Source of the DNA: Patescibacteria group bacterium
Lineage (GTDB): Bacteria; Patescibacteriota; Microgenomatia; UBA12405; JAHJSD01
DNA: 40,440 nucleotides
Assembly (NCBI GenBank): GCA_018830585.1
Contig: JAHJSD010000024.1
Span: 1 to 40,440 of the forward strand
Direction: 5' to 3'
Shown here: in pieces, positions 1-40,440 of the stretch
Layout of the letters: each line of letters starts with the position of its first letter
Position numbering within the stretch: the first letter of the stretch is position 1
Notes under the pieces: generated by a model
The model's input: only the letters and a program-made list of their open reading frames with translations
Databases searched by the model: none
Told to the model about the DNA's origin: nothing
Translations under genes and position numbers: made by a program

Positions 1-61
1 CAAGTTGAACTTACAAACAAGACATCACAAATTACCGAAATTTGTTTTGCGGTTGCTATAT
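1..61. mobile_element. Right-end half of an IS630-related MITE/IS copy, truncated by the window edge
   Basis: Bases 1-61 are identical to 18068-18128, the right half of the MITE at 18016-18127. Both end in the same terminal repeat tttgttttgcggttgctata. Confidence 0.7.
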
Positions 62-110
62 TTTATGATGCCACAACAGTCTTTCTATCTTCCCGAGCTT
101 GCGATTAATC

Positions 111-542
111 CTACTTAATATTTTCGTATCTTCCGTCTTCGTAAGGCGGAAAGCAAATTTCGTATACTTTCAAGTTGCTACTTGTGTCAGCTTCCCATTG
201 CATTAGTTCACCAATTGCGACCGTGACAACAATAGGTTCTTTTAATTCTTCATTTACTTCATAAATTTGCTGTTTTCCGTCTGGCTTAGTAATTGTAAGT
301 TTCCCTTTTCCGGAAAGATAACCCTCGACAGTTCTATCGCCTTTCAACACCCTCTGCAAAGGGGTCTTATTGCCAGGCACAATTCTAATAATCCCCAAGT
401 CTTTAGTGGAATCGCCATCGAATGTGTAAACATCACAATCCACACCATCAACTATGTGCATCGTCTCCACAAAGGAAACGGGTTGTTCCCTTCCTTCAAA
501 CAAAAAGCTTTTAATTGATATTAGATTTTGTTCAACGTTCAT
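111..542 (-). CDS. Hypothetical small beta-rich protein (possibly cupin-like)
   Basis: Uninterrupted 143-codon ORF with ordinary, non-repeat composition. No diagnostic motif recognised; the fold guess rests only on its short beta-strand-like pattern. Confidence 0.55.
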   Translation of the reverse strand: MNVEQNLISIKSFLFEGREQPVSFVETMHIVDGVDCDVYTFDGDSTKDLGIIRIVPGNKTPLQRVLKGDRTVEGYLSGKGKLTITKPDGKQQIYEVNEELKEPIVVTVAIGELMQWEADTSSNLKVYEICFPPYEDGRYENIK

Positions 543-764
543 ATCGGTAAGTATATTTTAACACTGGGGTTCGAACCGCCTTAAGCCGAGGTTGACCGGT
601 CCCACTTCAGTGGTAATTTCCAAAGCTAATTTTTTATATTGCCAGCGACAGACTCCGGCGCGTGAGTAAACAACAAAACAGCGACCTTCCAGTAAAAATT
701 CTTTCTACCGCAAAATAGTTCCTGAATAGATGGGTTATTTGATATAATCGGTTGACCGTTTGAA

Positions 765-784
765 AAGTTTATTTGCGCCCGTAG
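765..784 (+). repeat. Orphan copy of the tRNA-Lys 5' end with its upstream flank
   Basis: aagtttatttgcgcccgtag at 765-784 is identical to 932-951 (10 nt of upstream flank plus the first 10 nt of the tRNA). The two sequences diverge after that. Confidence 0.8.
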
Positions 785-789
785 TTTTT

Positions 790-890
790 ACCCGCCGAAA
801 AGTGCACTTTGAGCCGTGTACGAACAGTACCCAAAAGGCGAAAAGCAAACGAAGGCAGGCAGTCCGGTCCCGCCGAGAATGCGAGGCGGG
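790..890 (+). repeat. Repeat X copy 1 (tRNA-associated repeat)
   Basis: Shares acccgcc...gagccgtgta(c/t)gaa(c/t)a(g/a)tac..aaaaggcgaa...ggcaggc with 1093-1163. Ends in the hairpin cccgcc-gagaatgcga-ggcggg. Confidence 0.65.
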
Positions 891-941
891 GAAAAAGTAT
901 TTGAAGTTTGAAAAAGTTTTTTTAAAATAATAAGTTTATTT

Positions 942-1015
942 GCGCCCGTAGCTCAGCCTGGTAGAGCACCCGCCTCTTAAGCGGAGGGTCGGGGGTCCGA
1001 ATCCCTCCGGGCGCA
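942..1015 (+). tRNA. tRNA-Lys (anticodon CUU)
   Basis: 74-nt cloverleaf read by hand. Acceptor stem gcgcccg/cgggcgc, D arm gctc-agcctggta-gagc, anticodon loop cuCUUaa, 5-nt variable loop, T arm ggggg-tccgaat-ccctc, discriminator A, no encoded CCA. The T loop reads UCCGAAU rather than the usual UUCGAAU. Confidence 0.9.
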
Positions 1016-1019
1016 CAAA

Positions 1020-1057
1020 AGAAAACCTTCTCTTTTTGAGGAGGTTTTCTTTTGTTT
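1020..1057 (+). terminator. Rho-independent terminator after tRNA-Lys
   Basis: A 13-bp stem (agaaaaccttctc / gaggaggttttct, one G-U pair) with loop ttttt, followed by tttgtttg. Confidence 0.75.
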
Positions 1058-1092
1058 GTCTGGATGAGCGAGGATCCCTTGTAAGAATCTAT

Positions 1093-1230
1093 ACCCGCCC
1101 AAGTTCGCAACGTGAGCCGTGTATGAATAATACTGAAAAGGCGAACGATAAGAACGGGCAGGCCTCCGGGCGCACCGAGTCTAACTCGGCTTCAGCTGCG
1201 GCAGGAGGGTGAGGACCCCCGCAAAAAAAG
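1093..1230 (+). repeat. Repeat X copy 2, containing a further tRNA 3'-end fragment
   Basis: Homologous to 790-860. Bases 1163-1174 (cctccgggcgca) match the tRNA-Lys 3' acceptor end at 1004-1015. Confidence 0.65.
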
Positions 1231-1303
1231 TTTGAGAAAAAAGTGGAACTCGGGAAAAACTATTAATCCGATAGAAAGCATTAAAGGCTTGAGACCAACC
1301 ACC

Positions 1304-1329
1304 GTCCGAATCCCTCCGGGCGCACAAAA
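1304..1329 (+). repeat. Orphan copy of the tRNA-Lys 3' end (att-like direct repeat)
   Basis: gtccgaatccctccgggcgcacaaaa at 1304-1329 is identical to 995-1020 (the last 21 nt of the tRNA plus 5 nt of flank). Confidence 0.85.
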
Positions 1330-1451
1330 TGAAATAGAAGGGTAAAAAGTTAGCAAGTGATAGTCTGTAGAAATAAAGCTTTCAATTTTTCGATTTTTTG
1401 ATAGAATTCTGAAAATCTTAAATTAACGACGCAAGATTAACTAAAATACCA

Positions 1452-1676
1452 ATGATCGACAGAGTTCTAAAGAAAGTAAGATCTACTCCACCAGCACCAC
1501 CTTCGGAAGAGACGAGAGCTTTCTATCGAAAACTCTGGGAAAGAATTACTCGTGAAGAAATACTCCTTAGCGAAAGAGAGATAGAACGAATAAGAGAACA
1601 AACTCCTGATCCTTCCCCTGAGGAAATCGAACACATCATCAATCAGGCAAACCGTCGACCTCAAAGACGTTCTTGA
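1452..1676 (+). CDS. Hypothetical small charged protein
   Basis: 74-codon ORF with no recognisable motif. An antisense ORF of similar size exists, so coding status is uncertain. Confidence 0.3.
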   Translation: MIDRVLKKVRSTPPAPPSEETRAFYRKLWERITREEILLSEREIERIREQTPDPSPEEIEHIINQANRRPQRRS

Positions 1677-1830
1677 TTAATGCCCGCCTCACCAAGAAAG
1701 TGGACTAAAATCGGCTATCTGCCTTTTTCGGATTGTCCCTTTTGTTCCTTGGAAAGACAGCAAACAAATTCTCCTCCGGCGATAAATTGAATCTCCAAAA
1801 ACTAATCCCGCCACTGCGGGACACAACAGT

Positions 1831-1858
1831 CCATGGTTTTCTTGGTTCAAATATAAAA
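1831..1858 (+). repeat. Family C repeat (ggttttcttggttca core), copy 1
   Basis: ccatggttttcttggttcaaatataaaa. The same core occurs at 10518-10551, 13592-13621 and 27062-27086, always on the + strand. Confidence 0.8.
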
Positions 1859-1907
1859 AACACTTATAACTACTGGAAAAGATAAGTTCAGACTGATAGT
1901 CTAAGAT

Positions 1908-3308
1908 ATGAGCGGTTTGTTCGGTTTAGTAGAAAGAAAAAATTGTTCTGCCACCCTTTTTTACGGTACCGACTATCACTCCCATTTGGGCACTCAAAAA
2001 GCGGGGTTGGCGATCTTAAATCACCGGATTTATCGGAGTATTCATGATATCTCCGTCTCTCAATTTAAATCAAAATTTGCTGATGAAATCGAAAAAATGG
2101 CCGGCCGGATCGGTATCGGGGTAATCAGCGATAACGAGCCCCAGCCGATTATCATCTCTTCCTCTTTTGGTACCTTTACTCTGGCCACCTCTGGCTTTAT
2201 CAGCAACAAAAAACAATTAGCCAGGGAAGTTATGAGAACGGGCGGCAGCTTCTCCGAGCTGAGCGGAGGGACGATCAATCCTACTGAGGTAGCGGGAAAG
2301 ATCATCGCTCAAAAGGAAAGTGTCATTGAGGGGATAAAATACCTTTTTGAAAAGGTTAGAGGCTCTCTTTCCCTGCTACTGCTTAACAAAGAGGGCATCT
2401 ATGCTGCCAGAGACAAACAAGGAAGAACCGGTTTGGCCGTCGGCCGAAGAAATCGAGACATTGCTATTGCCTCGGAAAGCTGTTCTTTTCCTAATTTAGG
2501 CTATCATTTGGTAAAAGAACTCGGACCGAAAGAGGTAGTCTTAATTGACACCAAAGGCAGTATAAAAACAATACTTGCCGGTGCAAAAAAAGAGAGCATT
2601 TGTGCTTTTTTATGGATCTATACTGGCTATCCCGCCTCATCTTACAATGGCATATCAGTGGAAGCAGTCAGAGAAAGGTGCGGTATTAACTTAGCCAAAA
2701 GAGATAATCTCAAAGCAGATTTTGTTACCGGCATTCCGGACTCCGGTATCGCCCATGGTTTAGGATATGCCATTGGCGCCGGCATCCCCTACCGGCGGGC
2801 TTTTGTTAAATATACCCCAGGATACGGCAGAAGTTACACGCCACCATCCCAAAAGGTAAGGGATAAAATTGCCCAAATGAAGCTGATTGCCATAGAAAAA
2901 ATTATTAAAGGTAAAAAAATCATTATCTGCGACGATTCAATCGTCAGAGGTACTCAACTTAAAAACCAAGCCATTAAAAAGCTTTGGCGTTATGGCGCAG
3001 AGGAAATACATGTTAGAATCGCCTGCCCACCGCTGATGTTCCCTTGCGCTTACCTTTTTTCCACCCGGACCAAAAAGGAACTGGCCGCCAGAAGGGCGAT
3101 CAGAAAGGTGTTCGGCAAAAGAGGTAAATCAATTAATTTAGAAAGTTTCCTTAACGAAAAAAGCGAACAATATCGAAAAATGGTTGATCAGATGAGAAAA
3201 GAACTTGGGGTAACCACCCTGAGATTTCAAACAGTAAATGACATGATTGATGCCATTGGATTGCCGAAGGAAAGATTATGTCTCCACTGCTGGATAGGAA
3301 AAAGTTGA
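1908..3308 (+). CDS. purF: Amidophosphoribosyltransferase (PurF)-family protein with a degenerate glutaminase site
   Basis: PRTase motif KKIIICDDSIVRGTQLK, plus GIPDSGIAHGLGYA and HVRIACPPLMFPCAYLF, all typical of PurF. The N-terminus is MSGLFG rather than MCG, and an in-frame stop lies 2 codons upstream of the ATG. Confidence 0.85.
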   Translation: MSGLFGLVERKNCSATLFYGTDYHSHLGTQKAGLAILNHRIYRSIHDISVSQFKSKFADEIEKMAGRIGIGVISDNEPQPIIISSSFGTFTLATSGFISNKKQLAREVMRTGGSFSELSGGTINPTEVAGKIIAQKESVIEGIKYLFEKVRGSLSLLLLNKEGIYAARDKQGRTGLAVGRRNRDIAIASESCSFPNLGYHLVKELGPKEVVLIDTKGSIKTILAGAKKESICAFLWIYTGYPASSYNGISVEAVRERCGINLAKRDNLKADFVTGIPDSGIAHGLGYAIGAGIPYRRAFVKYTPGYGRSYTPPSQKVRDKIAQMKLIAIEKIIKGKKIIICDDSIVRGTQLKNQAIKKLWRYGAEEIHVRIACPPLMFPCAYLFSTRTKKELAARRAIRKVFGKRGKSINLESFLNEKSEQYRKMVDQMRKELGVTTLRFQTVNDMIDAIGLPKERLCLHCWIGKS

Positions 3309-4244
3309 CAAGAACTTTTTCAGCTTCTCGAAACTATCCGGGTCGTAAGTTGAAGTGGGAAAAACATGGGCATTAGTTTTTTTAAAGGTTCTAATCCGTT
3401 TTCCCAATTCCTTTTCCGTTACTAAATCAGTCTTAGTCAAAACCACAATCTGCTCTTTTCTGAGCAATTGAGGATTAAACCTCTTCAGTTCGTCAAGAAC
3501 TACCTGATAGTCTTTGGCTAAATCGTCAGCCTCCAATGACAAGCAATGAATTAATAAGGTTACTTTTTCAATATGCTTTAAAAACTTAATTCCCAACCCC
3601 CTTCCCTCGGAAGCGCCTTCGATTAACCCGGGAATATCGGCAATAATTTTGCCGTTTAAGTCTCCCAAATTAGGCTCAAGGGTAGTAAATGGATAGCTAG
3701 CTGTTTTAGCTCTGGCATTAGTCAATGCATTAAGAAGACTGCTTTTACCGGCATTAGGCAAGCCGATCAAACCAATATCGGCGAGCAGTCTCAGAATTAT
3801 TTTCAGATTCCTTTTTTGTCCGGGTAAACCCGGCTGGGCGTACTTTGGGGTAGTATTGGTAGGGGATCTTAACTCATAGTTGCCCTTGCCTCCTAAACCG
3901 CCCTTGGCCAAAAGAATTCTTTGGCCTTCTTTTTCAACTTCAAAAACTTTCTCGGTATCTATGTCCGACAAAGAAGAACCTTTGGGGACAATTAAATCAA
4001 AATCCTCGCCCCCTGCCCCAGTCTTCTGGTTTTTTCCGCCCGCTTTGCCATCTTCAGCGGAACAAGCCTTCAACTGGAGATATCTTTTCAGAATAAAAAG
4101 GTTGTTCACCCCAAGAGCGTAAACATCACCGCCCTTGCCGCCGTTACCCCCGTCAGGACCGGATCTCAGTCCCGGCCCAAAGGAGACTTTGCCGACACCA
4201 CCATGGCCGGCTTTAATGGAAACTTCGATTTCGTCTATTAACAC
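3276..4244 (-). CDS. obg: GTPase Obg/CgtA
   Basis: Glycine-rich Obg fold (GHGGVGKVSF, GGNGGKGGDV, GGLGGKGN). G1 motif GLPNAGKSSL, G3 motif DIPGLIEGA, G4 motif TKTD. The 3' end overlaps the purF-like 3' end by 33 nt (convergent). Confidence 0.92.
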   Translation of the reverse strand: MLIDEIEVSIKAGHGGVGKVSFGPGLRSGPDGGNGGKGGDVYALGVNNLFILKRYLQLKACSAEDGKAGGKNQKTGAGGEDFDLIVPKGSSLSDIDTEKVFEVEKEGQRILLAKGGLGGKGNYELRSPTNTTPKYAQPGLPGQKRNLKIILRLLADIGLIGLPNAGKSSLLNALTNARAKTASYPFTTLEPNLGDLNGKIIADIPGLIEGASEGRGLGIKFLKHIEKVTLLIHCLSLEADDLAKDYQVVLDELKRFNPQLLRKEQIVVLTKTDLVTEKELGKRIRTFKKTNAHVFPTSTYDPDSFEKLKKFLSTFSYPAVET

Positions 4245-4405
4245 AAAAGCAATTATACCTGAATCTGGGCCGTTCCGGTTGGTTTATAACATTAAACACA
4301 GCGATCGCTGTCTTTAATGTTATAAGAATGGATCCCCACGAGTGGGAACGGCAAATCACTCTACCGTGGGGATTTTTCCCCGCCAGCAACTGCGTAGCTT
4401 TGGGC

Positions 4406-4530
4406 GGGTCAGAATGACGAGGTTGCTCCGGCCGTCACGTCATCCTGAGGAAGTTCTAACAACGAAGGATCCCCCTCGTTTGGGCAATTTGTCTGGATAA
4501 GGGGATTCTTCGCTACGCTCAGAATGACGG
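4406..4530. repeat. Family A palindromic repeat unit
   Basis: gggtcagaatgacgaggttgctccggccgtca...gtcatcctgag..acgaaggatccc..gcaaatt..ggggattcttcgctacgctcagaatgac. The same unit is in tandem at 7891-8125. Confidence 0.8.
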
Positions 4531-4721
4531 CAGGGAAAATCACGACACTGGATCGTTTCAATCCACCCCTCTTTCGCTTCCAGGATCGAATTCAGGCGCA
4601 AGTCCCCGCCGAAGGCTTGACAGAGGCGGGTCGGAATGATGAGATTGAGGCCAAAGACTAAGCTAAGCTTCAAACAGAGAAGTGTTTAGGGGTTAAATGG
4701 CCTAAACGGTTAAATGGGAAA

Positions 4722-5777
4722 CTAAAAAGGCAGTCTTCTTCTCAGCCTGAGCAGCTTCCACCTTAAAGAGTCGGCCCATTGCAGACCCTGGTAAAGCCAC
4801 TGATTGGTAATCAGATCCCAACTGGGGCTGTATTCAACCAAGTCCGGCCCGTAACCTAACTTAAAACGATGGAAACCATACCAGGGATGATTCTTGTCAG
4901 CATCCGGCCCCAAACCGCCCCAAAGGTCGAAATGGTGACAACCATTTTGCTTACCAAACAAAATCGCTTTCCAGCAAAGCAAATTGGAAGCCATCAGCTC
5001 ACGGTGTTTTGAATTAGAAGCCCCGTAAGGATAAAAAAGCGTGTCTTTCCAGGTAAACAGCATCCAAGCGCCAAGCACTTCTTGTTTATATTTAGCCAGC
5101 AGAATGTGCGAAATTTTAGCCGGGAACAAAATCTGCCACATTTTCCTAAAATAATCGGGAGAGTGCATATAAAATTTTTGTCTCCTTAGGGTTTTCTGGA
5201 GCAGGGAAATAAAAATTTCTAAACCCTGATCGTCACTTTTTTCCTCAACGGTAACACCGTTTTTTTCGGCCAATCTAATGTTGTATCTGGTTTTGCTATG
5301 CATATTGGAAAGTAACTCGTCTTCAGTTTTAGTCAAATTTAAAATAAACGAGTAAGGGTCAAAAAGGGGCTTAGCAGACTCGGTTAGGCCTATTTTTTCC
5401 AAATCCACCTGCCGGTCTTCGAACGGAATTTTTTCCGGTTCCCCTTTTTCGTTTTTCCAACGCCGCACAATATATGAAGGCTCGATTTTAATAAAAATCG
5501 CCTTTTGCTCTCGGGCCAACCCGCTTAAGGCGTTAATATACTCCTGGATCGGCAAACTCCCCTTAAGTAATTGGCCGGCGGAAAAAGAGGTTTTAGGAAT
5601 TTGACGAAACAGAACCAGAAGTCCGTCAACCATTTTATCTTTTTCAAAAACACCAAGGCGAACCGCCTTCATTCCGGTACTTTCTTTAAACTCTCCCCAC
5701 TCCCAGCTTTGAAGCGGATGTTTTGCTACCCGGTTATAAAAATCTTTTTCCTCAGGAAAAACTTTTCGAATAAGCAC
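4722..5777 (-). CDS. FemAB-family peptidoglycan interpeptide-bridge aminoacyltransferase
   Basis: 351 aa containing MHSKTRYNIRLAEKNGV and YPYGASNSKHRELMASNLLCW, signatures typical of the FemX/FemAB family. GTG start. Confidence 0.82.
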   Translation of the reverse strand: MLIRKVFPEEKDFYNRVAKHPLQSWEWGEFKESTGMKAVRLGVFEKDKMVDGLLVLFRQIPKTSFSAGQLLKGSLPIQEYINALSGLAREQKAIFIKIEPSYIVRRWKNEKGEPEKIPFEDRQVDLEKIGLTESAKPLFDPYSFILNLTKTEDELLSNMHSKTRYNIRLAEKNGVTVEEKSDDQGLEIFISLLQKTLRRQKFYMHSPDYFRKMWQILFPAKISHILLAKYKQEVLGAWMLFTWKDTLFYPYGASNSKHRELMASNLLCWKAILFGKQNGCHHFDLWGGLGPDADKNHPWYGFHRFKLGYGPDLVEYSPSWDLITNQWLYQGLQWADSLRWKLLRLRRRLPF

Positions 5778-5783
5778 TCCGAT

Positions 5784-5832
5784 AATACTTAATACTTAAT
5801 ATTTGATATTTGATATTTGATATTTGATATTT
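5784..5832. repeat. Tandem heptamer tract, (aatactt)x2 then (atttgat)x4.5
   Basis: Read directly. It lies 7-55 nt upstream of the FemAB-family start codon and just downstream of the uvrD stop. Confidence 0.9.
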
Positions 5833-5859
5833 CAAAAATTATCTAACTCCAGTCTACCA

Positions 5860-7725
5860 TTAGTCATCCCAGTCGTCATCATTATCCCAAGAGTCTTCCG
5901 AGCAAAGATCACTGGATTGAAAGTTTACCAATCTTTGAGGAATATCGTTTAAAAATCTGGAAATTTCATTATAATTAGTTTTGCCGAAAAATAGTCTTTT
6001 TTTGGCATAACTCAAAAAAAGCTTTTTTTTGGCCCGGGTCATGCCAACATAACAAAGGCGGCGCTCTTCTTCAAGCTGATCCGCCTCCTCCATGCTTCTG
6101 GAATGAGGCAGTAAACCTTCTTCCAAACCAACCAAGAAAACGGCGTCAAATTCCAGTCCTTTGCTGGAATGCAAAGTCATTACTCTGACCGCTTTATCCG
6201 AAATGCTGTTTTTTTCTTTTTCCTGAGCAAAATATTCCTGCTGAACCAAAGCAACGTTTTCCAAAAACTGACCGATATCGGGAAATTGCTTTGCCACCGA
6301 AGAAAGTTCTTTGATATTTTCCAAACGGCGGTAGTCATCCTCGTCTTTGGGGTTGTATTTTTCCAAATAGCCGCTTCCCACAAGGATTTCTTTAAGCAGG
6401 GTTTCCGTTTTCCTATCCCTGTCGGTATCCTTTTCCACGAAAGCCCGAACCGCATCTCTTCTTCTTTTGCCAAAATTTTTCTCTATCCTCTGCCAGGAAA
6501 TATTGTCCTTAGGGTTATAAAAAACACGAACCAAAGATAAAACGTCTTTAACTTCCGCCCGATCGTAAAACTTAACCCCGCCGACTAAAATATAGGGCAA
6601 GCCGTAACGGATAAAAGACTCCTCTATTGGCCTCGATTGGGCATTAGTACGATACAAAACAGCTATTTTAGTCGGATCCAAGCCGCCAAAGTCAACCAAC
6701 TGCTTTATCTTTTCACTGATAAACTCGGCCTCGTCAATTTCGGAACCGGCGCGGTAAACTAAAACCTTATCACCGGCTCCTTTTTTAGTAAAAAGTTTTA
6801 AAACCGGATGCTTCTCGTTTTTAGCAATTACCGAGTTGGCCGCATCCAAAATCGTCTGGGTGGAACGGTAATTTTGTTCTAAGTTAATTATTTTAATATT
6901 AGGAAAGTCTTTGGTTAGATTCATCAAATTACGGTAATCCGCTCCCCGCCAGCTATAAATCGCCTGAGCGGCATCTCCCACCGCGGTCAGATTGCCTTTT
7001 TTGCCGGCAATCATTTTGGTCAATGAATATTGAATACGGTTAGTATCCTGATACTCATCTACCAAAACATAACGGTAATTCCGGTGATATTTTTCCAAAA
7101 CGGACGGGTTTTTCCTAAAAAGCTCAATCGTATAGATTAAAAGATCGTCGAAGTCTAAAGCCCCGGAATCCCTAAGTGTCTTCTGGTATCGCTGATAAAT
7201 AAGAGCGACCGGTTCCTGGTAAGACCCTTGCGCCGAAGCTAAAAAAGTTTCCGGATCGATTAACCTGTTCTTGGCAGATTCGATTACCGACTTGATCATC
7301 CCCGGACCAAACCTGTCTTTATCAAGATTAAACTCTTTAATCAGATTTTTAATCAGAGAAAGCTGGTCATCGGCGTCATAAATGACAAAAGAGCGCGGCA
7401 AGCCGATTTTGTCCGCTTCTCTTCTCAGGATAAAAGCGGAAAAAGAGTGAAAGGTTCCGGAGAAAGGAAAGTGGGTTATTCTTTTTCCAAGATCTTTGAG
7501 CAAAATCTCTAACCGATTTTTCATTTCCCCGGCAGCTTTGTTGGTAAAAGTAAGTAACAGTAGTTGGTCAGCTTCGGCGATTCCCTGGGACACCAACCAG
7601 GCGGCCCGGTAGGTTAAAACCCTGGTTTTGCCACTGCCGGCTCCTGCCAATACCAAAAGCGGACTGCCCCAGTGTTTTACCGCTTGCCGTTGAGCCGGGT
7701 TTAAATCGTCAAGCAGGTTATTCAC
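5860..7725 (-). CDS. uvrD: ATP-dependent DNA helicase, UvrD/PcrA family
   Basis: Walker A GAGSGKT, motif II VDEYQDTN, TLHSSKGLEFD and YVGMTRAK. Short (621 aa) with an acidic DDDWDD tail. Confidence 0.93.
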   Translation of the reverse strand: MNNLLDDLNPAQRQAVKHWGSPLLVLAGAGSGKTRVLTYRAAWLVSQGIAEADQLLLLTFTNKAAGEMKNRLEILLKDLGKRITHFPFSGTFHSFSAFILRREADKIGLPRSFVIYDADDQLSLIKNLIKEFNLDKDRFGPGMIKSVIESAKNRLIDPETFLASAQGSYQEPVALIYQRYQKTLRDSGALDFDDLLIYTIELFRKNPSVLEKYHRNYRYVLVDEYQDTNRIQYSLTKMIAGKKGNLTAVGDAAQAIYSWRGADYRNLMNLTKDFPNIKIINLEQNYRSTQTILDAANSVIAKNEKHPVLKLFTKKGAGDKVLVYRAGSEIDEAEFISEKIKQLVDFGGLDPTKIAVLYRTNAQSRPIEESFIRYGLPYILVGGVKFYDRAEVKDVLSLVRVFYNPKDNISWQRIEKNFGKRRRDAVRAFVEKDTDRDRKTETLLKEILVGSGYLEKYNPKDEDDYRRLENIKELSSVAKQFPDIGQFLENVALVQQEYFAQEKEKNSISDKAVRVMTLHSSKGLEFDAVFLVGLEEGLLPHSRSMEEADQLEEERRLCYVGMTRAKKKLFLSYAKKRLFFGKTNYNEISRFLNDIPQRLVNFQSSDLCSEDSWDNDDDWDD

Positions 7726-7890
7726 AGATTTATATTAACAGATCAACTGTTTTGCCGACACGATTAACTCCCAGGGCACAAGCCAGGAGATAGTAGTTAG
7801 TATTTAGAAGTAGAAGGCGGGGAAAATTCATAAATTTTAAATGAACAAATAGCAGTAGTTTCCTTTATCCCGAGGAAGTTCGTTCCTCTC

Positions 7891-8125
7891 CCGTCATCCT
7901 GAGAAATTCTTATGACGAAGGATCCCGTCGAGAGAGCAAATTGCCAACGATTAGGGGATTCTTCCCCTTCGACAAAGCCTCAGGGTCAGAATGACGAGGT
8001 TGCTCCCGGCCGTCATCCTGAGAAATTCTTATGACGAAGGATCCCCTTGTGTAAGCAAATTACTCGTTCCATGGGGATTCTTCGCTACGCTCAGAATGAC
8101 GGGGGGTCTGGATCAGAATGACGAG
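7891..8125. repeat. Family A palindromic repeats, about 2.5 tandem units
   Basis: Two full units of cgtcatcctgagaaattcttatgacgaaggatccc...ggggattcttc...tcagaatgacgaggttgctcc, plus a partial unit. Confidence 0.85.
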
Positions 8126-8177
8126 GGGGGTTCCTTTTTGGGAACCATTGGAGACTTTACGATCTAAAAAACAGGGA

Positions 8178-10418
8178 TCAATCCAATCTATCCAGGTGGT
8201 AAATCTTAGTTTCACCGGAAACAAAAACCACCTTTCCTAAAAGATCAAACCTTTCCGTTTTTAAGTCGGGGTATTTTTCCTTTTCTAAAGAACCGACAAA
8301 AACATATTCCACTCCGTAATCTTTAAGCAGTCGTTCTGCGGCCGCCTCGTCTTCGCCCTGATAAATCGTCTCCACCTCTGTTGCTCTGGCTCCGGGAAGA
8401 TCATAGCCTCCCCGCCAAAGCCACTCGTGAACCAACCAGCCCTCAATGGTCGGCAATCCGGAAAAGGCAGAAATCTGATTGTAAAGAGTGTAACTGTCCC
8501 CCACCGCTTCTAACATCACCGGCTGACCGGAAATATTCTTTTTAATCCAAAGAAGCGCTTTGTAGTTGTCCGGGTAAAGCCTTTCCATAAAACCTAAACC
8601 GGCCAACCCTTTATATTCTTTTAAACTGCCGTAATAACCTCTTATAGCAAAGTATGGATAAACCATATGGGCCAAAAACCCGATTAAAAATAGCAAAAAA
8701 TAGCCAAACCAAAGCAGAGGCGTTCTTTTTGAAATACTATTTTTTATCCTAAAGAAAACATAGCCCGCTGAAATTGAATAAATCATAAAAGATTGGTAGA
8801 CCAGCTTAAACATGGTGTTGGCCCGGTGATATTCGGCAATATAGATATCCTTAACGTAGATTATTTCCGGGATAATAATCAGAACCGTGGCCCAGAGAAC
8901 CGAGACTAAAATAAGCCAGTCCGCCGGCTCCAACTCGAGCCTGCTTTTAAACAGCCGAAAGAGGGCAAAAACAACGAACCCAAAAGCAATAAACCAGAAA
9001 AACCCCCAAAGAACCAGCAATTGCCAAAAAAGAGAATGTGCGTTAACCCGGGCAATTCCGTCCGTCATCGGATTAAAAGTCAACGCGAAGGGCAAAGCGA
9101 CCAAGACTGACAAGAATAAAACCGTTAACCCGTTGGCAAAAACTTTTGCTAAAATCACCAGCCATTGATTAAGGAGAGTGAATCCTCCACGGGCTGAAGC
9201 CCGTGGCTTCCCTTTCCCAGGGGATGAAACCCCGCGCCGAAAGCCCCAGATAGATTGCCATTCATCCCCACGTTGAAACGTGGGGCTTTCTGGTGCTGGG
9301 GTGAGGCTGCTTTTCTGCCCAAAAGATTTTCGGGCAATGATCATCAGGGTGGTTAAGCCAAAAATAACCCCGTAGATAGGAAAATCCCAGGAGTTGGTCA
9401 TATACATCACTCCCAACAAAAAAGCCAAAGCGGCTAACTCTTTTTTCAAAACCCAGAGATCCTTTTTACCTTTTTCCATCTGCCAAAGTTTTTTGGCATA
9501 AACCAATAAAATCGCCAGGAAAAGCAGAACTGTCGGGATATTGTTCATATGACCGTGAAGGTCGGCCACCACAAAAGAGTAAATAGGGAACTCGTGAATA
9601 GTCTTGTCATTGGGGTTGTTGGGATTATGCCCGATAAACCTGGTCGCGTCCGGATACCAGTAACTGCCTTTACTGTTTTTCAAACCGTAAACAGCGCTAT
9701 GCAGGTTGCCCCCCAGGGCAATCAGAAAAGCGGAAATAAGTCCGGCCAAAATCAGATTTTTCAGTTTCGGCCTCAGTTCGGCAGAAGAAAAAACTAAATT
9801 GGAAGTCAAAGAAAAGGTAGCGCTAAAAGTAAAAGCAAAAACGGTAGCGATCATCAAATTATAAGTGACGGAAGAATCGAGTCCGGAAAGCAGGGTTAAA
9901 ACCGCCGCCTGAAGATGGCCAAAATAATAATAATTGATCGACTCGCCGGCAAACCACATATCACGAGGCGGGAACCAGCCCGAGCGCAAAATCGAGTTGA
10001 CAAACCCGCCGTCCATAAATTTTTCCAAGCCTTCAATGTCCGGCTGGAAACCGCGGATAAAAGACCAAAAAAGCAGAGCGCTGAAGAAAATCACTTCCTC
10101 CAAAAGAAAAACTTTCCAGTTGTTTTTAAATTCTTCAAAAAAGTTTTTCCTGTTCTCTTTAACGGAAAACCAGCGGACAAAAAGGGCAATAAAAACAAGT
10201 AAAACCAAAACCGCCGTTTCCTTAAAAAAGGGTAAAATATGAAGAGTCCCCAGAAGAAAAATTAAATAGGAAAAGATTAATATCGCAATTGTTTTGGCAA
10301 AAATCCATCCCCGATCCCAAAAACTCTTGAAGAGAGAAAAAGCCAAAGGCAGAAAAAGCAGGCCTAAAAATAAAAGAAGCAGCCACCAGTAAAAAATAAT
10401 AAAAAAATCTGCAAGCAT
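8178..10418 (-). CDS. DUF2298 / YYY-motif polytopic membrane protein (GT-C-like)
   Basis: 746 aa with many TM helices. GESINYYYFGH resembles the Chlor_Arch_YYY/DUF2298 signature. Soluble C-terminal domain. Carries an in-frame repeat insertion at 9175-9306. Confidence 0.85.
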   Translation of the reverse strand: MLADFFIIFYWWLLLLFLGLLFLPLAFSLFKSFWDRGWIFAKTIAILIFSYLIFLLGTLHILPFFKETAVLVLLVFIALFVRWFSVKENRKNFFEEFKNNWKVFLLEEVIFFSALLFWSFIRGFQPDIEGLEKFMDGGFVNSILRSGWFPPRDMWFAGESINYYYFGHLQAAVLTLLSGLDSSVTYNLMIATVFAFTFSATFSLTSNLVFSSAELRPKLKNLILAGLISAFLIALGGNLHSAVYGLKNSKGSYWYPDATRFIGHNPNNPNDKTIHEFPIYSFVVADLHGHMNNIPTVLLFLAILLVYAKKLWQMEKGKKDLWVLKKELAALAFLLGVMYMTNSWDFPIYGVIFGLTTLMIIARKSFGQKSSLTPAPESPTFQRGDEWQSIWGFRRGVSSPGKGKPRASARGGFTLLNQWLVILAKVFANGLTVLFLSVLVALPFALTFNPMTDGIARVNAHSLFWQLLVLWGFFWFIAFGFVVFALFRLFKSRLELEPADWLILVSVLWATVLIIIPEIIYVKDIYIAEYHRANTMFKLVYQSFMIYSISAGYVFFRIKNSISKRTPLLWFGYFLLFLIGFLAHMVYPYFAIRGYYGSLKEYKGLAGLGFMERLYPDNYKALLWIKKNISGQPVMLEAVGDSYTLYNQISAFSGLPTIEGWLVHEWLWRGGYDLPGARATEVETIYQGEDEAAAERLLKDYGVEYVFVGSLEKEKYPDLKTERFDLLGKVVFVSGETKIYHLDRLD
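9175..9306. repeat. Hairpin-rich repeat inserted in frame within the DUF2298 gene
   Basis: Three mini-hairpins: ccacgggc-tgaa-gcccgtgg (9187-9206), gggg-atgaaa-cccc (9220-9233) and ccccacgt-tgaa-acgtgggg (9267-9286). Translated as ...LTPAPESPTFQRGDEWQSIWGFRRGVSSPGKGKPRASARGGF... between hydrophobic segments. Confidence 0.75.
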
Positions 10419-10517
10419 AAGAGAATGTTCCTTAAAATCTTTTCTATATTATAATGGAAAAAGCGTTCCTTGTCTTGAAGAGATAGCCGAGTTTAAATAT
10501 GGAGCCCTGCGGGTAAA

Positions 10518-10551
10518 CCTATGGTTTTCTTGGTTCATGTATAAAATAAAA
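10518..10551 (+). repeat. Family C repeat, copy 2
   Basis: cctatggttttcttggttcatgtataaaataaaaa, ending about 20 nt upstream of the 10572 start codon. Confidence 0.8.
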
Positions 10552-10571
10552 ATAGCGGTTTCAATAATGAA

Positions 10572-11093
10572 ATGAAAAAGGATCAGATTAAGATCGGTAT
10601 TGATCTCGACGGAGTAATTGTTGATAAACCGTTTTTCGTCCCGAAAAAATTAATCGAATGGCTATTTAGAGCTCATCACAACCACGGCAAAAAATATCGT
10701 ATTCCAAAATGGTCTTTAGAAATCTTAATCCGAAAAAAAAGCCATCACTGGCTGCTTAGGCCTCCTATCAAGAAAAATCTTGAAGTTTTAAAAAAAATTA
10801 TCAGGCAAGATCTGGCCACTGTTTATATTATTTCCGGAAGGTACCGGTTTCTGAATAACGAAACAAAAGCCTGGTTTAAAAAAAATAAATTAGAGGATCT
10901 CTTCAAAAACGCTTACATCAACAAAAAAAATCTTCAGCCTCATCTTTTCAAAGAAAAAATGGTTAAGAAATTGGGTATCAGTCATTTTTTTGACGATGAC
11001 CCGATTGTTGTCCACCATCTTAAAGCTAAAATAAAGAGGCTCAACTGCTATTTGGTAAATAAGAAGAAAGCCATAAAAATACCCAGGCTTTAA
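10572..11093 (+). CDS. HAD-superfamily-like hydrolase (putative)
   Basis: N-terminal IGIDLDGVIVD (DxD nucleophile motif) and C-terminal FFDDDP (acidic motif IV-like). 173 aa. Confidence 0.6.
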   Translation: MKKDQIKIGIDLDGVIVDKPFFVPKKLIEWLFRAHHNHGKKYRIPKWSLEILIRKKSHHWLLRPPIKKNLEVLKKIIRQDLATVYIISGRYRFLNNETKAWFKKNKLEDLFKNAYINKKNLQPHLFKEKMVKKLGISHFFDDDPIVVHHLKAKIKRLNCYLVNKKKAIKIPRL

Positions 11094-11101
11094 GCTGCAA
11101 A

Positions 11102-12919
11102 CTAGTGAGGCGCCGTCTTTTTAAAAATAACTACTCTTGGGTGATCATAGACTGTAAAAGATTCATCCGAGCCTTGGTCATTAATCTTAATCTCTATCCC
11201 GGCAAAATTTAACCGAGGATAAGAAGTGAATTCGGCTGCTTTTTCAAAACCTAATCTGCCGCTGAAAAGGTCGCGGTAATAATCGGCTGTTTTGGGAAAA
11301 CATCTTAAAAACAGGCGGCAATCGGACAATTTCTGCAAAGGCGTGTAAAGCCTGTTGCTGGAAAGAATAATATAATCCGCCCGGCTCAAATTTTCGTCCA
11401 CCCGCTGCCACTTTTCCCCCAAAGTATCCGGGTCGTACATCGGCATGGAGACAAACTCAAACTTTTCCCCGCCAAATAAAGGCAAAGAGTCGTCCCAATG
11501 CTCCACCGCCAGAACCGATCCCGGACTGATTTGTTGATTAATCCAGTAACTGGCCTCGACCCTTGAGTGAGGCCGGGAATAAATCGAAACGAAAGCGCCA
11601 ACCCAAAAAAGTTGAAGGATTAATACTAAAGAAAGTATCAAATTCCTGGCTAAAAAGAATTTTTGCCTTTTAAACGAGAAAAGGAATTTGGCGGCAATCA
11701 AAATTAAAAACGGGTAAAGCGGCAGTAAATAGCGCATAAACTTAACCGCAAAACCGCCGACGACTAAAAAATAAGCCAAGCTAAAAGAAAGAATGATTAG
11801 TTCACCCGATTCCCGGTCGTAATCCCCCTTGATCAAAACCCGTTTGATCAGATCAAAAAGATACCAAACAAAAGCGACCAGAGCTAAAGTTCCCAAGCCT
11901 ATTCCCATGCCCCAGAAAACTAAGTTTTTAATCGGGTAAATAAACGGCATCGTTCCAACATATTGCAAAGTATAAGGAAAAACATTGGCGTCTTTGGTCA
12001 TCCGGTGCTGTTCGATTATCTGTCTTTTGAAAGTGGAAAAGTCGATTAAGGCGTACGGTTCTGAGATTAAAAAAGTCAAAACAGCAACTAAACCGATCAG
12101 TCCGCCAAACCAGAAAAGTCTTTTGCCAAGGTTCAAAAGCGATTTTTTCCGACTACCCTTTTTAAGGGTCAAAAACAATTTTTGCCACCAAAAATAATTC
12201 CGGTTGCGCCAAAATTTAAACCCGATTAAAACTAAATCAACGATCAACCCGGTGCCTATGGCGGCGGCCAAAACAGTGGCGCTTACTTTAGTGGCCAAAG
12301 CCAAGCCAAAACAGAAGCCGACTTTGATGGCAGAACCGAATTTCGGATCAAGATAAAAATTTAAAAGCTGCCAAAGAGTTAACCAGATAAAGAAATTAAG
12401 CATAACGTCAACCGCATAAAAATGGGAAGCCTGGATCGGAAAAACACAAATGGCATAGAAAAGCGAGGCTAAAAGCGCCGCTTTATTGCCGAAAAGACGC
12501 TTGCCTATTTTAAATATCAGCCAGATTGTTCCTAAGTCAAAAAGGGCGGAAATAATCCGGCCCAAGATCGGTAAATTGCCATAGGAAAACGGCTCCCCTT
12601 TCAAGAAAAGCGCAACAAGCCAAGAGCAAAACTTTAAAAAATAAAGAGGCAAACTGCCGTAAGCGAAAAATTTGGGGTTAAACGGACTTTGCGGGGAAAA
12701 AAGCGCTTTCAGTGAAAAAGGGTTAGGCAGGCTCAGCCTTTCAGCGACCATAACAATCATCCTTTCATCCGGATGAAGATGGTAACCACTGTCCCAATTA
12801 AGCCCGTAAATGCGCAAAGCCAAACCAAGCAGAAGAATAAAAAACAGTAAAACAGAAATTAAAGAAAACTTAGAATTCTTCTTTCTTAGTTTGATAAAGT
12901 TAGCAAGTTGTATTTTCAC
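11102..12919 (-). CDS. GT-C fold glycosyltransferase, PMT/ArnT-like (GT39-like)
   Basis: 605 aa, polytopic. First-loop HPDERM acidic motif and FFAYGSLPLY. Soluble C-terminal domain. Paralogue of 14976-16640 (shared ADYI/VL.S.R, V.DHP..). Confidence 0.8.
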   Translation of the reverse strand: MKIQLANFIKLRKKNSKFSLISVLLFFILLLGLALRIYGLNWDSGYHLHPDERMIVMVAERLSLPNPFSLKALFSPQSPFNPKFFAYGSLPLYFLKFCSWLVALFLKGEPFSYGNLPILGRIISALFDLGTIWLIFKIGKRLFGNKAALLASLFYAICVFPIQASHFYAVDVMLNFFIWLTLWQLLNFYLDPKFGSAIKVGFCFGLALATKVSATVLAAAIGTGLIVDLVLIGFKFWRNRNYFWWQKLFLTLKKGSRKKSLLNLGKRLFWFGGLIGLVAVLTFLISEPYALIDFSTFKRQIIEQHRMTKDANVFPYTLQYVGTMPFIYPIKNLVFWGMGIGLGTLALVAFVWYLFDLIKRVLIKGDYDRESGELIILSFSLAYFLVVGGFAVKFMRYLLPLYPFLILIAAKFLFSFKRQKFFLARNLILSLVLILQLFWVGAFVSIYSRPHSRVEASYWINQQISPGSVLAVEHWDDSLPLFGGEKFEFVSMPMYDPDTLGEKWQRVDENLSRADYIILSSNRLYTPLQKLSDCRLFLRCFPKTADYYRDLFSGRLGFEKAAEFTSYPRLNFAGIEIKINDQGSDESFTVYDHPRVVIFKKTAPH

Positions 12920-12942
12920 TGTTTAGATTTTAGAATATTGTC

Positions 12943-13692
12943 ATGTCTAATCAAGAAGAACTTATCCGACTGGCCTCGGAAATCAAAAACTGTCAAAAAT
13001 GCCCTCTTTATAAAGCCGCCACCAATCCGGTTCCGGGAGCGCCAAATCCGAACGCGGAAATAGTTTTTGTCGGAGAGGCTCCGGGGTACTGGGAAGACCA
13101 AAAAGGAATTCCCTTCGTCGGCGCCGCCGGAAATTTGCTTGACAAACTTTTAGCTAAAATATCGGTAAAAAGAGATGATGTTTTTGTCTGCAACATTCTT
13201 AAACACCGGCCGCCCAACAACCGGGCTCCAATGCCCGACGAAATCACCGCCTGTACCCCGTTTTTAAAAAGGCAGTTGTTGACCATTAAGCCAAAAGTGG
13301 TAATCACCTTGGGCCGGTTTGCCATGAACTACTTTATTCCCGAGGCCTATATCTCCCAAACCCACGGACACCCGATGAGCGTAAACTGGGAGGGTTTAGA
13401 CCTTTTAATCATCCCCATGTACCATCCTGCCGCCGCTTTAAGGAACGGCCAGGTAATGAAACAGTTAGAGGAAGATTTCTTAAAAGTCCCGGAGATTATA
13501 GAGCCCCGCGGGTTAAACCTCCGGTACCAATCCAAACGCTCAGTTGGGGCGAAAATACTGAACCAGAAAACCAATTCATCCACGGAGAAAGCCCATGGTT
13601 TTCTTGGTTCACGTATCAAAACCAACGGCCAGTTGGTTGTCAAGCCAGCTCCCCCGCCCGAACCGGAAATCGAACAGGGAAAGTTGTTTTAG
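12943..13692 (+). CDS. Uracil-DNA glycosylase, family 4, with a repeat-derived C-terminal extension
   Basis: CQKCPL, GEAPGYWEDQKGIPFVGAAG and MYHPAAALR motifs. About the last 60 codons run through the Family C repeat at 13592-13621. Confidence 0.88.
   Translation: MSNQEELIRLASEIKNCQKCPLYKAATNPVPGAPNPNAEIVFVGEAPGYWEDQKGIPFVGAAGNLLDKLLAKISVKRDDVFVCNILKHRPPNNRAPMPDEITACTPFLKRQLLTIKPKVVITLGRFAMNYFIPEAYISQTHGHPMSVNWEGLDLLIIPMYHPAAALRNGQVMKQLEEDFLKVPEIIEPRGLNLRYQSKRSVGAKILNQKTNSSTEKAHGFLGSRIKTNGQLVVKPAPPPEPEIEQGKLF
13592..13621 (+). repeat. Family C repeat, copy 3 (inside the UDG ORF tail)
   Basis: cccatggttttcttggttcacgtatcaaaa, translated as HGFLGSRIK in the UDG reading frame. Confidence 0.8.
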
Positions 13693-13744
13693 TTCTTAGA
13701 TTTGGACAAACCTGGAATCTTTTTTAACAAGGCGCAAGAAAAAA

Positions 13745-14323
13745 ATGAAAAACGCGTTAATTCTTCACGGAACGGGCAATAATTCCAAAGGAAACTGGTT
13801 TCCTTGGTTAAAACAAGAACTAAAAGGCTGTGGCTGGAAAGTTTGGGTCCCTGATTTGCCTCAATCGGATAAACCGAACACCAAAAGGTATAACCAGCAT
13901 ATCCTTGCCAACAGGGAATGGGAATTCAATAAAGACTCTGTTTTAATCGGCCACTCTTCCGGCGCTGTTGCTATCCTGGGATTGCTATCGCATTTACCGG
14001 CGAATGTTGTTGTCGATACCTGTATTCTGGTGGGCTCTTTCAAGGATAATCTTGGTTGTAAAGATTTCAGCGGTTTATTTCAAGAGCCTTTCGACTTTAA
14101 GAAAATCAAGAAACATGCAAAGCGCTTTGTTTTTATTCACTCAGATAATGACCCTCATTGCCCTCTTGAACACGCTAAGTATCTCCGTGAGCAATTAGAC
14201 GGAGAGCTAATTATCAAGAAAGGACAGGGGCATTTTAATTTAGAGAAGGGAAAGGAATACCGACAATTTCCATTTTTATTAAATGTTTTAGAATGGAAAA
14301 AAAACAATTGGCTTTGCTCCTGA
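13745..14323 (+). CDS. Alpha/beta serine hydrolase, YdeN/RBBP9-like
   Basis: ILHGTGNNS..NWFPWL N-terminus, nucleophile elbow GHSSGA, and later D and H residues (HSDNDPHCP, GHF). 192 aa. Confidence 0.75.
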   Translation: MKNALILHGTGNNSKGNWFPWLKQELKGCGWKVWVPDLPQSDKPNTKRYNQHILANREWEFNKDSVLIGHSSGAVAILGLLSHLPANVVVDTCILVGSFKDNLGCKDFSGLFQEPFDFKKIKKHAKRFVFIHSDNDPHCPLEHAKYLREQLDGELIIKKGQGHFNLEKGKEYRQFPFLLNVLEWKKNNWLCS

Positions 14324-14470
14324 TGTAATTTCCTTAGTAAAAAACGGAGCAAAGAGTGGAGCTGCTTAAAAGTTTAAAATTTATGATTTTGGATTTGTTT
14401 AGGAATTAACCCGTCTAATCGTTTTGAATTTTTCCCGACCTCGTCGAGGACAGATAACTTTGAACTATTT

Positions 14471-14935
14471 CGTCATTCTGAGCATAGCGAAGAATCCCCT
14501 AATCCTCTAGCAAATAGCTTTTCTAAAGGGGACCTGCCTGCCCTCCTACCGGCGGGTAAACCGGCAGGCAGGCCTGTCCGCCGAGGTGAATCCTTCGTCA
14601 TCAGAATTCCCCCGTACCAGACGGTACAGGGCTCCGCTCAGGATGACAGGTAAGGAGCAGTGTTGGGTTTAATTCGATCCTGGATCGAAAATCTTAAAAA
14701 TGATCCAGTATCGTGACCACCGTCACCTGAACCGCTCATTTCAACGATCGTGTCAATGAGAGGTCTGTTTTAAAATTTAGAAATTGGAATTTATCCCAAG
14801 AAAGCAAAAGCCCGGACGTTGCGCGGGAACCCTATCATGTCCTCAGCACTGACCTGCTCGCCTCGCTGAGCGGTCGAGGCGGGCTGGCAGGCAGGTTTTA
14901 GCGAAGGAGGATCCCGAAGGGATCCCTTCGGGATT
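14471..14935. repeat. Mosaic of Family A, B and F palindromic repeats filling an intergenic region
   Basis: cgtcattctgagcatagcgaagaatcccc (A); cctgcctgcc..ccggcaggcagg at 14533-14573 (B); cgtaccagacggtacagggctccgctcaggatgac; ggatcccgaagggatcccttcgggatt at 14909-14935 (F). Confidence 0.8.
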
Positions 14936-14975
14936 AGGCCTCGGAAGCTTATTTTTTTTCACCATCACCAAACGA

Positions 14976-16640
14976 TCAATACTTTTCTCTTTGTCTGACA
15001 AAAAGCCGGATCGTCGGGTGGTCAAAAACAGTCCAAGTCTCCTCGGCCAGCAAATCCGAACCCAAAAGAATTTGTCCAAAAGAACCAAGCGGCTCAAAAG
15101 AAATTAAAGGCGAAAAACCCAATTCCCCGGAGAAAAGTTTTTGATGAAAAGCGGCCGTCTCGGGAAAATCATCGGCCAACCTGGCATAATTGGTAAAAAT
15201 CCGGCGCGAGGGAACCAAAACATAATCCGCCCGGTTAACCAAATCCTCTAATTCGACCACTTTTGCCCCATTCCCCTCAAGGCTGTAAAAGTCAAAATTG
15301 ACTATCTCAAAGCGATTTCCTTCCGGGCGAATAGAATCTTTAGACCAAACAGGCAGATCGACCACGTTGCCTGTCTCGGAAAGAACCAAAGAACCCTCAG
15401 GGATGTTTTTAAACATCCACTCGGTGGCAGAAATGCGGATATCGGTTTTAAGGTAGATGGTCAGCAAAAACAACCCCGGCAAAGACAGTGTCGCCAAGAC
15501 AACCGGTAAAAAAATCTTAAAATGACTTTTCTCCAAAAGCCGCCACAAAGCGCTGATCAGCCAGGCCGGCAGTAAAACTAAAAAGGGCAAAACCGGGGTC
15601 ATAAAACGGGTCCACTTGGTAAATAAAAAAAGATTAAGCAAAAGCCAGGGCAGAAAACTGAGAAGTAAAACATAAATTTCCGGTCTTGAGAAAAGTCTTT
15701 TTTTAAAAAATCCGAGGGCAAAAAAACCAAGAGCGAAAACCAAAAGCAAAAAGAGCGGTGTCCCTAAAACCCAAGGAAATACCTTAGAGGCCTGAAAGAT
15801 AAAAGGCTTGGTATTGATAAACTGGCGAGTGTAAAAAACAGGCGAACTGCCCCAGGCCACTCTTGATTCATAGCTAAGAGTGCTCAGAGATTTTTCAAAA
15901 TTTAAGGCTAATTGAGGCGAGAAAATTATTGTCAGAAAAAGAGTAAGAATTCCGTAGACAAAAAGGCCGATAATTTTTTTAAGAAAGCCAAAACCTTTCT
16001 TCCTGGAGAGCAGGACCGCCAAAACCGGAGGAAACAGAAAAGCGGCGGCGCTGATCTTGGCGGATAAGCCGACGGCGGAAACTAAAGCGGTCAAAAAAAG
16101 GATTTTGAAACTTGGCTTCCGCAAAAGAAGCAAAGAAAAATAAGCGGTTGACAGGGCGGTAAAGACTAAAAGCGATTCGGTAGTGCCAAAGTGGGCTGCC
16201 TGAATCAGGCCGGGAGTAAAGGTCAAAAGAAAAGAGTAAATCCGCGCTCCTTTTTTATCTTTAAAAAGCTCTTTAGCCAGCCACCAGCCAAAAATAACCG
16301 AAAGGACCGAAAAAAGCGCCGAAAAAAATCGCAAACTGTAGACCGCCAGAGGGAAAGACACTTTTTGCCAATTTGCCGGTCCAAAAATTCTGCCAAACAG
16401 GTTGACGCTAACATAAACTAAATAGAGAGGAAATTGCCCGTAAGCAAAAAATTCAGGGTTCAAATCGGGCCAGGAAAGACGCCCCACTCCCCAGGCCATA
16501 TTGTTTTCGTCAGGATGGAAAAAATTGCCTTGGCCCCAATTCAACCCCAAAAATCTGGTTGCCAAAAGAGCAAAAAAGAGGAAAAGGTTGAATCTCCGAA
16601 GGTTAATAACCCTCGGATTCTTCTCAATTTTAACAAACAT
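14976..16640 (-). CDS. GT-C fold glycosyltransferase, PMT/ArnT-like (GT39-like), paralogue
   Basis: 554 aa, polytopic. FHPDENN and FFAYGQFPLY motifs. C-terminal domain collinear with the protein at 11102-12919. Confidence 0.8.
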   Translation of the reverse strand: MFVKIEKNPRVINLRRFNLFLFFALLATRFLGLNWGQGNFFHPDENNMAWGVGRLSWPDLNPEFFAYGQFPLYLVYVSVNLFGRIFGPANWQKVSFPLAVYSLRFFSALFSVLSVIFGWWLAKELFKDKKGARIYSFLLTFTPGLIQAAHFGTTESLLVFTALSTAYFSLLLLRKPSFKILFLTALVSAVGLSAKISAAAFLFPPVLAVLLSRKKGFGFLKKIIGLFVYGILTLFLTIIFSPQLALNFEKSLSTLSYESRVAWGSSPVFYTRQFINTKPFIFQASKVFPWVLGTPLFLLLVFALGFFALGFFKKRLFSRPEIYVLLLSFLPWLLLNLFLFTKWTRFMTPVLPFLVLLPAWLISALWRLLEKSHFKIFLPVVLATLSLPGLFLLTIYLKTDIRISATEWMFKNIPEGSLVLSETGNVVDLPVWSKDSIRPEGNRFEIVNFDFYSLEGNGAKVVELEDLVNRADYVLVPSRRIFTNYARLADDFPETAAFHQKLFSGELGFSPLISFEPLGSFGQILLGSDLLAEETWTVFDHPTIRLFVRQREKY

Positions 16641-16651
16641 ATGTTTTGGTT

Positions 16652-16706
16652 AAAAGCTGAAATCCCTGCCTGCCGGCAGGCAGGCGCCGACTTGCCCACC
16701 GAAGCC
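16652..16706. repeat. Family B palindrome with conserved flanks
   Basis: aaaagctgaaatccctgcctgccggcaggcaggcgccgacttgcccaccgaagcc. Homologous to 25427-25501, and lies just upstream of a minus-strand start codon in both cases. Confidence 0.8.
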
Positions 16707-16768
16707 TTGGCAAAGGTGGGAGCTTTCGCGAAGGCGGGCGTGTCCACCATAGCTTTAGCGAAGGCGGA

Positions 16769-17695
16769 TTAGAGGCCATAAATTACTAAAACCAAAAGTA
16801 ATCCCCAACTGACAACAACCGACAAAAGAGGAATATCCGAAGCCAATAAAATTTCCGGTCTTTCCCCTCTTTGTTTCTCAAAAACAAGTTGAGAGTAACG
16901 CATAATTCCGAAAATCACGGGGAAAACAGTAATCATCAGCCACTTCCTGCCGATAAGATAAGGCATATTTTTGACTAAGAAATTAACTCCTCCCGGATGG
17001 GTAAACTTAGGCGGCTCTGCCAAATAGGCGAAAAGAGAATAAGAAATTAATGTCGCCACTGAAAAAACAGAGCTGTAAAAGTTCAAAAGATTTTCAGTGT
17101 AACCGCTGAGGCTGGGCCGGGTCTTCTTACCGGTAGAAACAAGCTCGCTTAATCTTTTCCCGCTGGCGATAAAAAGCGACAAAAAAACCACGGTGAACAT
17201 CAGCCAAATAGGCAAATGATAGCCGGTAGCCATTTCCCCGCCTAAGGTGCGCAGGATAAAAGAAAAAGAAATCGAGAGTATATCTAAAATGACTATCTTC
17301 TTAAGGTAAAAAGAGTAAGACAGATGAAGAATTAAAAAGGCCACCATCAAAATGAAAAAGCCAAAGCTGAGCGAGGAAGCCAAAATAAAGCTTAGAACAA
17401 TCAAAAAGAAAGCTGTCGCCGCCGCGGTTCTTTGGGAAAGATCCCCCCGAGCAATAGGGCGGTGTTTTTTCCGGGGATGAAGCCGGTCATAAGGAATGTC
17501 AACGATGTCGTTGACCAAATAAGAAGCGGAAGAGAGCAAGCAGAAAATAATAAAGGCTAAAACCGTCTTTGATAAAAGATCCCGGTCCAATAATTTGCCG
17601 TTAAAAAGGATCGCCGCAAAAACAGAAAGGTTTTTGAGCCACTGAAAAGGCCTAAGCGACTGAAGCAATGGTCCGAACTTTTTAAAAATGGACAC
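16769..17695 (-). CDS. UbiA-family prenyltransferase, decaprenyl-phosphate phosphoribosyltransferase-like
   Basis: 308 aa, about 8 TM helices. First Asp-rich motif NDIVDIPYDRLHPRKKHRPIARG. The subfamily assignment is inferred from the motif's resemblance only. Confidence 0.82.
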   Translation of the reverse strand: MSIFKKFGPLLQSLRPFQWLKNLSVFAAILFNGKLLDRDLLSKTVLAFIIFCLLSSASYLVNDIVDIPYDRLHPRKKHRPIARGDLSQRTAAATAFFLIVLSFILASSLSFGFFILMVAFLILHLSYSFYLKKIVILDILSISFSFILRTLGGEMATGYHLPIWLMFTVVFLSLFIASGKRLSELVSTGKKTRPSLSGYTENLLNFYSSVFSVATLISYSLFAYLAEPPKFTHPGGVNFLVKNMPYLIGRKWLMITVFPVIFGIMRYSQLVFEKQRGERPEILLASDIPLLSVVVSWGLLLVLVIYGL

Positions 17696-17829
17696 AGCAG
17701 TTTTATTTTAACCAATCTCAAAAAACTAAACAAGACGGGTTTGTCTTTGGCAACATGATTCACTCTGCAAAGAAGGGCCTGGATGCTGGAAAAAAGAGAC
17801 GCTCCGCCAAGTCTGACTTGGCTTCGATA

Positions 17830-17906
17830 GATTCTTCGCTACGCTCCGTACCGCCACAGTGTGTACCCTGGTGGTTTCCCGTCTGGTACAGGACTACGCT
17901 CAGAAT
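17830..17906. repeat. Family A repeat half with a nested insertion
   Basis: gattcttcgctacgctc [ccgtaccgcc...gtctggtacagg] actacgctcagaat. The nested piece is related to 14606-14648. Confidence 0.65.
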
Positions 17907-18015
17907 TGTAAATGTTACATGTTTCGGTAACAAATTTTTAAAGAACAAAAAGTCCTGTTATGCCAATAAACAGACAGTACAATCTTCCAAGAGCGTACTA
18001 CTTCCCGAGGTGTCA

Positions 18016-18127
18016 TATAGTGCCCGCAAAACAAAAACGGATGTTTAAAGTTTAAACATTTTGGGCACAAGTTGAACTTACAAACAAGACATCACAAATT
18101 ACCGAAATTTGTTTTGCGGTTGCTATA
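18016..18127. mobile_element. IS630-derived MITE (about 112 bp)
   Basis: Terminal inverted repeats tatagtgcccgcaaaacaaa / tttgttttgcggttgctata match the ends of the IS at 18387-19519. Central palindrome atgtttaaagtttaaacat. TA at both ends. Confidence 0.78.
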
Positions 18128-18386
18128 TCTACCAATACCGGGGGTGTACCAACAGTATCTGTAAAGAAAATACTGAAACATTTTGAAAGGTATGGTAATT
18201 ACAAGCAGTTGGCAGTCCATCACATTTGGGAGGATTTATGGTAGAAACGAAGGAACGAGCATCTTCCTTGGTTAAAAAAGCTGACAAGGGTTTAATATTA
18301 TAATTATACGGGGTTATCGCACATAAAACGGAAGATAAAAAAAGACAAGACTTAAGATAAGGTCACTGTTTTGGAAATTACTGAGC

Positions 18387-19519
18387 TATAGCGCCCGCAA
18401 AACAAATTTACCACATTTAGTTGTATAACGGATATGTGTTAAAACCTGTCCAGATAACACAAGAGGAAAAAGAATTATTGGTAGATTGGTATCGCAGTGG
18501 AGTAAGCGCTTTAACGAGAAGTAGAGCCCATGCTGTCTTAATGAATAATCAAGGGCTCAACGCGTGTAAAATAGCCAGATTGCTTCTTAGAAATTACAAG
18601 ACAGTCAGAACTTGGCTGTCTTTATTCGGGAAAGGCAGAATAAGCAGCCTTTTTCCAAGATACAGCGGTAATAATAACGCTGGAAAATTAACTCTGAGTC
18701 AGAAAGAAGAAATCAGGAAGGTGTTATCTCAACCACCTTCAAAATATGGAATCCCAAAAAAGTTCTGGCAGGTCAAGGATTTAAAAAAATGGATTAAAGC
18801 AGGGTTCGGAGTAATTTATGAATCAGACAGAAGCTATCACTTTCTTTTTAAGCTGGGCAGGTTCAGTTGGAAGTTGCCTGACAAGTTTGATATTAAGCGT
18901 GATGACCAGTTTGTAAAAAGAAGAATTAAAGAGATTAGAAAAGAGATAAAACCTTTTTTAATTTCACCAGACTGGGTCGTTCTTACCGGCGATGAAACAA
19001 GACTTGTTTGGGAGAATGAATCAAGAAGAGCCTGGTTGAAAACTAATCAAAAGACAATTCTAAAAGTAAATCGGAGCAGAGATTACCAATCATTTTTAGG
19101 AAGCTTAAACCTAAAAACAAAGAAATGCCATCTTCATTCCTTGTCCTGGCATCCTGGCAAAACCAAGGAGAAACGATAAAAGCTCTAAAGAGGATTAAGA
19201 AATACTATCCAAACAAAAACATCTGTCTTATCTGGGATAACGCTGGATGGCATAAAGGCAAACTAATCAGAAAAGAACTAGGAAGAAGTGGGGATTTAAC
19301 TAATTTTCACTTAATCAACTTTCCTCCTTATGCTCCAGATACCAATCCTCAAGAGCATATTTGGAAATATATTAAAAACAGAATTGCTCACCAGCCAACC
19401 ACCAGTTTTAAGCAAAAAGTCAACAATTTTAAACTATCAGTAATTCACAGAAAATTTAACTATCAAATCTGATGAAATCAACTTGTTAAAAACAGGGAAT
19501 TTGATTTGCGGTTGCTATA
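18387..19519 (+). mobile_element. IS630/Tc1-mariner family insertion sequence (1133 bp)
   Basis: Imperfect terminal inverted repeats tatagcgcccgcaaaacaaattt (left) and ttgatttgcggttgctata (right), flanked by TA. Encodes a single DDE transposase reading frame. Confidence 0.88.
18421..19472 (+). pseudogene. IS630-family DDE transposase, frameshifted by an 8-bp tandem duplication
   Basis: Two overlapping ORFs (18421-19179 and 19125-19472). tcctggca is duplicated at 19144-19151 and 19152-19159; removing one copy gives one 347-codon ORF. Catalytic-type motifs LTGDETRL, IWDNAGWH and APDTNPQEHIW. N-terminal HTH-like region. Confidence 0.85.
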
Positions 19520-19568
19520 GAGCCTCTTCCTCCTTCTACCCCCCCCTTTTTTTTACCAGTGCCATCTT

Positions 19569-19614
19569 ACCTCTACAATTAATTCGTACTGATGAGTCCA
19601 AAAGGGCGAAAGGT
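19569..19614 (+). ncRNA. Candidate minimal type III hammerhead ribozyme
   Basis: ACCU-C(17) / stem I UAC[AAUUAAUUC]GUA / CUGAUGA / stem II GUCC[AAAA]GGGC / GAA / AGGU. All invariant core positions are present (C3-A9, G10.1-C11.1, G12-A14, A15.1-U16.1, C17). Stems are only 3-4 bp. Confidence 0.45.
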
Positions 19615-19736
19615 TTCTAAATTCTTATAAACTAAAACCCGGCCAAAATTAAACTTTCCTCCATTCTTCCATAAAATGTAAACTCCCTTACCCCCTCCCT
19701 AATTGTCCGAGTAGTGACCAACCAGGGGAGCCAAAG

Positions 19737-19776
19737 CCCTGCCTGCCGGCAAGCCCACCCGCAGTGGGTAAACGGG
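19737..19776. repeat. Family B-related repeat
   Basis: ccctgcctgccggcaagcccacccgcagtgggtaaacggg; includes the cgcagtgggtaaac module also seen as ctgcgggtaaac at 10507-10518. Confidence 0.6.
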
Positions 19777-19792
19777 CTAAAAAAGAATGGGT

Positions 19793-21079
19793 TTACCTCG
19801 CTGAAATCTGATGAAGACGAAATAGTTGTTTAGAAAGTCTTATCGAATAATTAATCCCACGATCCCAGGGAAAAATATGGTTCGGAGTGGCCCAATAGAT
19901 TTTGTCCGGAATTAGTTCCAAAGACGGTTTTATGGCAGAATAGCCGGTGGGGATAATCGGTTGAGCGCAAAGATCAGAGAAAACATTAACACCGATCAAA
20001 AACTTTTCAAAATCCGCATTTATCTTTTTAAGACCGGGGGAGAAACTTTTTAGAACCTGCCCGGCGCTTTGTTTAAAAATCGGGTCTTCTTGGGAGTAAT
20101 AACCGCCGACATAAACTAAATTTTCCCCGCCGTAGTTGCCGGCATCAACTAAATTGGTTTGCTCTACTATGACAATAAAAGGAAAGCCTGTGTCTAAAAT
20201 GTTAAGCCAGTAGGTCCCTTGAGGTAAAAATGGCTTTTTCATTCTTAAAATCAGGTTTAACGCTCCAATCATTTTTAGTTTACCGAACTTTTTCAGCGCC
20301 GGTTCGGGAAGAATATCTTTAACTATTTTTAAAGCTTTTGGCAAAGGCAAAGTCAAAAAGATTTTGTCGACCAATGCCGAACGACGCTTTGACTTAATCA
20401 GCCAGCTGTTTCCGGCCGGCCCTATCTTTAAAACCGGATCGTCAAGAAAAAGTCGGTTATTCTTTCCTATCTGCTTGGCAATCAGGTCAAACATCTGTTT
20501 ATTTCCCCCGTTTAAATAACCCAACTGCTGACTTCTCACCTTGATCCTCGACCAAAGCCAGGAAAAAGAAACCTCTTTGGAAAACCGATCAAACTTTCCT
20601 TCCATTAATCGTCCCCAAATTTCCTGCCAACCATTATTACCAATAAGTTTTGGAAAAATATCTGAAGCCCGGTAATTTTCAAAAAAACCAAAATAAGGCA
20701 ACTGGCGCAAAAGAAAAAGTACCGTACCCATCCTCAGCTTGTCAAAAACCGTTAAGTTCGGGAATCTTAAAAAGTCAAAAAGATTGTCAAAAGGGGAAAT
20801 CCGGCCATGGCTATAAACAGAAGTTTTTGTTTCCCGGTAAACTAATTTGTCAATCAATCCCAATTCCGTCAACAACTCTTTAACCAAATCATCAGAAGTA
20901 AAAAAATGGTGGAAAAAGCCTTCCAGGGGCCAGCGCCACGTTTTCTCCCTCAGGCTTCTTGACAATCCCCCTAATTCTTTTTCCGCCTCAAAAAGGCAAA
21001 TTTCATCTTTACCCTTTTTGGAAATTTCCCTGGCCAAAAATAATCCGGTAATACCTCCGCCGACAATGCCTAATTTCAT
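19793..21079 (-). CDS. FAD/NAD(P)-binding oxidoreductase (amine-oxidase / protoporphyrinogen-oxidase-like fold)
   Basis: N-terminal dinucleotide-binding motif KLGIVGGGITGLFLA...LFEAEKELGG. 428 aa. Substrate unknown. Confidence 0.75.
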   Translation of the reverse strand: MKLGIVGGGITGLFLAREISKKGKDEICLFEAEKELGGLSRSLREKTWRWPLEGFFHHFFTSDDLVKELLTELGLIDKLVYRETKTSVYSHGRISPFDNLFDFLRFPNLTVFDKLRMGTVLFLLRQLPYFGFFENYRASDIFPKLIGNNGWQEIWGRLMEGKFDRFSKEVSFSWLWSRIKVRSQQLGYLNGGNKQMFDLIAKQIGKNNRLFLDDPVLKIGPAGNSWLIKSKRRSALVDKIFLTLPLPKALKIVKDILPEPALKKFGKLKMIGALNLILRMKKPFLPQGTYWLNILDTGFPFIVIVEQTNLVDAGNYGGENLVYVGGYYSQEDPIFKQSAGQVLKSFSPGLKKINADFEKFLIGVNVFSDLCAQPIIPTGYSAIKPSLELIPDKIYWATPNHIFPWDRGINYSIRLSKQLFRLHQISAR

Positions 21080-21101
21080 CGAGTTTTATTTTATTTAACC
21101 T

Positions 21102-21941
21102 TTAAAAAAGGAAAAGGAGTCCTCCCAAGGCAACTATCGAACCGAGGATAATCAGGAACTGGGAGGGGAAGAAAACTCCTGCCGGGGGCAGTTCTATCCT
21201 GGTCGGGGTCGCCGTCGGAGTGTAAACAATAGTCGGCGTGTTGGTGGATACCGGAGTACCGGTTGGGGTATTAGTCGGAGTTGAGGTTGGTACCGGAGTT
21301 CCGGTTGGAGTGTTGGTCGGGGTATTGGTAGGCACCGGAGTACCCGTTGGTGTGTTAGTCGGAGTAGGGGTGGCGGTTGGTGTTGATGTTGGTACCGGAG
21401 TACCGGTAGGCGTATTGATTGGCGTGTTAGTTGGTTTTAGGGTGTTGGTAGGAGTGTTAGTGGGCGTATTAGTCAGAGTAATGGTCGGTCTTGGAGTACT
21501 AGTCGGGGTCGGGGTAGGAATAGTAGTCGGAGTCGGGCTGTTAGTTGGAGTTGGAGTAGGACAAAGACAATCTTGCCGATCGGAACATTCAGAGTTGGCG
21601 CAACGGCCATTAATACAGTCTAGGGAGGAAGGACACTCTTCTTCACGCTCGCAACGATCCCAGCATTCCGGAATTTGAGTCGGGGTTGGAGTCGGCTTGT
21701 AAACGTTAAATCGAAGAACACAGGGCTGTTCTTCCTGCGCGGATGATTCCGACGGAGCGGTAGGAGCTATCGGTTCTTCCCGCAGTTGATAAAGCTTAAC
21801 CGCGCTGATAATCGCGATTGCCGCCAGTAATGCGGTCGAAAAAAGTACCGCAAACAAACCAGCGCGGGAAATTTTCTTTTTCTTGCCGGTAACACCTTGC
21901 TCCGGCAAAAATTCGTCTCTTGGTTTTTCAATCAAGTCCAT
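21102..21941 (-). CDS. Surface protein: N-terminal TM, Cys-rich module, long Pro/Thr repeat, LPPAG plus C-terminal TM
   Basis: 279 aa. [23 protein letters not shown]. 10 Cys within about 60 residues. About 120 residues of (T/N)PT repeats. C-terminus ...[31 protein letters not shown]. Confidence 0.75.
21209..21563. repeat. Coding tandem repeat specifying the PT linker
   Basis: A reiterated unit of about 48 nt encoding [16 protein letters not shown]-like units, at least 4 times. The antisense ORF 21238-21678 is its shadow. Confidence 0.8.
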
Positions 21942-21944
21942 TTT

Positions 21945-23144
21945 TTATCTCCAGCCTAATTTGGGGCTAAAAACCTGCGCTTCTACTGTCTGTTCCCCTT
22001 CCCTTTCTATTTGGTATTCGATCTGAAACTCTTCGCCTCTGCGATCGGTAGTCTCCTGCCATTCACCCCGGTTAACTTTAAACCTGGCTTTGGTCAATCC
22101 GTCAGGATCATCCGTCTCACCCAAAACAGTAAAGTGAACTCTGTCGCCCAGTTTCAAAGAGATATCGTCGGTGATCTCGTTCCAGTCGTAGTCATACATT
22201 TTAACCTTCAAACATCGGCAGGAATAAATCGGCATTGGGGTCGGAGTGTTAGTTGGAGTACTGGTGGGGGTGTTAGTTGGAGTATTAGTAGGAGCGTTGG
22301 TTGGAGTCGGTCCTTCCATGGTTACCGTAGCAACATCTTTACAGGCGGATTCGGACCAATAACCACCCCCCGGTTTTTTGGTTTTCCCCTCAATGGTATA
22401 AACACCAGGCGACTGCGGGGAATAATTACAAACATATCCGCCGCTACAGGGGACTCTAATTTCTTTTGAAAGGCCGCCCGGGCCAGAGATAAAAAAGTCA
22501 ACGTCTTCGCTTAAAACACCGCTATGATTATGAAAACCGGCTATATTAAAACTGCTCCCCTGAGTGATGGTTTTGACATCGCCCCAAGGATCAGAGCTGT
22601 TTTTCTGAACCTGAGCCTGGGTGCTGGTAAAAGGGCAGCCCGACTGAGGTGTCGGAGTAGTTCCGGAAGGCACCGTCGGCGTAGGCGGCTGCTCCGAGGG
22701 AAAGTACCAGATCTTGTTGTTGCAGCGGCTGCAGACAACACCGTCAACCGTCTTACCTGACAAAATATCGCTCCTTATTTGGGTGCAATTATTAACCAAG
22801 CAATCATGGTTGATATTCGACTCCTTGGCGATAACGTCAAAATCACCGTCATTGTCGCTGTCGCTGCAAAACTGGATGTAAATTTTACCCCTGTTGGTCA
22901 TTGCTAAATTTTTTCCGGGACCGTCGCTGGCCCAGATACAGTTCTCGTCACAAACATCCCCAGGGTGAACCACCCGGCAGCAACAGGAAGATCCTGCCGG
23001 GACTAAACCCTCACAACCGTTAGGAACTCCACCCGCAGCGCTATTGCGAATATCCTGCTCCCTTTTAAGCAGAAAAAGGCCTCCGGCTATTGCTATCATA
23101 GCCAGAAGAAGTAAAGAGAAGATTAATAATTTTTTGTTAGCCAT
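21945..23144 (-). CDS. Secreted or anchored Cys-rich multi-domain protein with a PT linker
   Basis: 399 aa. N-terminal signal-anchor LLIFSLLLLAMIAIAGGLFLL. Cys-rich N-module, middle beta-rich module, [23 protein letters not shown] linker, about 100-aa C-terminal domain. Start lies 3 nt upstream of the next gene's start... i.e. its stop is 3 nt from the start of 21102-21941. Confidence 0.75.
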   Translation of the reverse strand: MANKKLLIFSLLLLAMIAIAGGLFLLKREQDIRNSAAGGVPNGCEGLVPAGSSCCCRVVHPGDVCDENCIWASDGPGKNLAMTNRGKIYIQFCSDSDNDGDFDVIAKESNINHDCLVNNCTQIRSDILSGKTVDGVVCSRCNNKIWYFPSEQPPTPTVPSGTTPTPQSGCPFTSTQAQVQKNSSDPWGDVKTITQGSSFNIAGFHNHSGVLSEDVDFFISGPGGLSKEIRVPCSGGYVCNYSPQSPGVYTIEGKTKKPGGGYWSESACKDVATVTMEGPTPTNAPTNTPTNTPTSTPTNTPTPMPIYSCRCLKVKMYDYDWNEITDDISLKLGDRVHFTVLGETDDPDGLTKARFKVNRGEWQETTDRRGEEFQIEYQIEREGEQTVEAQVFSPKLGWR

Positions 23145-23219
23145 TAGTTAAAGCTTATCTTAAAAAAAATTTACCAGTTTAAGAGCAAAACCGCCAGAAG
23201 CGGAATGTTACTTAGCCTA

Positions 23220-24923
23220 CTAAATTAACTGAGCCAAGACTGTTAAAAATAAAACCGCGCCGCCGACAATCACAAATAGAGTTGGCCCAAAGAACCCCGT
23301 TTCAGGAACACCGGACTCCGTTGAGGGCAAAGTTACTTCAGCAGTCGGCGTTGCCGTCGGTGTCAATGTCGGTGATAGAGTCGAAGATAGGGTCGGAGAT
23401 ATCTCCACCGCCGGAGTCGGCTCCAAGGTCGGCGTTGCCGTCGGTTCCGGTGTTGGAGTCGGAACGGGAGTGTCGGTCGGCAATAATGTCGGAGTAACCG
23501 TCCCGCCTGAAGGAGTGGCGGAAAAAGAAGGATTATCGTCAGTCATTTCTGCCGCCAGAATAAAAGTTCTGATAAATGTTTCTTCCGCGCCGGAAAGCGG
23601 ATCAATATGGGTTACCGTCAACTTATGCTCGCCGGGGTCAAGATTGTCGGGGGGCGACCAACGCCAATCCCCGCTCTCATCGATCGTCAGCTCAGCCTGG
23701 TAGAGAGCCTCGGACTCCAAGGTGATTTTAACAATACCGCCGCTCGGCCCGGTCCCAAAAATTTCAGGCCGGAAGAAGTGTAACATCTCGCCATCCTCAG
23801 GATTAATGATTTCAAAAGGTCTGTTTCCGGTAAAACCGACTATCTCGCCTAAGCGGGAAGCTCCCGCCGAAGCGGCCGTCTGCTTAATGGAATCGGAAGG
23901 CCCGGCAAAACTCTCTTGAGTGAAATCATAATCATTTCCTAAAATGATCTCCGGCACAGGGTCGTCGTCTTTGGCATAAACCAAGGCCGTAGCCGTTCCG
24001 CCGAGAACACCCTGAACAAAAATTTCTTCCACCGAAAAATCATCCTGCTGATCAGCTAAGCGGGTTAAATCCTCAGAAAAAGCTTTGGCCAGAGAAACCG
24101 CCCAATTACCCTGGTTTGTTACCAAAGAGGACAAGGGAGCAAAATTTTCCGCTTTAAGGTAAACGATTGCCCCCTCGGCAATTTCACCATCAAAATTTTT
24201 AACTACTCCGGAAGCCAAATTAGCAATCGGCAACTCTCCAAAAAAAGCCGAGGCCGTCTTGACCTTATAAGGCTGGCCTGCCGACTCGCCAAACTGGACT
24301 CCGCCGGAAAGAATCATAAACCGGTATTCTTTTCCGCTTTCCAACCCCTCAACAATGATATAATGGGTAGTAAACCTATCTTTCCCACTAATCTCAGTTC
24401 TGAAATCGCTAAAAAGCCTTTGGTACTTATCGTCCAAAACTTGCACCAGGCCGGTGGTCTCCCGGGAAGTAAACCAAGAAGCGGTAAAGGAATTATCGGT
24501 GACATTGGTAGTTCTAACCTCAGACGGAGCAACAGCTTCCTGCGCTCTGAACCAAAATACTCTTCTCCCCCCGATAAAAAACAAAACAACCACTAGGCTC
24601 AAAACCAAAAAAAGGCCCACCAAGGTAGGGATTCTTCTTTCCCGTTTCAGTTTTGAGAAAAACCCGGGGGAGTCGTCACTACCGCCTTCCTGTTGCTTAA
24701 GAAGCCCGGAAACCGGAACTGCGCCACCGCCACTTCTGTCTTGAAGAGATTCAGTAGAAAGCGTATTTTTATTGACTCCCAAACCGGTTTCAGAAACCGT
24801 CTCCTTTAAACCGGAAAGCGGCAGATATTCCTCGCCGCCCTGAAATAAAGACTCCGGTTTCGCCTCAGAAGTTTCATTCTTTTTCCTGCGATAAAATTTC
24901 TTTTTGATTTTCATATTTGCCAA
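23220..24923 (-). CDS. Large surface protein: cytoplasmic N-tail, TM, FN3-like and Ig-like modules, PT-rich stalk, VPETG plus C-terminal TM
   Basis: 567 aa. TM IPTLVGLFLVLSLVVVLFFIG. FN3-like TTNVTDNSFTASWFTS...GKEYRF. Ig-like GEHKLTVTHIDP. C-terminus ...LPSTESGVPETGFFGPTLFVIVGGAVLFLTVLAQLI. Confidence 0.8.
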   Translation of the reverse strand: MANMKIKKKFYRRKKNETSEAKPESLFQGGEEYLPLSGLKETVSETGLGVNKNTLSTESLQDRSGGGAVPVSGLLKQQEGGSDDSPGFFSKLKRERRIPTLVGLFLVLSLVVVLFFIGGRRVFWFRAQEAVAPSEVRTTNVTDNSFTASWFTSRETTGLVQVLDDKYQRLFSDFRTEISGKDRFTTHYIIVEGLESGKEYRFMILSGGVQFGESAGQPYKVKTASAFFGELPIANLASGVVKNFDGEIAEGAIVYLKAENFAPLSSLVTNQGNWAVSLAKAFSEDLTRLADQQDDFSVEEIFVQGVLGGTATALVYAKDDDPVPEIILGNDYDFTQESFAGPSDSIKQTAASAGASRLGEIVGFTGNRPFEIINPEDGEMLHFFRPEIFGTGPSGGIVKITLESEALYQAELTIDESGDWRWSPPDNLDPGEHKLTVTHIDPLSGAEETFIRTFILAAEMTDDNPSFSATPSGGTVTPTLLPTDTPVPTPTPEPTATPTLEPTPAVEISPTLSSTLSPTLTPTATPTAEVTLPSTESGVPETGFFGPTLFVIVGGAVLFLTVLAQLI

Positions 24924-25008
24924 AAACAGGCCAGCGTGGCCACCACCCCATTTTATACTTTACGGCTCTTTTATCTTTATAAAACAAATACAATAAAAGA
25001 GGGATGTT

Positions 25009-25350
25009 TTAAGGGTTCAGTTCCAGGCTAGACCCTGAATCAGTCGCTACCTCACTCTCCCCGGTAATAGTTTGGGCGGGAGCCGGGGTAACGGTTGACT
25101 CGACCGAAGTTGGTTCCGGCAGTAAATAGCTCTCGACTTCTTCTGGCCGGTATTCCCGCTTCTCCTCGATACTCTCCAGGACTGTCAGATCTAATTTCGG
25201 ATCAATCGGAGTAATTAACTGGTCTACTTTTTTAATTTCTTCCCTTTTGGTAAGTTCGCGGTAACTTTCCAAAGCAATCCAGAAAAGAACCGTAAACAAG
25301 GTCATTGCGGCAACAAAGATTATTCTCTTATATTTTCTTTTTTGTTTCAT
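25009..25350 (-). CDS. Small bitopic membrane protein (basic N-terminus, one TM, acidic/Thr-rich tail)
   Basis: 113 aa. MKQKRKYKR followed by IIFVAAMTLFTVLFWIAL. No recognisable motif. Confidence 0.55.
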   Translation of the reverse strand: MKQKRKYKRIIFVAAMTLFTVLFWIALESYRELTKREEIKKVDQLITPIDPKLDLTVLESIEEKREYRPEEVESYLLPEPTSVESTVTPAPAQTITGESEVATDSGSSLELNP

Positions 25351-25426
25351 CGGCTAACTCCAATTGAAGCTCCGAGGGTTATTAACCATCGGATTCTTAC
25401 TTCATATTGTAAACATTGCCATAATC

Positions 25427-25610
25427 AAAAGCTGAAATCCCTGTCTGCTCGCCTCGCGGCGAAGCGGACCGACAGGCAGGCGCCAACTTGTCAACCGAAG
25501 CTTCAGCGAAGGCTGAAGCGAAAATTACCCTTACCCCCGAATCACTATCCAACCGAGACTTAATCCACCAGCTGGCGGACCTCGGATCCCAAAGGGATCC
25601 CTTCAGGATT
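25427..25610. repeat. Family B and Family F repeat mosaic splitting the operon
   Basis: 25427-25501 is homologous to 16652-16706 with a nested insertion at the palindrome centre. cggatcccaaagggatcccttcaggatt at 25583-25610 matches 14909-14935. Confidence 0.8.
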
Positions 25611-25636
25611 TTCGCGAAGGCGGATAAAAACCCGGT

Positions 25637-26320
25637 TTACCAACCGGACTGCCAATAATTCAGCTCGCCTGCTAAAGTTAAGTTTAAAACCCGCTCTTCT
25701 TCTTTCTTATCTTTCTTATCTTTAGAAATCTGGTACTGGTTAATTGCTATCCATCTTCTTACCCTCGTTAATTGATCGATAAAACTTCTTATATCAAAAT
25801 AGTCACCTTTGCCGCTAAAGTTAAAGGCTAAAGTTTTTAGATTTTGATCCTTCTGAACAGCTTTAGCTTTTTTATTTTTCTCTTCCGAACCGGACAGGTT
25901 AACTCTGGAAAAACCCAAGCCTCTTAATGACAAACTGCTCTCCTGGGCACTGCCTACCAGTTGAGAAATACCCTGGGCAATACCAAGGTCATCAGGAAGA
26001 AAACTGTCAACTAAGCTTACTCTCGTCTGTGCGACAGAATAAATCTGCTGCGCTTCAATCAAGTCATTTATCTTTTTCTGCATCTTGACACTGATCTCTT
26101 CTTTTTCCCTGATCTTGCCAACCAGTCCGGAAACGGTCACCGCTGCCGGTTTGACGGCAAAAAATGAAAAAAAGGCAACAATGAACAAGGTCAAGGCTAC
26201 CTCGGTATACTGCCAAGCTTCTTTTTTCTCCCGGTATTTTCTAATTATCTTATCCAGTTCTTTCCTGACTTTTTTCCGGTAAGCAGCAATAGCGCTGGCC
26301 TCTCCAATTTTTCTAAGCAT
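25637..26320 (-). CDS. PilO-like bitopic membrane protein (putative)
   Basis: 227 aa. Basic cytoplasmic N-terminus, one TM (VALTLFIVAFFSFFAV), coiled-coil segment, then an alpha/beta C-domain. ATG overlaps the upstream gene's stop (ATGCTTAG). Assignment based on architecture and context only. Confidence 0.5.
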   Translation of the reverse strand: MLRKIGEASAIAAYRKKVRKELDKIIRKYREKKEAWQYTEVALTLFIVAFFSFFAVKPAAVTVSGLVGKIREKEEISVKMQKKINDLIEAQQIYSVAQTRVSLVDSFLPDDLGIAQGISQLVGSAQESSLSLRGLGFSRVNLSGSEEKNKKAKAVQKDQNLKTLAFNFSGKGDYFDIRSFIDQLTRVRRWIAINQYQISKDKKDKKEEERVLNLTLAGELNYWQSGW

Positions 26321-26873
26321 CGTCTCCCTCCTTGAAACTGATTAAAAACTGTACTTTCATGCCGGCAATACCCTGCTCTCTCTCAACAGTGCCAATTCTG
26401 ACTTTATTGATAGTTTCTTTTGCAAGGAGTCTATCTACAAAAGCGGCCAAACTGGACTCCGAAGAAATGGTTGTCGATAAAGAAACTTCCTGTCCCTCTA
26501 TGTTTTCACTAAAACTATAGTTTGAAACTAAAATATCCGGCGGCAGGCTTTCAACTATCAAGTCAAGGGGAGATAGAGGCTGAATATCCTTTTTCAAAAA
26601 GCGGTCAACTGAGGACAATCTTGATTGAAAAAGACGGAACTCCTCTTCAAAATCGTTGATACTGGAAATTATCGCCTGACGCTGTCTGATTTCTTCGGAA
26701 AGGTCCGAATCTTTTCTATCAAGCCAAAACCGGGACAAAAAAGCTCCGATAACAATCAGCTCGGTGAAAACTACAATATACCTGCCTGTCGATAAAATCC
26801 AATTAACTAACTTTCCCAAAATCGTTCCCTGGAGTGCCGTTCTCGGTAGTAAAGAAACATCCCTCTCTGTCAT
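26313..26873 (-). CDS. PilN-like bitopic membrane protein (putative)
   Basis: 186 aa. N-terminal VSLLPR resembles the conserved PilN INLLP motif. One TM (YIVVFTELIVIGAFL), a coiled coil, then a C-domain. Confidence 0.55.
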   Translation of the reverse strand: MTERDVSLLPRTALQGTILGKLVNWILSTGRYIVVFTELIVIGAFLSRFWLDRKDSDLSEEIRQRQAIISSINDFEEEFRLFQSRLSSVDRFLKKDIQPLSPLDLIVESLPPDILVSNYSFSENIEGQEVSLSTTISSESSLAAFVDRLLAKETINKVRIGTVEREQGIAGMKVQFLISFKEGDDA

Positions 26874-27003
26874 TTTATTCAGTATATTAAAGTTAGAATG
26901 TTATGTAAACCCCCTGTTTGAAAGAGGAAGACTGTTGGTTCTTTAACGATAGAAATGGAGCCGAAATATTATGGAGCCCCACAGGTACCTCGTCCTTCCG
27001 TAG

Positions 27004-27086
27004 CCCTGCCTGCCGGTTTACCTGTCTGCCGACAGGCAGGCCCGCCGAAATGGAGGGCAGGCAGGTTTTCTTGGTTCATGTATAAG
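27004..27086. repeat. Family B palindrome cluster fused to Family C copy 4
   Basis: ccctgcctgccggtttacctgtctgccgacaggcaggcccgccgaaatggagggcaggcagg followed directly by ttttcttggttcatgtataag. Confidence 0.8.
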
Positions 27087-27278
27087 TTGATCACTCATTT
27101 ACGTCGATCAATGTAAATAAGTGACTCACTACAGGAAGCCGCGTCAACGCCAGTCCGGCCGAGGTAACCGGAACTATCCGGATAAGAGCCTTCCGGCCGG
27201 ATGTGTCTAAAATTGGTTGCGCCGAATCGAAAAAAACGGGCAAGGCAAAAATAATTGCCAAAGCGGGTTAATCGGATT

Positions 27279-28934
27279 TTATTCCGGATTCGGAGGCAAC
27301 TCCACTAATGGAGGGGCCGATTTCGGCCAGACAAAAAGGCTGTTCATTAATTTAAGCATCTTTCCCGCCTCTTTTATTTTTAAAAATAAAGAAAGGAGAA
27401 AGTAAGATAAAGAGCCCCCAAAAATACTCAGTCCAAAAAGAACCGCCAAACCGACTATCCTGCTGGTATCTAAAAAGCGCTGGTCAAGGCCTTTTAACAA
27501 AAACCAGGCAACCGCGCCGGAAAGGATACCGGCAAAAAGCATTTTAAAAAGGGGCAGAAATAAATCATTAATCAATCCCTCTATCTTTATCCGTCCGATC
27601 ATTATTAACATCAAAATAGACATCTGGGAAAAGCCGGCTACGGTGATCGCCAAGGCCAAGCCGGAAGTGCCGAAACCAAGAATAAAAGTGGTATACAAAG
27701 CAATTCCTGTGTTAACTACTAAAGAAAAAAGAGAAACAAAAAGCGGGGTTTTGGTGTCCTGAAGAGCGTAAAAACCCCGGATTAAGATATCGTTTATAGT
27801 ATTAAAAACTACTAAAGGGGCGAAAAAGGCCACCACTCTCCCTGTTGCCACCGTCGCTTTCCAGGGAAACTTCTCCGCTCCATAGGCAATTCTGACAATC
27901 GGCACTCTTAGAACTAAAAGCAGCGCTGCCGCAGGAAAAGCAAAATAAGCCGCCTGGAGCAAAGAAGAGAGGAGTGTTTGCCTAAACAAATCAAAACGCT
28001 TTGCTCCGACTTCCTTGGAAAGAACAGGCAGAGAAGCCTGACCAATGGTAGTACCGAAAATCCTCGAGGAAAAATGTGTCAGTCTCTGGGCCAGATAGAA
28101 TAAAGATAAAGATCCGGCAGGCAAGGAAGTGGCCAGAAAAAGGGCTACCGTTTCGCCTATCTCTCCTAACCCCAAAGCCAAGGTGCGGGGCAGCATCAAC
28201 CTAAGAATTTTTCTGACTCCGGGCAAATTAAAAGAAAGCAAAAAAGAATATTTAAAACCCAGCGCGCTCGATAGGGGCAATTGAACTAAAAGATGCAACG
28301 CCGCTCCGATAACTACACCCAAGGCCGGACCGAAAATTCCCAGCTTAGGCGATAAAAACAAAATCCCGAAAATAATTCCTAAATTATAGACAATTGGAGA
28401 GAGAGCTGGTATTAAAAAACGCTGGAAGCTTTGAAGGATCCCTGTCAAAAAGTTGCTCATTAAAAAAAACAGCTGAGACAGAACCATTAGTTTGGTCAGC
28501 TGACTCATCAAAAAAACCTGATAATTGCTAAAACCGGAGGTAATCAGATCGGAAAGGGGATAGGAAAAAACCACCAACAAAATGGAAAGGCCGAAAAAAA
28601 TCAAAAAAAGGGCGGTAATTACCGCCGAAGCGGTCTGATAGGCTCTGGTTTTGCTTTTTACTAACTGCTCACTGAAAACAGGGATAAATGCGGCCGATAG
28701 CGCCCCGGTGACCAAAAGCCTGAAAATTATGTCCGGTAAACGGAAAGCGGCGTTATAAGCGTCAAGCTGGTCAGCGCAGCAGGAATAGAACCTGGCATAA
28801 AGCAGGCGGTCTCTGAGGATGCCTAATAACGCCGAGGCGCCAAAAGCGGAGGCCAAAATAAGGGCGGCCGAAAAAATACTCGTTTGCCGCCGAGAAAAAA
28901 GTTTGGAACCGTTACCTACCAGCGCTTTAATCAT
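27279..28934 (-). CDS. murJ: Lipid II flippase MurJ (MviN family)
   Basis: 551 aa, about 14 TM helices. N-terminal SRRQTSIFSAALILASAFGASALLGILRDRLLYARF and overall MviN/MurJ-like pattern. Confidence 0.88.
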   Translation of the reverse strand: MIKALVGNGSKLFSRRQTSIFSAALILASAFGASALLGILRDRLLYARFYSCCADQLDAYNAAFRLPDIIFRLLVTGALSAAFIPVFSEQLVKSKTRAYQTASAVITALFLIFFGLSILLVVFSYPLSDLITSGFSNYQVFLMSQLTKLMVLSQLFFLMSNFLTGILQSFQRFLIPALSPIVYNLGIIFGILFLSPKLGIFGPALGVVIGAALHLLVQLPLSSALGFKYSFLLSFNLPGVRKILRLMLPRTLALGLGEIGETVALFLATSLPAGSLSLFYLAQRLTHFSSRIFGTTIGQASLPVLSKEVGAKRFDLFRQTLLSSLLQAAYFAFPAAALLLVLRVPIVRIAYGAEKFPWKATVATGRVVAFFAPLVVFNTINDILIRGFYALQDTKTPLFVSLFSLVVNTGIALYTTFILGFGTSGLALAITVAGFSQMSILMLIMIGRIKIEGLINDLFLPLFKMLFAGILSGAVAWFLLKGLDQRFLDTSRIVGLAVLFGLSIFGGSLSYFLLSLFLKIKEAGKMLKLMNSLFVWPKSAPPLVELPPNPE

Positions 28935-29016
28935 TTAAAAAACATTTCAAGTATAACAACTCCTTGCCAGCCCAACAACTAAATGCTAAAATCTGATGAA
29001 GTTTCTGACGAAATTC

Positions 29017-29139
29017 AATCAACTGGTTTCAAAACCCTTTACGCCATTGCGAGGAGTGTTAATGACGCGGCAATCTATCTTTAAAAACAAGATCGCCACA
29101 CTCGCTTCACTCGTTCGCGATCACTTTTGAAACAGGTTC
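29017..29139. mobile_element. Family D hairpin MITE, copy 1
   Basis: About 123 nt, nearly identical to 34383-34505. Termini ctggtttcaaaa / ttttgaaacagg. Internal arms gtcattgcgag..gcggcaatc / gatcgccac..tcgcgat(c/g)ac form a long imperfect palindrome. Confidence 0.8.
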
Positions 29140-29183
29140 TATCTTTAATTTTTCACTTTTAATTTTTAATTTAAATAGCTACT

Positions 29184-29507
29184 GTGCCAATTACTACATC
29201 AGCCAAAAAAGCGGTCAGAAGTTCGCGGAAAAAAGCCGTGGTAAACCGGAGATCAAAAACTATCGCCAAAAAAGCGGTCCGGGTTTTTAAAAAAACCCCC
29301 AATAAAGACAACCTTAAAAAGGTTTACTCCGCGATAGACAAATTGGTGAAAAAAAAGATTCTCCATCAAAACAAGGCCGGCCGGGTAAAAAGTAAATTAG
29401 CCAAAACGATAGCCCAAGAGCCAAAAAAAGCCGCTTCTGCCTCTCCTAAGAAAAAAGCGCCGGGAAAAAGGTCCTCCGGTGCTAAAAAAATGGCAAAAAA
29501 GAGTTGA
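29184..29507 (+). CDS. rpsT: 30S ribosomal protein S20 with a Lys-rich C-terminal extension
   Basis: PITTSAKKAVRSSRKKAVVNRRSK N-terminus and KILHQNKAGRVKSKL are typical of S20. GTG start. Confidence 0.9.
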   Translation: MPITTSAKKAVRSSRKKAVVNRRSKTIAKKAVRVFKKTPNKDNLKKVYSAIDKLVKKKILHQNKAGRVKSKLAKTIAQEPKKAASASPKKKAPGKRSSGAKKMAKKS

Positions 29508-29535
29508 AGGTTCTTTTGCCGAGTCCAGTTTGTCC

Positions 29536-30954
29536 GTGAACAAAAAAACTTTCTATATCACCACACCAATCTATTATGTTAACGATGTACCCCACATCGG
29601 TCACACTTCTACCACCATTTTTGCCGATATTATTGCCCGATATCATAAGGAATTAGGAAAAGAGGTTTTTTTTCTTACCGGCACCGACGAGCACGGAGCC
29701 AAAATCGCTCAGGCCGCCGAAAAAGCCGGTCTTTCGCCAAAGGAGTTCTGCGATTCAATTGCGCCCCGGTTTGAGAAAATTTGGAAAAGGCTAAATATCA
29801 GCAACGAATTCTTTATCAGAACCACCAACCCAAAGCACAAAAAAGTAGTTCAAGAACTGATTAATAAAATTTATCAAAAAGGAGATATTTATAAAAGCGT
29901 CTACCAAGGCCTTTACTGTATTGGTTGCGAAAAATTTTTGACCGAATCCGACTTGGAAAACGGTCATTGTCCGCTGCATCCTCCGGAGCAAACCGTTGAG
30001 CAGAAAGAAGAAAACTGGTTTTTTAAATTATCAAAATATATTCCTCAACTAATTAAGCTTATTGAAGATGACGATACCAATTACATTTTTCCTGAAGGCA
30101 AAAGACAAGAAGTATTATCAAAACTAAAAGCGGGTGTTCATGATATTTCTTTCTCCCGGGCTAATGTTAAATGGGGAATCCCTATTCTGTGGGATAAAAC
30201 TCAAACAATCTATGTTTGGGTGGACGCGCTGATTAACTATTATAGCGCCACTGTCTTTCTGCCCGGGAAAGAGAAATTCTGGCCGGCAAACATCCATCTT
30301 TTGGCTAAAGAGATTCTCTGGTTCCACACCGTTATCTGGCAGGCAATGTTAATGGCCGCCGGCTTGCCTTTACCCCATAAAACCTTTACTCACAGCTTTT
30401 ATATTATGGATGACAAGAAAATGTCCAAGTCTTTGGGGAATTTAATCAAACCGGAGGAAATGATTAAGCTATTTGGTATCGATGCCAGCCGTTACTTAGT
30501 GGCCAGTTCCCTGCCGTTAGAAAACGACACCAATGTCAGTATCGATCGGTTCAAACAAAAATATAACGCCGATTTGGCCAACGGATTAGGAAACCTGGTT
30601 TCCAGAACCGCCAAGCTATCCCAAAAAAACAATTTCAAGTTGAAAGGCGAATTTAAACCAAAGTTCATTAAAAAAGCCGCCGAAGCGCTCAATGCGCTTA
30701 ACCCGCCAAAAGCGCTGGAGGTGATCTGGAACGAATCCGAAAGTGGAGTCAGCGCCACCAACAAGCTTTTCAATGACAAAAAAATCTGGGAGCTTAAAGG
30801 AGAAAAATTAGAAAATGCTTTAGAAAAAGTAGTCGCCAACCTGCTCACCATTGCCTACAACCTTAAACCCTTTATGCCGAAAACCAGTAAAAAAATAGAG
30901 GCTACTTTCCTAAAAGGAGAAAAACTTGCTAAACCCTTGTTTCCAAGAATCTGA
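29536..30954 (+). CDS. metG: Methionyl-tRNA synthetase (short form)
   Basis: YITTPIYYVNDVPHIGH (HIGH), CxxC..CPLH zinc knuckle, KMSKS. The ORF opens at GTG 29479 overlapping rpsT. GTG 29536 (or TTG 29530) gives a more usual N-terminus; start uncertain. Confidence 0.93.
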   Translation: MNKKTFYITTPIYYVNDVPHIGHTSTTIFADIIARYHKELGKEVFFLTGTDEHGAKIAQAAEKAGLSPKEFCDSIAPRFEKIWKRLNISNEFFIRTTNPKHKKVVQELINKIYQKGDIYKSVYQGLYCIGCEKFLTESDLENGHCPLHPPEQTVEQKEENWFFKLSKYIPQLIKLIEDDDTNYIFPEGKRQEVLSKLKAGVHDISFSRANVKWGIPILWDKTQTIYVWVDALINYYSATVFLPGKEKFWPANIHLLAKEILWFHTVIWQAMLMAAGLPLPHKTFTHSFYIMDDKKMSKSLGNLIKPEEMIKLFGIDASRYLVASSLPLENDTNVSIDRFKQKYNADLANGLGNLVSRTAKLSQKNNFKLKGEFKPKFIKKAAEALNALNPPKALEVIWNESESGVSATNKLFNDKKIWELKGEKLENALEKVVANLLTIAYNLKPFMPKTSKKIEATFLKGEKLAKPLFPRI

Positions 30955-31147
30955 TCTTGACCAGTCTCCGGCCCTCCATTGATAGCGTGATAGAGCCAAT
31001 TTGGATAAGCTAAACGAGCATGTCTCGGCACTAATTAATGATAGTTTAATCAGGATTAGGCCGTCAATTAGGGATTTTGTATGTACGTCCCTGTTTATGT
31101 TTACTATTTAAGGCATCCGATGAGCTAAAATCTGGTAAAATATTCTT

Positions 31148-31576
31148 GTGTTAGTTAAATTTTTCAAAACAGGTCTCTTTAAGATAGTCCTTATAAACCT
31201 TCTGCTGGCTCTAATCGCTTTTATAATTACTTTACCCACTACTAATAAAGCAAAAGAACTTGCCCAAAAAATGGGGGTGAAATATTATGACCAAGAGTCT
31301 TTAAGAGAGGAGATAAAACTGCTTAGCCGAGAAGACATGTGTCTATCAAAAGTATATGAACCACTTAGAAAAAAACGCGATTTTTTCTCTTGCAGAAGTT
31401 CTGGCGGCGATCTTGGCCTTTATAGAAGATCAGCCATAAATATCCAAAGCAAGGATACCAATAAAGGAAGATTCTTTTGTTTTACCGTTTATAAAAAAGG
31501 GCAATGCGAAAGACTTGGAGGAGTTTTTTATCAACATTACAATCCCTGTTATTGTTTGGTTCCACATGATTTCTAA
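31148..31576 (+). CDS. Small signal-anchored Cys-rich protein (hypothetical)
   Basis: 142 aa, GTG start. N-terminal hydrophobic helix IVLINLLLALIAFIITL. 7 Cys in the predicted exported part. AT-rich compared with its flanks. Confidence 0.5.
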   Translation: MLVKFFKTGLFKIVLINLLLALIAFIITLPTTNKAKELAQKMGVKYYDQESLREEIKLLSREDMCLSKVYEPLRKKRDFFSCRSSGGDLGLYRRSAINIQSKDTNKGRFFCFTVYKKGQCERLGGVFYQHYNPCYCLVPHDF

Positions 31577-32036
31577 ACTACGATTTTTTGGTTTAGTGGT
31601 TCTTTTCTTTGTCGCTTTGCGCTGGGGACTCGTCTTTGCTCTAGATATCCCTCGAGAAATTGGTTTTATGGACTCAAGGTACAGTCATAATACCATTGTT
31701 TGGACCATCTTCAAGGCCATTTCTTTACTACTCTGGGGAAGTTTTTTTGGTTACAAGGTTATTGAAAATATTAAAAAATCGTCTAATAAATGGCTGCTAA
31801 TCGGGCTTGCTATATTTGCTATGGTGGGAACTTACTTTATGATCATGTTTATCGACATTCCTTTTAAGTTAGTATCTTGTATCGCTAATCGTAACCCTTA
31901 TTCGTGTTACTCAATTAGGCTGTCGGCAGGAGTGGACTGCAGGGGACTAGGGAGAGCAATAAGATCTCCTCTTTTAAGACTACTTGATCCTTTCGAAATG
32001 AGAATATTAATATTTGGAACCCATTGCGTTTTTTAA
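31566..32036 (+). CDS. Small polytopic membrane protein (hypothetical)
   Basis: About 156 aa counted from the ATG at 31566, which overlaps the upstream stop by 11 nt. At least 3 hydrophobic helices. The ORF is open from 31515. Confidence 0.5.
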   Translation: MISKLRFFGLVVLFFVALRWGLVFALDIPREIGFMDSRYSHNTIVWTIFKAISLLLWGSFFGYKVIENIKKSSNKWLLIGLAIFAMVGTYFMIMFIDIPFKLVSCIANRNPYSCYSIRLSAGVDCRGLGRAIRSPLLRLLDPFEMRILIFGTHCVF

Positions 32037-32226
32037 AGATTAGCTCTTAGATGACGGTAAAACCTCTCTTGTCAGCTGTCTATTTTTAAAATAGTCCAGT
32101 CTACTCAAGTCTCCCCTGCCCAAAACTACTTCTTTTACCCAATCCTTAGTGGTTCTATCAGTGTTGTACCAGGGGAGCAAGATAGGACGGGGCTATCTGA
32201 AAAGATGCGATCTTATTTCCCGATAA

Positions 32227-32602
32227 AATCCGAAAACGGAGTCGCCGCTACTAATAAACTTTTCAATGATAAGAAAATCTGGGAGCTGAAAGGAGAAAAT
32301 ACGAGTTTCGCACTTGCGCACTATAACTGTCATTACTAAGGAGCGCCAGCGACCGCGGCAATCTCGGTTCATTTGCCGCCAGATCGCCACGCTCTCCCGA
32401 TCGAATCGGGATCGCTCGCGATGACAGAAAGTGCGAAACTTATGGAGAAATTAGAAAATGCTTTAGAAAAAGTGGTTGGCAATCTGCTCACCATCGCCCA
32501 CAACCTAAAGCCGTTCATGCCGGAAACCAGTAGAAAAATAGAGGCTACTTTCCTAAAAGGAGAAAAACTCGCTAAGCCCTTGTTTCCAAGAATTTGATCT
32601 TG
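32227..32602 (+). pseudogene. Degenerate second copy of the metG 3' end, interrupted by a MITE
   Basis: Aligns with 30734-30959 (the last 73 or so codons of metG plus stop and 5 nt) with scattered substitutions. Split by the insertion at 32300-32443. Confidence 0.82.
32300..32443. mobile_element. Family D-related hairpin MITE inside the metG remnant
   Basis: 12-bp perfect terminal inverted repeats agtttcgcactt / aagtgcgaaact. ggagaaa is duplicated at both junctions (32292-32298 and 32444-32450). Internal gtcatt..gcggcaatc / gatcgccac..cgcgatgac arms resemble Family D. Confidence 0.75.
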
Positions 32603-32644
32603 TTCCAATTGATTTCTTCGGTTGCTGGCGTGCTATAATAAAGA

Positions 32645-33004
32645 ATGATCTCGGGGTTTTTGGACAGATTTTCGGAGGGAAGAAGATGGGCACAAGAGTA
32701 TGCATCGGCCGTTAAATTTCTTCAAACTGCTGACCAGCTAATGCTGATACAAGTTCGTTCTGTTGTGCACCCAGGTTATTACCGTGGGCTCGTTGCAGAA
32801 CTAAAGGCCCCATACCCGTTTGTCCAAGCCAGGGGCCAGTCAAGACTCACCAGAACAGTAATAATATTGAGAGCGGAAGGCGCAATTCCCCCAGCCAGGG
32901 AAACTTGTCAAGAAGCCAAAAAGATTGCTTCTCTGCCCGGAAGGAAACTAAGAGAAGAAGCGCTTCAGGCTTATCAAAGGAGATTAACCCCCCCCGTTCG
33001 GTAA
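32645..33004 (+). CDS. Hypothetical protein
   Basis: 119-codon ORF with no recognisable motif. Confidence 0.35.
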   Translation: MISGFLDRFSEGRRWAQEYASAVKFLQTADQLMLIQVRSVVHPGYYRGLVAELKAPYPFVQARGQSRLTRTVIILRAEGAIPPARETCQEAKKIASLPGRKLREEALQAYQRRLTPPVR

Positions 33005-33125
33005 AAAAGCCTAATAAACTTCCTTAGGCCTAATAGGCCAAAGTTTTCGCTATCTTGAATGAAATCCATCCTTTCAATCTTTAGGGCCTAAAAACCGCTA
33101 CTATTATGTTGTAATATTTATCAAG

Positions 33126-33893
33126 ATGACAGAAGAAGCAATGGGCGACGTTGGCCAAAGAATAATCGTCAATCCGGGCAATCTAAATCCCCGTGCAGCA
33201 GAGCCTCTTCCGATTGTAGTCGGAGAATCTTTTCCAGTTTCCAAGGAGGCGCAAAGACTGGTCGAGGCGGGGAGCCACGCTGATTATGGAATATTTTTTG
33301 ACCCTAAAAACCCGCTGGCGAAAAAGAGGGTAGGAGCTTTTTATGATGTTGAACAAAATAATGTGGTGATTATCGTTCCCATCCCAGGCGCAATTACTCA
33401 CGAAATCACCCACGCAAAAGTAAATAATCTCTCTTACGCGGACCAGTCACAATTAGTGCATGAAGTATTCGCAGACAAAGAAAAAGGCTTAGAGACTCTT
33501 TACCGACAACTGGCGAAAACCAGCCCCATTTATAAAATCTCTTTGGGCGGGGATAAAGATTACCTTGACCAACTAGACGCCCGCAGAGTTCAAACAGGCC
33601 ATGGTGCTTGCTACCGGGCAACATTTTCCGCCTGGCAAAATGACTCTTTGGTGCCGGTTTCTGCCATCGCCGTTATTGACGAGCTGCTTGCTTATAACAA
33701 TGATCCGGACGCGGCAATGACTTCGTTTGGAAAGACCGCCAGAGAAATAATCCAAAACTTAGAACCGGAAAAGAGAAGACAGCTAAAAGAAATGGACTTA
33801 ATCGGTTTCTCGCCAAAGAAAATAATTGAAATAATTAAAAAGCTCCTCCAAGCCAAAAGCGGCTCGGGAAAGCCAGAGATAAACTTACTTTAG
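33126..33893 (+). CDS. Hypothetical protein with an HExxH zincin-like motif
   Basis: 255 aa with no signal peptide. AITHEITHAKV, with a further HE 18 residues downstream (QLVHEVF). Metallopeptidase assignment is tentative. Confidence 0.5.
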   Translation: MTEEAMGDVGQRIIVNPGNLNPRAAEPLPIVVGESFPVSKEAQRLVEAGSHADYGIFFDPKNPLAKKRVGAFYDVEQNNVVIIVPIPGAITHEITHAKVNNLSYADQSQLVHEVFADKEKGLETLYRQLAKTSPIYKISLGGDKDYLDQLDARRVQTGHGACYRATFSAWQNDSLVPVSAIAVIDELLAYNNDPDAAMTSFGKTAREIIQNLEPEKRRQLKEMDLIGFSPKKIIEIIKKLLQAKSGSGKPEINLL

Positions 33894-34077
33894 AGACAGC
33901 CTCCGGCAGATTTAGCAGTGAGCTTATTGAATTGTTTAAGATTAAAGGCCCGTCGAAAATTTTTCCTGACTCTCCCCAGCCCTTTCGACGATAATTCGCT
34001 CGATTCTTCTCGATGTTACTCGAAGAATAAAGTCGGAGTCAACACTCCTTTCGGGATTGTCAAATTGCTGATTCCAC

Positions 34078-34119
34078 GGGGATTCTTCACCCGACGTAAC
34101 GTCGGGATCAGAATGACGG
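34078..34119. repeat. Family A repeat half
   Basis: ggggattcttcacccgacgtaacgtcgggatcagaatgacgg. Confidence 0.65.
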
Positions 34120-34249
34120 AGAAAGTGGGCTTTCGCTTTCTTGGAATAAATAGCCAAAAGTGAAGATGGTCGAATAGTCAGATCGTCAAATAGTCAGACT
34201 GTTGAATTGTTAAACCAATGTTTAACGAGTGGATAAAAATATTTACTGT

Positions 34250-34282
34250 TCGAGCCTGCCTGCCTGCCGGCAGGCAGGTCGA
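34250..34282. repeat. Family B palindrome
   Basis: cgagcctgcctgcctgccggcaggcaggtcgag. Confidence 0.8.
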
Positions 34283-34382
34283 GAACCATCCTTTAAACGA
34301 ATTCTTCTCGACTCGAGTTTACCCTGAGTTTACCGAAGGGCTCGAAGAATAACCGGTCTAAAATCGTAAATCATAAATCTTA

Positions 34383-34505
34383 AATCAACTGGTTTCAAAA
34401 CTCTTTACGTCATTGCGAGGAGTGTTAACGACGCGGCAATCTATCTTTAAAAACAAGATCGCCACACTCGCTTCACTCGTTCGCGATGACTTTTGAAACA
34501 GGCTC
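34383..34505. mobile_element. Family D hairpin MITE, copy 2
   Basis: Near-identical to 29017-29139 (a handful of substitutions). Confidence 0.8.
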
Positions 34506-34583
34506 AATGTTAGTGTTTAATTCAGGATCCCCTAACCGCTCTTTCTTGTTAGAAATTTTCCGGCAACATGCTAGACTGAATTA

Positions 34584-35888
34584 GTGATCGAAACCCTCTT
34601 CAATACCAGCCTCTGGGGAGACGAAGCTTTCAGCGCGATAGCTTGTCAAAAACCGTTCCTGTCGATGATGCAAGTAGTCTTTAAAGACACCTCGCCACCG
34701 CTGATGTACTTAATTATGTGGCTTTGGTTCAGAATCTTCGGCTCCTCGGAAATAGCCATCAGAAGCCTATCTTTGCTTTTTTATTTAGGAACAACTTTGG
34801 TGGTTTATTTAATCGGTAAAAAACTTTTTGATGTTAAAACCGGTATCATCGCCAGCCTGCTGACCTTTTTTAACCCTTTCCTTTTCCCCTATGCTTTTGA
34901 AGGAAGAATGTATTTCTGTCTGCTGTTTTTTGTCGTCCTTTCGTTTTATTTTCTGGTTTCCGAAAAAAAGACCGGCTATATTCTAAGCGCCGCGGCGGCG
35001 CTTTATTGCCATCATTTTGCCATCTTAGCCGTTTTTTCCCAATTTATTTACCAAGCAATTAAAGTTAAAAAGTTAAATTCCAAAAGTATCAGGGGGGTAG
35101 TCAAGCCGTACCTGTTTATCGCTCTTTTATACCTGCCCTGGATCTACCCTCTCTATCGGCAAACCAAATTGGTTGCCGGAGGGTTCTGGTTAGGAAAACC
35201 GGAATTAAAAGACCTGATAGGAATTTTCTATCACTTTTTAACTCACGAGATAGTCATCAAAGCCCAGAATTTTATTATTATTTTGGCCGCCGCCCTTTTA
35301 GCCCTAAGAAAGTGGCGGAAAAAAGAAATTGCCGACGATCTGTTTTTATTAAGCTGGGCGATACTCCCAGTCTTATTGGCTTTTTTAATTTCCCAAACAA
35401 AACTTTCCATATTCTACGAACGCTATCTCTTGTACTCCGTGCCGCCGATTATGCTGCTTTTGTCTTCAAAAACCAGGAAAATCTCAATCCCTCTGCTCGG
35501 CTTCATCCTGTTAATTTTTATCACCGTTTCCTGGCACTATTTTAGCCACCCGTTTAAGCGGCCGTTTAGGGAATTCGCCGGCTGGGTAAAAAATAACGTT
35601 TCGGCTGACACTTTTATTGCCAATTACAACGGCGGTTCGCATCACCTTTGGGAAACAAAATATTACGGAATTGAAGCGCCGATCTATCTGCCCGAAGGGA
35701 AGTTGCCTTTCTTCGTCGGCACCGCCCAAATGGGACCGGAAGACACTATCCGTAAATTTCCCCAAGAGAGGCCGATTGGGTTGATAAGCAGCGAGGACCC
35801 GGACAACATCAAAATCACTGATTATTGGATTACCGGATACCACAAAGTTGGTTCTCTCTATTTTGTAAGCCTGATCAAAGAGCAATGA
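34584..35888 (+). CDS. GT-C fold glycosyltransferase (PMT_2/ArnT-like)
   Basis: 434 aa, polytopic. WGDEAFS acidic loop motif lies very near the N-terminus. GTG start immediately after repeat DNA, so the N-terminus may be truncated. Confidence 0.72.
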   Translation: MIETLFNTSLWGDEAFSAIACQKPFLSMMQVVFKDTSPPLMYLIMWLWFRIFGSSEIAIRSLSLLFYLGTTLVVYLIGKKLFDVKTGIIASLLTFFNPFLFPYAFEGRMYFCLLFFVVLSFYFLVSEKKTGYILSAAAALYCHHFAILAVFSQFIYQAIKVKKLNSKSIRGVVKPYLFIALLYLPWIYPLYRQTKLVAGGFWLGKPELKDLIGIFYHFLTHEIVIKAQNFIIILAAALLALRKWRKKEIADDLFLLSWAILPVLLAFLISQTKLSIFYERYLLYSVPPIMLLLSSKTRKISIPLLGFILLIFITVSWHYFSHPFKRPFREFAGWVKNNVSADTFIANYNGGSHHLWETKYYGIEAPIYLPEGKLPFFVGTAQMGPEDTIRKFPQERPIGLISSEDPDNIKITDYWITGYHKVGSLYFVSLIKEQ

Positions 35889-37336
35889 AATGTAAACTTG
35901 ATAAACAAATAGTTTTCCTTTTGTTTTTAAATTTACTTTTATTCCTGCCCAGTCTTTTTGAACCGATTTCCTACGGCGACGAATGTATTTATTTAACCTT
36001 AGGACAGGCACTAAGAAAGGGCTCGGTCTTCTACCGCGATATCCACGACAACAAGCCGCCGCTTCTTTATTTCTTAGCCGCCGCCAGCTTCGGCCGGCTG
36101 TCTTTACTGCGCGCCTTCAATCTGGTTTTTAACCTTTTCCACTTAGGTTTGGTTTATTACTTGGCCAAGAAATTGACCAAAAACCGGCTGGCTTCTTTTT
36201 TCGCGGGCTTATCTTTTACTATTCTTTACCTTCTTTTTGAAGGCAAAACCGCTAACGGGGAAATGTTTATGATGGTGCCGGCCACCTTGGCCGTTTACCT
36301 TCTTTTAGAAGACAAAAAAGCTAAAAATTTCCGGAAAAGCTGTCTAATAGGCTGTTTGTTCGCTATCGGGTTTCTATTTAAAATTCCGCTTGCTTTTGAT
36401 TTTGCCGGCATTATCTTCGCTTATTATTTCCTGCCGCTGAAAAAAATATCATTGGGAAATCTCAGAAAAGTTTTTGGTAACAGACAATTAATTGGCAATC
36501 TTTTAGGCTTTTCAATGCCGATTTTAGCCAGTATTGTTTATTACGCCGCCAAAGGCGCTTTTACTCCTTACGTCCGTTCCGCTCTTTTGCAAAACATCGG
36601 CTATCTTTCTTCCTGGCAGGGAAGCGGCTCCGATTTAATAATCAAATTCGGGCTGACGGCGGCCATTGCCTTAATTATCTTGGTTCTAAGAAAATCTATC
36701 TCTAAAAATTTTGCTTTTTTCGGTCTCTGGTTTGTCTTTGCTCTGTTCGGCGCCTTGCTTTCCGGCCGGCCCTATCCCCATTATTTGATCGAAACAGTGC
36801 CAAGCTTGTCGATTCTGATTGCTCTGGCCTGGTCCGAGAAAAAATTTAAAAACATCGCTATCACAACCGCCGCTTTCGGTCTGCTTTTGACCGGATATTC
36901 CTATTACCGATTCTGGTATTATCCGATTTTGCCCTACTACAAAAACTTTTTCCTTTTTGTCAGCGGCAGGATTAGTCAAAAACAATATCTCAGTTTTTGG
37001 GGAGAAAAAACGGCCAATGATTACCGCTTGGCCCGGCTGATTAAAGAGCATACTTTACCAACAGAGCCTGTTTTTATCTGGGGAGACGGAGCCTGCGCTT
37101 ACGCCATTGCCGACCGGCTGCCAACAGGCAAATATACCGTCAATTACCATATTTTCGACTTTAACGGCTTTGAAGAAACATTAAACTCAATCAAAGATAA
37201 AAAACCAAAAGTAATCGTAAAGCTCAACGGCGAAAAAACGGTCTGGCCGGAATTGAATCAGTTACTATTCAAAGACTACCGGCTTTTTCTCTATCCCGAA
37301 ATCTCCGACCGGGTCTTTCTGCTCAAACGAAATTGA
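35885..37336 (+). CDS. GT-C fold glycosyltransferase (PMT_2/ArnT-like)
   Basis: ATGA start/stop overlap with the upstream gene (ORF open from 35825). YGDECIYLTLG loop motif. Polytopic with a soluble C-terminal domain. Confidence 0.75.
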   Translation: MKCKLDKQIVFLLFLNLLLFLPSLFEPISYGDECIYLTLGQALRKGSVFYRDIHDNKPPLLYFLAAASFGRLSLLRAFNLVFNLFHLGLVYYLAKKLTKNRLASFFAGLSFTILYLLFEGKTANGEMFMMVPATLAVYLLLEDKKAKNFRKSCLIGCLFAIGFLFKIPLAFDFAGIIFAYYFLPLKKISLGNLRKVFGNRQLIGNLLGFSMPILASIVYYAAKGAFTPYVRSALLQNIGYLSSWQGSGSDLIIKFGLTAAIALIILVLRKSISKNFAFFGLWFVFALFGALLSGRPYPHYLIETVPSLSILIALAWSEKKFKNIAITTAAFGLLLTGYSYYRFWYYPILPYYKNFFLFVSGRISQKQYLSFWGEKTANDYRLARLIKEHTLPTEPVFIWGDGACAYAIADRLPTGKYTVNYHIFDFNGFEETLNSIKDKKPKVIVKLNGEKTVWPELNQLLFKDYRLFLYPEISDRVFLLKRN

Positions 37337-37382
37337 GGCAATTGAATACCTTAAATAAGCCTTAGATGATAAAATAGCTTCG

Positions 37383-38891
37383 ATGGAACGAGTTTGGAAT
37401 AGCCGCCGGTTTTATCGGTTTCTGGAAATGATTCCCGGGTTGCTTTCCTGGAATGTGATTCTTTTCCTTGTCTGGGGATCGCTGCTGATACCCAGGGTAG
37501 TTGCCTATTTCGTGATCGCCTTCCTGATCTTTTGGCTTTATCAGTCTTTCAAATCCGCTATCCTCAGTATTCAAGGATTCTGGCAAATAAAAAAAGCTCA
37601 GAAAATCAACTGGCGCCAAAGGTATCTTTCCGAAAAGAAAGACCAAAAAGGCTGGCTCAGCTGGAAAAAAATAAAACACATTATCATTATCCCCACCTAC
37701 AAGGAGCCTCTCAGCGTTTTATCTAAAAATTTAGATTGTCTATCCGGACAAAAAGGCGTTAGTTTTGAAAAACTAACCGTAGTTTTGGCCATGGAAAAAA
37801 GAGACCCGAATTGCCGATTAATCGCGGAAGAGGTTGTTGAAAAGTATCAAAACCGTTTCGGCAGGCTGGTGGTCACTTATCACCCTCCGGATATCACCGG
37901 AGAGATAAAAGGCAAGGCTTCAAATGAAGCTTGGGCTGCCAAAGAAATCAAAAAGATCTTGATCGACCGGGAGGGGGGCGACATAAATTATTTCACTATC
38001 ACCAGTTCCGATGCCGACACTTGCTTTCACCCCAAACACTTTTCCGCTCTCAGCTATTACTTCGCCAAAAACAGAAAAAGATACCTTAGATTCTGGCAAT
38101 CGCCGATCCTTTTTTACAACAACCTTGACCGGGTTCCGGCGCCGGTAAGAATTGTCAGCATTATCGGTAATATTATTCACATCGGCCAACTTAAAGACCC
38201 AAGCGGGCTCCTTTTTAACCAATCATCTTACTCGCTTTCACTTAAGCTATTAGATGAGGCCGGCTACTGGGATACCGACATCATACCCGAAGATTGGCAT
38301 TTATTTTTACAAGCCTTTTTTACTAAGGAAGGCAAGGTTGGGGTAGTGCCCATTTTTCTGCCTACCAATATGGATGCGCCGGAGGGGAAAACTCCGTTTG
38401 AAGCGATCAAAAACCGATACCTTCAATGCCAGCGCCACGCCTGGGGAGCGACCGACATTCCTTACACCATCATCCAGGCTAAAAAACACCCCGAGATACC
38501 GTTGGTTTTAAGACTGCTTAGGATTTATAAACTGCTTGAAGCTCATTTTATCTGGTCAACCAACTGGTTTATCCTATCCCTCGGAGCCTCCTTGCCGCCA
38601 ATATTAAACCCCAAGTTTTTCCAAACTTCTTTCGGCTACAATCTGCCTAAGTTTTCACAAACGATTTTGACCGTCTGCCTGCTGGCTTTATTGGTAATCA
38701 TAGTTTTGGATTGGAAACTGGACCCTAAAAAAAACAAAGGTCTTTCTTTTTTCAAAAAAATTATTTATCTGATCCAATGGTTTCTGATGCCGGTGGCGAC
38801 CTTATTTATGTCTGTCTTGCCGGGACTGCACGCGCAAACCAAACTTCTTTTCGGAAAACGCTTAGAATACTTAGTTACTAAAAAATATTAA
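37383..38891 (+). CDS. Membrane-embedded family 2 glycosyltransferase (processive-synthase-like)
   Basis: IIIPTYKEP, SDADT (DxD) and QCQRHAWG (Q-x-x-R-W-like) motifs. N- and C-terminal TM helices. Confidence 0.82.
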   Translation: MERVWNSRRFYRFLEMIPGLLSWNVILFLVWGSLLIPRVVAYFVIAFLIFWLYQSFKSAILSIQGFWQIKKAQKINWRQRYLSEKKDQKGWLSWKKIKHIIIIPTYKEPLSVLSKNLDCLSGQKGVSFEKLTVVLAMEKRDPNCRLIAEEVVEKYQNRFGRLVVTYHPPDITGEIKGKASNEAWAAKEIKKILIDREGGDINYFTITSSDADTCFHPKHFSALSYYFAKNRKRYLRFWQSPILFYNNLDRVPAPVRIVSIIGNIIHIGQLKDPSGLLFNQSSYSLSLKLLDEAGYWDTDIIPEDWHLFLQAFFTKEGKVGVVPIFLPTNMDAPEGKTPFEAIKNRYLQCQRHAWGATDIPYTIIQAKKHPEIPLVLRLLRIYKLLEAHFIWSTNWFILSLGASLPPILNPKFFQTSFGYNLPKFSQTILTVCLLALLVIIVLDWKLDPKKNKGLSFFKKIIYLIQWFLMPVATLFMSVLPGLHAQTKLLFGKRLEYLVTKKY

Positions 38892-38909
38892 TCCGGTAAA
38901 AACAAAATC

Positions 38910-39311
38910 ATGGAAAAAACATCACTGGCAAAAACCTTACGGTACGGACTGCTTTCCTCTTTGGCAAATTTAGGCAGTCTCTGGATAGTAAAAACTATCC
39001 GTCACTCGATCGAAACCTGTTTAGTGCTGATAATTCTTCAGATCGGCGCAATTTGGCTTTCCTACCCAAATCTGCCAAGCGAGGTGCCTCTTTACTACAG
39101 TCTGCCTTGGGGCAGAGCCCAATTGGTTCCATCTTCGTCACTCTTTTATCTGCCCGGTTTATCGTTAGCGGTTCTGACCATCAACATAATTTTGGCCCTG
39201 CCTTTTATTAAATCGGAAAAGTTTTTAAGCATTTGCCTCCTTTGGACCAGCGGTTTATTTTCTCTTTTTTGTTTGATTACCTTGGCCAAAATTATTATTT
39301 TAATCAGCTAA
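38910..39311 (+). CDS. Small polytopic membrane protein (hypothetical)
   Basis: 133 aa, about 4 hydrophobic helices, tightly packed within the glycosyltransferase operon. Confidence 0.55.
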   Translation: MEKTSLAKTLRYGLLSSLANLGSLWIVKTIRHSIETCLVLIILQIGAIWLSYPNLPSEVPLYYSLPWGRAQLVPSSSLFYLPGLSLAVLTINIILALPFIKSEKFLSICLLWTSGLFSLFCLITLAKIIILIS

Positions 39312-39313
39312 AA

Positions 39314-40366
39314 ATGCTTTCATTGCTAATTTTCCCCTGTCTGACTTCATTATTTCTCTCTTTGGTTATCACTCCGGTTGTGATCGCTGTTTTTAAAAAG
39401 AAAGGCTGGGTCGACAAATCAAAAAACAAAGAGCACCCAAAACACATCCACACTAAACCGGTGCCAAGAGGCGGCGGAATCAGCATCTTTCTGGCCGTGT
39501 TGGTAACCGCGCTTATTTTTTTAACTCCGGATAAACATCTTAAGGCGATTTTTTTTGCCGCGTCAATCACTTTACTGGTCGGGGTAGTTGATGACTTATT
39601 TAATATCAACCCTTATTTAAGAATTTTAACCAATTCAATCGCCGCCCTGATCATTATCAACTCCGGAATAAAAGTAGATTATCTAACCAATCCGTTCGGC
39701 GGCATTTTAGATTTAAAAAAATATTTAGGTCCGTTTTTCCTGCCGGATATTATTACTTTAGTCTGGATTCTCTGGTGCATTAACGTAGTTGGCTGGTCTG
39801 CCGGAGTAGACGGGCAACTGCCCGGTTTTGTTTCGATCACCGGCTTTGTTATCGGCCTGCTTAGCCTGCGCTTTTCACAGGATATTACCCAGTGGCCGGT
39901 GATTGTTTTAGCCGGAGCAGTCAGCGGGGCTTATTTAGGGTTTCTGCCTTTTAATTTTCACCCTCAAAAAATCATGCCCGGCTACAGCGGTAAAAGTTTG
40001 GCCGGGCTCTTAATTGCAATTTTAGCGATACTTTCCGGAGCCAAGCTTGCCACGGTAATCCTAACTTTGGGAATACCGATGTTGGACGGTCTTTGGGCGA
40101 TTATCAGAAGAACAACCCGGGGCAGAATGCCGGTTTGGGGCGACGCGGAGCACCTCCACCATCTTCTTTTAAAAGTCGGGGTTAATAAACCATTAATCGC
40201 GATAATCTACTGGCTTTTTTCGGCAACTTTAGGCGCGATAGTGCTTCAACTAAACAGCAAGCAAAAAATCTGGGCTCTGCTTATGGTCGCCACCGGGTTT
40301 ATCGCCTTAGTGCTTAATTTGAAAAAGCTGATCAGAAAGAAATGTCACTCGAATTTTTCCGCGTAA
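39314..40366 (+). CDS. Polyprenyl-phosphate sugar-1-phosphate transferase, MraY/WecA family (GT4 fold family)
   Basis: VGVVDDLFN and NVVGWSAGVDGQLPG motifs, about 10 TM helices. ATG at 39314 follows the upstream stop (ORF open from 39233). Confidence 0.87.
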   Translation: MLSLLIFPCLTSLFLSLVITPVVIAVFKKKGWVDKSKNKEHPKHIHTKPVPRGGGISIFLAVLVTALIFLTPDKHLKAIFFAASITLLVGVVDDLFNINPYLRILTNSIAALIIINSGIKVDYLTNPFGGILDLKKYLGPFFLPDIITLVWILWCINVVGWSAGVDGQLPGFVSITGFVIGLLSLRFSQDITQWPVIVLAGAVSGAYLGFLPFNFHPQKIMPGYSGKSLAGLLIAILAILSGAKLATVILTLGIPMLDGLWAIIRRTTRGRMPVWGDAEHLHHLLLKVGVNKPLIAIIYWLFSATLGAIVLQLNSKQKIWALLMVATGFIALVLNLKKLIRKKCHSNFSA

Positions 40367-40440
40367 AGACCGGAGATCCAACCCTCTTTCTTTTCCTGGT
40401 AAAGGATTTTATACCAGCCGGACTCCTCGTCTAACAGAGG
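40345..40440 (-). CDS. C-terminal fragment of a gene running off the window (SH3b-like end)
   Basis: Reverse-strand frame reads PLLDEESGWYKILYQEKKEGWISGLYAEKFE-stop. The GW..(I/V) pattern resembles bacterial SH3 domains. Only 31 codons are visible. Confidence 0.35.
   Translation of the reverse strand, partial: PLLDEESGWYKILYQEKKEGWISGLYAEKFE

Follow-up and report, generated by a model that had tools for sequence, protein, structure and literature searches.

A PilN/PilO-like gene pair in a conserved four-gene cassette of Microgenomates, a candidate type IV pilus alignment subcomplex

What does a PilN/PilO-like gene pair do at the head of a row of surface protein genes? The question is raised by a 40,440-nucleotide stretch of a Patescibacteria contig (JAHJSD010000024.1; the whole stretch is referred to as the window), in which a first-pass annotation had described six genes, here g1 to g6, as an orphan PilN/PilO-like pair linked to adhesin-like cargo, perhaps a dedicated surface-display module.

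The conserved unit and its spacing

All six open reading frames are present and co-directional on the minus strand at 21102-26873 (Table 1), and the overlap between the g1 stop and the g2 start is confirmed as 8 nt (ATGCTTAG; ...GAT GAT GCT TAG over ATG CTT AGA). However, the conserved unit is the four genes g1-g4 rather than the six-gene block. The order of this cassette is seen again in ~80 species-level genomes, a recurrence that points to more than chance. Among 83 non-redundant loci, g1 and g2 occur in 81, g4 in 78 and g3, between g2 and g4, in 74, the loci that miss cassette genes being cut by contig ends; the cassette is complete at every related (CPR/Microgenomates) locus with enough sequence. 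At >96% of loci g1-g4 overlap or abut (median spacings -4, -14 and -4 nt), and their order is kept in distant lineages despite wholly different flanks. Judged by this gene arrangement, the cassette behaves as an operon.

Table 1. Coordinates of the cassette, its spacers and its neighbours in the window
Feature	Position	Strand	Description
g1	26313-26873	minus	186 aa; PilN-like bitopic protein
g2	25637-26320	minus	227 aa; PilO-like bitopic protein
g3	25009-25350	minus	113 aa; small bitopic protein
g4	23220-24923	minus	567 aa (564 aa in NCBI call); core ectoprotein
g5	21945-23144	minus	399 aa; variable accessory surface protein
g6	21102-21941	minus	279 aa; variable accessory surface protein
MurJ-g1 spacer	26874-27278		405 nt; REP/MITE-like palindromes, repeat families D8, D11, I2
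g2-g3 gap	25351-25636		286 nt; palindromic repeats D16, I14, I15
MurJ lipid II flippase	27279-28934	minus	Pfam MurJ E=3.2e-72; conserved neighbour rather than established member of the cassette
Downstream conserved context	14976-21079	minus	Pfam
FAD amine-oxidase-like gene	19793-21079	minus	Pfam
IS630-like insertion	~18387-19519	plus	Pfam
UbiA prenyltransferase	16769-17695	minus	Pfam
PMT_2 GT-C glycosyltransferase	14976-16640	minus	Pfam

The gap between g2 and g3 is filled with repeats, as had been noticed before: these are GC-rich palindromes of a dispersed type, also present in other parts of the window, where the three families of the gap are seen again at 14.9, 16.6 and 16.7 kb. Since g2 and g3 abut or overlap in relatives (median spacing -14 nt, maximum 56 nt, n=57), the gap is a lineage-specific insertion. 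The spacer between MurJ and g1 has a median of 39 nt in relatives; in the window it holds a sigma-70-like site on the minus strand at 26881-26909 (TTTACA-17-TATACT, 10/12 consensus positions), a putative promoter by consensus match alone. Downstream, the IS630-like element is likewise an insertion, because relatives have the oxidase gene directly next to UbiA.

The PilN/PilO-like pair and its partners

The assignment of g1 and g2 as PilN-like and PilO-like holds up, similarity being found in both profile and fold. g1 (N-terminus MTERDVSLLPR) consists of a VSLLP motif, one transmembrane (TM) helix, a coiled coil and a ferredoxin-like domain, and its AlphaFold (AF2) model has a long helix at 18-94 followed by an alpha-beta-beta-alpha-beta-beta domain (pLDDT 75.7). 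While its match to Pfam PilN is below the cut-off (E=4.7e-4), the g1 family profile finds M. xanthus PilN in the PDB (3jc8, E=6.5e-4), and the top PDB folds by Foldseek are the periplasmic domains of EpsL, PulL and XcpY (TM 0.77), with T. thermophilus PilN (4bhq) and PilO also matched. L9 and P10 of the SLLP motif are invariant in 24 homologs and more distant relatives have INLLP, VNLLP or INLYP; the family keeps an N-terminal (I/V)(S/N)LLP motif of the PilM-docking type. In canonical systems it is this type of PilN motif that docks PilM, as seen in PilM:PilN peptide structures. The PilM-PilN interaction has been confirmed, and PulL is a PilM-PilN fusion (PMC10191384). Similarly, g2 matches Pfam PilO below the cut-off (E=1.1e-3), while the profile of its family (48 orthologs) finds PilO of M. 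xanthus (E=3.3e-10) and of P. aeruginosa (2rjz, E=3e-3) in the PDB. Many g1/g2 homologs bear PF05137 or PF04350, the latter also being precomputed in g2 relatives. The fold family of g1 and g2 is that of PilN/PilO/GspL-M.

The constant partners of the pair are of a different kind. g3 has a basic N-terminus, a TM helix, a conserved P(I/L)xPxLDxxxLxxIExR motif and a disordered tail (41-ortholog alignment), and matched no Pfam or NCBIfam family. In g4, a ~90-aa N-terminal extension confined to the source clade precedes a conserved TM helix (IPT-LG), FN3, CarboxypepD_reg-like and Big_13 domains, a PT linker (residues 470-508) and a C-terminal signal (...ESGVPETGFFGPTLFVIVGGAVLFLTVLAQLI), in which PSTESGVPETG is followed by the C-terminal helix. 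Of 47 g4 orthologs, Pfam finds Big_13 in 45, fn3 in 29 and CarboxypepD_reg in 17; the AF2 model contains three beta-sandwich domains (pLDDT 78), and its Foldseek matches are tandem FN3/Ig adhesins. Neither g3 nor g4 resembles PilP, PilQ, PilW or TsaP in Pfam and profile searches or, for g4, by Foldseek. The best-conserved protein parts are the N-terminal TM segment of g4 (IPT-LG) and the TM and juxtamembrane segment of g1, which suggests contacts inside the membrane.

The first-pass annotation had called all three large proteins Cys-rich, which is true of g5 (17 Cys) and g6 (9 Cys), but g4 has no cysteine at all; the sorting-signal-like motif with a hydrophobic helix and no basic tail is indeed present at the C-termini of g4 and g6. 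In g5, an N-terminal TM helix or signal peptide is followed by the Cys-rich module, two PT linkers (147-168 and 273-309), a filamin-like Ig domain (Pfam Filamin, E=3.6e-4) and a conserved C-terminal domain of ~95 aa that ends in GW(R/K), is not followed by an anchor and matched no known family; orthologs are present at 18 loci. g6 comprises an N-terminal TM helix, the Cys-rich module, a 125-aa PT tract (123-248), an LPxAG-type motif and a C-terminal helix. Tails of this type share the consensus PTRIxLPxAGxxFPxQxLxxxGxIxxLxGxLILL, and the sole sorting-signal family matched is TIGR01167 (LPXTG_anchor), weakly, by 8 of 20; a profile search with these tails returned short fragments only. Such Cys/PT-rich proteins are common but optional, being missing from roughly one locus in six. 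PT linkers typically serve as substrates for O-glycosylation, and the g5/g6-type proteins are probably O-glycosylated.

A split pilus subcomplex and its alternatives

Pilus machinery and sortase had been reported as lacking from the window and none came to light: among all open reading frames of at least 100 aa, no Pfam match to PilM, T2SSE, T2SSF, prepilin peptidase or sortase was obtained, and six-frame motif scans returned neither a pilus-ATPase Walker A motif nor a prepilin leader. (Six matches to a loose sortase pattern were rejected, as each fell in a non-coding frame or an unrelated protein.) Within 10 kb of the cassette, signatures of a pilus ATPase, a prepilin or a sortase are lacking at every locus. 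A complete pilus locus normally adjoining the pair would have spoken against the earlier proposal; instead, the pair never adjoins pilus machinery in 89 related loci and is stably linked to envelope proteins. Of the claimed linkage to adhesin-like cargo, the envelope association thus stands, but its constant partners are g3 and g4, while g5 and g6 vary.

The term orphan nevertheless overstates the case, given that in model species the genes for type IV pili are commonly dispersed (PMC10191384), that the PilM-type motif is kept and that prepilins are encoded on a sibling contig. Eleven contigs of one metagenome share the private ~120-nt repeat of the window (93-100% identity), and one of them, L095, has a second repeat family in common with it and contains an uninterrupted run of eight prepilin genes (leaders GFTLIELLV; N_methyl and T2SSG matches). 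It was provisionally linked to the source genome via the shared repeats and shared metagenome, but its tetranucleotide correlation with the window is only 0.935 (rank 23 of 91). PilM, ATPase, platform protein and prepilin peptidase were not found in ~120 kb (the window and ~80 kb of sibling contigs). In a closed Microgenomates genome that has a sortase, PilA, minor pilins, PilD, PilB, PilT, PilC and PilM are listed at one locus, and this list names no PilN or PilO (PMC7143001). Type IV pilus components, PilM among them, are found widely across CPR bacteria, and nearly all Microgenomates have a sortase (PMC6744442). On the other hand, the pilM, pilN and pilO genes of Saccharibacteria, and reportedly of many CPR bacteria, lie together with pilus genes (PMC12206443, PMC6744442).

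Most likely, the g1-g4 operon encodes the membrane and wall side of a type IV pilus (type IV filament) machine. Whether it is specifically the Microgenomates alignment subcomplex, set apart from the main pilus locus and endowed with lineage-specific wall-tethering partners, is in our judgement evenly poised. g1 and g2 would pair as the usual bitopic PilN/PilO heterodimer, with the cytoplasmic (I/V)(S/N)LLP tip of g1 docking PilM, and PilM, ATPases, platform protein and pilins would all be supplied from a separate locus. The lineage-specific g3 and g4 would be held in the complex via their conserved TM helices. g4, with its three beta-sandwich domains carried on a PT linker, would form a rod ending in a sortase-type VPxTG signal that sortase would process, and could attach the machine to the peptidoglycan and S-layer or through them, a role parallel to that of PilP, PilQ and TsaP in bacteria with an outer membrane. 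The variable g5/g6-type proteins would be sortase-type surface proteins beside the cassette, dispensable for its core function. If so, g4 would be a new wall-anchored partner protein of the pilus machine; it counts against the model that no pilus machine is known to have a sortase-anchored component. Should these genomes have a further canonical pilNO at the pilus locus, which is possible, the cassette would be a specialised paralog.

It is possible, though rather unlikely, that the PilN/PilO pair forms with g3 a membrane scaffold for surface display or export, which would help to transfer, place or fix g4 and the LPxAG-tailed Cys/PT-rich proteins across the wall. It would work either without a pilus or, in the manner of a single-membrane type II secretion system, with a short pseudopilus serving as piston. 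The lack of pilus genes within 10 kb agrees with this, as does the distribution of (L/V/I)Px(T/S/A)G signals with a C-terminal helix, which among 1506 open reading frames of the loci fall on g4 (40) and directly after it (44), with 1 elsewhere; at least one signal-bearing g6-type protein follows g4 at 41 of 64 loci. There is also a precedent, since mutants of pilM, pilN, pilO and other type IV pilus genes of C. perfringens secrete less of the matrix protein BsaC (PMC11580942). However, at 11 of the 64 loci g4 is followed directly by the next conserved gene and at 12 the proteins after g4 are without a sorting-type signal, so the cargo is dispensable in cis. Moreover, the tails look like ordinary sortase signals, and with sortase near ubiquitous no new sorting machine is required, while conservation of the PilM-type motif favours a link with a canonical pilus motor. 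A surface-display module, as first suggested, is thus possible without being the best-supported reading.

It is improbable that the pair was instead recruited as a scaffold for wall growth or wall-polymer attachment, acting with MurJ, LCP, sortase and GT-C enzymes and with g4 as a wall or S-layer spacer protein. Going by gene content, the neighbours (MurJ, UbiA, GT-C, LCP, FemAB) are wall/glycosylation genes that would fit envelope biogenesis equally well: MurJ adjoins g1 at 74 of 83 loci, with a spacer of 24-45 nt where co-directional, UbiA and PMT_2 lie downstream at 44 and 42 loci, LytR_cpsA_psr, FemAB and PMT are nearby in distant lineages, and the PT linkers are likely O-glycosylation substrates. 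Yet ribosomal protein S20 and MetRS, unrelated housekeeping genes, are also conserved nearby, so that synteny is no specific evidence of function, and MurJ is co-directional at 55 loci but divergent at 19 and absent from the cassette neighbourhood in L087. In addition, the PilM-type motif is conserved, and no protein of the PilN/PilO fold is known outside type IV filament systems (PMC10191384). The synteny of the entire region across Shapirobacteria, unrelated genes included, together with the variability of g5 and g6, could also mean that there is no functional unit beyond g1 and g2, with g3-g6 being ordinary surface proteins beside a dispersed pilN/pilO in a lineage with little rearrangement. 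This is very improbable, as g1-g4 overlap or abut almost everywhere and stay together where flanks differ completely, and as the membrane segments of g4 and g1 are the most conserved.

Comparison with known systems

The preferred reading of g1-g4 as a split alignment subcomplex finds its closest model in the type IVa PilM-PilN-PilO-PilP(-PilQ) subcomplex (P. aeruginosa, M. xanthus, N. meningitidis), with which g1 and g2 share profile, topology, fold and the xNLLP-type motif at the g1 N-terminus, and the cassette shares the order of pilN, pilO, a small protein and a large envelope protein in apparently translationally coupled genes. It differs in that no pilM lies upstream, that neither g3 nor g4 is related to PilP or to the secretin PilQ, g4 being a Sec-type protein with FN3, prealbumin-like and Ig domains and a sortase-type tail, and that it sits among wall/glycosylation genes of a bacterium that lacks an outer membrane. 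The GspL/GspM(/GspC) proteins of type II secretion likewise form a coiled-coil bitopic pair with a third bitopic partner, and the g1 model is closest to the periplasmic ferredoxin-like domains of EpsL, PulL and XcpY. However, g1 is without the fused cytoplasmic PilM-like domain, and no secretin, GspE or GspF genes are near the cassette. Type II secretion systems are confined to diderm bacteria (PMC10191384).

Monoderm type IV pili (S. sanguinis, C. perfringens, and Saccharibacteria TM7x with pilM1N1O1 and pilM2N2O2) have the PilN/PilO pair, one membrane and no secretin, as here, and the C. perfringens system also aids matrix-protein export (PMC11580942). Unlike the cassette, their pilM, pilN and pilO are grouped with pilB, pilC, pilD and pilins (PMC12206443, PMC11580942), and no g3/g4-like partners or operonic association with sortase-signal proteins have been reported for them. 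Finally, g4 and g6 resemble Gram-positive LPXTG proteins in their N-terminal hydrophobic leader, extracellular beta-sandwich or Cys-rich modules, PT spacer, (L/V)PxxG motif and hydrophobic helix, with weak TIGR01167 matches in relatives. They depart from these proteins in that no sortase gene lies within 10 kb at any cassette locus, that the window proteins and all g6-type tails are without a basic tail, that VPxTG/VPxSG and LPxAG/LPxSG motifs take the place of LPxTG, and that the g6 tail (~35 residues) is far more conserved than a generic sorting signal.

The gene block and its leading pair

The six open reading frames of the block lie exactly where the first-pass annotation had placed them, all on the minus strand over 21102-26873 of the window, which is part of a 44.9-kb MAG contig, and the overlap of the g1 stop codon with the g2 start codon was confirmed (ATGCTTAG). 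Cys-rich modules had been claimed for all three large proteins of the block; they are present in the surface proteins g5 and g6, but g4 lacks cysteine altogether. Pfam scans of every window ORF of at least 100 aa identified wall and glycosylation genes (MurJ, FemAB, UbiA, four PMT_2-type GT-C enzymes, GT2, GT4 and DUF2298), housekeeping genes (MetRS, S20, Obg, UvrD and UDG) and a split IS630-type transposase, while PilM, a pilus ATPase, a platform protein and a sortase are missing from these ORFs, as had been claimed, and so is a prepilin peptidase. Six-frame motif scans of the window detected neither a pilus-ATPase Walker A motif nor a prepilin leader, and a loose sortase pattern gave only spurious matches. 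An Rfam search over the whole window returned one tRNA and no known RNA family in the repeat-filled gaps.

Positions of the block and of other features in the window
Feature	Position	Strand	Description
g1	26313-26873	minus	186 aa; PilN-like; locus tag KKD61_01670
g2	25637-26320	minus	227 aa; PilO-like
g3	25009-25350	minus	113 aa; short bitopic protein
g4	23220-24923	minus	567 aa; three beta-sandwich domains
g4 N-terminal extension	24651-24923	minus	residues 1-~91
g5	21945-23144	minus	399 aa; 17 Cys
g5 C-terminal domain	21948-22230	minus	residues ~305-399
g6	21102-21941	minus	279 aa; 9 Cys
Envelope-glycosylation island	8178-21079; 34584-40366		UbiA, FAD amine-oxidase-like, four PMT_2 GT-C, DUF2298, GT2, GT4
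Palindrome-packed intergenic regions	4245-4721; 7726-8177; 14324-14975; 16590-16790; 19700-19790; 25351-25636; 26874-27278; 33894-34583		short GC-rich palindromes
IS630-type element	18387-19519		HTH + DDE_3 ORFs 18421-19179 and 19125-19472; frameshift-split; 23-nt inverted ends
Copy of window 1-61	18068-18128		61 nt; 100% identical; beside IS630-type element
MetRS 3' end and adjoining sequence	30734-30959		duplicated ~1.5 kb downstream (32227-32602); 85-90% identity
MITE-like repeat, two copies	29014-29145; 34380-34511		~125 nt; 94% identity

Taken alone, g1 and g2 fall short of the Pfam cut-offs for PilN (PF05137: E=4.7e-4, 20.6 bits, cut-off 22.8) and PilO (PF04350: E=1.1e-3, 19.5 bits, cut-off 22). 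We nevertheless regard them as PilN and PilO homologs, since the evidence at the family level is decisive. A profile built from 48 g2 orthologs matches M. xanthus PilO with E=3.3e-10 and P. aeruginosa PilO with 3e-3, the conserved RR(I/L) strand falling inside the alignment to PilO, and the sole significant PDB match of a profile of 24 g1 homologs is M. xanthus PilN (6.5e-4). PF05137 is precomputed on many g1 homologs, and in distant members of the g1-g4 cassette strong matches to PF05137 and PF04350 occur. The AlphaFold model of g1 (pLDDT 75.7) consists of a long helix (18-94) followed by an alpha-beta-beta-alpha-beta-beta domain; in Foldseek, EpsL, PulL and XcpY give its top PDB matches with their periplasmic domains (TM 0.77), and M. 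xanthus PilO, T. thermophilus PilN and P. aeruginosa PilO come next. The family profiles for both proteins and the fold of g1 thus bear out the original proposal of a PilN-like and a PilO-like protein.

The N-terminus of g1 displays the motif (D/E)(I/V)SLLP (VSLLP in the window), of which L9 and P10 are invariant in the 24 homologs, and more distant members have INLLP, VNLLP or INLYP in its place. Canonical PilN docks PilM through an N-terminal motif of such position and form, as seen in PilM:PilN peptide structures. The PilM-PilN interaction has been confirmed, and PulL is a PilM-PilN fusion (PMC10191384). With its short motif-bearing N-terminus, TM helix, coiled coil and ferredoxin-like domain, g1 has the topology of PilN, and at the family level g2 combines the PilO profile match with a bitopic coiled-coil/ferredoxin-like architecture. 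A further hallmark of PilN, being encoded beside pilM or, as in GspL, fused to it, does not apply to g1: no locus has a PilM-sized actin-fold gene upstream of g1, where MurJ or ribosomal protein S20 is encoded instead. By an exhaustive HMM search, the PilN-like family comprises 206 (E<=1e-30), 877 (E<=1e-10) or 1602 (E<=1e-3) representative clusters. Among the best 150, most have a length of ~175-205 aa, apart from a few fragments and two longer calls, and none is a PilM-sized fusion.

Conservation and surroundings of the four-gene cassette

A GTDB scan with one genome per species returned 220 relatives, from which 80 loci were examined with flanks of up to 10 kb, and nine further loci came from protein look-ups. 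Counted by BLASTP and clustering over 83 non-redundant loci, g1 and g2 each occur in 81, g3 in 74 and g4 in 78, every locus without g3 or g4 by BLAST being a contig that ends there. The four genes (the cassette) are tightly packed, the median spacing being -4 nt for g1-g2, -14 nt for g2-g3 and -4 nt for g3-g4, with more than 96% of spacings at most 30 nt. The most frequent neighbours are MurJ (74/83; 55 co-directional, 19 divergent), S20 (67/83), MetRS (51/83), UbiA (44/83) and PMT_2 enzymes (42/83). The order PilN, PilO, small protein, g4-type protein is kept even in lineages at 27-34% identity that have other flanks: S20, LytR_cpsA_psr and FemAB lie near the cassette in the related loci L085, L086 and L088, and SmpB and thioredoxin in L087, from which MurJ is absent. 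No pilus-ATPase Walker A motif, prepilin leader or sortase TLxTC signature was found in the ORFs of these loci. Since the order recurs and such signatures are missing from the loci, the pair is never beside pilus machinery, which agrees with the first-pass annotation in all related loci examined, and more than one genome links it to g3 and g4. A one-off adjacency is rejected because the order recurs in ~80 species.

MurJ and ribosomal protein S20 stay beside the cassette across L085-L089 and Shapirobacteria loci, with varying relative orientation, and the two may form a synteny block that predates the arrival of the cassette beside it. In the window, the cassette is surrounded by an envelope-glycosylation island, whose set of UbiA, FAD-oxidase and GT-C genes is reminiscent of pathways that supply lipid-linked sugar donors to extracytoplasmic glycosylation. 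The IS630-type element separates the FAD-oxidase and UbiA genes, which are neighbours in relatives, and the second copy of the MetRS 3' end resembles a remnant or the product of a partial gene duplication.

The palindromes packed into the intergenic regions of the window belong to several families, for example CCTGCCTGCCGGCAGGCAGG, ATCCCGAAGGGATCCCTTCGGGAT and GGGGATTCTTCGCTACGCTCAGAATGACG, and the window spacers measure hundreds of bases as opposed to tens in relatives. The two spacers on either side of the pair (25351-25636 and 26874-27278) are occupied by dispersed palindromes, further copies of which lie at ~14.5, 14.9, 16.6, 19.7 and 34.3 kb. Since these spacers are absent from relatives, they are, judged by sequence comparison, small-repeat-element insertions outside the system. 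A sigma-70-like site with 10/12 consensus matches lies just upstream of g1; the counts from terminator and promoter scans of the window are within shuffle expectation and are taken as no more than hints.

Partner proteins and sorting-type tails

In the small protein g3, a basic N-terminus and a TM helix precede a single short motif that is conserved, P(I/L)xPxLDxxxLxxIExR, and the tail is disordered; g3 matches no family and has no lipobox, features that set it apart from PilP, a lipoprotein with an HR beta-sandwich domain. The orthologs of g4 (405-470 aa) start with a conserved hydrophobic segment, K-x-IPT-(I/L)LG, and Pfam scans of 47 of them gave matches to Big_13 (45/47), fn3 (29/47), Pur_ac_phosph_N (23/47) and CarboxypepD_reg (17/47). 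The AlphaFold model of g4 (pLDDT 78) shows the three beta-sandwich domains followed by a disordered PT linker and a C-terminal helix, and a fold search retrieved only generic tandem FN3/Ig adhesins. None of the 47 orthologs matches a secretin, the domain of PilQ, and the reading that homology makes g4 an analogue of PilP or a secretin is rejected for want of matches. Likewise, g3-g6 are not minor pilins because they have no class III leader. The g4 of the window carries a Gly/Ser/Glu/Lys-rich extension of ~90 aa ahead of the conserved TM helix that is shared only with its closest relatives (locus L005 and the database homologues P0122 and, partly, P0123), other orthologs beginning 3-15 residues before the helix.

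Proteins of the g5 type combine a variable Cys-rich region and PT linkers with a conserved C-terminal domain of ~95 aa, CxCxxxKxYDxxW...TKARFRIN...VEAQVxxPxLGW[RK], ending in GW(R/K). This domain could be assigned to no Pfam or PDB family, and its weak matches to Y_Y_Y and Filamin suggest an Ig-like fold. Both the PT tracts and the neighbouring UbiA, FAD-oxidase and GT-C genes suggest O-glycosylation of the surface proteins, and the island could act on the linkers of g4, g5 and g6.

Sorting-like motifs followed by a helix had been noted at the C-termini of two proteins, and these are indeed VPETG in g4 and LPPAG in g6, both of which also have an N-terminal hydrophobic segment. The reported absence of a basic tail is likewise correct for the window, where g4 ends in VLAQLI and g6 in LLFLF. 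LL or a similar ending is found on every g6-type tail, and many g4 orthologs end in KK, RR or KKDEK. The g6-type tail is strongly conserved as PTRIxLPx(A/S)GxxFPxQxLxxxGxIxxLxGxLILL, while g4 ends in PSTxSG(V/I)Px(T/S)G plus a helix, with variants that are conserved across orthologs. The window proteins do not match the sorting-signal profile at E<=1, but the LPXTG_anchor model TIGR01167 is weakly matched by 8 of 20 g6 tails, at best with 0.012, and by 5 of 47 g4 orthologs, at best with 0.019. Such weak matches are confined to sortase-type models, chiefly LPXTG, and exosortase- or archaeosortase-type signals are rejected because all matched models are of the sortase type. A g6 tail profile run against a set of 5.8 billion proteins returned only 14 short fragments, a result that is uninformative on genome-wide spread.

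Prepilin genes on a probable sibling contig and the proposed role of the cassette

The MITE-like repeat private to the window is a handle for recovering sibling contigs of its genome. Its 31-nt core, used as a probe against JGI metagenome contigs, retrieved 11 contigs (L090-L100), all from one metagenome (Ga0180009), with the repeat 93-100% identical. One of these, L095 (7.8 kb), also has a second window repeat family and encodes eight consecutive prepilins with GFTLIELLV-type leaders and N_methyl/T2SSG matches (L095:30-4421); the next gene encodes 936 aa that include a Peptidase_C39_2 domain (L095:4915-7725). The contig begins within the pilin cluster, such that whatever machinery genes precede the cluster are cut off. 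By tetranucleotide similarity to the window, two other contigs rank 1st and 2nd of 91, whereas L095 ranks 23rd (r=0.935); therefore it is likely, though short of proof, that L095 comes from this genome or from a sibling of it. The ~80 kb of sibling contigs sampled yielded no PilM, ATPase, platform protein or sortase, and no ATPase, platform protein, prepilin peptidase or PilM was found in the ~120 kb of window and sibling contigs together.

What do g1-g4 do? We see about an even chance that they are part of the Microgenomates type IV pilus machine, encoded away from the main pilus locus. Placing g1 and g2 in the pilus machine as its PilN and PilO is the most economical reading, and the fixed operon partners are its new element. 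Scattered type IV pilus genes are normal in model species (PMC10191384). With homology, architecture, conservation and pilins nearby in sequence space as the observed basis, we infer a complex and a tether in which g3 and g4 would join the PilN/PilO heterodimer via their conserved TM segments. As a three-domain rod with a flexible PT linker and a sortase-type anchor, g4 would tie the machine to or through the wall, and this tether would functionally replace the layers that PilP, PilQ and TsaP form in diderm bacteria.

It is possible, though unlikely, that the cassette instead serves to display or export the proteins with such tails, for which the pilus-assisted secretion of BsaC in C. perfringens sets a precedent (PMC11580942). 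Within the loci, the sorting-type signal is nearly exclusive to the cassette: of 1506 ORFs, those that have it are 40 g4 proteins, 44 proteins encoded immediately behind g4 and 1 protein at another place. The downstream proteins, however, are optional, as the 64 loci with enough sequence after g4 encode at least one tail-bearing protein in 41 cases, other proteins in 12 and none in 11. Rather doubtful, too, is a paralogous, pilus-independent trans-wall machine, in which PilN/PilO (perhaps driven by PilM), g3 and g4 would form a fixed envelope structure that displays or positions sortase-type glycoprotein adhesins on ultrasmall episymbionts; if true, a second canonical pilMNO set is expected at the pilus locus. 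A wall-biogenesis scaffold linked to MurJ, a neighbour in most loci, is improbable, and mere synteny, for genes whose order outlasts a change of flanks, is very improbable.

Type IV pili are the best-supported tool of CPR/Patescibacteria for host attachment and DNA uptake. The cassette has no description in the literature searched, and its novelty lies in the setting of the PilN/PilO homologs, a widely conserved operon so far undescribed, and in their new partners: without exception the homologs are coupled to two envelope proteins, both uncharacterised, one of which bears a sortase-type anchor. If g1-g4 belong to the pilus machine, g3 and g4 offer themselves as concrete candidates for the part, missing so far, with which the secretin-less CPR machine spans the wall and S-layer, and the question of how the pilus passes through the CPR envelope becomes directly testable. 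Several "hypothetical" Microgenomates-enriched membrane protein families also gain a context. The cassette should interest specialists in CPR cell biology and type IV filaments. The novelty would be categorical only if a second, canonical pilMNO set turns out to exist in the genomes, in which case the cassette would represent the first use of the PilN/PilO fold outside a pilus or secretion machine.

CPR bacteria are enriched in type IV pilus parts including PilM, PilN and PilO, which are often co-located, and sortase is near ubiquitous in Microgenomates (PMC6744442). A closed Microgenomates genome encodes pilins, PilD, PilB, PilT, PilC and PilM at one locus, where PilN and PilO are unlisted, and has a sortase (PMC7143001). 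In Saccharibacteria, pilM, pilN and pilO reside inside the pilus loci (PMC12206443).
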